Shown piece by piece: positions 1-42,689 of a stretch of DNA of 42,689 nucleotides. The position numbers and the translations under genes were made by a program. Numbering within the stretch: the first letter of the stretch is position 1; every line of letters begins with the position of its first letter. The stretch is from Hyphomicrobiales bacterium (lineage in GTDB: Bacteria > Pseudomonadota > Alphaproteobacteria > Rhizobiales > GCA-2746425): NCBI GenBank assembly GCA_002746425.1, contig NVXB01000001.1:61604-104292 (forward strand), given 5' to 3'. The notes under the pieces were generated by a model, which saw nothing but the letters and a program-made list of their open reading frames with translations, searched no databases and was not told the DNA's origin.

Positions 1-1
1 A

Positions 2-946
2 CCTCGAGATGAAGATGGAAAAGTTATCGAAGGACATCCCATCGCTTGGGAATTGCCTACTTTAACATTCACTGGTAAGGTAAAATTACATGGCACGAAT
101 TCATCCTGGGTTTATAATATTGAAAGTGATAAATTATCTTTCCAATCACGAAATCGTGTTTTAACTGTTGAAAAAGATAATGCTGGATTTGCCCTTTGGT
201 TTTCTTCACAAGAAGAAAAAATCAAAGCATATATGAAAACACTAGCCAATTTAACTGAACGAACTGGTGATATTATTGTGTATGGTGAATGGGCTGGTCC
301 AGGAATTCAAAAAGGAGTTGGAATTTCAGAAATTCCAAGAAAATCATTCTTTATTTTTGAAATTATTTGGAAAGATGGAGATAATATTCTGTATATGGGT
401 AATGGTAAAAATGATTTTAAAGACGTGGATGATACATATTTAATTTTAGATGATTACACTATTACAATTGATTTCAATAAACCTCAACTAGCTCAACAGC
501 AACTCATTGATTTTACTAATCAAGTTGAGGAAGAATGTCCTATTGCTAAGAAATTAGGTGTTATAGGCATCGGCGAAGGAATTGTATGGAGTCATTATAT
601 TGATACTGATACTGTTCTTCGTTTCAAGGTGAAGGGCGAGAAACACAGTGTTTCTAAAGTGAAAACACTTGCTCCTATTGATATTGAAAAATATAATAGA
701 GTCTCAGAGTTTGTTGATAACAACATAACTGAACAGCGTCTTCAACAAGGCATTGATTATCTTAACGAAATGGAACATGAAATTTCTATGAAATCTACAG
801 GCCATTTTGTAAAATGGGTAACCTCTGATGTTTTCACAGAAGAAATGGATACGATTGTTGAGAACCAATTAGATTCTAAAATGATTGGTAAAGAATGTTC
901 TAACCAAGCACGAAAATGGTTTATGGAACAATGTTCAAAAATTTGA
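2..946 (+). CDS. rnlB: RNA ligase 2 (T4 Rnl2-like), 5'-truncated by the window edge
   Basis: The frame is open from nt 2, with no stop upstream of the TTG at 53, so the N-terminus lies outside the window. It has nucleotidyltransferase motif I 'KVKLHGTN' (T4 Rnl2 'KIHGTN') and 'GEWAGPGIQKGV' (T4 'GEFAGPGIQKNV'). Confidence 0.8.
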   Translation, partial: PRDEDGKVIEGHPIAWELPTLTFTGKVKLHGTNSSWVYNIESDKLSFQSRNRVLTVEKDNAGFALWFSSQEEKIKAYMKTLANLTERTGDIIVYGEWAGPGIQKGVGISEIPRKSFFIFEIIWKDGDNILYMGNGKNDFKDVDDTYLILDDYTITIDFNKPQLAQQQLIDFTNQVEEECPIAKKLGVIGIGEGIVWSHYIDTDTVLRFKVKGEKHSVSKVKTLAPIDIEKYNRVSEFVDNNITEQRLQQGIDYLNEMEHEISMKSTGHFVKWVTSDVFTEEMDTIVENQLDSKMIGKECSNQARKWFMEQCSKI

Positions 947-959
947 AAAGGAATATAAA

Positions 960-1424
960 ATGAAAAAATACATTAGTCTAAATGATCTTAAACAGAATAT
1001 TTTTCGAGGTCCATTAACCAATGATTGCATTTTCTATTATGCAATGTTACAAAAAATTACTGAAAATGCAGATGCTACATTAAAGGATTGGCGCGAACTT
1101 TATAATAAACTTTCTAATGAAATCGTTAAATTTAAAAATAAAGGAAGTTCGCCTCAAAACGAACAAATTCTTACATATCTTCAAAAAATTGCAGGTACTA
1201 TGATGCATATTAGAGATATTATTAAAGATAAAACTAGAATTAAAGTGGGCGATTGGATTACTACAAAATATTGGAGTGCATATTACGAAGTAATATTTAT
1301 AAATAGAAAAAACGATTGTGTTGTTATATTATCTGGTCCGCGAGAAATTACTATATCTTTGTCATCCTACATTTGGTATAAAAAAATTACAATAACTACA
1401 GAAAAAAAGGTGAAAGTGACATGA
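960..1424 (+). CDS. hypothetical protein, tandem paralog 1
   Basis: ATG at 960 follows an AAAGGAA RBS, and the longer ORF-track start at 885 overlaps the ligase. The product is paralogous to the next ORF (ISLNDLKQN..GPL..C.FYY..LQ and NEQILTYLQKIAGTMMHIRDII). Confidence 0.6.
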   Translation: MKKYISLNDLKQNIFRGPLTNDCIFYYAMLQKITENADATLKDWRELYNKLSNEIVKFKNKGSSPQNEQILTYLQKIAGTMMHIRDIIKDKTRIKVGDWITTKYWSAYYEVIFINRKNDCVVILSGPREITISLSSYIWYKKITITTEKKVKVT

Positions 1425-1894
1425 AAAATTGTATTAGCATTAATGATTTAAAAATGAATCGATACAACGGCCCATTATCCAGCGAATGTATGTATTTCTA
1501 TGAATGCTTACAGGAACTTTTATTAAATGAATCATCTTCATTATATCATTGGTCATCGGATTATGCAATACTGACCAAAAATATTTTGTCATATAAGAAA
1601 AACCCATCAACCGCAAAGAATGACCAAATTCTTTCTTTTCTTAAGAAAATTGCCACAACAATGATGTATATGCGTGACATTATTTGTGATCGAAATAAAG
1701 CAAAAAATACACCAGTTTCTAATAATATTGGTGCTGGTGATTTTATCACAAAAGTCGGATGGGAGTGTATTTATCTTGTTGAAAGTGTATTTCCCGGTAA
1801 AAATACACTTGTAATTCGAGATCATTTCGGTAATTTAAGTGACCATTGTTATGATGATGAATGGCTTATTGCAGAATTTCGGAGCGCATCATGA
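1421..1894 (+). CDS. hypothetical protein, tandem paralog 2
   Basis: ATGA start/stop overlap with the previous gene. It shares ISINDLKMN..GPL..C.YFY..LQ and NDQILSFLKKIATTMMYMRDII with the 960..1424 product. Confidence 0.6.
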   Translation: MKNCISINDLKMNRYNGPLSSECMYFYECLQELLLNESSSLYHWSSDYAILTKNILSYKKNPSTAKNDQILSFLKKIATTMMYMRDIICDRNKAKNTPVSNNIGAGDFITKVGWECIYLVESVFPGKNTLVIRDHFGNLSDHCYDDEWLIAEFRSAS

Positions 1895-2088
1895 ATAAAC
1901 CTAAAATGAACAACGAAGAGTGGTTAGTAAATGCGTTAAAAAATTTAGAAAATATTTCTTATTATTTGAAACGTAAATTTATTGAAGAAGGGTATGTGTT
2001 AATCCGTGAAATTAAATTAGAATCTCGTGGACGCCCGAGAAAAGAATATTTCCTATCTGAAAAAGGTTTAAATGCAAGTAAAGGATAA
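1891..2088 (+). CDS. small winged-helix DNA-binding protein (PadR/MarR-like)
   Basis: ATG at 1891 follows a GGAG RBS and overlaps the upstream stop (ATGA). The motif 'SRGRPRKEYFLSEKG' is typical of wHTH wing regions. Confidence 0.5.
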   Translation: MNKPKMNNEEWLVNALKNLENISYYLKRKFIEEGYVLIREIKLESRGRPRKEYFLSEKGLNASKG

Positions 2089-2093
2089 ATATA

Positions 2094-2243
2094 ATGGTAG
2101 TGATTACATATTCAAAACCAGGGAAAGAAATAAAAGAAGCACAATTCGACGGTGTAAATGAAGCAGATGAATGGATCGCTTTGTTCAGATTATTCGATAA
2201 TGATTATACATTTGAAAGGAAAGAAAATGCAAAAAGATTATAA
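2094..2243 (+). CDS. small hypothetical protein (49 aa), not in the ORF track
   Basis: Hand translation gives MVVITYSKPGKEIKEAQFDGVNEADEWIALFRLFDNDYTFERKENAKRL*. An AAGGA RBS sits about 9 nt upstream, and the ORF fills an otherwise non-coding gap. Confidence 0.3.
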   Translation: MVVITYSKPGKEIKEAQFDGVNEADEWIALFRLFDNDYTFERKENAKRL

Positions 2244-2412
2244 GTTTATAGCTATATCACGCTCAGATGGTAGATATATTAAAGCTATGAAAAAGAAACA
2301 ATTTGAAAGTTTGTTAAGAAAATCATTAGCAAATAACCCAAACCTTGAGTTTGTAACATATAAGAAATCTAAAGTTGCAACAAGCAAAAAACCAGAAATC
2401 GTATGGGAGTAA
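2227..2412 (+). CDS. hypothetical protein (61 aa) consisting of a module reused in the next gene
   Basis: ATG at 2227 follows a GAAAGGAAAG RBS. The sequence 'KFIAISRSDGRYIKAMKKKQFESLLRKSLANNPNLEFVTYKKSKVATSKKPEIVWE' matches the C-terminus of the 2417..2803 product. Confidence 0.5.
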   Translation: MQKDYKFIAISRSDGRYIKAMKKKQFESLLRKSLANNPNLEFVTYKKSKVATSKKPEIVWE

Positions 2413-2416
2413 TATT

Positions 2417-2803
2417 ATGAATGGACCATTAGTAAATGGCACTAAAGTAATCTGTACAACAAATGAATATCGTTGGTTAGAGAAAGATAAAACATATACT
2501 GTGCGTGGTTATCGAATTTCTAACGGCGGCAATTACAATTATAAAATTTGTGCATCGGAAGGTGCTGTTTTACATTATTGGTGTGGCAACTTTGAACTAG
2601 TTACACCTGTAGTGCCAGAAAAAAATAAGAAATTTACATATATACTTTTATGCGAAAATAGTGTAGTATGTAGAAGCAATGATATGAAAAAAATCGAGAA
2701 ACATATTTCTGATTCTTTAAATTTAAATGCAAATCTTGAATTCGATTTATATAAAAAGAAAAAATCTGCCCGTGGCGAATTGCCAGCAATTATTTGGGAA
2801 TAA
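2417..2803 (+). CDS. hypothetical protein, with a C-terminal module paralogous to 2227..2412
   Basis: The internal ATG at 2417 lies just after the upstream stop. The C-terminus 'FTYILLCENSVVCRSNDMKKIEKHISDSLNLNANLEFDLYKKKKSARGELPAIIWE' matches the previous product. Confidence 0.55.
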   Translation: MNGPLVNGTKVICTTNEYRWLEKDKTYTVRGYRISNGGNYNYKICASEGAVLHYWCGNFELVTPVVPEKNKKFTYILLCENSVVCRSNDMKKIEKHISDSLNLNANLEFDLYKKKKSARGELPAIIWE

Positions 2804-2824
2804 ATATATCATAAAGGAGAAAAT

Positions 2825-2956
2825 ATGAATTTTTTAAAACGATGGCGAAATTATCGCCGAACTGTTAAAGAATTAAGTAATTTAACAGACAAAGATTTAA
2901 ACGACATTGGCATTACACGTGGTGAAATTCATCACATTGCCAAAACTAGTAAATAG
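2825..2956 (+). CDS. DUF1127-like small protein (43 aa), not in the ORF track
   Basis: An AAAGGAGA RBS precedes the ATG at 2825. The translation is MNFLKRWRNYRRTVKELSNLTDKDLNDIGITRGEIHHIAKTSK*. The pattern 'ELs.LtD.eL.DIGI.R.dI' is the hallmark of DUF1127 (YjiS-type) proteins as I recall the family. Confidence 0.65.
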   Translation: MNFLKRWRNYRRTVKELSNLTDKDLNDIGITRGEIHHIAKTSK

Positions 2957-2963
2957 GAGTTGC

Positions 2964-3284
2964 ATGTCAAACAACGAAAATGAATCTGTAAAAGTCCTGC
3001 GGGAATGTATAGACCTTCAAATCAGAAAAGGTCAGGATTATCAAAATCCTAATTCTCAAGTAAAACAAGCGATGTATTATCCTCGCGGGATTTCATCCAT
3101 ACATGATGTAGTAAATGCGAAAAAACTTAGAATTGATTCACTCTTAGAATCGACGGCTAATACTAATTTCGAAAGCTTAGAGGATTCTTATAAAGATTTA
3201 ATCAATTATGCCTCATTTGCTGTCTCATGGTTAAGAGGCGAAATTGATGGTCAGGATAAAACAAAGGACATGTACAATAAATAA
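2964..3284 (+). CDS. DUF1599-like (nucleotide-modification-associated domain 1-like) all-alpha protein
   Basis: ATG at 2964 follows a GGAG RBS. The features 'KGQDYQ', 'VNAKKLRIDSLLES' and 'EDSYKDLINYASFAVSWL' resemble the DYG...K..R...L...NY pattern of DUF1599. The gene sits immediately upstream of the hydroxymethylase. Confidence 0.4.
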   Translation: MSNNENESVKVLRECIDLQIRKGQDYQNPNSQVKQAMYYPRGISSIHDVVNAKKLRIDSLLESTANTNFESLEDSYKDLINYASFAVSWLRGEIDGQDKTKDMYNK

Positions 3285-3294
3285 TGGAGATATT

Positions 3295-4158
3295 ATGAAC
3301 ATTTTAGAAATTAGAAATACGTTACGGGATAAATACGTAGCAAATGATTTCGTAACCGACAAAACAGGCGAAAAAACTATCGAAATCTTAGGAGCATCTT
3401 TCCTAGCAGATGAAGAAGCTATTTTCGGCGAAATCAATAAGGAATATATTAAAGAAGAACTTGAATGGTATCACAGCCTTTCAACTAATATCAATGACAT
3501 TCGAGCTGGCGAACCGCCCGCTGCATGGAAATATGCTGCTGATAAATATGGCAATATCAATTCAAATTATGGTAAGCTTATTTTTACCCCTATTTATTTT
3601 GATCAATATGCCAATGCTATGTATGAGCTACAAATTAATCCAAATTCTAGACGTGCTATTATGATTTATAATCGTCCTTCGATGTGGGAAGAATACAAAG
3701 AAAATGGTAAATCTGATTTTATTTGCACTAATGCAGTATCATTTTACATTCGAGATAATAAAGTTCATTGTGTTGTACAAATGCGCTCAAATGATGTATA
3801 TCTGGGATATAGGAATGATCGTGCGTGGCATTTACATATATTAAAAATGATGGCAAATGATTTAAATTTAGAAGTAGGTGATATTTATTGGCAAGTTCAA
3901 AATCTTCATATCTACGAAAAACATTTTAAATTCATAAAACCTCATACTGAATATGATGCAAAATTAGAAAATTGGGTTTTAGTGGAAACTCCTAACGATT
4001 CATATCTTCTAGGCAATGTTTTTGATGATAAGAAAAATCGCTTTCCTAATGGATATTGCGTCCGAACTACTGATGTAGCATCCACAGATCCGATTGCGAA
4101 AGGTACAATAGTTAGAACTAAAAATAGTTCTTATTTGTTAGGAAATGAAGCGAAATGA
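3295..4158 (+). CDS. gp42: deoxycytidylate 5-hydroxymethyltransferase (T4 gp42-like) with a C-terminal extension
   Basis: ATG at 3295 follows a GGAGA RBS. There is strong collinear similarity to T4 gp42: 'DFVTDKTGEKTIEILGASFLADE', 'ELEWY', 'NPNSRRAIMIYNRPSM', nucleophile context 'DFICTN', and 'MRSNDVYLGYRNDRAW' with Asp at the pyrimidine-specificity position. Confidence 0.85.
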   Translation: MNILEIRNTLRDKYVANDFVTDKTGEKTIEILGASFLADEEAIFGEINKEYIKEELEWYHSLSTNINDIRAGEPPAAWKYAADKYGNINSNYGKLIFTPIYFDQYANAMYELQINPNSRRAIMIYNRPSMWEEYKENGKSDFICTNAVSFYIRDNKVHCVVQMRSNDVYLGYRNDRAWHLHILKMMANDLNLEVGDIYWQVQNLHIYEKHFKFIKPHTEYDAKLENWVLVETPNDSYLLGNVFDDKKNRFPNGYCVRTTDVASTDPIAKGTIVRTKNSSYLLGNEAK

Positions 4159-4601
4159 CACATGATAAGTGGGATATTAGATTTCTGGATTTAGCTAAAC
4201 ATATTTCTCTTTGGAGTAAAGATCCATCAACAAAAATTGGCGCTGTTATTGTAGACGACGAGCGCCATATTCTGTCAACAGGATATAATGGATTCCCTAA
4301 AGGAGTTCGTGATAAACCTCAAAGACTTGAGAATAGAGAAGAGAAATATAAATTTGTAGTTCATGCAGAGATGAATTGTATTTATAATGCATCTTTACAC
4401 GGAATTTCTTTAAAAAATTCGACTTTATACATTCATGGATTACCTGCCTGCCATGAATGCGCTAAAGGTATTATTCAAGCTGGTATTAAAAGAGTTGTGA
4501 TGTCAACTTTAAATGATAACATTTCTGAAAAGTGGGCAGATTCTTATGCTATTTCAGCAACAATGTTTAGAGAAGCTGATGTAAGAATTTCATTCATATA
4601 A
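4155..4601 (+). CDS. cd: dCMP deaminase
   Basis: It has the zinc-binding cytidine/deoxycytidylate deaminase motifs 'HAEMN' and 'PCHECAKGIIQAGIKRVV'. ATGA overlap with the upstream gene. Confidence 0.9.
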   Translation: MTHDKWDIRFLDLAKHISLWSKDPSTKIGAVIVDDERHILSTGYNGFPKGVRDKPQRLENREEKYKFVVHAEMNCIYNASLHGISLKNSTLYIHGLPACHECAKGIIQAGIKRVVMSTLNDNISEKWADSYAISATMFREADVRISFI

Positions 4602-4611
4602 GGAGAAAGCT

Positions 4612-4773
4612 ATGGGTTGTTGGTCAATGAGAGAATATGAGGATAAAGATGCAAATGGGAAGTGTGATGAGTGCGAATCATTAACTGTTGATGGTGAGGC
4701 TATTGAGATATGTACCTATTCACCAGTACTATGTGAAAAATGTGGCTGGAGTCCATGTGACAATTCTTGTTAA
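4612..4773 (+). CDS. small Cys-rich protein (53 aa, putative zinc ribbon), not in the ORF track
   Basis: An AGGAG RBS at 4601-4605 precedes the ATG at 4612. The translation is MGCWSMREYEDKDANGKCDECESLTVDGEAIEICTYSPVLCEKCGWSPCDNSC*, with CxxC pairs. Confidence 0.5.
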   Translation: MGCWSMREYEDKDANGKCDECESLTVDGEAIEICTYSPVLCEKCGWSPCDNSC

Positions 4774-4778
4774 AATAA

Positions 4779-4808
4779 GTGTACACTCGCTGGAATTTTG
4801 ATTATATT
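4779..4808 (+). promoter_or_regulatory. putative promoter, GTGTACA-N17-TATATT class
   Basis: It has GTGTACA (4779-4785), a 17-nt spacer and TATATT (4803-4808). The same architecture recurs at 12163-12192 and 26556-26585, each time just after an upstream stop codon. Confidence 0.45.
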
Positions 4809-4830
4809 AAATTTAGAAAATGGAGATATT

Positions 4831-5445
4831 ATGAAACAATGGTTAGTAATTTACCTTAATGGAAAATTAAAACTTTCTTATGTAGGAATTTATAATGATA
4901 ATAAATCATTAGAAAATTCGTGTTCTATGAAAACTAACATCAGTAGAGCTAAATATTGTCATAAAAAAATGATTGAAACTCCTAATGGAAACAATAGTGG
5001 TCTTAAATCTGGTTTTATGATGGCCTTAATTAATACAAATTATGGAGGGTGGGATTATACTATTTTACCAGAACCATTAGAAAATGCTTTCGCTGCTGCT
5101 GAATTTAAAGCAGAAATGATAGAGATTTTAAAGGGTTTTGGATATACATTTGTTGGTTCTGATCGATTCTTTGTTAAAGGTTCTATTAAAGAATTTGGCG
5201 GAAATGCTTCTTGGACTAAAAAATGGAATATCGAAGCAATGACTCAAGCAAAAATCAGAGAAAAAATCGAATTTATAGTGAAATCCATGCCAGATAATGT
5301 GCCAAATCGCATATATTCTGAAGCTTATATGTGTACAATCATACCAGATGGTGTTAAGATAAGAACTAATTATGGTGATTATCAAATCAATGATTTAGTA
5401 TCACTATATAAATTTGTTCGAAACTATATGGGGTATGACTTATGA
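4831..5445 (+). CDS. hypothetical protein
   Basis: ATG at 4831 follows a GGAGA RBS. Long ORF with no recognised motif. Confidence 0.6.
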   Translation: MKQWLVIYLNGKLKLSYVGIYNDNKSLENSCSMKTNISRAKYCHKKMIETPNGNNSGLKSGFMMALINTNYGGWDYTILPEPLENAFAAAEFKAEMIEILKGFGYTFVGSDRFFVKGSIKEFGGNASWTKKWNIEAMTQAKIREKIEFIVKSMPDNVPNRIYSEAYMCTIIPDGVKIRTNYGDYQINDLVSLYKFVRNYMGYDL

Positions 5446-5774
5446 AAATCGGCGACACTATTAAATCACCAACGAGCGCCATATTCACCGTTGAACATAC
5501 ATTTATTAAAAATAACCTTCTTTACGCAGTGTATTTTCACAATAGTCTCGGCATGCAAATTAATTCAATAGAGTATTTGAATAGCAACGGTTGGTTTAAA
5601 ATTCATAAAAAATATCATGTTTTGATATGTGTATATAAAAATGGTGTCACGGAATTACGCGCATATGCGCCACCAAAAAATTGTTTAATATTTAAATCTG
5701 TTACAATGACAGAACAGGAAATATACGATTTTGATAAAGAAGCTGATATAGATAAGTTTGTAGAATGTTCATAA
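5442..5774 (+). CDS. hypothetical protein
   Basis: ATGA overlap with the upstream gene. No recognised motif. Confidence 0.55.
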   Translation: MKIGDTIKSPTSAIFTVEHTFIKNNLLYAVYFHNSLGMQINSIEYLNSNGWFKIHKKYHVLICVYKNGVTELRAYAPPKNCLIFKSVTMTEQEIYDFDKEADIDKFVECS

Positions 5775-5822
5775 TTATTGGTATGATTTTATTATATTTT
5801 TCATTAACAGTTAAGGAGTAGC

Positions 5823-8800
5823 ATGGACTTTTATACATTTTTTCAAAGATATAAATCTGATTTATTAATTTCTGGATATGAGAATGGGAAAAAGGTCAAT
5901 AAAGTTGTACCCCTAAAACCATATTTGTTTGCACCATCCAATAAGGGTGGCATATTTTCTTCTATGGAAGGAGAAAAAGTTAAAAAAATTGACTTTACTA
6001 ACACATGGGAAGCCTCAAAATTCATTAAAGAATATGAGGATATTGAAAATTTTAACATTTATGGCTCTACATATTATGATTATGTACATATAAATGATGC
6101 TTTTCCTATTATAAAAAATGATAATACTAAATTACGTATCGGCAATTATGATATTGAAACAGATTCTGAGGGTGGTTTTGCTGACCTAGAAACTGCTAAT
6201 AAAGAAATCACATCAATTTCATTAGGAGTTATGCATAAAAGAGATATTTATCTCCTGGGTGTAAAGGATTATGATCCAGAAAAATCCGAAATTCTTAAAA
6301 AAGAAATTCCTCATAAAAAAGTCAAATACATTAAATGTGAAAATGAAAAAGAACTTTTAGAGAAATTTATTGAAATTTGGGTGAAACTTAAATTTGATTG
6401 TATTTCTGGATGGTTTATTAATGGGTATGATAATCTATATACCATCAGGCGCATTAGACGCATCCTGGGTGATTCTTATGCTAATAAATTATCACCCTAT
6501 GGCATGATTAAAGAACATAGCTACGAAAAATATGGTAAAACTAAAGAACAATACGAAATTGTAGGAATTCCTACGATCGATTATATTGAGGCATATGCTA
6601 AATTTTCTTTCAAAAATGTTGAATCCTACAAATTAGATTACATTTCTCATCTAGAACTTGATAAGAAAAAATTAGATTATTCTAAATATAAGACATTAGC
6701 GAGATTGTATAAAGAAAATCCTGCGCTTTTCTATGACTATAATATTATTGATATTGTACGTGTCGAAGAATTAGAACATAAATTGAAATTTATTGATCTA
6801 ATGTTTTCTCTTGCATACTTCACTAAAACAAATGTTTTAGATGGTTTTGCCACAGTTAAGCCCTGTGACGTGGTTATTCATAATACTCTTATGAAGAAAA
6901 ACATTGTAGTACCACATAATAAAAAATCAGAACAAAGCTATAGACAAATCGCGGGCGGATATGTAAAACACCCTAAACCAGGGTTTTACAAATATTTAAT
7001 GAGTTTTGATCTCACAAGCCTATATCCATTTTTAATCATGTGTTTCAACATTTCACCCGACGTTTATATCGGTAAAATGGATCAATATGATAATTTGGGT
7101 ACTGCAGATCAAATTATCCATGACAATATATTCGATCATTTGAGAGAAAAATTAGTAAAAGAAAACGTGTGCATAACACCAAAAGGTACTATATTTTCAA
7201 GAGAAAAGCAAGGCGTTTTTGCTGAAATTATGGAAGAGGGTTTCAATCTCAGAAAATCACAAAAAGATGAAATGCTTAAGTATAAGAAACTCAAGGAAAG
7301 TGCTCAGGGCTCTGATAAAGATAAATGGGCAGCACTTGCCACTGAGTATGGTAACAGACAATTAGCCACCAAAATTTTCTTAAATGCATTTTATGGCGGG
7401 CTTGCAAATCCATATTCCAGGTGGTTTAATTATGACATCGCCGAATCTATTACGATGTCAGGGCAATTGGTGACAAAATATATTGAAAATGAGATGAATA
7501 CCTATTTCAATAAAATTCTTAAAACTAAAGATATAGACTATATCATCACGTCGGATACAGACAGTGTCGCTGGAGATTCATTAATATATGTAAACGATAA
7601 GAAAATAAAAATAGAAGATTATTATAATTCTTTAGAAAATAATTTTATTTTAAATGATACATTTAATGAGAATTATGTTAAAGAAGTTAGTGGCGACACT
7701 ACGAAATGTTATATTGAAGGTATAAAAAACAAAAAAATAAATTATATCATGAAACATAAAGTTTCTAAAAAAATGTATAGAATTAAATGCAACGGCAATT
7801 TTGTAGATGTTACAGAAGATCATTCTGTTATCGTAAAAAATAAAAAAACTAAAAAAATAAGTAGCATAAAACCTAAAAATCTTAATCCTAACCTACATTC
7901 TATTATAAATATCAAAACTAAAAAAATAGACGAATTAATAACAGATGATTTTGAAGTAGAATATTTAGGAATAATTGAAAATTATGTTTATGATATAGAA
8001 GTTGAAGAAGCTCATAATTTTTTTGCTAATGATATTTTAGTTCATAATTCCTGCTATATTAATGCTACTACTTTAATTGAAAAAGTATTTCCAGATGATT
8101 CTGGTTCGCAGGAAGAAATTACCAATTTTCTTGAAAATTTTGCTAAAGAAGTTGAAAGCAAAGCTATTGATGTAGCATTAGCAAAATTATACAAAGCAAC
8201 TAATATATATAAACCAAACCTTCATATGAAACTTGAAGCTATTGGACAAGGTGTTTGGCGAGCTACCAAAAATTATATTATGTCAGTGTGGAGCATGGAA
8301 GGTGTTAGATATAAAATTCCTGAAATTAAAATGCAGGGAATTGAGGCTGTAAAATCATCTACTCCTGAAATATGTAGAAATTATATCAAGGATTCACTAA
8401 AATTTATTGTGTCCCAGGACAGAAAAGGTCTAGTAGAACATATAAATAAATGTGAAGCAGAATTTTACGATATGCCATTTCATAAAGTAGCACTACCAAG
8501 AGGTGTCACTGAAATTGATAAATGGGTAGATGGTGATGGTAATTATGCTAAAGGAATACCATATCATGTTAGAGCTGCGTTAAATTATAACAAATTACTC
8601 AAAAAGAAAAACATGCAAAAAGAACATTTATTTATTGGACCTGGAGATAAGATGAGATTATCATATCTCACTATGCCAAATCCAACCAGACAGAATATTT
8701 TTGCGTGCCCTGATGAGCTTCCAGAAGAATTTGGTTTAGAGGAATACGTGGATTATCCTAAACAGTTCGAAAAAAGTTTTATGAAACCTATTACGAGCCT

Positions 8801-8861
8801 AGCTAATGCTGCTGGAATTAGTATGGATAACAAAGTAGAAATGGATCAATTTGAGGAATAA
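5823..8861 (+). CDS. gp43: family-B DNA polymerase (T4 gp43-like), intein-containing precursor
   Basis: AAGGAG RBS upstream. It has the Exo I motif 'YDIETD', 'SLYP' (motif A region), 'KIFLNAFYG' (motif B) and a 'DTDS' motif C interrupted by an insertion of about 162 aa. Confidence 0.9.
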   Translation: MDFYTFFQRYKSDLLISGYENGKKVNKVVPLKPYLFAPSNKGGIFSSMEGEKVKKIDFTNTWEASKFIKEYEDIENFNIYGSTYYDYVHINDAFPIIKNDNTKLRIGNYDIETDSEGGFADLETANKEITSISLGVMHKRDIYLLGVKDYDPEKSEILKKEIPHKKVKYIKCENEKELLEKFIEIWVKLKFDCISGWFINGYDNLYTIRRIRRILGDSYANKLSPYGMIKEHSYEKYGKTKEQYEIVGIPTIDYIEAYAKFSFKNVESYKLDYISHLELDKKKLDYSKYKTLARLYKENPALFYDYNIIDIVRVEELEHKLKFIDLMFSLAYFTKTNVLDGFATVKPCDVVIHNTLMKKNIVVPHNKKSEQSYRQIAGGYVKHPKPGFYKYLMSFDLTSLYPFLIMCFNISPDVYIGKMDQYDNLGTADQIIHDNIFDHLREKLVKENVCITPKGTIFSREKQGVFAEIMEEGFNLRKSQKDEMLKYKKLKESAQGSDKDKWAALATEYGNRQLATKIFLNAFYGGLANPYSRWFNYDIAESITMSGQLVTKYIENEMNTYFNKILKTKDIDYIITSDTDSVAGDSLIYVNDKKIKIEDYYNSLENNFILNDTFNENYVKEVSGDTTKCYIEGIKNKKINYIMKHKVSKKMYRIKCNGNFVDVTEDHSVIVKNKKTKKISSIKPKNLNPNLHSIINIKTKKIDELITDDFEVEYLGIIENYVYDIEVEEAHNFFANDILVHNSCYINATTLIEKVFPDDSGSQEEITNFLENFAKEVESKAIDVALAKLYKATNIYKPNLHMKLEAIGQGVWRATKNYIMSVWSMEGVRYKIPEIKMQGIEAVKSSTPEICRNYIKDSLKFIVSQDRKGLVEHINKCEAEFYDMPFHKVALPRGVTEIDKWVDGDGNYAKGIPYHVRAALNYNKLLKKKNMQKEHLFIGPGDKMRLSYLTMPNPTRQNIFACPDELPEEFGLEEYVDYPKQFEKSFMKPITSLANAAGISMDNKVEMDQFEE
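7563..8048 (+). mobile_element. mini-intein (162 aa) in polymerase motif C
   Basis: The sequence reads ..SDTD|SVAGDSLIYV...VTEDHSVIV...VYDIEVEEAHNFFANDILVHN|SCYINA.. It has blocks A (Ser1), B (TxxH), F and G (HN followed by Ser+1). Excision restores SDTDSCY, compared with T4 GDTDSVY. Confidence 0.8.
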
Positions 8862-8863
8862 AT

Positions 8864-9088
8864 ATGAAAATTACTAATGAAGAAGATTTTGGTTTTTTCC
8901 ACGAAACACAGGAATCAATAAAAAAAGATAATAGAGCAGAAAAACTCTACGAAGAGATTATTCCCTTTTTAAATAAGCTTAAGGGAAATGAGGGCACTGA
9001 TACAATTAATTGGCCAAGTGAACAAAGAATAGAACAAATTGATAAATTTATTACAAAATTAGAAGGAATTTTAAATGAGTCTCATTAA
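8864..9088 (+). CDS. hypothetical protein (74 aa)
   Basis: The ORF lies directly after the polymerase stop. No motif recognised. Confidence 0.5.
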   Translation: MKITNEEDFGFFHETQESIKKDNRAEKLYEEIIPFLNKLKGNEGTDTINWPSEQRIEQIDKFITKLEGILNESH

Positions 9089-10145
9089 CGAATTATTAAA
9101 AGCAACAAGTTTAGACCATGCAGGTATTTTAAGCGAGTCAGAAATTTATAATACCAGAGAATTTTATCCAACCGCAATTCCAATGATGAATGTGGCGCTA
9201 TCAGCAGATCCAATGGGCGGTGTCTCGTCGGGACTTACTGCATGGTGCGGCCCTTCGAGACATTTTAAATCTCTCTTTTGCTTAATTTCAGCGAAAGCAT
9301 ATTTAGATGCCCATGAAGATGGAATTTTAATTTTCTTTGATTCTGAATTTGGCACACCGCCTTCATATTTTGAAGCTGCGGGTATTGATCCTAAACGAGT
9401 TCTACATGTTCCTATTACAACATATGAAGATCTTAAATTCGATATTGCTAAAAAATTAGATATGATTAAACGAGGAGACAAGGTTTTTATTATCATCGAT
9501 TCTTTGGGTAATTTAGCCTCTAAGAAAGAAGCTGCCGATGCTTTAAAAGAAAATTCTGCCGCAGATATGACACGCGCGAAGGAAAATAAATCATTATTTC
9601 GTATTGTTACACCACATTTGCGCTTGAAAAATATTTCTATGCACGTTGTTCAACATACCTACGATACTATGGAAATGTATTCCAGAAAAGTTGTTTCTGG
9701 TGGACAGGGCACTCTCTTATCAGCTGATAATGTATTCATTCTAGGTCGTCAACAAGATAAAGATGGAACAGAATTAAATGGTTATAACTTTATCATCAAC
9801 GTGGAAAAATCCAGGTATGTTAAAGAAAAATCTAAAATACCTATTACAGTCGGTTTTGCAGGTGGCATTAAAAGATGGTCTGGACTTTTGGATTTAGCTG
9901 TAGATGCAGGAATGGTAGCGAAAATTTCGACACAATCTTATAATAAAATTGATCTTGAGACAGGTGAACTTATAGAAGATGTGAAATATAAAAGAAAAGA
10001 AATTGAATATGATTCAAAACTCTGGCTAGAAATGCTAGCAGAACCTAAATTTGTTGATTTTATTAAGAACAAATATGCTGTAGCCCATGGCAAGCTTCTC
10101 GAAGATGACGAAGAATTTCCAGAAATAGATGTACAGGATGAATAA
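9075..10145 (+). CDS. uvsX: UvsX recombinase (RecA-like)
   Basis: Collinear with T4 UvsX: 'IPMMNVALS', 'GPSRHFKS' (Walker A-like), 'FDSEFG', 'IDSLGNLASKKE', 'DMTRAKENKSLFRIVTP' and 'NVEKSRYVKEKSK'. Confidence 0.9.
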   Translation: MSLINELLKATSLDHAGILSESEIYNTREFYPTAIPMMNVALSADPMGGVSSGLTAWCGPSRHFKSLFCLISAKAYLDAHEDGILIFFDSEFGTPPSYFEAAGIDPKRVLHVPITTYEDLKFDIAKKLDMIKRGDKVFIIIDSLGNLASKKEAADALKENSAADMTRAKENKSLFRIVTPHLRLKNISMHVVQHTYDTMEMYSRKVVSGGQGTLLSADNVFILGRQQDKDGTELNGYNFIINVEKSRYVKEKSKIPITVGFAGGIKRWSGLLDLAVDAGMVAKISTQSYNKIDLETGELIEDVKYKRKEIEYDSKLWLEMLAEPKFVDFIKNKYAVAHGKLLEDDEEFPEIDVQDE

Positions 10146-10177
10146 ATCAGTATATAAATAAATTTTTAGGAGTATAA

Positions 10178-11512
10178 GTGCTAGAAAACAAGATTTTATC
10201 ACAATTATTAACCGATGATATATATTTAAGAAAAGTAATTATTCATTTAGATACTGATTACTTTGAAAATGCAAACGAGCAAATAGTCTGTAAATTAATT
10301 ACAGACTATTTTCAAAAATATAATAAAGCTCCAACTAAAAGTATTCTCGAAACAGAAATTGAAAGTAGAGAATTACCTGAAAATATTTATGACAGTTCCA
10401 TTTTATTGGTTAAAAACCTTAAAGATGAGGTACATGATAATGAATGGCTTATAGATAAAACAGAAGAATTTTGTAAAGAACGAGCTTTAAATAATGCGCT
10501 TTTTAAATCAGTAGAGTTATCTGAAAGCGATGAAAAAAACAAAATACCTGAAATTCTATCCAAGGCATTGGGTATTTCATTTGATAATGATCTTGGCCAT
10601 GATTATATTAAAGATGCTGAAAAGCGATTTAAATTCTATAACACTGAGCACAATAAAATACCCTTCGATATTGATTTATTGAATAAAATTACTAAAAACG
10701 GTGTTACTAGAAAAACATTCAACTGTTTAATGGCTCCTACTGGTAAAGGTAAATCGTTAGCCCTTTGTCATATGGCAGCAGCTTATCGTTCCAGCGGCTA
10801 TAATGTATTGTATATTAGTCATGAAATGAGTGAGGAATGGATTTCTAGACGAATTGACGCTAATTATTTCGACATTGATATCAATGATGTTGAGGACATG
10901 GAATATGATAAATTCATGGCTCAGATTAAGATACAGGATAGAAAAAGTGCTGGTGTACTGAAAGTAAAAGAATATCCTACTGGTACTGCTCATGTTGGAC
11001 ATATAAGACATTTAATATCTGAATATAAAATGAAAGAGAATTTCGTTCCAGATGTTATCATTATTGATTATATTAACATCATGTGTAGCTATAAAATGAA
11101 AAATAAAGGCGATTCGTATGGTTATATTAAATCAATTGCTGAAGAAGTAAGAGGATTATTTGTTGAGCTAGATGTAGTTGGATGGAGTGCTACACAAGTA
11201 AATAGGGAAGGTGTGAAAGCATCTGATTTTGATATGGGTGAAACATCTGAATCGATGGGTTTGGTTCATACTCTGGATTTATTTTTAGGTATGATGGCAA
11301 CCGAAGAATTAGAAGCTATGGGTCTGGTGAAATTTAAGCAATTAAAAAATCGTTACGGGGCTCTGGACTATTATTCATCCTTCGTTGTTGGTATTGATAA
11401 GCCTAAAATGAGATTATTTGATGCTGACGATCAAGGTTCTATTACCAAAGAGCCTAACGATTCTGGTCATAAGCAAAACAGGAAAGATAAATTGAATTCC
11501 TTAATGTCATAA
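10178..11512 (+). CDS. gp41: replicative DNA helicase (T4 gp41 / DnaB-like)
   Basis: GTG start 5 nt after an AGGAG RBS. The N-terminus aligns with T4 gp41 (ILSQLL..D..Y..KV). It has the Walker A motif 'APTGKGKS' and DnaB-like C-terminal motifs. Confidence 0.85.
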   Translation: MLENKILSQLLTDDIYLRKVIIHLDTDYFENANEQIVCKLITDYFQKYNKAPTKSILETEIESRELPENIYDSSILLVKNLKDEVHDNEWLIDKTEEFCKERALNNALFKSVELSESDEKNKIPEILSKALGISFDNDLGHDYIKDAEKRFKFYNTEHNKIPFDIDLLNKITKNGVTRKTFNCLMAPTGKGKSLALCHMAAAYRSSGYNVLYISHEMSEEWISRRIDANYFDIDINDVEDMEYDKFMAQIKIQDRKSAGVLKVKEYPTGTAHVGHIRHLISEYKMKENFVPDVIIIDYINIMCSYKMKNKGDSYGYIKSIAEEVRGLFVELDVVGWSATQVNREGVKASDFDMGETSESMGLVHTLDLFLGMMATEELEAMGLVKFKQLKNRYGALDYYSSFVVGIDKPKMRLFDADDQGSITKEPNDSGHKQNRKDKLNSLMS

Positions 11513-11532
11513 ATACTTATAAAGGAAAGAAA

Positions 11533-11880
11533 ATGTTTATAAGTATCGTGTCGTTTTTTCTCGGCAATAGAAAAATGATTATGTATGGTGCAATAGCTCT
11601 TTTTATAGCTGTAACTTTTTTGAAATTCATTTCATTAATTGAAGAAAATGCTAAAAAAGATTTTGTGCTTGAGACTCAGAAAATTTCATTAGAAGAAAAA
11701 GATAAGGCAATAACCATATTAAAGGATACCATTCAATTAAATGATGATATTCTCACTAAACGCGATGGAGAAATAAAACTTTTAGAAGAAGAATTATTCG
11801 ATGTAACAAATAATTTAGGCACAGATTCTACAGATGAAGCTGCCGAATCATTAAAGGAAATTTTTAGGAGATTGAAATGA
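11533..11880 (+). CDS. putative i-spanin (N-terminal TM helix plus coiled coil)
   Basis: It has the TM segment 'IMYGAIALFIAVTFLKFISLI' followed by a charged coiled-coil region. It is immediately followed, with an ATGA overlap, by a lipoprotein gene. Confidence 0.45.
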   Translation: MFISIVSFFLGNRKMIMYGAIALFIAVTFLKFISLIEENAKKDFVLETQKISLEEKDKAITILKDTIQLNDDILTKRDGEIKLLEEELFDVTNNLGTDSTDEAAESLKEIFRRLK

Positions 11881-12158
11881 AGTGGGTAATTATATTAGGT
11901 GTATTTTTAAGTCTAAACGCATGTAGCGATACATTAATAGCGATTAAAAGCGAAACAAACTCAGTGATTGTTACGCCCCCAAATAATTTATACAACTGTC
12001 CTCAACTTAGACGTATACCAAATCCTGAGACTCTTACAAACCAACAGGTAGCAGATACTATTGGTAAACTTTATAAATACAATAAAATTTGCAAGATTAA
12101 TATGAATAATATTAAAAAATTCGTTAATGAAGCTAAAATTTTAAATAAAAATTCATAA
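11877..12158 (+). CDS. putative o-spanin (small outer-membrane lipoprotein)
   Basis: It has a signal peptide with the lipobox 'LSLNAC', is a small Pro/Cys-containing protein, and is paired with an upstream type-II membrane protein. Confidence 0.45.
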   Translation: MKWVIILGVFLSLNACSDTLIAIKSETNSVIVTPPNNLYNCPQLRRIPNPETLTNQQVADTIGKLYKYNKICKINMNNIKKFVNEAKILNKNS

Positions 12159-12162
12159 TTTA

Positions 12163-12192
12163 GTGTACATTTTGTATTGATTTGGTTATTAT
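12163..12192 (+). promoter_or_regulatory. putative promoter, GTGTACA-N17-TATTAT class
   Basis: It has GTGTACA (12163-12169), a 17-nt spacer and TATTAT (12187-12192), in the 120-nt gap upstream of the phosphoesterase genes. Confidence 0.4.
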
Positions 12193-12278
12193 AAAATAGA
12201 GAAAATTTTAAAGTTAAGGATAATATTATGAATAGTAATTTGAATACATATCAACTTACAGAAATTGGAAAGTAGAGA

Positions 12279-12866
12279 ATGAGATATATCGGCGATATTC
12301 ATGGTGATTTTAAGTATTATCAGAAGGTTACTAGCACCTGTGAAAAATCTATTCAAGTAGGTGATTTTGGAATTGGATTTGTGAAAAACCCAATCTATGA
12401 TTATGATGTAAATAACCATAGATTTATTCGCGGCAATCATGATTATCCTGAAGGATGCTATAAAGAACCCAATTTCATTCCAGACGGTACCATTGAAGGT
12501 GATACGATGTTCATGGGCGGCGCAATGTCTATAGACATTCCTCATAGAACTGAAGGTGTAGATTGGTGGAGAGATGAAGAATGTTCTTATTCTGAACTTT
12601 CTAGACTTTATGAAAAATATGTTAAGCATAAACCTAAAATAGTAGTAACTCATGATTGTCCAGAATTTGTTTCTACTATTATGTGTAATGAAGTTAATTT
12701 TGTAAAATTTGATCTTAAATCTATAACTAGAAATGCTTATCAAAATATGTGGGAAGAACATAAACCTGATTTGTGGATATTTGGGCATTGGCATTTAGAT
12801 TTCAGGAAAGAAATTTTTGGTACTGAATTTGTGTGCGTTAATTGTTTAAAATATTTGGATATTTAG
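12279..12866 (+). CDS. metallophosphoesterase (PPP/calcineurin-like)
   Basis: Motifs present: 'GDIHG', 'VGDFG', 'RGNHD', 'VTHDCP' and 'GHWH'. Confidence 0.75.
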   Translation: MRYIGDIHGDFKYYQKVTSTCEKSIQVGDFGIGFVKNPIYDYDVNNHRFIRGNHDYPEGCYKEPNFIPDGTIEGDTMFMGGAMSIDIPHRTEGVDWWRDEECSYSELSRLYEKYVKHKPKIVVTHDCPEFVSTIMCNEVNFVKFDLKSITRNAYQNMWEEHKPDLWIFGHWHLDFRKEIFGTEFVCVNCLKYLDI

Positions 12867-12867
12867 T

Positions 12868-13368
12868 ATGAGAGATATATGGGTAATATCAGATACACAT
12901 TTTAATCATACAAACATATTAAATTTTACTGATGATTTTGGTGATAAAGTGCGTAAATTTGATAATGTAAATCAAATGAATGACTGTATGATCACTAATT
13001 GGAATGAAGTAGTTAAAGAAACTGATATCATCTATCATTTAGGCGATGTGTATTTCGGCAATTCTCACGAAACAGATGAAATTTTAAAGAAATTAAATGG
13101 TAAAAAGAGACTTATATTAGGTAATCATGATAATGGTAAAGATCAAATATTGTATAAACATTTTGCTAAAATAACTCTCTGGCGATTATTTAAAGAACAT
13201 AACATGGTTTTAACACATATACCTTTACATGAAAGTAATATGCAAAAAGTTGAATATAACGTACATGGACACATACACCAAAACATTTCGCCAACGCCAA
13301 ATCATATTAATGTATGTGTTGAACAAATTAATTATAAACCAATTCATATAGAAAGTATAATCAAATGA
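12868..13368 (+). CDS. metallophosphoesterase (second, distinct)
   Basis: Motifs present: 'SDTHFNH', 'LGDV', 'GNHD', 'THIPLH' and 'HGHIH'. Confidence 0.75.
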   Translation: MRDIWVISDTHFNHTNILNFTDDFGDKVRKFDNVNQMNDCMITNWNEVVKETDIIYHLGDVYFGNSHETDEILKKLNGKKRLILGNHDNGKDQILYKHFAKITLWRLFKEHNMVLTHIPLHESNMQKVEYNVHGHIHQNISPTPNHINVCVEQINYKPIHIESIIK

Positions 13369-13547
13369 GAAAAATAGATTTTTCTGACATATTAGTGATT
13401 TTATCAATAAGCTTTTTTAGTATCACTTTAGTTGTTGCTTTTCCTAATCCAGTTGTTTATTTAATTGCACTTGGCTTCTTTTGCTTTTTATTGGTTTTTG
13501 TTTTTGCAACTCCTGCTAAATTAGAAGTTGCTCATGACGGATATTAA
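13365..13547 (+). CDS. small membrane protein (2 predicted TM helices)
   Basis: It has the hydrophobic stretches 'ILVILSISFFSITLVVAF' and 'VVYLIALGFFCFLLVFVFA'. ATGA overlap with the upstream gene. Confidence 0.5.
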   Translation: MRKIDFSDILVILSISFFSITLVVAFPNPVVYLIALGFFCFLLVFVFATPAKLEVAHDGY

Positions 13548-13812
13548 AAAACAACCACCTGCAATATGCGGTTATGCACCAGGTGGCTATTCAACGAAAT
13601 GCCGTAAATGTAAAATTACAATGGATTTTGTCGATAAACGATCTCATGAATGTATAAATTGTGCGATAGATAGTGCAAACGAGAATATGAATATTTCAGA
13701 TGATAAAATCAAAAATTTAACTCTAATGATAGAAATATTACAAAGAGAAAATTTAAATTTGAAAGTTAAACTTAATTTAACGAATAATGATAAACCGGAA
13801 TGGAAAATATAA
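13534..13812 (+). CDS. zinc-ribbon plus coiled-coil protein, tandem paralog 1
   Basis: ATG at 13534 (the ORF track uses the TTG at 13528). Signature: 'PPAICGYAPGGYSTKCRKCKITMDFVDKRSHECINCAIDSANE'. Confidence 0.55.
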   Translation: MTDIKKQPPAICGYAPGGYSTKCRKCKITMDFVDKRSHECINCAIDSANENMNISDDKIKNLTLMIEILQRENLNLKVKLNLTNNDKPEWKI

Positions 13813-14096
13813 TGTCATTCGATATTGATAATTTTGAACATTTACCACCGAGGTTGTGTGGTTATGCACCAGGCGTTAATATGAAAACGTGCCCTAAATG
13901 CAAAAAAGTAACACATGGTGTCGATAAACACTCATATGAGTGCTTAAATTGTGCAATAAAAACAGCTAATGAGGGTATTAAAGAATTAGGAAATAAAAAT
14001 GAAGAGCAGCATTATGAAATTCTAAAACTCAAAAAGAAAAATAAGAGAATGAAGAAAATGCTTAATTTTTTTTATGGACCAATAACATGTTCATAG
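13812..14096 (+). CDS. zinc-ribbon plus coiled-coil protein, tandem paralog 2
   Basis: ATG at 13812 overlaps the upstream TAA (TAATG). Signature: 'PPRLCGYAPGVNMKTCPKCKKVTHGVDKHSYECLNCAIKTANE'. Confidence 0.55.
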   Translation: MSFDIDNFEHLPPRLCGYAPGVNMKTCPKCKKVTHGVDKHSYECLNCAIKTANEGIKELGNKNEEQHYEILKLKKKNKRMKKMLNFFYGPITCS

Positions 14097-14371
14097 AAGA
14101 AGCTAGTAAGAAAATCTTAGAGAGTTATATAGCTATTTTAAAAAGAAAGAACATTAAGGCTATTTGTAATACTGAAAATCCTTTAAGTTTAGAACATGTA
14201 TATTGGATGTGCTGTGAATGCAATAAATCTATTGATGTTAAAAATAAAAAGAATGCTTGGTCTGTAGATAAATACTCAAGATGGATTGGTTTTATTCAAG
14301 CTGCATTAGTAATGCATAAAATTACTACTGTAGATGAGGAAAGAGATAAAACTAGAGAATGGTTAAAATGA
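14087..14371 (+). CDS. hypothetical protein
   Basis: ORF with normal codon usage. The C-terminal 'SRWIGFIQAALVMHKITTVDEERDKTREW' motif was not confidently assigned. Confidence 0.5.
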   Translation: MFIEEASKKILESYIAILKRKNIKAICNTENPLSLEHVYWMCCECNKSIDVKNKKNAWSVDKYSRWIGFIQAALVMHKITTVDEERDKTREWLK

Positions 14372-14420
14372 ATTGGCATTTTTAATCATTATTATTAATA
14401 GAGAAATTAAAGGATAAAAA

Positions 14421-14759
14421 ATGAAATATATTATTTTAATAATGAGTTTAATGTTTGTGAATGCAGCAAATGCAAAATGTTCAGGTTTAACTACAGAAGA
14501 ATTTTTAAATAAATCACCTGAATTTGAAATAGCTGCGATAGTAACAGATGATGATTATTTAAGATTTGATGATGTACAAAATTATTTATATGTAAATAGT
14601 ATGGATGAGAGTATACTTCTCGTCGATAAAATTATTTTACATAATGCAAGATATAATATAAGTCTGTACACTATGTCTATGCATAAAAATGGTTGTGCTA
14701 TTAATTATGTTTTAATTGATGAAGATGTTTGGGTTTATTTTCTCCAGAAATTAAAGTAA
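14421..14759 (+). CDS. secreted hypothetical protein
   Basis: AAAGGA RBS upstream. N-terminal signal peptide 'MKYIILIMSLMFVNAANA|K'. Confidence 0.55.
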   Translation: MKYIILIMSLMFVNAANAKCSGLTTEEFLNKSPEFEIAAIVTDDDYLRFDDVQNYLYVNSMDESILLVDKIILHNARYNISLYTMSMHKNGCAINYVLIDEDVWVYFLQKLK

Positions 14760-14794
14760 AAAAAGAGCGGGGATAAACCCGCTCAGTTTGTTTT
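14757..14794. terminator. bidirectional rho-independent terminator
   Basis: It has the stem GAGCGGG (14765-14771), a GATAAA loop and CCCGCTC (14778-14784). It is flanked by an A-run on the left (a T-run on the - strand) and TTTGTTTT on the right. It lies between convergent genes. Confidence 0.75.
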
Positions 14795-14809
14795 AAAATA
14801 TTATTCTTA

Positions 14810-16102
14810 TTAGATAATATTTGAGATATTAACTCTACGGTAGTAGACATTAGAATTAGCTTCAAGTGCACCATTAGAAACTGCAGAACCTTTAGAGAAA
14901 GGATTAGCAGCCATAGCATATCTTGTCTTGTAACCAATTTTTGGAGTGAAGGCATCTGAATCAACTGCTCTAACTTTCTGAAGAGGAGTATATGGGCAGT
15001 AGAACATACCAGCATCAAGAGCATTTGCACCTTTATAACCAATAACACAGAAGTCAGCAGCAGCATATGGATCAATGTAGACTTTAGTTCCACCAGAAAG
15101 TGTTCCAGCGAAAGTAACTCCAGTATCATCAATATTAAGCTTATTAGCAGCTTCATTAAATTTAAGTGTTCCAGCCATTCTTAGTGCAGAAGCAACGTTT
15201 GAAGAAGTAATGATAATATTACCACGTCCTCTACGTGTTTGTTTAGCAATAACATGAGCTTCGGTTTCAAGGAAGAAGTGAAGACCTGCGAATTTTTCAC
15301 CCATCCAACGACCGTTAGAATCAGTGTCTAAATCATATACACCAGCAGTAGTAGTACCGGTTTGGGCACCTTCAACAGCGCAGATATAAACTGAACGAAC
15401 AATTTCTCTATTAATATCTGAGATTAATTCAGTTGAGAGAATATCAGATAATTCTTTTTCAGCTTCCATTCCGTGAATAGCTTTTAAATCCTGCGCCATT
15501 TCATGAGTGTATTCAGCTTTAAGAGCTCTTGAACCAGCAGTAATAGCAAAATTTTCAATGCTGAAAGACATTTCAGCAAAAGCAGCATTACCTGAAGTAC
15601 CAAGTGCTTCAGCTTGTACTAAACTCATTGCACCGCCAAAGTTATATGCCTGTGTATTACCAGAAGGTGCAGTACCAACATTAAGACTTGCATCGCCTAG
15701 AATTGAAGTATTACCACCAGTAATACCAGAGAAACCAGTATTTGCTTCATTATAGAATGCTTCAGCCCCTGACTGATTAACATACTTTGAGCGCATTGCG
15801 AACACTTGACCAGTTGGACCAGTCATTGGCTGAACACCTAAGATGTCATAAGCAATAAGCTTAGGAGCTGCTCTACGGATAAGCGAAATAAGTACTGGAT
15901 CATAATTACTAATTCCACCAGTATTAGTAGCGGGAGCTGCTTCTGTTAATACTCCGCTTTCGCCTGATGCGATCATTTTTTCCGTGTTTTCTAAAAGCTG
16001 AGCAGTAACAGCCATTCTTTCAGCACCGTCAATAACACCTTGGCTATTGTCTTCTAAAAGGTCTTTCCATTTTTTAATAATTTCTTCTTTTACCAATGCC
16101 AT
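14810..16102 (-). CDS. gp23: major capsid protein (T4 gp23-like)
   Basis: Collinear with T4 gp23: 'KWKDLLE', 'RRAAPKLIAYDILGVQPMTGPTGQVFAMRS', 'LKAEYTHEMAQDLKAIHGM', 'QTRRGRGNIIITS', 'GYKGANALDAGMFYCPY' and 'GYKTRYAMAANPF'. Confidence 0.95.
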   Translation of the reverse strand: MALVKEEIIKKWKDLLEDNSQGVIDGAERMAVTAQLLENTEKMIASGESGVLTEAAPATNTGGISNYDPVLISLIRRAAPKLIAYDILGVQPMTGPTGQVFAMRSKYVNQSGAEAFYNEANTGFSGITGGNTSILGDASLNVGTAPSGNTQAYNFGGAMSLVQAEALGTSGNAAFAEMSFSIENFAITAGSRALKAEYTHEMAQDLKAIHGMEAEKELSDILSTELISDINREIVRSVYICAVEGAQTGTTTAGVYDLDTDSNGRWMGEKFAGLHFFLETEAHVIAKQTRRGRGNIIITSSNVASALRMAGTLKFNEAANKLNIDDTGVTFAGTLSGGTKVYIDPYAAADFCVIGYKGANALDAGMFYCPYTPLQKVRAVDSDAFTPKIGYKTRYAMAANPFSKGSAVSNGALEANSNVYYRRVNISNII

Positions 16103-16126
16103 TGTTATGACTCCTTATTTTATTTT

Positions 16127-16134
16127 TATTTATA
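16127..16134 (-). promoter_or_regulatory. T4-type late promoter TATAAATA upstream of gp23
   Basis: The - strand reads TATAAATA 25 nt upstream of the gp23 ATG, in the 36-nt gp22-gp23 gap and followed by an AAGGAG RBS. Confidence 0.65.
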
Positions 16135-16138
16135 AATT

Positions 16139-17014
16139 TTAGCTTTTTGAACTCATGTCGTTTGCTGCTTTAATGTATTTAGACATTAAAGAACCTGAAG
16201 CATTTTCTTCAAGCGGTACAGCAGTCACTTCTAACAACTGATCTTCTTTAGTTGTTTTAGTAGGTACGATGCTTTCTTTAAGAACTAATGCAGCTTTATT
16301 GAAATCTTCTTCGTTATTAAAAGAAACATGTTCAACAAGTTTAGCTAATTTTTCTTTAGATACATCATCTAAATCTTCAGAAAGTTCTTCTAAAGCTTTA
16401 TTTTTTACATGAGATTCAAGCAATTTCTTATCAGCAATAGTTGCTTCTAATGACTCATTTAATTCAGTTTCAAGTTCAGAAACTCTTTCAGTTAAAGTTT
16501 CAACAATATCAACTTTATCTGCTGGAATATCAATATTATGTTCACTTAAAACAGTCTTAAGATCATCAATTAATGATTCGGCGATTTCGCTTTTAATACC
16601 ATTTTCGATAGCGAGTTCGTTTTCTTCCATATATTTTTCAGTGAAAATATCAAGATAATCAGAAAGTTTTTCTTCCAATTCTTCGACAGCTTCAGAAAGT
16701 TTTTCTACATTCTCAGCTTCAAGTTCTTCTTTAATTTCTGTAATTTTAAGAGATACAGCACCTTCAAAAAGAGTAAAAGCATCATCCTGGAAATCTTCAG
16801 ATAAATTAGCACCTTTAAATAAAAGATCTAAATCTTCTTTTCTAACTTTCCCAGCAGGAGAAACTTCAGCTTTTTGAGCAACTGATTTATCAGCCTTTTC
16901 AGCTTGTTTCTTATCAGCAGGTCGTTTGTGATTAGCACCACCTGCAGGAGCAACAACACCAGCAGCTGCAGAATCGTCGTGTGTAGACTTTACTTGTCCT
17001 TTTTCATCTTTCAT
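16139..17014 (-). CDS. gp22: prohead scaffolding core protein (T4 gp22-like)
   Basis: Acidic protein rich in coiled coil, located between the protease and the major capsid gene. Confidence 0.75.
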   Translation of the reverse strand: MKDEKGQVKSTHDDSAAAGVVAPAGGANHKRPADKKQAEKADKSVAQKAEVSPAGKVRKEDLDLLFKGANLSEDFQDDAFTLFEGAVSLKITEIKEELEAENVEKLSEAVEELEEKLSDYLDIFTEKYMEENELAIENGIKSEIAESLIDDLKTVLSEHNIDIPADKVDIVETLTERVSELETELNESLEATIADKKLLESHVKNKALEELSEDLDDVSKEKLAKLVEHVSFNNEEDFNKAALVLKESIVPTKTTKEDQLLEVTAVPLEENASGSLMSKYIKAANDMSSKS

Positions 17015-17044
17015 TATTTTCTCCTAGTATTTCAATTTTTTATT

Positions 17045-17052
17045 TATTTATA
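17045..17052 (-). promoter_or_regulatory. T4-type late promoter TATAAATA upstream of gp22
   Basis: The - strand reads TATAAATA 31 nt upstream of the gp22 ATG, in the intergenic gap and followed by an AGGAG RBS. Confidence 0.6.
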
Positions 17053-17054
17053 AT

Positions 17055-17696
17055 TTATAGCGTTTTGAGAAATTTCTCAAAGTTTTCTAAGATTTCTTCT
17101 TCAGTTAAATTGGCTTTATCTAAATCTTCTTTAATTTCTTCTAAAACCATTCTTTTTAGTTCACTACCTTCATAAATCCATTCAACGTTTTCCATAATGC
17201 CGTTAACCCAAGCACCCTGAGCAGATGGTTGAGCGACAATATCTATAGTGTTAAGAACAAAATCTTCCTGAACAACCATCACACCGCCAGATGGTTTTAC
17301 AGAACCTAAACCTCTGGTAGAAACTCCTAATGATGCACCACCTTCAATTAATTTTCTAGCGATATTACCCATCGGGGTATCAAGAATTTTAGCTTTACCG
17401 TAAAAATCAGAGCCATCTTTTTTCATTTCTACGATCATATGAGACACTTTGTCTAAATTAATTGTAGGACCAGACGGATGATTCAATTCACCTAATGAGC
17501 GATTTTTAAGAATAAAATTTTCATTATATGAATTCATTTGCTTTTCTAAAATTGCAGATGGATAAATTCTACCATTTTTATTAGGTTTATCACCCTGCAT
17601 GAACAAACCTTCGATATAAAGATTGGATTGCTTTCCCTCTTCGAGAGTTTCAGTAATACATTTAACATCAAAATTTTCTTCAGTAATAAGTTTCAT
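17055..17696 (-). CDS. gp21: prohead core protease (T4 gp21-like)
   Basis: 213 aa. It has 'GELNHP' and 'GVSTRGLGS' motifs similar to T4 gp21, in the conserved position. Confidence 0.85.
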   Translation of the reverse strand: MKLITEENFDVKCITETLEEGKQSNLYIEGLFMQGDKPNKNGRIYPSAILEKQMNSYNENFILKNRSLGELNHPSGPTINLDKVSHMIVEMKKDGSDFYGKAKILDTPMGNIARKLIEGGASLGVSTRGLGSVKPSGGVMVVQEDFVLNTIDIVAQPSAQGAWVNGIMENVEWIYEGSELKRMVLEEIKEDLDKANLTEEEILENFEKFLKTL

Positions 17697-18427
17697 TATT
17701 CTGATTCCTTATGCTCATTTGCTAATGGTTCAGGAATTTTTACTAATAGATTATCTCTAATATTTTCAAGATCTCTATGAATGATTTTCCAATCACAATA
17801 TGTATTATTTTCCTTAATCATTTCAGATAAATCACTAATTTCGTCAATTAAATTCATAGCGCCATGGTAATATAATTCTTTCATATCGCCATATGATTCA
17901 GTAAGCTTAATACTTTTTTTGATGGTATTATAAACATTATTAAGATCATCATCTGAAGGTTGTTTTACGTGTTTGTTTACATATTTATCAATGTACTCCA
18001 GAGCATGAAAATCTATGAATGTGCGTTTAGCTTTAGCATCGCCATATTTTTCTTTTTTAAATTTTGCCTGAAGTTCTTTAGTGAGTTTAGACATCTGAAC
18101 TTTATTGAGGATTAAACCTTCTGTTATATTAGCTCTATTTTTTTTACCAGTAAATGTTCTAAAATCGCCATAAGTTTTTTTCTTAGCGTCTTCTTCATTT
18201 TTTTGAGCGTCTTTTTGCTTCTTGGTCCAATCACCGTTAATACCTTCACCTAATTCATTTTTTCTATCTGCGTCGCGACTTTTATCTTTAGGAGTGTTTT
18301 TTATATCGGTTTTGTTTTCAGGTATATCATGAGTTTTCATACCATTAAGATGAGTTTTTTCAAACTCTTTGTCACCCTTAGACATGAATTTAGCAACTTC
18401 TGTATAAAATTGTTTATAATTTTTCAT
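17696..18427 (-). CDS. hypothetical Lys/Asp-rich protein in the gp68 (prohead core) position
   Basis: The assignment is positional only, between the gp67-like and gp21-like genes. It is much longer than T4 gp68. Confidence 0.35.
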   Translation of the reverse strand: MKNYKQFYTEVAKFMSKGDKEFEKTHLNGMKTHDIPENKTDIKNTPKDKSRDADRKNELGEGINGDWTKKQKDAQKNEEDAKKKTYGDFRTFTGKKNRANITEGLILNKVQMSKLTKELQAKFKKEKYGDAKAKRTFIDFHALEYIDKYVNKHVKQPSDDDLNNVYNTIKKSIKLTESYGDMKELYYHGAMNLIDEISDLSEMIKENNTYCDWKIIHRDLENIRDNLLVKIPEPLANEHKESE

Positions 18428-18436
18428 AGCTAGACC

Positions 18437-18652
18437 TCAATCGTCGTCTTCGTTATCATCATCGCCGTCTTCGTCTTTTTTATCTTTATCTTTTTTCTTA
18501 TCATCATCTTCATCTTCTTTTTTGTTGAAGAAATTATCTTTCTTTTCAGTAATTTCGTCCGCAATACGCTCATTGATAAGATTATCAAAAGTTTTGCGAG
18601 CCGTAACCCCATCACCTTCTAAAATTTCGTCTATAAGATTTTTTATTGACAT
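18437..18652 (-). CDS. gp67: prohead core protein (T4 gp67-like)
   Basis: 71 aa. The N-terminal 'LEGDGVTARKTFDNLINERI' resembles T4 gp67 'SNDLVAARKLFAEAM', and there is a poly-acidic/lysine C-terminal tail. Confidence 0.65.
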   Translation of the reverse strand: MSIKNLIDEILEGDGVTARKTFDNLINERIADEITEKKDNFFNKKEDEDDDKKKDKDKKDEDGDDDNEDDD

Positions 18653-18685
18653 TTTTAATCTCCTATTTTATAATTATTTATTAAA

Positions 18686-20269
18686 TTATTGATTTACATC
18701 TACTTTATTATCTACAGGAGATGCTTTAATTTCACCATCTTCAGGAATTCCCTGTATATTGATGGTTTTTCTTTCATCATCTTCTTTATAATTTTCGCTT
18801 TTAATTTGTTTTTCTGATTCTGTTATGTCTTCCTGTGACATTTTAAGAACATTCCTTTGAATGTATTCTTTAGAGAAATATATTCCTTTGTAATTCTCTG
18901 CTTCTCTAAGAATATCGAGACGTGCAGTTAAAATTTCTTGTTCTTTGTTTTCCGCAAATAAGTTATCAGCCGAGAATTCAAATGAAATATTGTTTTTTAT
19001 CTTGTCGAATTCATCTAGCGTGATAATATTTTTAAGTGTAAGCTGTCGTCTTAAAATTTTAATGAAGAGTGTTGAAAAACGTTTTCTTAATCTTCCTATA
19101 AATTTAGCAAATTTAACTTCATCTCTAGAAATTTCTGTCTGTTTACCAAATGAGAATGCAGCACCCTGTTCAAATCTAGAAATAGGAATATTAAGAGATC
19201 GATATAATTTGTTAAGGAAATATTGTACTTCTTCCATTTCGCCTAAATTCTGGCCGCCCGGTAAAGTAGTAATTTCAGTTGCTTTGCCGTCAGATCTTCT
19301 GGGTAGAATGTAATCTTCTGACATAGTCATGAATTTACGATCATCTCTAATTTCACCGGTGCTTTGATCGTAAATAAGCTTGTTTTTATATTTTGTAGCT
19401 ACTTCTTTAAGATATTGTTCAGCCTTTGCTTTAGGTAAATTACCAACATCAACATAGAAAATTCTTCTTTCAGGCGCTCTAACAATTCTATAAATGATTG
19501 TTGAATCTTCAAGAGATTTCAATTGATTTAATGGTCTAATTGCTTTTTGGAGATGTGACTGGATTACTGTGTTATTGTGATTCATTAAACCAGATGTGAT
19601 GTGTATCACAGAATCTTCTGCAAACTTAACAACATTCAGACCCAGGTCGGTTCCAGACATGAAGTTATTCTTAGAGAAACCAGTAGGTGAATATATAAAA
19701 TATTCATTTACAATTTCTTGTGTTATAGCCTGTGCTCTGCCTTGTTCGTTTTTTACTTCTTTGATTTTTCGTATAGTACGAGGATCGATGTATCTAATTT
19801 CATTAATACCTTCGTTCTTATAATTATCTTCATCAATATGAATTTGATAATTTAATCTACCATCTACATACCATTTTCTAGCAATTTCATATGCAGAATT
19901 ATTAAAATCCAATAAACTAAGAACTGTATTAAATTCTTCTGTGATTTTTTTCTTAATACTATCGCTATATTTTAAATTATCTAAATTAATTTCTACAATG
20001 TCATTAATTTTTTCTACACTCATCATTTCATTAACAATGTCATCAATTGCATAATCTATTTCAGGTATTTGTGCTATTTCTCTGTACTTAGTAATTAGTT
20101 CAGTTTCAGAACTAATTGTAGCGTCAAAATTAGCTGTAACGCCATAAATATCTGTTGCACCGGGTGCCCAGTTTTTTTCGATAATTAAGGAACCCTCATC
20201 ATCTATCGCAGGGATAGGTGACTTAATTTCCTTTTTATCTTTTTCTAATTTCCAGCCGAATAATTCCAT
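18686..20269 (-). CDS. gp20: portal vertex protein (T4 gp20-like)
   Basis: Collinear with T4 gp20: 'LEDSTIIYRIVRAPERRIFYVDVGNLP', 'MSEDYILPRRSDGKATEITTLPGGQNLGEMEEVQYF' and 'RDEVKFAKFIGRL'. Confidence 0.95.
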   Translation of the reverse strand: MELFGWKLEKDKKEIKSPIPAIDDEGSLIIEKNWAPGATDIYGVTANFDATISSETELITKYREIAQIPEIDYAIDDIVNEMMSVEKINDIVEINLDNLKYSDSIKKKITEEFNTVLSLLDFNNSAYEIARKWYVDGRLNYQIHIDEDNYKNEGINEIRYIDPRTIRKIKEVKNEQGRAQAITQEIVNEYFIYSPTGFSKNNFMSGTDLGLNVVKFAEDSVIHITSGLMNHNNTVIQSHLQKAIRPLNQLKSLEDSTIIYRIVRAPERRIFYVDVGNLPKAKAEQYLKEVATKYKNKLIYDQSTGEIRDDRKFMTMSEDYILPRRSDGKATEITTLPGGQNLGEMEEVQYFLNKLYRSLNIPISRFEQGAAFSFGKQTEISRDEVKFAKFIGRLRKRFSTLFIKILRRQLTLKNIITLDEFDKIKNNISFEFSADNLFAENKEQEILTARLDILREAENYKGIYFSKEYIQRNVLKMSQEDITESEKQIKSENYKEDDERKTINIQGIPEDGEIKASPVDNKVDVNQ

Positions 20270-20286
20270 ATTTTAAATGCTCTCTT

Positions 20287-20574
20287 TTATTTCTTTTTTC
20301 TTTTATCCAAAAAAGTTCTTAATAATTTGTTATCTTCTGCATTTTTAGAATTTGCTACGATGGTATCAGCAAATCCTCTATGCATAGTCTGAAAGCTATC
20401 GACAAAATCTCTAAATTCTTTTTGCATTTGTTTGAATTCTTTTCTGTCAAAGAGAGGATCTCTAGAAATAATTCGAAAAAAATCTTTACTAATCAGATCA
20501 TCAATATCATCTAATTTATCTTCTAATTTGTCGAAAGCTTTAGCTGTACCTGGATCTAATTCACCAAATGCCAT
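20287..20574 (-). CDS. hypothetical protein between the tail tube and portal genes
   Basis: 95-aa charged helical ORF, translationally coupled to gp19. It has no T4 counterpart at this position. Confidence 0.5.
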   Translation of the reverse strand: MAFGELDPGTAKAFDKLEDKLDDIDDLISKDFFRIISRDPLFDRKEFKQMQKEFRDFVDSFQTMHRGFADTIVANSKNAEDNKLLRTFLDKRKKK

Positions 20575-21122
20575 TAGCTACCACCAGCATCACCGGTAGT
20601 TCCGGATACGACGATAGCATCAGAACATGCCCATGTAACTTGGAATTCTTCGATAGTATCATTCTGATCCCATCCAAGTTCGATTGTTGCAATATCCATC
20701 GGCCAAATGTTATTAATTTCATATACTCTAAGGACACTTCCATCTTTACCAAACTGTCGTAACGTAGCCTGTGAAATATAATTTGAAGGTGAAGAACCCA
20801 GGGTAGCTAAATTGCCCTGTTGCGAATTGATAGCATTAGACCAAGTTTCCATAGCATTACGAATATCGAATGTTTCATCATTGATAATTGTCGTAACCCA
20901 ATCTTCTACAACTCTATCGCCAGGCAATGGGATTTTTCTGCCAAAATATGGAACTTCAATTTTACCGATATTATGACCAGGAATTTGAGATGCTTTTGCC
21001 ATAAAAGGCACTTTAATATCTGCAATTGAAGAAACTGGATTAGTAATTACAACTTCAAAGAGGGTAGGGCGAGCGCCGCCACCTGTTAACTCAGCTCTTA
21101 TTTTATTAATGTTGAATGCCAT
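20574..21122 (-). CDS. gp19: tail tube protein (T4 gp19-like)
   Basis: 'GGGARPTLFEVVI' (T4 'ARPNLFQVEI'), 'GDRVVEDWVTTIINDE' (T4 'GDRTFDDWTVTVMNDE') and 'LGWDQNDTIEEFQVT'. Confidence 0.9.
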   Translation of the reverse strand: MAFNINKIRAELTGGGARPTLFEVVITNPVSSIADIKVPFMAKASQIPGHNIGKIEVPYFGRKIPLPGDRVVEDWVTTIINDETFDIRNAMETWSNAINSQQGNLATLGSSPSNYISQATLRQFGKDGSVLRVYEINNIWPMDIATIELGWDQNDTIEEFQVTWACSDAIVVSGTTGDAGGS

Positions 21123-21156
21123 CGAAAATGATCTCCTTATTTTGTCATTTTATTGA

Positions 21157-21164
21157 TATTTATA
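21157..21164 (-). promoter_or_regulatory. T4-type late promoter TATAAATA upstream of gp19
   Basis: The - strand reads TTTTTTATAAATATCAATAAAA. This 22-nt block is identical to the one upstream of gp18. Confidence 0.65.
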
Positions 21165-21174
21165 AAAAAAACTG

Positions 21175-21203
21175 TTTACAATAGCATCCTAATAGTATAT
21201 TTA
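21175..21203 (+). promoter_or_regulatory. sigma70-like promoter for the + strand cassette (TTTACA-N15/17-TATATT/TATTTA)
   Basis: It has cTGTTTACA at 21173-21180 and TATATT at 21196-21201 or TATTTA at 21198-21203. It lies about 20 nt upstream of the ATG at 21223, in a divergent intergenic region. Confidence 0.5.
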
Positions 21204-21222
21204 AATATTAGGAGATTATATT

Positions 21223-21606
21223 ATGATTATTTATAGAGTGCAAAATTCAGCTGGCGCCGGCCCTTATACATCAGGGTGGCATCCGCCATCAACAAAATCT
21301 AATGTATTTATTAATGACGTTCATCCTGACCCATATGACGATGATCTTTTATTTGCTTTTTTGGAAAATAAAAATATATACGATTTTAAATTTGCTTTTT
21401 ATAGTTTAAAACAAGCATCTGAATGGATAAATGGTTGGTCAAATGTTTCTATTCATGAGTTATCAGATGTAAAATTCAAATTCTATAGTTTAGAAATAGA
21501 TAGTGATGATGTTATCGCGGGTGAAAAACAATGTATTTATCATAAAAATAGTACAATTGAAATAATAAATTCCGTCCCACTTATGGAGATTTACAATGAA
21601 AACTGA
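21223..21606 (+). CDS. hypothetical protein
   Basis: AGGAG RBS upstream. It is the first gene of an opposite-strand cassette between gp19 and gp18. Confidence 0.55.
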   Translation: MIIYRVQNSAGAGPYTSGWHPPSTKSNVFINDVHPDPYDDDLLFAFLENKNIYDFKFAFYSLKQASEWINGWSNVSIHELSDVKFKFYSLEIDSDDVIAGEKQCIYHKNSTIEIINSVPLMEIYNEN

Positions 21607-21925
21607 AATTACAGAAGAAGATCGCAAACCCATATTAATTCGTGATAAAAGTAAAGATATTTGGCTAGGAGAAATAGATACAGGTTATACTCTATCTGCT
21701 TTAAGCGAAAAATATGGTAAAGAATCTGTGCTTTATGTAGAAGAAAACTATGAGGGCGTTGATGCATATATCACAACTTTTAGACTTGAGACTGATAAAG
21801 AAAACGCAGCACGCATAAAATCATTAATTCATTTAATAGATAAAAATAAACAAGCTATTATTAAAAAAATAGAAAAAAAGGAAAAAGAATTGCAGGAGCT
21901 TAAAAGCCAAATTGATAAAAACTAA
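21596..21925 (+). CDS. hypothetical coiled-coil protein
   Basis: Overlaps the upstream gene end. The C-terminus is charged. Confidence 0.5.
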   Translation: MKTEITEEDRKPILIRDKSKDIWLGEIDTGYTLSALSEKYGKESVLYVEENYEGVDAYITTFRLETDKENAARIKSLIHLIDKNKQAIIKKIEKKEKELQELKSQIDKN

Positions 21926-23456
21926 ATATATTACTTTAAAAAGTAATTCTCCTCTTAAATCATATTATAAGGGCTTGGGATATAATGTTTCTCAGGCCTT
22001 TATCGATGTTGAAATCTCCCATTTAAAAAAAGAATCCAATTATTATGTAGATTGTGCATGTGATTTATGTGATAGCGAATATAAACAAAGATTTTCTAGA
22101 AATACTGGTGTGTGTTCGAAGTGTCGCAATAAAGTAAAGAAAAAATTTAAAAAATCTGATAATAGCTTAAAATATTCTGATTTTAAGAATTGGGAAGAAG
22201 ATATACGAAAATTTACAACAAAAAAAGATGCAATCGAATTTCTGAATAGCAAATATAAAATTAGTTTAAATTATTCTACTTTTAATGAAGTTCTTAAACG
22301 TTTAGGAATTGAGCTTCTTCCTATTTCTAAAATTTTAAAAGAAACCATTATACCATCTGAAATAGCATTAAAATATAATATTACCACAACTCGTGTAAAT
22401 TCTATTTTCAAAACAAATAATGTAGAACGGCCGACATCAAAGAGAGAATTTAACCGTAATATTATCATTAGGGATTGGTCATTAATTGAAACACTTAATG
22501 CCTCTTTCGATATTCCTACTATTATCGAGAAATTAAATTACGATTTTTCAGAAACTCTACTTAGAAACTCATTCTATGAAAGGAATATCCCAATAATTCA
22601 ACACTCTTATAACAAATCTAAGGGAGAAATTGAATTATTAGAATGGATAAAATCTCTAGGAGTAGATTGTAAATCTATTAAATTTAAAACCTCCGGTGGC
22701 CTAAAAGAAATAGATTGTTATTGCCCCGATTATAAATTTGGTATAGAGTATTGCGGTTTATGGCATCATTCTTATAATAGCGGAAAACCAAAACGATATC
22801 ATTTAGAAAAATCATTTCTCATGAAAGAAGAACATGATATTCAGATATTTACCATATTTGAAAATGAATGGATTAATTCTAAAAATTTAATAAAAAATAT
22901 GATTAAATCACGCCTTCAAATGAATAAGAAAATTTTTGCCAGAAAATGTACCGCAAGAAATATAACAGCGGCAGAAGCCAGAAAATTCCATAATAAAAAT
23001 CATATTTCTGGGTATGTAAATAGTTCTATAAACGTAGGCTTATATTATGAGAATATGTTAGTTTCATGTATGTCATTTTCTAAATCTAGATATGATAAAA
23101 ATTATGAATATGAAATTACTAGAATGAGTTTTTTACAAGGACATACCATAGTTGGTGGTGCATCTAAAATGTTTAAATTTTCTGGCATTAAATCAATTAT
23201 GACATTCGCTGATTTTAGGTTTGGCGAAGGGAAAGTATATGAAAAATTAGGTTTTAAAAATGTTGGTTTATCTGCGCCTAATTATTTTTATAATAAAAAG
23301 GGAACTATGAAATTAGAATCTAGAATAAAATATCAAAAACATAAGTTGAAAAATATATTAGATGTCTATGACGAAAATTTATCTGAACAAAAAAATATGG
23401 TCAGAAATAATTTCCTGACCATATATGACTGTGGTAATTATAAGTGGGTTATTTAA
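21912..23456 (+). CDS. putative free-standing homing endonuclease (Hef/Vsr-like nuclease core with zinc finger and HTH-like repeats)
   Basis: TTG start, with no in-frame ATG for about 300 codons. It has an N-terminal 'CACDLCDSEY..CSKCRNK' zinc finger and three HTH-like modules. The nuclease-like core is 'LKEIDCYCPDYKFGIEYCGLWHH'. The C-terminal domain is 'ARKCTARNITAAEARKFHNKNHISG...GGASKMFKF'. It sits between two highly conserved genes. Confidence 0.45.
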   Translation: MIKTKYITLKSNSPLKSYYKGLGYNVSQAFIDVEISHLKKESNYYVDCACDLCDSEYKQRFSRNTGVCSKCRNKVKKKFKKSDNSLKYSDFKNWEEDIRKFTTKKDAIEFLNSKYKISLNYSTFNEVLKRLGIELLPISKILKETIIPSEIALKYNITTTRVNSIFKTNNVERPTSKREFNRNIIIRDWSLIETLNASFDIPTIIEKLNYDFSETLLRNSFYERNIPIIQHSYNKSKGEIELLEWIKSLGVDCKSIKFKTSGGLKEIDCYCPDYKFGIEYCGLWHHSYNSGKPKRYHLEKSFLMKEEHDIQIFTIFENEWINSKNLIKNMIKSRLQMNKKIFARKCTARNITAAEARKFHNKNHISGYVNSSINVGLYYENMLVSCMSFSKSRYDKNYEYEITRMSFLQGHTIVGGASKMFKFSGIKSIMTFADFRFGEGKVYEKLGFKNVGLSAPNYFYNKKGTMKLESRIKYQKHKLKNILDVYDENLSEQKNMVRNNFLTIYDCGNYKWVI

Positions 23457-25462
23457 CCACCAAATTTGCCAACTACTTCTTCAAATTCAACGCCAGTTCT
23501 AACCGCTACGAAATTCAACACTATCTCATTGATTGATTTAGCTGGTTTAATGTAGATATCACCAATAAATTGATTATTATCAATGATTTCACCAGTATTA
23601 TTGGTTTCATCACATACAACTCTAAATTCATAGATACCTCTGCGCCCTTGAATATCTCTGAGATATGGAACAACCATATTTCTGAATTGTGATCTCGTGA
23701 AAGCATCATTAAATTCAAATAGTAAATCTTCAGATGCAGTAGCAATTGCTTTTTCAAGAACAATGAAAAGACGTCTCACATTAATTCTATCAAATGCTGA
23801 TTTTTTACCAGATAATGTTTTATCACCGAATAATACTACGCCACGACCCTTTTTATGTATGATTGGATTAACACCATTCTTATAAAGAATATCTCTATTA
23901 GCTTTATTAGGATTGAACGCTAATTTAACAACATTTTTAATGGTTCCTCTAGAGTAACCAGCAGGTGACCACCAAGGGTCACGATCCTTGTCAGTTCTAG
24001 AGAATGTTCCAGCAACATCACCATTCATTGGTACCCAGCGATGAGTATCATTATAACGATCATATCTGTATTTGTAACCAGAATCTAGGAAACTATAAGT
24101 ACTTGAACGGAGAGCATTTCTAAATTGAACAGTATCTTCAGTTTCGCCGAATGGGTTATCAACAACATCAGCAAGTTGCGGTGAAATTACTACAACACAA
24201 TCTCTACGGATTTCAGTGATATTATCTGAAATATAATTAGCAACACCCTCACCATGCACACCACCAACAGCTTTACCAGCCATAATAACCGAAACATCAA
24301 CATCTTCAGCGTTCTTAAACTGATCGTATGCGTTTGCTAAACTAGCTAATGGAATTGCAGATTCAGATAATGAATCCGTTCCACCAGTGAGAGATAATGT
24401 AAGTGGATATGTATCTAGTGCGACCATATTAACAGAAGTGTTCGATGGAGAACCTGCTCTATCGTTAGCGTACCAAATATATTTTGAACTCTGATTGAGA
24501 GCATCTTTGTAATAAATTGATCCACCCTGTTCGCTCTTTGCACCAGTTGCTCTTGAAAGACTTTCAAAAACTTCTAATACAGTACCAGGAACATCTGAAA
24601 CATCTCCATCCTCATCAATAACTACAACATGCATTTCATCGCCGGTACCATTTCTTTCACCAACAAATGCTGAAGTACCAGGAGCTAAATCTACGAGATT
24701 GTAGTATTCCCAATTTCTTTCAACTGTTGTCTGCGTAGAATCTGCGCCTAATGAATATCTTGTTGTAAGATTAATATCAACTGTAGAAACACCGTTTGCA
24801 GAAGCAATAGAATCAATAGATGAAACTTTCATAAATTGTTTACCGATAGAATTGCTACCAGCAGTAAGAATATCGCCAACCTGGAGACCAGTAATGATAG
24901 TATTAGCTAATTCGTCAGACACAGCATTATTTGCACCAGTTGTGGTTAATGTTGCTACATTAGAATTGATAGTAAAATCAATTGCCACATTCGCTGAACT
25001 ATTTCCAGTAAACGTGCTATAAAATGCGTTAGCAGAATCGCATACAGAAATTTTAAGTGAATTACCTAAATCTGATGGATACTTTGCGTAATATAGAGCA
25101 CTTGCAGGAAGTGAGCTAAATGTTTGTGTGTAATGTGTTTCATTTTTAATTGTTGTGTTTGCAACGGTGTTTGCAACAGTGGCAACAGCATTGAATGAAT
25201 TTGCATCAGCGGCGCGGGAAACATAAAGTTTATCGGAATACGATAAATAATCAGCTCCAACGAAAAATGTTTCATAATTAGATGATGTAGGTTTACCAAA
25301 TCTTTGGACTAATTCTGGTTCTGAAGAGATTAATTCTCTATCATCTACTGGACCCCAGTTAAATACACCAGCCAATGCGCCGATTGTAATAGATATATTG
25401 CTAACATATCCGCTGAGATCGAACTCGCGTACTGTAATAGCAGGACTAACGCTAAATGACAT
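23453..25462 (-). CDS. gp18: tail sheath protein (T4 gp18-like)
   Basis: 669 aa. The N-terminal 'ALAGVFNWGPV' matches T4 'ALAGKFQWGPA', and the length and position are conserved. Confidence 0.9.
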   Translation of the reverse strand: MSFSVSPAITVREFDLSGYVSNISITIGALAGVFNWGPVDDRELISSEPELVQRFGKPTSSNYETFFVGADYLSYSDKLYVSRAADANSFNAVATVANTVANTTIKNETHYTQTFSSLPASALYYAKYPSDLGNSLKISVCDSANAFYSTFTGNSSANVAIDFTINSNVATLTTTGANNAVSDELANTIITGLQVGDILTAGSNSIGKQFMKVSSIDSIASANGVSTVDINLTTRYSLGADSTQTTVERNWEYYNLVDLAPGTSAFVGERNGTGDEMHVVVIDEDGDVSDVPGTVLEVFESLSRATGAKSEQGGSIYYKDALNQSSKYIWYANDRAGSPSNTSVNMVALDTYPLTLSLTGGTDSLSESAIPLASLANAYDQFKNAEDVDVSVIMAGKAVGGVHGEGVANYISDNITEIRRDCVVVISPQLADVVDNPFGETEDTVQFRNALRSSTYSFLDSGYKYRYDRYNDTHRWVPMNGDVAGTFSRTDKDRDPWWSPAGYSRGTIKNVVKLAFNPNKANRDILYKNGVNPIIHKKGRGVVLFGDKTLSGKKSAFDRINVRRLFIVLEKAIATASEDLLFEFNDAFTRSQFRNMVVPYLRDIQGRRGIYEFRVVCDETNNTGEIIDNNQFIGDIYIKPAKSINEIVLNFVAVRTGVEFEEVVGKFGG

Positions 25463-25484
25463 TATTATTCTCCTTTTTTATTGA

Positions 25485-25492
25485 TATTTATA
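25485..25492 (-). promoter_or_regulatory. T4-type late promoter TATAAATA upstream of gp18
   Basis: The - strand reads TTTTTTATAAATATCAATAAAAAAGGAGAATAATAATG. Confidence 0.65.
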
Positions 25493-25502
25493 AAAAATGT
25501 TG

Positions 25503-25531
25503 TTTACAACCCCACAAACATAGTTTATAAA
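25503..25531 (+). promoter_or_regulatory. sigma70-like promoter TTTACA-N17-TATAAA for the tRNA cassette
   Basis: It has tTGTTTACA (25501-25508), a 17-nt spacer and TATAAA (25526-25531). Confidence 0.5.
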
Positions 25532-25563
25532 ATATTTAACACCAATCAAATAGAAATTATATT

Positions 25564-25863
25564 ATGAATATTCAAAACATTAAATTCGTCATTAGAGAAT
25601 TAAAAGCAATGAAGGAAAAAGATTTTTATATGGGTGATATTAATACTTGTATTAGCGCTCTTATTCAAAATCGTTTATATAATAATGGTTTAGTTTTTGA
25701 AGATGGTGAAAGTGTCATTAAATTTTATTTTAAAATTTCTGTCAATAAGAGTGAAGATATTTATTGCTGCAGAAGAATAAGTTATGAAAAAGCGACAAGA
25801 AAAGTTACTATTAAAATGCTTAAACATCTAATCAAAACTAATAAAGTTGATTGGAATACATAA
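25564..25863 (+). CDS. hypothetical protein, tRNA-linked paralog 1
   Basis: 'MNIQNIKFVIRELKAM...YEKATRKVTIKMLKHLIKTNKVDW' is paralogous to the 25970..26266 product. Confidence 0.6.
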   Translation: MNIQNIKFVIRELKAMKEKDFYMGDINTCISALIQNRLYNNGLVFEDGESVIKFYFKISVNKSEDIYCCRRISYEKATRKVTIKMLKHLIKTNKVDWNT

Positions 25864-25875
25864 ATAATACATAAT

Positions 25876-25950
25876 GCGGGTATAGCTCAGAGGCAGAGCA
25901 CCTGGTTTCCAACCAGGGTGTCGGGATTTCGAAATTCCCTACCCGCTCCA
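25876..25950 (+). tRNA. tRNA-Gly (anticodon UCC)
   Basis: Hand-folded cloverleaf. Acceptor stem GCGGGTA/TACCCGC, D stem GCTC/GAGC, anticodon stem CCTGG/CCAGG with loop TTTCCAA, and T loop TTCGAAA. Discriminator U and an encoded CCA. There is one U-U mismatch at the base of the T stem. Confidence 0.85.
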
Positions 25951-25969
25951 TTTATAAAGGAATTATATT

Positions 25970-26266
25970 ATGAACATAGAGAACATTAAAACAGTTATCA
26001 AAAATCTTAAAATGATGGGTGACGATGATTTTGATATGTCCAATCCAATATACTGTATTGCTGGCATTATAAGAAATATAGAAAAAGAGACTGATAAATA
26101 TGAATCTACATTAATTAAGAGCTATTTTGCTATTTCATTTAAAAAAGCTCTTAAAATATATGCTGGAGCTGAAGATGAGGATTTTTATGAAAAAGCAACT
26201 AGAAAAATTGCCATTAAAATGCTCAAGCGTTTGATTAAAACTAATAAAGTTAAATGGAAAATTTAA
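25970..26266 (+). CDS. hypothetical protein, tRNA-linked paralog 2
   Basis: 'MNIENIKTVIKNLKMM...YEKATRKIAIKMLKRLIKTNKVKW'. Confidence 0.6.
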   Translation: MNIENIKTVIKNLKMMGDDDFDMSNPIYCIAGIIRNIEKETDKYESTLIKSYFAISFKKALKIYAGAEDEDFYEKATRKIAIKMLKRLIKTNKVKWKI

Positions 26267-26273
26267 TAATATT

Positions 26274-26350
26274 GCCCGAGTAGCTCAATTGGCTAGAGCC
26301 ATCAGCTCATAACTGATTCGGTGGGGGTTCGAGTCCCTCCTCGGGCACCA
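26274..26350 (+). tRNA. tRNA with CAU anticodon (elongator Met, or Ile2 read via a modified C34)
   Basis: Acceptor stem GCCCGAG/CTCGGGC, D stem GCTC/GAGC, anticodon stem ATCAG/CTGAT with loop CTCATAA, and T arm GGGGG-TTCGAGT-CCCTC. Discriminator A and an encoded CCA. It is not initiator-like, because it has a G1-C72 pair and lacks the GGG/CCC anticodon stem. Confidence 0.85.
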
Positions 26351-26364
26351 ATTAAGGAAATATA

Positions 26365-26553
26365 ATGAATTCTGTGGCTGGAATATATCTTTTAATAGTG
26401 GTATGCACCAACGGTTATGCATGCAATAAGTCAAACACTTATAAAATGCCATCTTGGGCTGTCTGTGTAGAAACTTTAAAATACACAAAAACTGCATTGG
26501 AGGGGAATGAATTTGCATTTCTTGTGACATGTGTGGGAAATAAAATAAAATAA
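26365..26553 (+). CDS. small Cys-rich protein with a hydrophobic N-terminus (62 aa)
   Basis: An AAGGAA RBS lies 5 nt upstream. The N-terminus is 'VAGIYLLIVVC', and the protein has five Cys. The competing - strand ORF overlaps the tRNA and was rejected. Confidence 0.4.
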   Translation: MNSVAGIYLLIVVCTNGYACNKSNTYKMPSWAVCVETLKYTKTALEGNEFAFLVTCVGNKIK

Positions 26554-26555
26554 GT

Positions 26556-26585
26556 GTGTACATATACTGGTAATTTGATTATATT
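26556..26585 (+). promoter_or_regulatory. putative promoter, GTGTACA-N17-TATATT class
   Basis: It has GTGTACA (26556-26562), a 17-nt spacer and TATATT (26580-26585). The spacer shares CTGG(T/A)AATTTGAT with the site at 4779. Confidence 0.45.
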
Positions 26586-26615
26586 ATCTTTATCAAATCA
26601 AACAAGGATTATATC

Positions 26616-26972
26616 ATGGATAACTTCGATAAACAAAACCTCAAAACTCTTAATACAAAATTTGAGAAAATGCTTAAAGAATTTGCAAAAGAAAATGGCG
26701 TGGATGTTCGTCTCGGCAATGGCAAATTTACAAATTTTACATTCGATGTAAAAATCCACATGACTATCAATAATCCCGAAGCTGCTGTTGAAAATGATAT
26801 GAATGTTACGCTAAGAGCATATAATCTTAATTTAAAATCAGCTGATGGCACTCGAACACTAACTGATTTTAAACACAGCAATCATAAATATCCATTCATT
26901 TATTCTTTTGATAACAAATCTTGGAAATGTTCTTTCGAACAAGCTAGAACCTATTTTGGTAGAACTGCTTAA
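26616..26972 (+). CDS. hypothetical protein
   Basis: AAGGA RBS upstream. Its stop codon abuts the stop codon of the terminase gene on the opposite strand. Confidence 0.55.
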   Translation: MDNFDKQNLKTLNTKFEKMLKEFAKENGVDVRLGNGKFTNFTFDVKIHMTINNPEAAVENDMNVTLRAYNLNLKSADGTRTLTDFKHSNHKYPFIYSFDNKSWKCSFEQARTYFGRTA

Positions 26973-28562
26973 TTACCAATTATAATCAAGAGTTATTTCC
27001 TCAAGGTGTTGCTCTTCATCATGACCATCTATAATTATTCCAAACGGAAGAAGACTAGAATCCATGTCTTCTTCCGTTTGTTCTTTGAGATGCTGTAGAA
27101 TATTTTCGTCATTAATTTGATCAATAAAACCAGAGTTAGCAAGCCAAGCAAACAAAACAAGACACATAGTAGTGTCATCATGTTTACCTGATTCAGCTTC
27201 GTATGATTTACCTTTTGCAGAAAATGTTTTAAGTTCATCAATAGTAATTTTATCTATTATTTCAATTTTATTTTGTTCGATTAATAATTTTATCATTGCA
27301 CAACCAACAGCTTTTACACCTGTAGTGGTTCTAATACCTCTATCAGCTTTTCCGCCATAAGATACTTGTTTACCGTTTCTGCCCTTGGTTTCTGTACATA
27401 TAATATTACCTTCATATTCCCATATAATATCAGCTACTTGTTGTCCTAAATCATTTATTTCGACAAGAATTTGAGCTTCATTATAATATGTACCCATTCT
27501 GTAGCATATATCAGCAAAATCAGAGGGAGTGATCATATTATTTCTATATGTGCAAACTTCTTTGTATGGCACAGTGGAAATATCAATAATCTGAAATGCA
27601 GAATAATCTAATCCCTTACCTCTAGAAACATCTGCTACTAGAACATAATTATGATCACTCTGAGACTCATAATACTGACACATATGTGTGTCCTGTTGAT
27701 AAGGAGTTCTATACATTAATAACTTCAATGCCGCGCCGGAAATGAGTGTCCCGGACGAACCTATAAACTCTACTTCTTGTTCCTGAGCAAATTTTTGTTC
27801 ATCAAAGTTTAATTCTGCTAATGTATTTTGTTTCCATTTTTCATCTCTGGCTTTCACTTTCCACCAAGGAACCTCAATATACTCAAATCCATTCAAGCCC
27901 TTTTTAGCATTTTCCACATAGTAATAAAAATGATTTAAACCGTTTGGTGTAGATGTAAGAATCAACCTAGGATTTGGGCCAGCCGAAAGAGTTGGTAAAA
28001 CAGCAGAGGCGAAATCATCCCAATTATCAACAAATGCTGCTTCATCAATATAAACCATATCAAGAGATTTACCACGGACTGAATTTCCTATAGTAGCATC
28101 TGCATAAATCATAGAGCCATTTTCAAATTCCATTGATTCTTTATTGAATGATTTTATTCCGCCCTTAAGCCATCCAGGAAGATATTCATATGCTAATTGT
28201 ATACGAGATAAAACTTCCTTAGCAGTAGCTTTTCTATTGGCTAATATACCTACTTTATAATGTTCGTTAAAAATAGCATCATGGAGAATAATAACAGTTG
28301 CCACAGCCGTTTTACCGACTTGCCTGGCTGTAGCCATAATAAGCTTACCAGTTTTTTTGTATTTTCTAATAGCTTTTTTCTGGTATTTATAAAGTTTGAA
28401 TGGTATTAAGCCACGGCCAGGTGCAACAATCCTGAAATATGTTTCTGCAAAATATATAGGATCTTCCATACATTTCTGTAACTCTTTCATCTGAAAATCA
28501 GAAAGATTTTTTAAAGTACCTGCCTTTGGCAAATTTTCGTTGCCGTTATAAAAATTAGACAT
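26973..28562 (-). CDS. gp17: terminase large subunit (T4 gp17-like)
   Basis: It has the ATPase region 'ATARQVGKTAV' and 'VYIDEAAF' (Walker B-like), and a C-terminal nuclease region with 'GKHDD'. It follows the small subunit gene. Confidence 0.9.
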   Translation of the reverse strand: MSNFYNGNENLPKAGTLKNLSDFQMKELQKCMEDPIYFAETYFRIVAPGRGLIPFKLYKYQKKAIRKYKKTGKLIMATARQVGKTAVATVIILHDAIFNEHYKVGILANRKATAKEVLSRIQLAYEYLPGWLKGGIKSFNKESMEFENGSMIYADATIGNSVRGKSLDMVYIDEAAFVDNWDDFASAVLPTLSAGPNPRLILTSTPNGLNHFYYYVENAKKGLNGFEYIEVPWWKVKARDEKWKQNTLAELNFDEQKFAQEQEVEFIGSSGTLISGAALKLLMYRTPYQQDTHMCQYYESQSDHNYVLVADVSRGKGLDYSAFQIIDISTVPYKEVCTYRNNMITPSDFADICYRMGTYYNEAQILVEINDLGQQVADIIWEYEGNIICTETKGRNGKQVSYGGKADRGIRTTTGVKAVGCAMIKLLIEQNKIEIIDKITIDELKTFSAKGKSYEAESGKHDDTTMCLVLFAWLANSGFIDQINDENILQHLKEQTEEDMDSSLLPFGIIIDGHDEEQHLEEITLDYNW

Positions 28563-28965
28563 TTTTATCTTTCAATTTTTTAATTGCATCAGATGTTGTG
28601 CCAACAAATAAATTATTAGTAGTGTTATGAGTATCACCGGCTGGTTTATCATCATGAACTATTTCTTTTCTAGCCCTTGCGTTATCCACTAAATTTTTAT
28701 TAGCATCTAACATGACTTTAATCAAATTAGATAATTCTCTATATGATTTTGGATCTTGTGATTGTGTGCTTAAAGCTATTAATTCGGCTAAAGCATCATC
28801 ACCCTGTGTGATAAGATTTCGAATATTAGTTCTAGCTTCATCTAAATCATCTTCAAGAGTTTCCCCAGATGTTTTATCAAAGGGTATTAATTCTATTGTT
28901 TTCATAGTTTTAGTTTTAGGTATAGGTGATAAATCTAATCTTTCGTAAATTGGGTCATTTTCCAT
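28555..28965 (-). CDS. gp16: terminase small subunit (T4 gp16 position)
   Basis: 136-aa helical protein that overlaps the gp17 start. The position is conserved. Confidence 0.65.
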   Translation of the reverse strand: MENDPIYERLDLSPIPKTKTMKTIELIPFDKTSGETLEDDLDEARTNIRNLITQGDDALAELIALSTQSQDPKSYRELSNLIKVMLDANKNLVDNARARKEIVHDDKPAGDTHNTTNNLFVGTTSDAIKKLKDKNV

Positions 28966-29932
28966 TTGCTAAATCCATCACTTTCTGAGTTGGATTTTCA
29001 ATATATTTAATAACATCACCATTTCGCTGAATAGCGGCTAATTGTACTTTCTCAGATGGATTTTTGATACGTAATATGCCATATGCATTTTGTGCAACAG
29101 CTGCTATTTGCACTTTCTCAGATGGGTTTTTGATATATTTAATAACACCACCATTTCGCTGAATAGCGGCTAATTGTACTTTCTCAGATGGATTTTTGAT
29201 ACGTAATATGCCATATGCATTTTGTGCAACAGTATTTATTTGAAATTTTTCACCCATTTTATCAAAGAACCAATTAACAGTATTCATTTCTGCATTTGTT
29301 TTTAAACCCTGATCCTTATCATTCATGTAAGAATCAGTTTCCATATGGAATTGATACTTTTTACCACCCTTTATGATGATATAAAGAGTGCCTTGGTCAT
29401 CGTATCTTTGAAATTCATTCTTTCCTTTAGTAGCTGCTGTGCACCATTTAGTACCTTTTCCCCAGAAGCAGGAAGCTGCTTCTGTTTTTGGTATTAAGAT
29501 TACATCTTTACCCGATTGATAAACGAATGTGGTTTCTTTTTTGATTTTGTCGGAAAGAACAGCCTTCTCTTCTTTGCCAGATAAAGTATCTGAGAATGCT
29601 TCTACCATATTCTCCAATTCAGAGAGTGATTTTATTTGATTAATATCTTTCTTAGGCATTTTGGTTTTATGTTTATGAAAGATTTCTAATGCATTTCCTG
29701 TACGACTAAAATCCTCGAAGAGATTAATTCCCTTATTGAGATAAGTTCTTAGAATCCATAATGCGTACTGTTTGTTTGGTGTAGGATCAGAATCTAACGC
29801 AGTTTCTATCACTTTACGAGCATCAGTTGCAGTTCTATCACTCTTAATTCTAGCTTCCAACTTAGAACCCATTTGCTTTAGGGTTTTCTCTATGTCGACT
29901 CGTTCGATGAGATAGTGCTTAAAATTAATCAT
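28955..29932 (-). CDS. accessory protein: conserved N-terminal domain ('GTKWCTAA' motif) plus four DUF4116-like 22-aa repeats
   Basis: The ATG immediately follows the gp15 stop (TAAATG). The C-terminal repeats are 'AQNAYGILRIKNPSEKVQLAAIQRNGGVIKYIKNPSEKVQ'. It is a paralog of 31251..32090. Confidence 0.7.
   Translation of the reverse strand: MINFKHYLIERVDIEKTLKQMGSKLEARIKSDRTATDARKVIETALDSDPTPNKQYALWILRTYLNKGINLFEDFSRTGNALEIFHKHKTKMPKKDINQIKSLSELENMVEAFSDTLSGKEEKAVLSDKIKKETTFVYQSGKDVILIPKTEAASCFWGKGTKWCTAATKGKNEFQRYDDQGTLYIIIKGGKKYQFHMETDSYMNDKDQGLKTNAEMNTVNWFFDKMGEKFQINTVAQNAYGILRIKNPSEKVQLAAIQRNGGVIKYIKNPSEKVQIAAVAQNAYGILRIKNPSEKVQLAAIQRNGDVIKYIENPTQKVMDLANGK
28982..29245 (-). repeat. in-frame tandem repeat, 2 x 132 nt (4 x 66 nt sub-units)
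   Basis: 29001-29100 and 29133-29232 are nearly identical at the DNA level, differing at only one position by eye. Confidence 0.85.
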
Positions 29933-30721
29933 TTAATTATTTGCCTCCGGTGTTTCATCTACTTGAAAAATGAATCCATAATTGTCATCAGCATTTATTG
30001 ATGTATATGCAATGGTATCATTAATATCTGTAGTAGGTTCGCTATTGGCTGTTAAGCCTGGTTGTCCTGTCATTTCCTGATCTAAAATAGTCATTTCTTC
30101 GTCTGAATAAATATTAGTTTTAACAAATTTAATAACAGCACTATCTGGTATCGGGCCAAAGAAATAATATCTTAGCGTAAAATCCAGTTGCCATATAATA
30201 GCTCTTCTGGTCATAAAATCACCATCATAAGTATCATTCATAACCACGTTGTTTAATTCAAGTGGTGTGCTGAATATTTCGTCATTATTATCCAGCAGTT
30301 GAGCCGATATCGCTAAATTGGGATTAAAGAGTGGTAATATTTGCTCAACAATTTTAATTGAATCCTCTGCGTTTTTTGAACCAATATTTAACTGGAAATC
30401 TATATTATATGGAACAGGCACAAAATAATTATTGTCAATTCTATTAGTTTTCTGTATTTTTCTAATGGAATCTCTTTGAATATTTGTGATCTCAAATGAC
30501 ATACGAGGATAAATTATGTTAGAAGCTCTTCCACCGCTAGCATCTGCTTCTATACGTGCAATAAATTTCTGTATAGGCGCATATTGAAGTGGTACATCAA
30601 CTGTCTCATGCTCAGTTCCACTAGATACCTCGCGCATTATTTGTATGTCATTAAACCTAGAGCCAAATATGGAAATAGCCTTTCTTAGCGACGCGTGGTA
30701 ATAATTTGATGATATAGACAA
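29933..30721 (-). CDS. gp15: tail sheath stabiliser / tail completion protein (T4 gp15-like)
   Basis: TTG start. 'YHASLRKAISIFGSRFNDIQIMR' (T4 'YNSSFRRYATLMGDLFSNIQIKR') and 'IVEQILPLFNPNL' (T4 'IVEQILPYFQPHF'). Confidence 0.85.
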   Translation of the reverse strand: MSISSNYYHASLRKAISIFGSRFNDIQIMREVSSGTEHETVDVPLQYAPIQKFIARIEADASGGRASNIIYPRMSFEITNIQRDSIRKIQKTNRIDNNYFVPVPYNIDFQLNIGSKNAEDSIKIVEQILPLFNPNLAISAQLLDNNDEIFSTPLELNNVVMNDTYDGDFMTRRAIIWQLDFTLRYYFFGPIPDSAVIKFVKTNIYSDEEMTILDQEMTGQPGLTANSEPTTDINDTIAYTSINADDNYGFIFQVDETPEANN

Positions 30722-30741
30722 ATTAGACTCTCTTTTTATAT

Positions 30742-30749
30742 TATTTATT
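30742..30749 (-). promoter_or_regulatory. possible late promoter variant AATAAATA upstream of gp15
   Basis: The - strand reads AATAAATA 21 nt upstream of the TTG start. This is one mismatch from TATAAATA. Confidence 0.3.
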
Positions 30750-30750
30750 G

Positions 30751-30779
30751 TTTACATAAATTATAAAATGAATTATATT
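30751..30779 (+). promoter_or_regulatory. sigma70-like promoter TTTACA-N17-TATATT
   Basis: It has aTTGTTTACA (30747-30756), a 17-nt spacer and TATATT (30774-30779), upstream of the ATG at 30808. Confidence 0.5.
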
Positions 30780-30807
30780 ATAATTTATTGAAATGAGGAG
30801 AATAATT

Positions 30808-31065
30808 ATGAATTCACATATAAACTACATTACAGGAAATTTTGATTGTGTAGATGATATTCCTGATAACCAACAAATTGAATTAAGATTAGATGCTGTT
30901 TTATCATTACTTTATCCAGATTATTTTTGTTGTGGGGATAGTGTTACTGATTTTCTTATAGAAAATTGTATTTACATCCTAGGGGCTTGTAATGATTTGC
31001 GGCACTCTAAATGTGCAGAAATTATTAAAAAATATGAAGAATTATATGATGAAATATCTCTGTGA
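30808..31065 (+). CDS. hypothetical Cys-rich protein
   Basis: ATG at 30808 follows a GAGGAG RBS. The ORF-track start at 30793 contains that RBS. Confidence 0.5.
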   Translation: MNSHINYITGNFDCVDDIPDNQQIELRLDAVLSLLYPDYFCCGDSVTDFLIENCIYILGACNDLRHSKCAEIIKKYEELYDEISL

Positions 31066-31254
31066 CAATAAAAGGCATTTAATTTGTGAACCATATTCTA
31101 TAGAAAATTTACATAAAATGGCGAAAGAATTAAATATACCAGATGTTGGTTTCATAAGAATCATTATGACATTCCTAAACGTAGAATAGAGGAAATAACT
31201 AATAAATGTGAGGTTATTTCTTCTAAGAAGATTATTAGAATTATTAATTATTAA
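31049..31254 (+). pseudogene. DUF4031-like gene interrupted by a 1-nt frameshift near 31139-31141
   Basis: Frame A gives 'MKYLCDNKRHLICEPYSIENLHKMAKELNIP', continuing to a stop at 31189. The frame 1 nt back from 31141 gives 'RCWFHKNHYDIPKRRIEEITNKCEVISSKKIIRIINY*'. Joined together they match the DUF4031 pattern (HL..d...eLh.mA...gi...wfh...HYDi..). Confidence 0.45.
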
Positions 31255-32090
31255 TTATTTGCTAAATCCATTACTTTTTGAGTTGGATTTTTGATATATC
31301 CAATGGCATAACCATTATGTTGAACTGCTGCTAATTGTACTTTCTCTGATGGATTTTTAATATACTGAATATTATAACCATTATGTTGAACTGCTGCTAA
31401 TTGTGCTTTCTCACCCATTTTATCAAAGAACCAATTCATAACTTCATTTGTTTTTAAATCCTGATCTTGATCCTTTTCATCCATATAAGAATCAGTTTCC
31501 ATGTGGAATTGATATTTCTTACCACCCTTTATGATGATATAAAGAGGGCCTTGTTTATTATAGCCCTGAAATTCATTCTTTCCTTTAGTAGCTGCTGTGC
31601 ACCATTTAGTACCTTTGCCCCAGAAGCAGGAAGCTGCTTCTGTTTTTGGTATAAGGATTATGTCTTTACCAGAACGATAAACGAATGTGGTTTCTTTTTT
31701 GATTTTGTTACTTAAAATTGATTTTTCTTCTTTACCAGATAGTTTTCCTTCAAATGCTTCTACCATATCCTCCAATTCAGATAATGATTTTATTTGATTA
31801 ATATCTTTTTTAGACATTTTGGTTTTATGTTTATGGAAAACCTTAAGCGCTTCAGATGTACGACTAAAATCCTCGAAGAGATTAATGCCTTTATTGAGAT
31901 AAGTTCTTAGGATCCAAAGTGTGTACTGTTTGTTTGGTGTAGGATCAGAACTTATAGCTCCTTCTACCACTTTACGAGTATCAGATGCAGTTCTATCACT
32001 CTTAATGCGTGCTTCCAACTTAGAACCCATTTGTTTTAGGGTTTTTTCGATATCAACTCGTTCGATAAGGTAGTGTTTAAAATTAATCAT
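31251..32090 (-). CDS. accessory protein, paralog of 28955..29932 (same N-terminal domain plus two DUF4116-like repeats)
   Basis: The ATG immediately follows the gp14 stop (TAAATG). The first 35 or so residues are almost identical to the paralog, and 'CFWGKGTKWCTAATKGKNEFQ' is conserved. Confidence 0.7.
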   Translation of the reverse strand: MINFKHYLIERVDIEKTLKQMGSKLEARIKSDRTASDTRKVVEGAISSDPTPNKQYTLWILRTYLNKGINLFEDFSRTSEALKVFHKHKTKMSKKDINQIKSLSELEDMVEAFEGKLSGKEEKSILSNKIKKETTFVYRSGKDIILIPKTEAASCFWGKGTKWCTAATKGKNEFQGYNKQGPLYIIIKGGKKYQFHMETDSYMDEKDQDQDLKTNEVMNWFFDKMGEKAQLAAVQHNGYNIQYIKNPSEKVQLAAVQHNGYAIGYIKNPTQKVMDLANN

Positions 32091-32720
32091 TTAATATCCG
32101 TCTGTAAATGGGTTTGTTTCAGAAAAATCCATTATAGTATTAGCCTCACCCTCAAAATCAGAGCTTTGGTCATATGGATCGTTTGCAATATCATCAAACG
32201 CAGCATATTTTGTATCTAATTCAGTGATACCAGTATTAAAGGTATCACCGGTGCTTTCATACAATTCAAGAGTTATGTCGTAAGTTTGTAATGTACCTAA
32301 TTGATAAAATGGTAAAGCAGTTTCTATATAGCTTACTTCGTATAGCGCACTTATCATTGGCACCCATATTAAATCACCTTCAAGTGGTCTTGTATAGGAA
32401 ACTGTAGGAGTAACAAATTCTTCAAAAGATCTTTTGCTCACAGTGAGAGTTATTTGGTCTTTAATTTGTAGACCAAATTTCTCCATGAATAATCCCTGTC
32501 CCTCGAATGATGAAGCAGATTTAATATAAAATTCACAATCAATCGCTGAATTGAATTCAGAATATTCATATTCATTAAGAACTTCATCTTTATTGATACC
32601 TGTTCTAGGTATATATTGCATATCATGGGCATAAATCTTAATAGATTCAACAATTAAGTCTTCAATTAAAGTCTGCTCGTTATTAGCTGAAAAATGGTTA
32701 AAATAAGGATTTACGGCCAT
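32091..32720 (-). CDS. gp14: neck protein (T4 gp14-like)
   Basis: 'NPYFNHFSANNEQTLIEDLIVESIKIYAHDMQYIPR' (T4 '[36 protein letters not shown]'), 'FEGQGLFMEKFGLQIKDQITL' and 'EGDLIWVPM..ALYEV'. Confidence 0.85.
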   Translation of the reverse strand: MAVNPYFNHFSANNEQTLIEDLIVESIKIYAHDMQYIPRTGINKDEVLNEYEYSEFNSAIDCEFYIKSASSFEGQGLFMEKFGLQIKDQITLTVSKRSFEEFVTPTVSYTRPLEGDLIWVPMISALYEVSYIETALPFYQLGTLQTYDITLELYESTGDTFNTGITELDTKYAAFDDIANDPYDQSSDFEGEANTIMDFSETNPFTDGY

Positions 32721-33466
32721 TACATTATCAGATCCAGAGGTGGAAGCATATAATCAGATTTATATTCATCTTCAATTTGCTGAAGTTCAGCTACGCCATC
32801 ATCATATATCTGTCTACCACTTAATGTCATACCGCCCGGAAGTTGAACTCCTTCGTATTTAGAAAGATTAGAACCAAATACTTTTTTAACCAAAGCAACA
32901 ACATGTTTCTGCAATATTCTATCATTCCAGACATCTGTTTGTACTTCAGGATCAATGGCTGTATAACAATTAAATACTAGCCAATTGCCTACTGCTAATT
33001 TACCTGGGCTGCAATCTAAATGAACTTTATTAAAATGTCTATTATATCTAATAGGAAATTCGCCAACCAAAGTTTCTTGTATTTGTGCTATTTGCATTCT
33101 AGTAAGTTGATAATCAATAAGTGAAAATGAACTCATATCCTGGACCATAGAAAGCTGAAACTGGTAATCGAAGGAAAACATATTTGAAGAAAAAGCGCCG
33201 CCTCTTATAGGAAATATATTGCTAATTCCTACTACCGTATCCGGAACATCTACAGACATTGTAGATATTGTATTAGCATTAATTTCGTGCTTTAAAAATG
33301 TATTTACTGTGCCATCATAATGATAATCAACGAAATATGATAATGCAATTTCTACTGCATCTTCTACTTGCGAATCAGAAACATTTATCTCGATCACTGG
33401 TTTTCCCAGTTGTCTTAAAACAAATTCTTTAAATTCAGCTCTAGTGGCTGGTTTATATGTGCTCAT
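32720..33466 (-). CDS. gp13: neck protein (T4 gp13-like)
   Basis: 'ATRAEFKEFVLRQLGKPVIEINVSDSQVEDAVEIALSYFVDYHYDG' (T4 '[45 protein letters not shown]'). Confidence 0.85.
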   Translation of the reverse strand: MSTYKPATRAEFKEFVLRQLGKPVIEINVSDSQVEDAVEIALSYFVDYHYDGTVNTFLKHEINANTISTMSVDVPDTVVGISNIFPIRGGAFSSNMFSFDYQFQLSMVQDMSSFSLIDYQLTRMQIAQIQETLVGEFPIRYNRHFNKVHLDCSPGKLAVGNWLVFNCYTAIDPEVQTDVWNDRILQKHVVALVKKVFGSNLSKYEGVQLPGGMTLSGRQIYDDGVAELQQIEDEYKSDYMLPPLDLIM

Positions 33467-34296
33467 TAAAGTATTACCACTCTAGCTCCGGTTTCAATTG
33501 TCATCGTAACACTTGCTCCTAAAACAATTGGCCCTGTGGCCGATGCATTTTCATTATTAGCAAATGTAACATTTGCATTTAATTCGTTAGTATTTATTCT
33601 AAAGATATTGTTTACATTGTTAGCATCACCTATAGCTCCATCATTACCTTTATAGTAACCAGCACCACCCTGAACACTAAGAATATCCCAATAAGAGACT
33701 GTGCCATTAGAATATAGGACGGCACCATTAGCGCCGATACTACCATTTGCACTAAGAGAACCTGATATTGTAACATTGGCGACTGATATATTAGTGCCGG
33801 TTCTTAAATAAGTATTTGAATTAAATCCGCCTAATAAATCTGCATCTAAACCAGACCCGTTACCATCATTATTAGCAGTCCAAATAATATCACCATTGTA
33901 CGTGATGTTATTGCCAACATCTTTTAAATATGTTCCGCCAAATGATATGCTATTAACGGTTAAAATAGCTGATTGTGTTGTATTTGAATTAGCACTAAGA
34001 AATTCTGTGCTAGAACCAGTTAACACATCATCGCCATTTACTGTTAAAGAACCCGTGATTGCGGTATTTGTATTAATTGCTAAATTAGATGTGTTTCCAA
34101 ACACTCCACCGGATATGGTGTCAGTATAAATAGCATCTGAAGTGAAAGAACCGCTGATAGATGAATTTCCTATAGCAGTATTGCTATCAACAGTTAAAAT
34201 AGAAGTGTCTAAAGAAGTTAATAATTGATTAATTCTTTGAAATAATACTCCGAAATTGTCTGATGATACGTCAACATTTGAATAACTTATTGTCAT
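33466..34296 (-). CDS. tail-fibre-like structural protein
   Basis: Ser/Asn/Thr/Gly-rich beta-type sequence with the fibre-typical 'GSGLDADLLGG' motif. It sits in the slot T4 uses for gp12/wac. Confidence 0.55.
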   Translation of the reverse strand: MTISYSNVDVSSDNFGVLFQRINQLLTSLDTSILTVDSNTAIGNSSISGSFTSDAIYTDTISGGVFGNTSNLAINTNTAITGSLTVNGDDVLTGSSTEFLSANSNTTQSAILTVNSISFGGTYLKDVGNNITYNGDIIWTANNDGNGSGLDADLLGGFNSNTYLRTGTNISVANVTISGSLSANGSIGANGAVLYSNGTVSYWDILSVQGGAGYYKGNDGAIGDANNVNNIFRINTNELNANVTFANNENASATGPIVLGASVTMTIETGARVVIL

Positions 34297-34463
34297 TTAT
34301 TTAACTTTTCTTCTATTCTGCTTAATCTATCTTCTAATGTATTTATTCTATTTTTCAATTGAATAAATTTATTTTTAGATTCTTTATAGCGCTGTAATCC
34401 ACCATCATCAGTGGATAATACAGCACCTGTTTTTTCGTCTTTATGAACATACGCTTCTCTCAT
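34293..34463 (-). CDS. small coiled-coil protein (56 aa), not in the ORF track
   Basis: Hand translation gives MREAYVHKDEKTGAVLSTDDGGLQRYKESKNKFIQLKNRINTLEDRLSRIEEKLNK*. Its ATG overlaps the TAA of the giant ORF, and its TGA overlaps the next ATG. Confidence 0.5.
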   Translation of the reverse strand: MREAYVHKDEKTGAVLSTDDGGLQRYKESKNKFIQLKNRINTLEDRLSRIEEKLNK

Positions 34464-37400
34464 TATATTTGCAACGCTATGCCTCTTGCATCGTTTAACA
34501 TTGGTATTTTGGCTTTAGAATCTGATAGAAGAACTATTTTAATCATAAAGTTTTTAAAGCCTCTATAAACACCTCCATCGACATCGACATATTCTAAAAT
34601 GTTGTTGTTCAGAGCATTTTTGAATGCTGCACTAGTAGCTGGGGCTGTTGCAGGAACGCCATATTCATATTCTTTAAAGTCGTTTCTATTATTAGTCGTG
34701 GAATATGTATTCTCACCACTAATTTTTTCCATTTTAGTCCAAACTTTCTCATCGATAGTTGTATAATCTTCGTTATTAAGGAATTTAATGTAAACCTCCA
34801 CATCAGTACCAACTGGTCTATAGGCTGCCACATATGCAATGAAATCCTCAGCATCTTGATTATCTTTAAGTACTATTTCTCTAGAAATATATTTAGTGAT
34901 AGCAGCGCCATATCTAGTATCTTCATCGGTGTTATCATTATTAATCATGTTTTCAATAACGATAGAGCTTTTTCTTAACATATCAATAACAGGTGATACG
35001 AAATCATTAGTGCTTGTTAGAGCGATATTGTATGTTGACGATTTATTGCCAGACATAGCAGTAATTTCATTAGATTTACTAACAATATTTCTCATTTTAT
35101 CGAATTTTTCATTCTCAGTTTCAGGTGTAACTAGAGTGAAACCGCTATCAACAGCGTAGGAAGTATCAGTGCCTTTATGGCTATATGACAACGAAGTGAA
35201 ATTAGGTGCTATAGATGCAAATCTAGGAACTATAGCTGAATATTGCTTATTATCTATGCTTTCAATTGTTGCCGTAGCAATTAGAGTATTTGTACTAATA
35301 GAAGATTCGCCATTCATAAATTCTCTATGAATTTCTATGTCGGTATTTGCAGTAAAACCACCAGATGAACTATCCATTATGATTTCATTTAGAGCTTCAT
35401 CTGATCTTTGCACGTAAGCTACAGGATCTGAGTTTGCAGTTAAAGGAGAAGTTGAATTTGCTGTGTAAATAACGTCACCTACACTTGGCGCAATTGAACT
35501 ATTAGCTTTATTGATACCGTCTATAGTGACATATTCATCAGCCTCATTTTCAAACACCGCAGTACCAGTTCCTGTAGTGAATTTAGCTCTATAGAGATTA
35601 AATTTAATATCCTCATCCTGTATAGCTGTCCACGTATTTCTGTTAGCTGACACGAAAGTAACACCAATATAAGGATTAGAAAATACTTGCTCTTCAGTTG
35701 CTACATCAATTTCACCTAATCCAGCAAGCCAAATAGTATATTCTGGAGAATCGCCATCAGGTTTGACTTGAAAACAATAATAAAGATCTTTATTGAGAGC
35801 AAAGACATCATCAAAATCTATTACTGTTTCCACTGTGCCGTCTGAGGATATGTTAACATCCACTGATTCTATTCTTTTCTTAGCGATAGTTTTAGCAGTA
35901 TTAGGATAACCATATGCCATTTCTGTTATATAAATAGTAACACCTAAAACATTATCCTTCGTTTTAAAATATAATCCGAGTTTATCTACAAACATTACAG
36001 ATGATTCTGGTGTAGTGACTAAGAATGATTGAGATATTGGATCACCGTCGTCAGATGGTCCGTTGCCTCTATTGAAGTCGTCACCAAAATTATTTCTTGG
36101 CGGAGCAATAGTAGTTCTGTTTACATTTATAGACGTAATTTCTCTAGTGTCTGGCGAACTAATAGCAGAAATCGATGGATCTCTAGTATTAAGAGTTATT
36201 TCCTGAGATGTTATGGCTAAATTAGATGCAGTATAAATTGTCTTTGCACCTGATAGAGAAGCATCTGAAGATGTTTCCAAATCATCAATATCACTTATAA
36301 TAAATTCTCTATCACCGACTCTAAATTCACTAGCAGGAATTTTAAATATTCCATAAACTGTTCCTACAGAATCAGCCGTTAAATCTGCTCCAAAATCTGC
36401 AGTTCGACTAATAATTTTATTTTCTTGACCTTGTAGAACATCCACAACGCCACTTAAAATACCTGGTGCACAATTAGCATCCATATTTTGTCTATCAAAG
36501 AATATGTGCATAAGTGTATTTGGTTTTAAACCATGTGCCACGAAAGCAATTTCTCTAGATCTCATATATGGATTAATAGAAATATCTTTAACGAATGATC
36601 CAAAATTATATTCTGATGTAGAAACATCTACATTTAGTTGTAAGCTATCTCTAGCGCTACTGGTTGTTGTAGTAGTCGTTGTTGTAGTTGTTCTGCCTGA
36701 AGTTGTTCTTTCTCTATTTGTATCTCTAGAAACTGTACGCCACTCACCAAATTGAGTCCCGAAAGGTGTTGCAGCAAATTCTTCGAAAGGTGTTGCTAAA
36801 TCAATTTCAACATTGACTGCAGGAAGATTATCTTCATCTTTAAAATGATCGTATTCAGGATAAAGGGTAACATCACCTTTCCATTTCCATACGCTTTCAG
36901 TACAATTTCTTACTTTAGTAGCATATGGTTGTGAAATATAGAGTTCAGAAGTAAATGGTAATGTTACCTTAGAACCAGATACTTGTATAGATGATGAAGT
37001 ATTGCTATTTAATTGATAATCAATAGAATGTTTCTTAAAGAACGGTCTTGCGACTTTAGTATCTTTATCGATAGCAATTTTATACTCAAAATCGTTAATT
37101 CTACCAAGATTGTGGGATACAAATGGTTCAGCAAAAAACCCATTCTTGAATCTATCTAAACCATTTTCATCTGGGATAATCAAATCTTTAGTTTGTTGCT
37201 CTAAGAGATTAAGCACACTGTAATATTCAACTCTACTCAATCTTTTATCCAACACTCCAATATCAGACATAGTATAACCACGATTATATCTTAAATTTAT
37301 GCGTGTTTTTAAATCAATTCTATTATAGATTTCGCCTTCACGAGTGGTTAAAGATGGGTACCCGGGCACTGTAATACTTGCTATTAGCATGCCATCAGAA

Positions 37401-40177
37401 GGTGATATAGGTGTTTTAGTTTCAATATTTGGTTCGCCCTTAGTAACAACCAAATCGCCATCTTTAGTGATAGATAATAAATCAATTCTTGGGAGGTAAT
37501 ATTCAATATCTGCTTGAAAATTACTATCTGGATCAGGTATATAAGATCCAGATGAAACACTTATGAAACTTGTATTGGCTATTACTGGATTTTCTGTAGC
37601 ATTTCCTTCAGTAGTTGAAGAATTTGCTGTATTAAACCTCTGAGGTCTAAAGTCGACAAGACCTCTAGCATCTCTGCCATTAATGAGTGGGATGTCACCA
37701 ATATTAATATTAGTGCTATTTGCTGTGTCACCCTCATCTTGAATGGGATATGAATCAACGGAGAAGAAACCAGCACCAGCGGTAGTATTAGCCTCAAAGT
37801 GATTTAACTTAATTAAAAGTTTCGAAGACGCTGTTAAATTATCTGCATATGCTGGATTTACTACTAATTTACCATGGTCATACAGAGAATCTCTATGTCC
37901 ATTATCAAGATAAAACCAATTAGTTCTGTCGGGATTACTTTCCGAATATGTGGCACCCACATAAACGGAATCAATTTTAGTAATATCAATTAAACCAAGA
38001 TTAAATGGACCAGCAACTCCTGCAGTAGCGCAATCAATTTTAACAAATATATCTTTTTTGATTTCTTTCGAAACACCAACTGCTGTTGTTCTTAAGACTG
38101 GGAAGTTGCCGTATACAGTTTGTGACCCTGAATCAAGAGACATATTCGTTGACACGGAAAATTGTGTATTTGATAAAACTTGTATAGAACCATTAGTAGA
38201 TTCTGTGTTAATGATATGACCCTCTGGCCAGAATTGTTGCATTGTAACGCCTGCGACTGTCACATCGGCGTTGATACTCATGCTAGTTGAGTTAGCAATA
38301 GCGGTAATTCTTCGAACATCAGCAGAAGCAGGTAATCTAATAAAATCATTTTCAGCAAAATCAGTATCAAATGCTGTACCAGAACCAGTAATCGTATTAC
38401 CAGACGCAGTAACAGTACCAGCAACATTTGCGCTATATGCTTCAGTTGAAAGTGCAACATCATAATTTAATTCACCTACATCAGAAAGAGTTCCAATAGA
38501 AGAATTTAATCTTTCACTACCGCCAGCATATGGAGAATTAAGAGTAAACGTTACAAATCCATTTGATTGCAGAGTTGCAGATGCTGTATCTCTAAATACA
38601 AATTGAGTATCATTAACGCCATTTATATCTGTTAATCTTTTAATTGATGAGACACCTAAATCGAAAACTAGGTTGTTATTTTTAGAATCTTTAATAAGAG
38701 CTTTACTATCTTCTAAAACAATATCGCCTTTGGCTTTACCGTACGCTGAATCTATATAGAAACTTTTAGCATTAGCAGAAAACGAATTACCAGAATCCAT
38801 CTTCACGTTAAAAATATACATTCTATATTGGCAATCACCAGTACCTTTAGTACCATTATTATAAGCAAATGATCTAATATTTGCGGTGCCGATTGCGCTG
38901 CCAGAAGGCGCAGAACCTGCACCATCAACTTCAGATACTGCATTTTGAGCAGTGTCATAAATGTCAACTTCTGCAATATTATCAATATCAAAATTGCCTA
39001 ATACTTCTTCAATGATGACATAGTTACCAAAATTAGCTGTAACAATCTGTGCTTGCGCTTCATCTGTCGTTACAGCTCTTTCTACTTCAATTTTTTTAGA
39101 ACCAATTAATTCAACACGAGCGCCATCTACATAAGCAATACCAGGTGAAGTTTCGTAATACATAAGAGAAGTATTTGAATTAACTAAAGTTTCTACTGCG
39201 AATGGTTTTATTGTATAATTACCTGATTCTTCTTTGGTTCTGCGATTAATTTCATCGCCCAGAAGATTATATGCGGGATCAGTGTGTTCTTCAACTGGTT
39301 CACTGTTATTAAATTCTGCTATAGGGAAGAATGAAATAGCAGAATTTATTGTAGTTTTATCAACGGCATACAATACTGGTGTAAGTTTTAATCTATCAGC
39401 TCCAGGCGCTGCAAAATTTGGCTCACCTAAAGCGTTATCATGTAATGAACCATCTTCTAAATTGTTAATTAAAAATTCATCTGTTTTAAAACCAATAGCA
39501 TAATTTGTAGTGTTAGTGTCATAATTTTTAACTAGAATTTTTTGTTTATCAACTTTAGAAAAATATCCTTTTTGATATACAATGCCATCAGATGATGAAA
39601 CAGAATAAGCAATGCCAGTGGAGTTTGCAGTACCATTTGCAGTCAACATGTCGATCGTGTCAAATATATTGTTTGAATCCAGAGCACTTAATTTTTCTTG
39701 GTTTTCGTTGTAAACTGTAATAGTTTCGCCGGATGTGAATGTACTCACATCATTATTGGAACCATCTTTACCAGTCGTAACATAATTAAGATAAATTCTA
39801 TTTGTTGCTGGGTACTGAGATATAAAACCAGAATAAATTAATTCAGGAACAGCTCTAACACCTGTGTTTGATACAAGCACATAATCTGTATTAATAGCAG
39901 AAAGTGTTATAGAAGTATTAGTGCCAAATTGATTGACAAGATGAATATAATTTTGTTGAGGGTTATATGAGAGTGCAACGCCGTCAACGACAGATCCTTC
40001 TTTAAAAATATGAGAAGAAAATCTAGATATTTGATTTTGTAGTATAGTTTGTAATTGATTTAACTCACGTGTTTGTACACCAAGAGCAGGTTTAAAGAGT
40101 ATTTTAACGTACTGGTCATCATCATCATACGTATCAAAATATGGTGATGAAGTTAAATCTGTAATTATTTTTGTCAT
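34463..40177 (-). CDS. giant virion structural protein (1904 aa), baseplate or fibre associated
   Basis: Uninterrupted 5.7-kb ORF, translationally coupled to the gp8-like gene (ATGA). It is Ser/Thr/Asn-rich with an internal poly-Thr tract (RTTTTTTTTTTSS). It occupies the gp9-gp12 slot. Confidence 0.7.
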   Translation of the reverse strand: MTKIITDLTSSPYFDTYDDDDQYVKILFKPALGVQTRELNQLQTILQNQISRFSSHIFKEGSVVDGVALSYNPQQNYIHLVNQFGTNTSITLSAINTDYVLVSNTGVRAVPELIYSGFISQYPATNRIYLNYVTTGKDGSNNDVSTFTSGETITVYNENQEKLSALDSNNIFDTIDMLTANGTANSTGIAYSVSSSDGIVYQKGYFSKVDKQKILVKNYDTNTTNYAIGFKTDEFLINNLEDGSLHDNALGEPNFAAPGADRLKLTPVLYAVDKTTINSAISFFPIAEFNNSEPVEEHTDPAYNLLGDEINRRTKEESGNYTIKPFAVETLVNSNTSLMYYETSPGIAYVDGARVELIGSKKIEVERAVTTDEAQAQIVTANFGNYVIIEEVLGNFDIDNIAEVDIYDTAQNAVSEVDGAGSAPSGSAIGTANIRSFAYNNGTKGTGDCQYRMYIFNVKMDSGNSFSANAKSFYIDSAYGKAKGDIVLEDSKALIKDSKNNNLVFDLGVSSIKRLTDINGVNDTQFVFRDTASATLQSNGFVTFTLNSPYAGGSERLNSSIGTLSDVGELNYDVALSTEAYSANVAGTVTASGNTITGSGTAFDTDFAENDFIRLPASADVRRITAIANSTSMSINADVTVAGVTMQQFWPEGHIINTESTNGSIQVLSNTQFSVSTNMSLDSGSQTVYGNFPVLRTTAVGVSKEIKKDIFVKIDCATAGVAGPFNLGLIDITKIDSVYVGATYSESNPDRTNWFYLDNGHRDSLYDHGKLVVNPAYADNLTASSKLLIKLNHFEANTTAGAGFFSVDSYPIQDEGDTANSTNINIGDIPLINGRDARGLVDFRPQRFNTANSSTTEGNATENPVIANTSFISVSSGSYIPDPDSNFQADIEYYLPRIDLLSITKDGDLVVTKGEPNIETKTPISPSDGMLIASITVPGYPSLTTREGEIYNRIDLKTRINLRYNRGYTMSDIGVLDKRLSRVEYYSVLNLLEQQTKDLIIPDENGLDRFKNGFFAEPFVSHNLGRINDFEYKIAIDKDTKVARPFFKKHSIDYQLNSNTSSSIQVSGSKVTLPFTSELYISQPYATKVRNCTESVWKWKGDVTLYPEYDHFKDEDNLPAVNVEIDLATPFEEFAATPFGTQFGEWRTVSRDTNRERTTSGRTTTTTTTTTTSSARDSLQLNVDVSTSEYNFGSFVKDISINPYMRSREIAFVAHGLKPNTLMHIFFDRQNMDANCAPGILSGVVDVLQGQENKIISRTADFGADLTADSVGTVYGIFKIPASEFRVGDREFIISDIDDLETSSDASLSGAKTIYTASNLAITSQEITLNTRDPSISAISSPDTREITSINVNRTTIAPPRNNFGDDFNRGNGPSDDGDPISQSFLVTTPESSVMFVDKLGLYFKTKDNVLGVTIYITEMAYGYPNTAKTIAKKRIESVDVNISSDGTVETVIDFDDVFALNKDLYYCFQVKPDGDSPEYTIWLAGLGEIDVATEEQVFSNPYIGVTFVSANRNTWTAIQDEDIKFNLYRAKFTTGTGTAVFENEADEYVTIDGINKANSSIAPSVGDVIYTANSTSPLTANSDPVAYVQRSDEALNEIIMDSSSGGFTANTDIEIHREFMNGESSISTNTLIATATIESIDNKQYSAIVPRFASIAPNFTSLSYSHKGTDTSYAVDSGFTLVTPETENEKFDKMRNIVSKSNEITAMSGNKSSTYNIALTSTNDFVSPVIDMLRKSSIVIENMINNDNTDEDTRYGAAITKYISREIVLKDNQDAEDFIAYVAAYRPVGTDVEVYIKFLNNEDYTTIDEKVWTKMEKISGENTYSTTNNRNDFKEYEYGVPATAPATSAAFKNALNNNILEYVDVDGGVYRGFKNFMIKIVLLSDSKAKIPMLNDARGIALQI

Positions 40178-41610
40178 GTATTACTTTCTAAATTCAGTAT
40201 AAATTTAATATCTTCAGAAACATTTTGATCGTGTTCTACGCCATTAGTGTGAGTACTATAGTAGAGAATACTGCCAGATAATGTTTCTGCGTCCTTATTT
40301 TTAATAATATTTATAGTACCAGTAACAGAATTTGCATCAGAAATTACCTCTCCGTTAGCAAAATCACCAATAACATCATTTATTTTAACGTGTGTAGAGT
40401 TGGAATAATAAATCATTCCAGATGCATTAGCACCAGTCACTAAACTACCCACAGCCATTGTTGTAGTAATATCAGCTGAGATACCATATGAAATAGTATT
40501 TTGCCCAGGTGAATTGGTATTAGGATTATTTAGTAAAGATGATCTATAAAATGTAAAACTATTATTAGGGAGTGTTTGATGTTCATTCAAAAGAAAATTA
40601 GATGAAATCATTAATTTTTTAGCGTTTAATTCACTTATTGCATCACTCCCATGGCCAAGTTCGGGCGATAGTAAAAATGTAACTTCTACATCTCCACCTG
40701 TGCCGTTTGTGGTAAGTGACAATTCAGGTTTAATATAATCACTTCCAGGATCAATAACGATGATTTGTGATAGTTCTTCATTCTCACCAATAACTGAGTA
40801 TCCTTCAAATCCTGTGCCTCTTCTATCACTTATTTCAACTTTTGGTGATATAATATATTCTGAATCAACATTAAGAGAAACGCCCGATGAAAACGTGATA
40901 TATTTACCTGTCGAATTGGCGTATGAAGTTGATACATTTGTTAATGTTCCTACACCCGTGCCATTATTAATGTAAACATTAAAATTCTGATAGGCATTTG
41001 TAATAGATGACGCAGTGTCTTCAATTTTGTAAACTTGTGTTGATAATTTTTGTTGAACAGTGCCAGTATTATAAAGACTAAAATTAGTGTTGCCCTCATC
41101 GATAGTAACGAAATCAATCGTTCCTGAAACTGAATTACCAACAATGTCATTATCTTCTATAATAGGAATAAAATCTGTAGTCGAAAATTTATTAAATTCA
41201 GCTTCTGTTAAAGTGAACATATATTTCCAAATGTAGCCATCAGATTCTTCTATTAGCGAATTTCCTCTAGTAATCGGTTCTATAGTAGAAGGTGTACTTG
41301 CAGAATTATATATGCATTTATACACATCTCTATTTTGGTTAATAACATGAAAGTTGTTATTAGAAATATTATCATATCTATCATATGTTGTATTAGCAAC
41401 CCAACTATTTTTAGAAATCAAGGCCGCAGTGTCTGTTGTTAATATTTTTTTAGCAAAAATGAGATTTCTTTTAGTGTTTCGGTAAGCAGTGTCATCAAAT
41501 GTAATATCAGTTGGGAGAGTAACATCTCCCAGCCCAACATACATATTTTCGGCTAAAATATCAGTATTGATATTATTAAAAGTGTATTTAATATAAGAAA
41601 TGCTATCCAT
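40174..41610 (-). CDS. gp8: baseplate wedge protein (T4 gp8-like)
   Basis: 'VYKCIYNSAS...ESDGYIWKYMFTL' (T4 gp8 'VYRCLD...GDGYVWEYLFEI'). The C-terminal 'GSILYYSTH...EDIKFILNL' resembles T4 'GEMIYMENR...EEINILFTF'. Confidence 0.65.
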   Translation of the reverse strand: MDSISYIKYTFNNINTDILAENMYVGLGDVTLPTDITFDDTAYRNTKRNLIFAKKILTTDTAALISKNSWVANTTYDRYDNISNNNFHVINQNRDVYKCIYNSASTPSTIEPITRGNSLIEESDGYIWKYMFTLTEAEFNKFSTTDFIPIIEDNDIVGNSVSGTIDFVTIDEGNTNFSLYNTGTVQQKLSTQVYKIEDTASSITNAYQNFNVYINNGTGVGTLTNVSTSYANSTGKYITFSSGVSLNVDSEYIISPKVEISDRRGTGFEGYSVIGENEELSQIIVIDPGSDYIKPELSLTTNGTGGDVEVTFLLSPELGHGSDAISELNAKKLMISSNFLLNEHQTLPNNSFTFYRSSLLNNPNTNSPGQNTISYGISADITTTMAVGSLVTGANASGMIYYSNSTHVKINDVIGDFANGEVISDANSVTGTINIIKNKDAETLSGSILYYSTHTNGVEHDQNVSEDIKFILNLESNT

Positions 41611-42687
41611 TTAATTTTCCGTTATTAATGATTCAAATTGTGTATTTTGGTCAACATTATTTACATGTCTAATATTACCAAACGCTTTTTTACCAGATGG
41701 GTGTACTGTCTTTTCTAAAATATTCTCATACTGAGAAAAAGTTTCATTAGATTTAATATCATAAGAATATTCTTGGTAATAAAATGAATCCTGTAAGAAT
41801 TTTTTATTGCTAAGAAAACTGTTATCATCTTGATAATATCCTTCCAATTGTCCTACTGCTCCTACAATTGTCCTGCCAGAAATAATCTTACCTGCGCCGT
41901 TTGTTAAACTAATAACCACACCATCTTCATAATTAAAGAGAGATGAAATAATAGTTACTGTTTCGGCTTTATTGATTCCAAAATCTGGATATCCAAGAAT
42001 AACAGCATTGTTTCCCAGAAATCCTCCATTACCATCATCGATTTCTAAATCTGATATTTCTGTGTCATTAGCGTATATATCAACAATTTCATCATATCCA
42101 ATACCAGGATCAAGTGTTATAAGTGTAGAAATTGGACCAACGTTATAGGTTTGAAATTGTAGAGCAACACCAATAATTGTAGTAGTATTTGCTGGCGAAA
42201 TTCCAGGCATTGCATAGTCCGCTGCATTTAAATTAGTATTAGCATATGGAGCAAGAGCTACATTTGACACACTTAAAGTTAAGTCGGCAACAATCGGACC
42301 GATGATAAATTCAGCGCCCGTGCCTGGAATACCTCTTTTTACTACGGAAACATCAGTGAAAGTTTCTCTATAACCAGAACCATTTACTGTAATTTCTGGG
42401 TTAATAACACCAACATCTTCAATAGTGTCAATAGACGACACCACAAATTCTAAATCTGAATTTATGCTATCATAAAATATCTGGCCTTTAGATAAATCAT
42501 TACTAGAATAAGAAATTGACATGCCAGTTAATGAACCTAATATTTTAGGGCTGTCATTAATTTCATTTATGCTGTTGTAAATTCTTTCATGTCTCTTGAA
42601 TTCACCTGCGATATGTGAAATCCAAAGAATATTGTTTTTCTTGCCATTGTAAATAATATTTTCATATGATTCTACGAAAGCAGTTGC
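41611..42687 (-). CDS. baseplate structural protein in the gp7 position, C-terminal part (N-terminus outside the window)
   Basis: The - strand frame stays open from 42687 through the ORF-track ATG at 42522, with no stop. The gene therefore continues beyond the window edge. The functional assignment is positional only. Confidence 0.4.
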   Translation of the reverse strand, partial: ATAFVESYENIIYNGKKNNILWISHIAGEFKRHERIYNSINEINDSPKILGSLTGMSISYSSNDLSKGQIFYDSINSDLEFVVSSIDTIEDVGVINPEITVNGSGYRETFTDVSVVKRGIPGTGAEFIIGPIVADLTLSVSNVALAPYANTNLNAADYAMPGISPANTTTIIGVALQFQTYNVGPISTLITLDPGIGYDEIVDIYANDTEISDLEIDDGNGGFLGNNAVILGYPDFGINKAETVTIISSLFNYEDGVVISLTNGAGKIISGRTIVGAVGQLEGYYQDDNSFLSNKKFLQDSFYYQEYSYDIKSNETFSQYENILEKTVHPSGKKAFGNIRHVNNVDQNTQFESLITEN

Positions 42688-42689
42688 TT

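Follow-up and report, generated by a model that had tools for sequence, protein, structure and literature searches.

We identified a gp43-type family-B DNA polymerase gene with an in-frame insert in its catalytic motif C in the 42,689-nt window, i.e. the whole stretch of DNA that was analysed (Table 1). The ORF matched the Pfam families DNA_pol_B_exo1 and DNA_pol_B and is part of a T4-type replication module that also comprises RNA ligase, thymidylate synthase, dCMP deaminase, UvsX and a gp41-type helicase. The phage is a distant T4-like one with a GC content of about 31.9%. The best tblastn match of its polymerase was Rhizobium phage RHph_I1_18 (41.6%), and a megablast search of window positions 1–20000 against 50,697 phage records returned a single 47-nt match.

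The insert has a length of 486 nt, or 162 codons (residues 581–742 of the precursor), and separates DTD from SCY. Motif C carries the catalytic metal-binding aspartates of family-B polymerases. At the N-terminal junction, GAC (D580) ends at position 7562 and AGT (Ser1) occupies 7563–7565; at the C-terminal junction, CAT AAT (H161-N162, 8043–8048) is followed by TCC (Ser+1). The original prediction, made from the sequence alone, had placed a Ser1/Ser+1 mini-intein at 7563–8048, which was correct to the base. Removal of the insert in silico yields a polymerase that reads ...IITSDTDSCYINATT..., with the anticipated SDTDSCY restored, and T4 gp43 reads GDTDSVY at this site, as quoted. The spliced sequence aligned gap-free with RB69 gp43 through motif C (query 'iitsdtdscyina' vs 'vlygdtdsiyvsa'), and the extein alignments that had been proposed as a check gave E-values of 5e-105 for RB69 gp43 and 1e-101 for T4 gp43. 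No direct repeats were visible at the two junctions, and the Ser codons differ (AGT vs TCC). Thirteen aligned homologous polymerases, including the closest ones (51–57% identical), read an uninterrupted DTDS-x-Y; in these, the segment is not an ordinary conserved loop, the finding that would have spoken against the original prediction.

Table 1. Polymerase gene, predicted intein and splicing motifs (positions in the window; intein residues counted from Ser1)
Feature	Position	Strand	Description or evidence
gp43-type family-B DNA polymerase precursor ORF	5823..8861	+	1012 aa plus stop; T4 gp43 type
N-extein, 580 aa, end ...DYIITSDTD	5823..7562	+	Exonuclease domain, motifs A and B, the two catalytic Asp of motif C
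Predicted contiguous class-1 mini-intein, PolB1 family, 162 aa, Ser1...His161-Asn162, no endonuclease domain	7563..8048	+	PDB 9hth match, AF2, Foldseek, Pfam PF14890
Block A / motif N1, SVAGDSLIY	7563..7589	+	Ser1 nucleophile (AGT, 7563-7565); alignment of 28 relatives
NX motif (Lys/Arg-His), K64-H65, within ...NYIMKHKV...	7752..7757	+	M63 and H65 invariant in the same alignment
Block B / motif N3, T84-E-D-H87	7812..7823	+	T84, D86 and H87 invariant in the same alignment
Loop KTKKIDELITDD, residues 117-128	7911..7946	+	Split site in relatives, which have a free-standing endonuclease gene here
Blocks F and G, YVYDIEVEEAHNFFANDILVHN	7983..8048	+	D144, H151, penultimate H161 and terminal N162; conserved in relatives
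Ser+1 (TCC)	8049..8051	+	The C-extein starts with this residue, which provides the Ser of DTDS
C-extein, 270 aa plus stop	8049..8861	+	Rest of the palm domain and thumb

Splicing motifs and fold of the insert

Ser1, TxxH, blocks F and G, the terminal HN and Ser+1 are all present, as had been claimed. The blocks of class-1 inteins were found as T84-E-D-H87, YVYDIEVEEAHNFFA and NDILVHN, the last ending in H161-N162, and the class-1 nucleophiles as Ser1 and Ser+1. In the alignment of 28 relatives, S1 is invariant and G4 nearly so, and block A has the general form S-V-x-G-D-S/T; H65, T84, D86 and H87 are likewise invariant. K64-H65 corresponds to the NX motif, a conserved His upstream of block B that follows a Lys or Arg residue; this motif is a signature of Ser1 cysteine-independent inteins and has been mutationally tested in other members of this group (PMC10189870). 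The only two Cys of the intein, C49 and C76, are located outside the conserved splicing blocks. The insertion site, TSDTD/S...HN/SCY (slashes mark the junctions), is that of the PolB1 family, and the same junctions are present in the translations of Aeromonas phage Aes516 and Campylobacter phage CC_R7. The block F/G segment is nearly identical to the IntC sequences of Aes516, CC_R7 and the two split relatives L003 and L006.

The insert is similar to a crystallised intein over its full length (phmmer against PDB: 9hth_A, residues 2–162, E=1.3e-29) and had tblastn matches in the polymerase inteins of Aeromonas and Campylobacter phages. The Hint-domain check that had been suggested was clear: the AF2 model of the intein has a pLDDT of 95.3 and a pTM of 0.88, its best Foldseek match was the 9HTH intein (TM 0.93, rmsd 1.4 Å), and all 50 PDB matches listed by Foldseek are inteins or Hint-type domains with the horseshoe beta fold. 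Model confidence is lowest in the loop region (mean pLDDT of 87 for residues 111–120 and 79 for residues 121–130). Pfam Intein_splicing (PF14890), the model of which covers residues 52–162 only, scored 35.8 bits with the insert alone, exactly at the gathering cut-off, and 26.9 bits, below the gathering threshold, with the whole protein. Bacterial intein-like (BIL) proteins were considered as Hint domains in a variable region, usually without a +1 nucleophile, that undergo cleavage instead of ligation. The insert is located inside the most conserved polymerase motif and is followed by Ser+1, and BIL2 structures match it far more weakly (E 0.02–0.03, TM 0.62–0.63).

All 162 residues are covered by the splicing fold of the fused split intein in 9HTH, and the insert gave no Pfam match to LAGLIDADG or HNH domains at E<=1, which bears out the claim that there is no room for such a domain. 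Pfam and PHROGs searches that covered the flanking ORFs gave no endonuclease in or beside the polymerase gene, and loop 117–128 contains no endonuclease trace. No sizeable ORF lies inside the insert on either strand; two antisense ORFs of 57 and 31 aa overlap it. The precursor is encoded by one uninterrupted 1012-aa ORF and is accordingly not a split intein.

Contiguous and split members of the PolB1 family

An exhaustive phmmer search of 1.84 billion representatives recovered 742 cluster representatives at E<=1e-3, 244 of them at E<=1e-10. The best-scoring matches with an aligned N-terminus comprised 50 contiguous mini-inteins, 77 IntN fragments and ten proteins with two intein domains; the last had appeared as inteins with a large insert, and inspection showed that they are not endonuclease-containing inteins. 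A word-indexed search (21 matches, the inspected ones all IntN) would by itself suggest a solely split family, which the exhaustive search corrects. In metagenomes, split PolB1 inteins with a free-standing Vsr-like endonuclease gene are nevertheless commoner than contiguous mini-inteins. Scanning IMG/VR with the intein gave 150 pattern matches, none of which was confirmed by tblastn.

The nearest relatives found for residues 1–115 are split (IntN fragments P0144 and P0145, 60% identical), as compared to 56% identity for the best contiguous relative. These two fragments and the metagenomic sequences P0142, P0143, P0150 and P0001 share with the window's intein a 'KNKKTK...NPNLHSIINI' signature that is absent from CC_R7 and marks a sub-family. 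The split is located at loop 117–128: IntN fragments diverge past '...IINI', and IntC of Aes516 aligns from 'FE[VI]E'. The close split relatives L003 and L006 consist of an IntN ORF, a Vsr-like ORF and a third ORF with IntC plus the C-extein; the intervening ORF encodes 315–343 aa with weak matches to DUF559/MTES_1575 (Vsr-like). This is exactly the fractured-gene arrangement of Dassa et al. (2009, PMC2677866), in whose model a mini-intein comes first and endonuclease invasion then gives rise to split inteins. With its nearest relatives found split, the window's copy fits this model, either as its step I, a mini-intein before endonuclease invasion, or as a re-fused derivative. It corresponds to the unfractured state of the family; contiguity may be the ancestral condition or the result of re-fusion after loss of an endonuclease.

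A closely related known intein is Aes123 PolB1 from T4-like phages of Aeromonas salmonicida (Aes123, Aes508, Aes516 and others; PDB 9HTH; engineered variants CL and CLm). It shares with the window's intein a gp43-type PolB host, the Ser1/Ser+1 nucleophiles, blocks A, NX, B, F and G, and the flanks DTD and S-x-Y, at an identity of about 40–45% (40% in the Foldseek structural alignment); the polymerases of the Aes phages and the window are only about 33% identical. In the Aes phages, IntN and an IntC of ~39 aa are natural halves encoded by different ORFs, which usually flank a VSR-like or GIY-YIG endonuclease gene, whereas the intein of the window is an uninterrupted domain of 162 aa encoded within one ORF, with the 117–128 loop in place of the split. 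Aes123 PolB1, reported together with the 9HTH structure, splices in vitro in constructs that retain the native flanks DTD and SVY (PMC11923092). Splicing has also been shown for CP21 PolB1, a characterised split, cysteine-less relative (PMC12707363). A contiguous counterpart was found in the polymerase of Campylobacter phage CC_R7 (XLL17512.1), which contains a 153-aa S1...HN/S+1 mini-intein without endonuclease at the same site (NDTD/S.../SCY). This intein is 43% identical to that of the window and differs in its shorter loop and in belonging to another phage lineage and host.

A set of metagenomic YGD/S...HN/TDS inteins (P0266, P0276, P0254, P0264 and P0274) is also related at E<=1e-14 and likewise has Ser1 and interrupts motif C, but is inserted two residues upstream (D/TDS vs DTD/S) and has Thr as +1 residue. 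The YGD/TDS junction resembles the site of the pol-c inteins of archaea, such as Tli Pol-2 and PI-PkoII. These archaeal examples carry LAGLIDADG endonuclease domains; PI-PkoII was a weak PDB match to the window's intein.

Predicted splicing, alternative readings and origin

The segment between Asp580 and the Ser of DTDS is very probably a class-1 mini-intein of the PolB1 family that is contiguous and lacks an endonuclease. With its cysteine-less homologue Aes123 PolB1 already published and crystallised, it represents a known kind of element; it extends by one contiguous copy a family recorded chiefly as split inteins, and leaves the current understanding of inteins unchanged. From its conserved residues and the biochemistry of its homologues we infer that the window's copy splices, and that the polymerase would be inactive until the intein is spliced out; phage replication would then depend on splicing, which is a sound expectation.

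According to the proposed mechanism, a precursor with a predicted mass of 117.8 kDa would fold, and Ser1, helped by T84 and H87 of block B and by K64-H65 of the NX motif, would undergo an N-to-O acyl shift at the DTD/S bond. The oxyester would be attacked by Ser+1 to form a branched intermediate, H161-assisted cyclisation of Asn162 would free the intein (18.9 kDa), and an O-to-N shift would create a native peptide bond in a polymerase of 98.9 kDa with intact SDTDSCY. The last two predicted masses match the original estimates of about 19 and 98 kDa for the two products. As both nucleophiles are Ser, the chemistry would be thiol-free.

Other readings were weighed. A more far-reaching one, which we regard as unlikely, is that the intein is kept because it benefits the phage, as a conditional-splicing replication gate or an 'immunity' allele, and also represents the ancestral pre-fracture state of the split PolB1 inteins, which would have arisen repeatedly when endonuclease genes invaded the 117–128 loop. 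As an 'immunity' allele, it would destroy the DTDS-coding target of the free-standing Vsr-like homing endonucleases from related co-infecting phages.

Very unlikely, in our assessment, is a degenerate relic that retains the Hint fold and has lost splicing, in a defective phage or one with a second polymerase gene outside the window. The genome is seen for 42.7 kb only, the longest contig recorded for the protein has 186 kb, and the very low GC content and the A7 runs of the insert (five of the 21 in the window) could be read as signs of relaxed constraint. Against this, S1, H65, T84, D86, H87, blocks F and G, H161-N162 and S+1 are all intact, the frame is open through 162 codons despite 79% A+T, and the model is confidently folded; moreover, an unspliced insert would part the DTD carboxylates from the remaining palm domain of a polymerase encoded in a replication module.

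We give very little credence to a conditional intein, in which temperature, salt, pH or folding state would gate splicing, so that the element is a post-translational replication switch and not a neutral passenger. Some inteins of replication and repair proteins are known to splice conditionally, and with an insertion at the catalytic centre splicing would act as an all-or-none switch of activity. The Aes homologue, moreover, splices only to about 30% in vitro; this is due to aggregation of its N fragment (PMC11923092). The sequence of the window's intein, however, indicates no sensor, and neither C49 nor C76 is a catalytic Cys that could form a redox gate. A position in the catalytic site is typical of inteins generally, because homing sites are conserved.

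The last reading, a lineage-specific polymerase loop or domain retained in the mature enzyme, would draw on the tolerance of family-B polymerases for insertions and on the threshold-level Pfam score, but is effectively refuted by the similarity to a crystallised intein over the full length, by the interruption of a catalytic motif between canonical S1 and HN/S+1, and by the absence of the segment from the closest homologues and its presence in very distant ones.

The insert is, as claimed, richer in Lys and A+T than its exteins, with 14.2% vs 11.5% Lys and a GC content of 21.2% vs 31.2% (window about 31.8%). GC3 is 11.7% vs 23.8%, Asn 12.3% vs 5.9% and Ile 13.0% vs 8.7%. Just 0.11% of all 486-nt segments have an equally low GC content, and the lowest-GC segment of this length in the window, 7578–8063, overlaps the insert. 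Programmed slippage at the A7 runs was considered and rejected, as composition (46% A vs 34%) already predicts an approximately eightfold excess of such runs.

The inteins compared are 39–52% identical, as compared to 24–33% for their host exteins. This incongruence, the patchy distribution of the family and the anomalous GC content are consistent with past horizontal movement, which in relatives is associated with free-standing Vsr-like endonuclease genes. The original prediction had called the element probably non-mobile, which holds only in that it encodes no nuclease and thus cannot home by itself. The window's intein may be a horizontal acquisition; its position in the lowest-GC segment would agree with this, as would the far stronger divergence of polymerases with related inteins. 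The low GC content could alternatively result from AT mutation pressure with relaxed constraint and not from a foreign origin.

Thiol-independent Ser1/Ser+1 inteins are sought for protein engineering, and according to the cited literature, efficient split inteins that lack Cys are few; the window's intein, a naturally contiguous relative, could serve as a cis-splicing scaffold or yield an orthogonal split pair. The gene should be annotated as an intein-containing polymerase precursor; its CC_R7 homologue is labelled merely 'DNA polymerase' in GenBank. A further observation outside the window concerns the IntN tails of the relatives, 19 of 77 of which contain 'DTD[ST]' (2.3 expected). In contiguous forms, the acidic '...TDD/FDD/SDD-F' loop may be the counterpart of this motif, a simpler explanation than a duplicated extein target.

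Identification of the insert as an intein

The boundaries given in the original prediction for the insert in the gp43-type DNA polymerase are exact to the base, as read from the DNA and its translation (see table). The insert comprises 486 nt, or 162 codons (precursor residues 581–742), and its deletion leaves the polymerase junction ...DYIITSDTDSCYINATT.... The precursor contains the Pfam domains DNA_pol_B_exo1 and DNA_pol_B. The spliced polymerase (850 aa) matches gp43 of both RB69 (E=5e-105) and T4 (E=1e-101), its motif C aligning without a gap to that of RB69 ('iitsdtdscyina' vs 'vlygdtdsiyvsa'); the T4 motif had been correctly quoted as GDTDSVY. DTDS-x-Y is uninterrupted in a MAFFT alignment with the closest polymerases from a 5.8-billion-protein collection (P0023–P0025; 863–882 aa, 51–57% identity over the exteins) and with ten more distant polymerases. 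Most listed tblastn matches of the precursor to phage genomes consist of two pieces with 82–84% coverage, as expected when the intein, 16% of the precursor, is missing.

Sequence features, with positions in the window unless another record is named
Feature	Position	Strand	Basis or remark
Polymerase precursor ORF, 1012 aa	5823-8861	+	ORF list
Asp580 codon GAC, last N-extein residue	ends 7562	+	DNA read and translation
Intein Ser1 codon AGT	7563-7565	+	DNA read and translation
Loop KTKKIDELITDD, equivalent of split position	7911-7946		Intein residues 117-128
His-Asn codons CAT-AAT closing insert	8043-8048	+	DNA read and translation
Ser+1 codon TCC directly after insert	8049-8051	+	DNA read and translation
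Adjacent ORFs, 195 and 166 aa	12279-12866, 12868-13368	+	Calcineurin-like metallophosphoesterase families Metallophos, Metallophos_2
Tail-tube-like gene	20574-21122	-	
514-aa ORF	21912-23456	+	PHROG 'homing endonuclease' phrog_3339 (E=1.7e-87), 'HNH endonuclease' phrog_559
Tail sheath gene	23453-25462	-	
tRNA-Gly(TCC), tRNA-Met(CAT)	25876-25950, 26274-26350	+	ARAGORN and Rfam, both tools
1904-aa ORF upstream of baseplate wedge genes	34463-40177	-	phrog_358, 1075 bits
Campylobacter phage CC_R7 DNA polymerase, 1035 aa	1141-4248 of PQ092953.1		Intein 3001-3459

The insert is an intein by four lines of evidence: sequence, Pfam, structure and catalytic positions. Its best match among all PDB chains (phmmer) is 9hth_A (E=1.3e-29, residues 2–162), from the structure of Aes123 PolB1, a cysteine-less split intein crystallised in fused form (PMC11923092), followed by weaker matches to the DnaX, RadA, DnaB, PolB16, CDC21 and NrdJ-1 inteins. 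The Pfam Intein_splicing profile, run on the insert alone, only just reaches its gathering cut-off (35.8 bits, the exact threshold) and covers residues 52–162 only; by this profile alone the intein call would be marginal. An AlphaFold2 model based on a 28-sequence alignment has a mean pLDDT of 95.3 and a pTM of 0.88. Foldseek ranks 9HTH first (TM 0.93, rmsd 1.4 Å, 40% identity), and all 50 listed structures are intein or Hint-type domains. Each splicing block named in the original prediction (Ser1, TxxH, F, G with HN, Ser+1) was found: the insert has Ser1, K64-H65, T84-x-D86-H87, blocks F and G (YVYDIEVEEAHNFFANDILVHN, terminating in H161-N162) and Ser+1, with S1, H65, T84, D86 and H87 invariant in the 28-sequence alignment. 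K64-H65 corresponds to the 'NX' motif, a His after Lys or Arg described as the signature of Ser1, cysteine-independent inteins (Pasch et al., PMC10189870). The predicted lack of an endonuclease domain also held: Pfam gave no LAGLIDADG or HNH match in the insert, the splicing fold accounts for all 162 residues, and the only overlapping ORFs are two short antisense ones (57 and 31 aa).

An inactive intein relic is unlikely, as neither the checked conserved positions nor the reading frame is disrupted despite 79% A+T in this stretch. A bacterial intein-like domain was ruled out because the insert has Ser+1, lies at a conserved site and resembles such domains much less closely. An ordinary conserved polymerase loop is excluded by the sequence and structural matches to 9HTH and by the thirteen aligned polymerases without the insert.

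Proposed splicing and PolB1 family membership

We infer standard class-1 splicing with oxyester intermediates, in which an N-to-O shift at the Asp580-Ser1 bond would be followed by trans-esterification by Ser+1, cyclisation of Asn162 and an O-to-N shift. By computed masses, the 117.8-kDa precursor would be converted into a polymerase of 98.9 kDa, its SDTDSCY motif intact, and a free intein of 18.9 kDa. Conditional splicing is possible, although the sequence holds no pointer to it. The DTD aspartates of family-B polymerases are catalytic metal ligands; the unspliced precursor should therefore be inactive and phage replication should depend on splicing, barring another polymerase gene outside the window.

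GenBank phage matches of the insert (tblastn) are polymerase genes only, from T4-like phages of Aeromonas salmonicida (Aes508, Aes123, Aes516, AS-gz and others; annotated 'intein-containing split DNA polymerase precursor'), Campylobacter phages CP21, F379, CJLB-13 and CC_R7, and Vibrio phage VPALA. The Aes123 PolB1 intein, which is split and cysteine-less, has been characterised biochemically in constructs with the native flanks DTD and SVY (PMC11923092), and the CP21 PolB1 intein is characterised too (PMC12707363); the window intein has flanking residues, chemistry and fold in common with this family. The CC_R7 gene, labelled only 'DNA polymerase' in GenBank, contains an unannotated contiguous PolB1-type intein of 153 aa (NDTD/SVVGDS...ILVHN/SCY, slashes marking junctions) that is 43% identical to the window intein. 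An exhaustive phmmer census of 1.84 billion cluster representatives reveals a large family, with 742 matches at E<=1e-3, of which 244 reach E<=1e-10; the top matches with an aligned N-terminus include 50 contiguous mini-inteins with DTD/S...HN/S junctions, 77 N-fragments (IntN) ending near query position 107–123 and 10 two-intein-domain proteins. The window element is a contiguous member of the previously known PolB1 family of cysteine-independent inteins, unsurprising to a specialist, of some practical interest in protein engineering and in line with existing models of split-intein origin.

Tandem Ser1 mini-inteins occur in motif C of metagenomic family-B polymerases (P0218, P0239, P0275 and P0286; partial in P0230 and P0284) as YGD/intein-1 (S...HN)/TD/intein-2 (S...HN)/S-x-Y, two related inteins with two extein residues between them. 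Both the D/TDS and DTD/S sites are filled in these proteins, whereas the window polymerase is occupied at DTD/S only.

Mobility, composition and split relatives

The intein had been called probably non-mobile. This stands insofar as no nuclease gene was detected in or beside the polymerase gene (Pfam, neighbouring ORFs, ORFs in the insert), but past horizontal movement would fit three observations. Within the 42.7-kb window, GC reaches its minimum at the insert (21.2%; window mean 31.8%, sd 3.3); a GC this low is seen in only 0.11% of 486-nt windows, the lowest of which (7578–8063) overlaps the insert. The GC3 of the insert is 11.7% vs 23.8% in the exteins, bearing out the greater AT-richness noted originally. 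The nearest polymerases lack the intein, and full-length polymerases with related inteins are 24–33% identical to that of the window over the exteins vs 39–52% over the inteins. The low GC could in part reflect relaxed constraint under AT pressure, and the other two observations repeated loss from an ancient insertion.

The window contains 21 A7 runs, of which five lie in the intein coding sequence (7724–7926), at 10.3 vs 0.49 per kb; the A content of the intein (46% vs 34%) predicts only a ~8-fold excess. Transcription or translation could potentially slip at such runs.

Over residues 1–115 the window intein is nearest to the split IntN P0144 and P0145 (60% identity), with 56% to the best contiguous relative, P0142, and the sub-family signature KxKKTx-I..IKP..LN...H.IINI is common to it and to contiguous and split relatives. 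On the contigs of two close split relatives, L003 and L006, an IntN ORF precedes an ORF of 315 or 343 aa, after which comes an ORF that starts with the C-fragment, IntC (...VYDIEVE..HNFFANDI.VHN/S.Y), and runs on into the C-extein. The middle ORFs are mutually homologous (E=4e-38) and have weak DUF559/MTES_1575 (Vsr-like) matches. This layout is the 'fractured gene' arrangement with a Vsr-like endonuclease family of Dassa et al. 2009 (PMC2677866), in whose model an endonuclease-free contiguous intein came first and was later invaded by a free-standing endonuclease gene. The loop equivalent to the split position lies in the sole reduced-confidence part of our model (mean pLDDT 87 in block 111–120, 79 in block 121–130). 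The contiguous form in the window could be either ancestral or re-fused.

In 19 of the 77 IntN fragments, the split point is directly followed by a short terminal tail that contains DT[DE], often DTDS or DTDT ('...IINI..DTDS..'; P0144, P0145, P0150, P0167, P0200 and P0268, for example, among P0144–P0290); shuffled tails give an expectation of 2.3, and the highest count among 2000 shuffles is 8. This tail motif, which is not in the window, resembles the extein motif DTDS and may simply correspond to the acidic TDD/FDD/SDD loop of contiguous forms. The polymerase gene of split relatives is in more fragments than the PolB1 split explains (metagenomic contigs L003, 945–3755, and L004, 2507–5633): for example, the N-terminal ORF of L003 is 936 aa long and gives a faint LAGLIDADG match, and L004 has ORFs of 717, 121 and 210 aa, which suggests several mobile insertions per gene.

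Other genes of the window

The polymerase gene is neighboured by genes for RNA ligase, thymidylate synthase, dCMP deaminase, UvsX and a gp41-type helicase, with T4-like myovirus structural genes farther along (major head protein, portal, sheath, terminase, baseplate wedge). The 514-aa ORF, located between the tail-tube-like and tail sheath genes on the strand opposite to both, gave no Pfam match at E<=0.01; it could represent a mobile, free-standing nuclease gene, or its PHROG name may be unreliable. Both tRNA genes sit between the gene for the tail sheath and that for terminase. The adjacent metallophosphoesterase ORFs could be paralogues in tandem or two fragments of one gp47/Mre11-like nuclease gene. 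The 1904-aa ORF, whose matches are confined to PHROGs of unknown function, presumably encodes a large virion or baseplate-associated protein.

Follow-up and report, generated by a model that had tools for sequence, protein, structure and literature searches.

Two paralogous late genes of a distant T4-like phage, here designated X1 and X2, encode proteins that begin with the same ten-residue leader, MINFKHYLIE, which resembles the capsid-targeting sequence (CTS) of phage T4. Judged from sequence and comparative analyses, there is about an even chance that X1 and X2 are packaged into the phage head, trimmed by the prohead protease, and ejected with the DNA. Both genes are located in a window of 42,689 nt (i.e., the whole stretch of DNA that was analyzed) with a T4-like head module, which encodes a Peptidase_S77 protease, a scaffold, a major capsid protein, and a portal; the scaffold is gp22-like (phrog_237, 8.2e-57), and T4 also encodes both this protease type and this scaffold type. 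The relevant features, with window coordinates, are:

17055..17696, minus strand: T4-type prohead protease, gp21 homolog (PF03420 Peptidase_S77, 9.2e-35; phrog_207, 6.2e-72)
17696..18427, minus strand: basic protein of 243 aa, starting MKNYKQFYTE, that occupies the gp68/internal-protein slot, flanked by the protease and the portal-side genes
26973..28562: TerL
28555..28965, minus strand: TerS, small terminase (phrog_445, 1.5e-20)
28955..29932, minus strand: X1, paralog directly after gp15, 325 aa (family HMM, 2.3e-81)
28979..29242, minus strand: X1 repeat array at the C-terminus, four helical DUF4116-type units of 22 aa (66 nt) each
29237..29902, minus strand: X1 conserved domain, residues 11-232, made up of a helical subdomain (14-132) and, C-terminal to it, an alpha/beta subdomain
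29903..29932, minus strand: X1 leader, codons 1-10 (MINFKHYLIE), T4 CTS-type motif and putative cleavage site for the prohead protease following E10
29933..30721, minus strand: gp15 tail sheath stabilizer, TTG start (PF16724, 5.9e-60; phrog_227), with its stop abutted by X1
30722..31254, plus strand: two small genes between X2 and gp15
31251..32090, minus strand: X2, paralog directly after gp14, 279 aa (family HMM, 3.9e-83)
31284..31412, minus strand: X2 repeat array at the C-terminus, two DUF4116-type units of 22 aa each
32061..32090, minus strand: X2 leader, codons 1-10 (MINFKHYLIE), the same peptide as in X1 with four synonymous differences
32091..32720, minus strand: gp14 neck protein (PF11649, 6.5e-29), with its stop abutted by X2
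32720..33466: gp13 (phrog_211)

ORF calls and an identity of 81% over 276 aa (E=2e-169) bear out the original prediction of two true paralogs on the late strand, one after gp14 (X2) and one after gp15 (X1). The original description of this region was incomplete; X2 is not the sole insertion between gp14 and gp15, as the small plus-strand genes also lie between X2 and gp15.

The T4 CTS has the sequence MKTYQEFIAE (PMC8442874), in which residues 4 and 7 are the determinants of targeting and residues 8 and 10 those of processing (PMC9026906). At these mapped positions, the leader of X1 and X2 carries F4, Y7, L8, and E10, where T4 has Y4 and F7, a likeness that was noticed post hoc. When 400 candidate ORFs of the window with an ATG start were scanned, a strict form of the leader motif was found only in X1, X2, and the 243-aa protein of the head-core cluster, and 20 kb of window flanks contained no match; the phiM12 homolog of the 243-aa protein, SmphiM12_070, has the N-terminus MKSFKQLVE. 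Family-wide, among 302 copies of the family domain that lie at a protein N-terminus, aligned position 8 is Leu or Ile in 232 of 233 and aligned position 10 is Glu in 235 of 236. Residues 1-8 have a pLDDT below 50 in both AF2 models, yet are conserved, a pattern that is typical of a linear motif. Both proteins are basic (pI of 9.4 and 9.3 for X1 and X2, respectively), and they contain 0.9-1.1 [LI]xE sites per 100 aa, as compared to 0.7 in the capsid protein, 6.2 in the scaffold, and 6.1 in the protease. The N-terminal leader had been overlooked in an earlier reading of X1 and X2.

Leaders of this type are also found on unrelated proteins encoded in loci that carry members of the X family. Starts that match M[RK]xx[EDQ][FLIYV][LIF]xE were identified in 52 of 1835 non-family ORFs in these loci, as compared to 2 of 7381 internal-Met controls (odds ratio of 108, i.e., approximately 100-fold above chance; p=2e-34), and T4-type leaders (e.g., MLTFKQFIAEAR) were identified on 14 further non-family ORFs. 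The mature parts of these 66 leader-bearing ORFs form 45 blastp clusters, which include Fe/Mn SOD, zeta-toxin/AAA_33 (a zeta-toxin-like kinase), Pol-beta nucleotidyltransferase, and GH19 proteins. Within a locus, the leader type of family genes co-varies with that of non-family genes (31:1 vs 0:2, p=0.005), and the family to which X1 and X2 belong is the commonest leader carrier in the sampled loci.

X1 and X2 share a number of characteristics with the head-internal proteins of T4, which also have a 10-residue leader in which positions 4 and 7 are aromatic or hydrophobic and positions 8-10 read (L/I)-x-E (PMC8442874, PMC9026906) and are also basic, with few internal cleavage motifs and late expression (PMC3012670, PMC5694885); in both T4 and the phage group of X, the leader is common to otherwise unrelated proteins. 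By contrast, the predicted mature part of X has no sequence similarity to the T4 internal proteins (IPs) or Alt (no T4 match), the X proteins are larger (31-36 kDa in the mature form) and combine a constant domain with a solenoid in a modular architecture, and their genes are located in the neck/terminase operon, unlike those of the T4 comparison proteins. A second parallel is provided by SPN3US gp53/gp54 and the inner-body/ejection paralogs of phiKZ, which, like X1 and X2 (34 of the first 35 residues), have identical N-termini with the remainder diverged (PMC5694885). These paralogs are head proteins, and a prohead protease related to that of T4 cuts them on the C-terminal side of Glu (PMC5694885); propeptides in SPN3US and phiKZ differ from the X leader in that they are mostly longer than 100 residues with the motif A/S-x-E, and no sequence similarity of X to SPN3US gp53/gp54 or to the phiKZ paralogs was detected. 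Finally, EST35_0205 (gp205) of the Pseudomonas jumbo phage PA5oct was identified as an N-domain homolog (34.9% identity; tblastn 1e-21) and as the top BFVD fold match to X (2.1e-12). This protein starts with MKLFEVFTLYE, its gene immediately follows that of TerL, and its annotation reads "structural protein, ESI-MS/MS"; PA5oct virion mass spectrometry also picked up non-structural enzymes (PMC7318152). Unlike X, EST35_0205 comprises 482 aa, its C-terminal region is unrelated and contains no DUF4116 array, and the jumbo phage that encodes it belongs to another family. The T4 CTS-type leader, the S77 protease, and the distant homolog detected in PA5oct virions provide indirect support for the earlier suggestion that X1 and X2 represent virion-associated or injected effectors. 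Also in line with a head-related role, independent contigs repeatedly have family genes next to head, neck, or terminase genes of T4-like type: after gp15 in L002, L009/L011, and L032, after gp13 in L054, downstream of gp21-gp23 in L013, L051, L065, and L071, and beside the gp21-gp23 module, on the opposite strand, in L060.

Each X protein consists of three modules, namely the 10-residue leader, a constant domain of approximately 220 aa, and a variable DUF4116-type alpha-solenoid. We propose that X1 is co-transcribed and translationally coupled with gp15-TerS-TerL, and X2 with gp13-gp14. The leader would bring X1 and X2 into the prohead scaffolding core, and the Peptidase_S77 protease would cleave both proteins after E10; the basic mature proteins would then remain in the DNA-filled head and enter the host with the genome, where the constant domain may act or anchor, with the solenoid binding a target.

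The constant N-terminal domain of X1 and X2 comprises about 220-230 aa. The original prediction could not assign it to a family and proposed AlphaFold modeling as a check; the resulting AF2 model is confident (pLDDT of 88.2), and the domain does indeed fall outside described families, with no match in Pfam, NCBIfam, PADLOC, PDB-sequence/profile, or Foldseek-PDB searches (the latter with the AF2 model as the query). Characteristic motifs present in both X1 and X2 include DPTxNKxYxxW, ED, DIN, and PxTxxASCxYGxGTxWCTAAxxxxNxFxxY...KYQF...D. The invariant residues in the alpha/beta subdomain of X1 are G158, T161, W163-C164-T165, and Y177, with W163 and C164 invariant across 207 family domains. This "W-C domain" family corresponds to phrog_28193, phrog_17056, and phrog_5925 and has no Pfam model. 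The family profile behind the HMM values of X1 and X2 was built from 18 homologs. In all, 11,686 50%-identity clusters match a full-length profile at E<=1e-3, and a strict search for the family motif yielded at least 120 matches in IMG/VR as compared to 4 in 596 Gb of prokaryote genomes. By these matches, X1 and X2 are not peculiar to this phage; they belong, as unexceptional members, to a very large family that is restricted to viruses.

More tentatively, and with a probability that we would place below even, the leader and the W-C domain family may mark an undescribed general capsid-cargo system of uncultivated large phages. In such a system, a portable tag (M[RK]AxEF[LI]xE or the T4-type MxxFKx[FY][LI]xE) that ends in a Glu-specific prohead-protease site would allow for dozens of unrelated proteins (e.g., SOD, zeta-toxin-like kinase, nucleotidyltransferase, and GH19 hydrolase) to be loaded into heads for co-injection, the solenoid arms of the W-C family would diversify rapidly, and the W-C domain, which has no solved-fold match, may have a new activity. 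Of all viral factors, head-packed phage proteins arrive in the host first, and those of T4 include the anti-restriction protein IPI and the host-modifying protein Alt; to our knowledge, the repertoire of head-packed proteins is essentially unknown beyond a few model phages. If the leader is a true CTS, ejected cargo would be predictable from sequence alone for T4-like and jumbo phages from the environment, in their thousands, which would provide a searchable route to new anti-defense or takeover effectors. The W-C family, with >10,000 clusters and neither a Pfam model nor a solved-fold match, would then represent a major cargo class, and the leader could be used as a portable packaging tag to engineer phages other than T4. 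If this reading is wrong, the family would still constitute an uncharacterized virus-specific domain that is well delimited, very abundant, and worthy of a family definition.

The C-terminal arrays of X1 and X2 comprise four and two full 22-aa units, respectively, in addition to a shared cap, with the X1 count not fully secure because L210 has a 100-N scaffold gap inside the X1 array (at window 29045/29046). L210, an independent assembly of the same phage that is otherwise identical, was the only other matching contig, and no close relatives of this phage were found in IMG/VR or JGI metagenomes. At the nucleotide level, X2 shows a 66-nt period with 2.0 copies, while X1 shows a 66-nt period with 3.4 copies as well as a 132-nt unit with 1.9 copies (95% matches), its array containing a 132-nt tandem duplication with 92-95% identity. 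The AF2 model of X1 has helix pairs at residues 250-324, with a pLDDT of 88-94 in the repeats. Classification of these repeats as DUF4116-type, as originally predicted along with the four versus two copies, rests on homologs rather than on the scores of the window proteins themselves; X2 (19.7 bits, E=6.2e-4) and X1 (14.5 bits) are both below the PF13475 (DUF4116) gathering threshold of 24.9, whereas full-length X homologs score above it (6.9e-49 for the best, with many others). In addition, a match to phrog_17056 (1.8e-33) was obtained. DUF4116 proteins of bacteria, giant viruses, and protists resemble X in that they contain tandem units of approximately 22-25 aa (AA[VI]Q.NG.AI.YIKNPSE.VQ) and in that an alpha-solenoid is predicted (PMC8078820 for DUF4116 arrays; AF2 for X). 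In giant viruses, these repeats are joined to other N-domains (e.g., F-box), unlike in X, and DUF4116 identity is uninformative with regard to the N-domain or leader of X.

We consider it somewhat unlikely that X1 and X2 instead represent unpackaged late cytoplasmic accessories (e.g., a factor for host takeover or a helper in assembly or packaging), with L-x-E-(Y) forming the first structural element of the domain and the common leaders of neighboring genes reflecting another process, such as a binding partner or a degradation or localization tag. L-x-E is kept in some internal domain copies of multi-domain proteins, and the P1' position after the leader is usually a conserved Tyr, followed by further conserved residues; the motif may accordingly belong to the domain itself. 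Also consistent with a cytoplasmic role, the same-strand upstream neighbors of family genes are heterogeneous, with some metabolic (structural in only ~9 of 58 scanned), and the CcrBL9 family copy is located among small hypothetical genes in a non-structural region. Evidence against this alternative includes the presence of the leader on at least 45 unrelated clusters, including as a clear N-terminal extension on enzymes such as SOD, the fit to four functionally mapped T4 CTS positions, the location of the window's sole other leader carrier in the head-core cluster, and the detection of the PA5oct homolog in virions.

A role of X1 and X2 as external decorations, attached through the constant domain to the neck, collar, or tail terminator next to gp13, gp14, and gp15, with the DUF4116 solenoid displayed for adhesion, appears improbable. 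While the position of X2 and X1 directly after gp14 and gp15, the location of family genes after gp13 or gp15 in other contigs, the mass spectrometry identification of a distant homolog as a virion protein, and a variable repeat number, as is typical of surface binders, would fit such a role, family genes are found equally after TerL, beside gp21-gp23, or at a distance from any structural gene. Multi-copy family arrays, both tandem and dispersed, are common, and up to 6 tandem copies per genome (L169) would be hard to place on a neck. A leader with a protease site would point to the head interior, and no similarity of X to known neck or whisker protein structures was found.

It is highly improbable that X1 and X2 are selfish mobile genes, similar to a free-standing homing-endonuclease-like element, which would account for multiple copies per genome and for insertion between essential genes that are conserved. 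Each ORF does sit exactly between two conserved late genes, the slots differ among phages (after gp13, gp14, gp15, TerL, or gp23), and multi-copy arrays are common, but Pfam, NCBIfam, PADLOC, PDB profile, and Foldseek searches found no nuclease or recombinase domain (GIY-YIG, HNH, LAGLIDADG, PD-(D/E)xK, etc.), no flanking direct or inverted (terminal) repeats were found at X1 or X2, where homology ends at the ORF ends, the after-gp15 slot is kept across divergent phages, and the paralogs are old. The X1/X2 pair shows a dS of 0.53 and a dN/dS of 0.21, which indicates purifying selection on both copies and argues against recent gene conversion. As originally noted, the ATG of both genes abuts the upstream TAA in the same junction, in which TAA is directly followed by ATGATTAATTTTAA(A/G)CAC; this identity stems from conservation at the protein level over codons 1-35 (dS of 0.77 and dN of 0.012, with 34 of 35 residues identical) rather than the end of a mobile element. 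At its other end, X1 overlaps the TerS start by 11 nt, with TerS beginning inside the last codons of X1.

The window derives from a distant T4-superfamily myovirus with a GC content of ~31%; its major capsid protein shows at most 63% identity to those of GenBank phages, the nearest being Rhizobium RHph_I1_18, Stenotrophomonas DLP6, Methylophilales Melnitz, and Sinorhizobium phiM12. No close relatives of this phage were found in INPHARED, IMG/VR, or JGI metagenomes; a second contig represents the same phage. Consistent with the original prediction, gene order and sequence identity (81%) support two paralogs, X2 after gp14 and X1 after gp15, in the minus-strand order gp13, gp14, X2, gp15, X1, TerS, TerL:

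32720..33466, minus strand, gp13
32091..32720, minus strand, gp14
31251..32090, minus strand, X2 (279 aa)
29933..30721, minus strand, gp15 (TTG start)
28955..29932, minus strand, X1 (325 aa)
28555..28965, minus strand, TerS
26973..28562, minus strand, TerL

As the five counterpart genes are contiguous on the T4 map, X1 and X2 are insertions. The ATG of each adjoins the preceding TAA within TAAATGATTAATTTTAA(A/G)CAC, the common junction that had been proposed, and the TerS start sits inside the final codons of X1. T4-type late promoters were located directly 5' of the capsid, scaffold, tail-tube, and sheath genes; the window total of 17 TATAAATA matches is not above the shuffled expectation of 11.9:

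16127, 17045, 21157, and 25485, minus strand, T4 late-promoter consensus TATAAATA

No such promoter lies directly 5' of X1 or X2 in the window; these genes are therefore presumably transcribed from adjoining late transcripts. The original prediction did not mention two small plus-strand genes with sigma-70-like promoters in the X2-gp15 interval:

30808..31065, plus strand, Cys-rich ORF of 85 aa, no Pfam or PHROG match
31046..31254, plus strand, DUF4031 gene, split by a 1-nt frameshift near 31145..31150

Two sigma-70-like promoter matches (30715..30779) and an inverted repeat of 19 nt (30751..30793) lie ahead of the Cys-rich ORF, an early- or middle-type gene inside the late neck operon. With one T restored, the DUF4031 gene reaches 36.6 bits against PF13223, above the threshold of 25.6; its 3' half shows 72-78% DNA identity to huge uncultured phages (LR756502, 642 kb), with Acinetobacter, Chryseobacterium, and Flavobacterium phages in the same range, and its stop overlaps the convergent stop of X2. 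Between the sheath and terminase genes, the plus strand also encodes tRNA-Gly(TCC) (25876..25950) and tRNA-Met(CAT) (26274..26350).

X1 and X2 both begin with the leader MINFKHYLIE/R (the slash marks the end of the leader). T4 internal head proteins all enter the scaffolding core via a capsid-targeting sequence (CTS), which is then cut off by gp21 (PMC5694885); the T4 internal proteins are diverse defence proteins with the CTS as their sole shared part (PMC3012670), the form they share being MKTYQEFIAE (PMC8442874). Residues 4 and 7 of the CTS are the main determinants of targeting, and processing by gp21 depends on residues 8 and 10; T4 gp21 itself has LIE-9 (PMC9026906). At these four mapped positions the X1/X2 leader agrees with the T4 CTS in all four cases. 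The window encodes the corresponding head machinery, including a prohead protease (Peptidase_S77, 9.2e-35), a gp22-like scaffold, a portal, and a capsid protein. A strict leader regular expression matched 3 of 400 ATG-ORF candidates in the window, namely X1, X2, and a 243-aa protein, and found no further match in 20 kb of flanking sequence. The 243-aa protein and a small neighbor lie between portal and protease:

17696..18427, minus strand, basic protein of 243 aa, starting MKNYKQFYTE
18437..18652, minus strand, acidic gp67-like protein of 71 aa, starting MSIKNLIDEILE

The 243-aa protein (leader form MKNYKQFYTE/V) occupies the gp68/internal-protein slot, with portal-side genes on one side and the protease on the other. 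It has no homolog in GenBank phages by tblastn; a phiM12 counterpart found by synteny, SmphiM12_070, starts MKSFKQLVE/T and has the leader and a KDKSRDAD motif in common with it. Both the 243-aa and the 71-aa protein are likely prohead-core or internal proteins.

The leader is also conserved among the virus-restricted proteins that, like X1 and X2, carry a ~220-aa N-terminal domain (the N-domain). Among 302 N-terminal domain copies, the position aligned with L8 is L or I in 232/233 and that aligned with E10 is E in 235/236, the commonest form being MRAxEFLxEY. Residues 1-8 have a pLDDT <50 in both AF2 models, such that this conserved yet apparently unstructured segment has the look of a linear recognition motif. 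In loci that carry family genes, 52 of 1835 non-family ORFs start with M[RK]xx[EDQ][FLIYV][LIF]xE, as compared to 2 of 7381 internal Met positions used as control (odds ratio 108, p=2e-34), and 14 further non-family ORFs carry T4-type leaders (e.g., MLTFKQFIAEAR, MITFKQFITEE). After removal of their first 12 residues, the 66 leader-bearing non-family proteins fell into 45 blastp clusters, including Fe/Mn superoxide dismutase, zeta-toxin/AAA_33 kinase, Pol-beta nucleotidyltransferase, GH19 hydrolase, deoxynucleoside kinase, and several DUFs; in the superoxide dismutase (locus L058, 8514..9044), the leader is a plain extension ahead of the canonical N-terminus. Six loci (L050, L058, L075, L083, L084, and L013) contain stretches in which consecutive genes, unrelated to one another, each start with MRAxEF[IL]xE; L050 has seven such genes. 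Non-family leaders are of the MRA type 31:1 where the family gene has this type and 0:2 where the family gene has the T4 type (p=0.005 for co-variation within loci). A leader that is common to unrelated proteins, tracks the genome, and ends in the P1-Glu site of T4-type prohead proteases thus resembles the expected CTS.

Cargo directed by a CTS is already known from T4, and we favor, at about an even chance, the reading that X1 and X2 are head-packaged cargo. The leader would load X1 and X2 into the head, the proteins would be trimmed after E10, and the trimmed forms would stay with the DNA and then be ejected into the host; we infer packaging, cleavage, and ejection from the leader, the protease, and a homolog in phage PA5oct. 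The constant domain would do the work or provide an anchor, with the DUF4116 solenoid as a variable arm for binding. X1 (pI 9.4) and X2 (pI 9.3) are basic and contain ~1 [LI]xE site per 100 aa, a density as low as that in the maturation-surviving capsid protein, whereas the scaffold, the protease, and the gp67-like protein contain ~6 per 100 aa; both properties are consistent with packaged cargo. Proteomic support is provided by a distant homolog in PA5oct only, in a data set that also holds non-structural enzymes; for phage MIJ3, major bands alone were analyzed. The virion-associated or injected effector suggested initially is retained as the favored reading, with its packaging and ejection as inferred steps.

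The cargo reading has weaknesses, as the leader motif was spotted post hoc and some family members are found in non-structural contexts. In addition, since some internal domain copies keep L-x-E and the Tyr that follows is conserved, L-x-E may be integral to the domain. A late accessory protein that is not packaged is a possible, though clearly less probable, explanation for X1 and X2. Gene positions in other phages bear on both readings. A family member directly follows gp15 in three further contig lineages (L002, L009/L011, and L032), and L002 carries three paralogs, one of which comes after the gene for a structural protein of 557 aa. The position after gp13 is taken in L054, the closest relative for which gene context is available, and the position after TerL in PA5oct and MIJ3. 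A T4-like head module (gp21-gp22-gp23) lies a few kb upstream of family genes in four lineages (L013, L051, L065, and L071), and L060 has its family gene next to this module but on the other strand. Further copies adjoin unrelated genes. The upstream gene shares the strand of the family gene in 82/94 cases, and in 61/94 the gap is also <=20 nt; only ~9 of 58 same-strand upstream neighbors are recognisably structural. A conserved partner gene was ruled out by this heterogeneity, and the family therefore has no obligate partner and a mere lean to late structural operons. External decoration of the neck, with which the placement after gp13, gp14, or gp15 would agree and the placement after TerL or near the head module less so, seems unlikely. 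L054 further shows gp15 as two adjoining homologous ORFs of 218 and 251 aa (9648..11056), an HNH endonuclease after TerS, and a 338-aa protein starting MKPYLTLLEE after the family gene.

X1 and X2 show an overall dS of 0.53, dN of 0.11, and omega of 0.21, and thus both are functional and their duplication is not recent. For codons 1-35, dS is 0.77 and dN 0.012, and the shared junction therefore reflects selection at the peptide level. Together with the absence of flanking repeats around X1 and X2, this dS rules out a mobile element or gene conversion as the origin of the identical junctions, and it is very improbable that X1 and X2 are selfish mobile genes. Both ORFs contain, at the codons for TEAASCFW (29463..29484 and 31621..31642), the same hairpin with a stem of 9 bp (CAGAAGCAG-GAAG-CTGCTTCTG) and a T-run after it on the plus strand; these hairpins would be terminator-like for antisense transcripts, although they may be a coding coincidence.

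The C-terminal 22-aa units number four in X1 and two in X2, as predicted, with a common cap in addition. The four units of X1 include a 132-nt tandem duplication (92-95% identity), and a second assembly of the same phage (L210; ENA ERZ23500043, scaffold_35, 150,845 bp) shows 100% identity across 20 kb, interrupted only by a scaffold gap of 100 N (L210 13046..13145, window 29045/29046) inside the X1 repeat array; the repeat number of X1 is therefore not fully secure. With regard to the predicted resemblance to DUF4116, the X1/X2 repeats match PF13475 below threshold, while many full-length homologs score above it. AF2 models the repeats as helix pairs, in agreement with the solenoid predicted for DUF4116 (PMC8078820).

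Searches of Pfam, NCBIfam, and PADLOC gave no match for the N-domain, which the original prediction could not assign to a family, and PHROG returned solely families of unknown function; a PDB profile search yielded spurious matches alone (designed PPR repeats on a 30-residue helix). In the AF2 model of the N-domain (pLDDT 88.2, from 76 sequences), a helical subdomain (14-132) precedes a beta-hairpin, three helices, a second beta-hairpin with one further strand, and a helix. Foldseek searches of the PDB with a full-length model (pLDDT 75.5) and this N-domain model gave best E-values of 0.27 and 1.2 (the latter for the N-domain), which are not meaningful; a BFVD search returned uncharacterised homologs and DUF4116 proteins and nothing else. 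W163 and C164 are present in every one of 207 domain copies, G158 and Y177 are >=99% conserved, and T161, T165, P148, D49, D96, and D207 are 94-96% conserved, which suggests that the acidic cluster and the Cys form a predicted active or binding site. A papain-like triad (C164, H196, D207) was rejected, as H196 is only 74% conserved and missing from many members, and PTP-loop, P-loop, and GIY-YIG readings were ruled out on consensus.

A profile built from 18 full-length homologs (N-domain plus repeats) matched 11,686 clusters (50% identity) at E<=1e-3 and 2,689 at E<=1e-30. With a strict DNA pattern for GxGTKWCTAA, at least 120 loci were found in IMG/VR and just 4 in 596 Gb of prokaryotic genomes, all 4 on MAG contigs; a looser scan confirmed 572 IMG/VR loci. 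Carriers are mainly large-phage contigs, often of 100-500 kb, and among cultured phages the N-domain was found only in PA5oct-like Pseudomonas jumbo phages, Caulobacter CcrBL9, and Salicola SCTP-2. Multi-copy arrays, both tandem and dispersed, are common: L077 has four tandem family genes, and L169 (IMGVR_UViG_3300033120_001080, 250 kb) has six tandem GxGTKWCTAA matches in a 6.5-kb stretch, their spacing of 1.1-1.5 kb resembling that of a tandem gene array. Single database ORFs hold up to five domain copies (P0019, 1844 aa) and may represent fused arrays or polyproteins.

In the literature covered, which is incomplete, no description of the family, or of the leader outside T4-type model phages, was found. 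A putative cargo family of >10,000 clusters without a Pfam model or solved-fold match, the wide occurrence of the leader in large uncultivated phages, and the MRAxEF[LI]xE leader variant appear to be new. Elsewhere in the window, a precomputed weak Intein_splicing (PF14890) match in the family-B DNA polymerase (5823..8861, plus strand, 1012 aa) suggests a possible intein or intein remnant.
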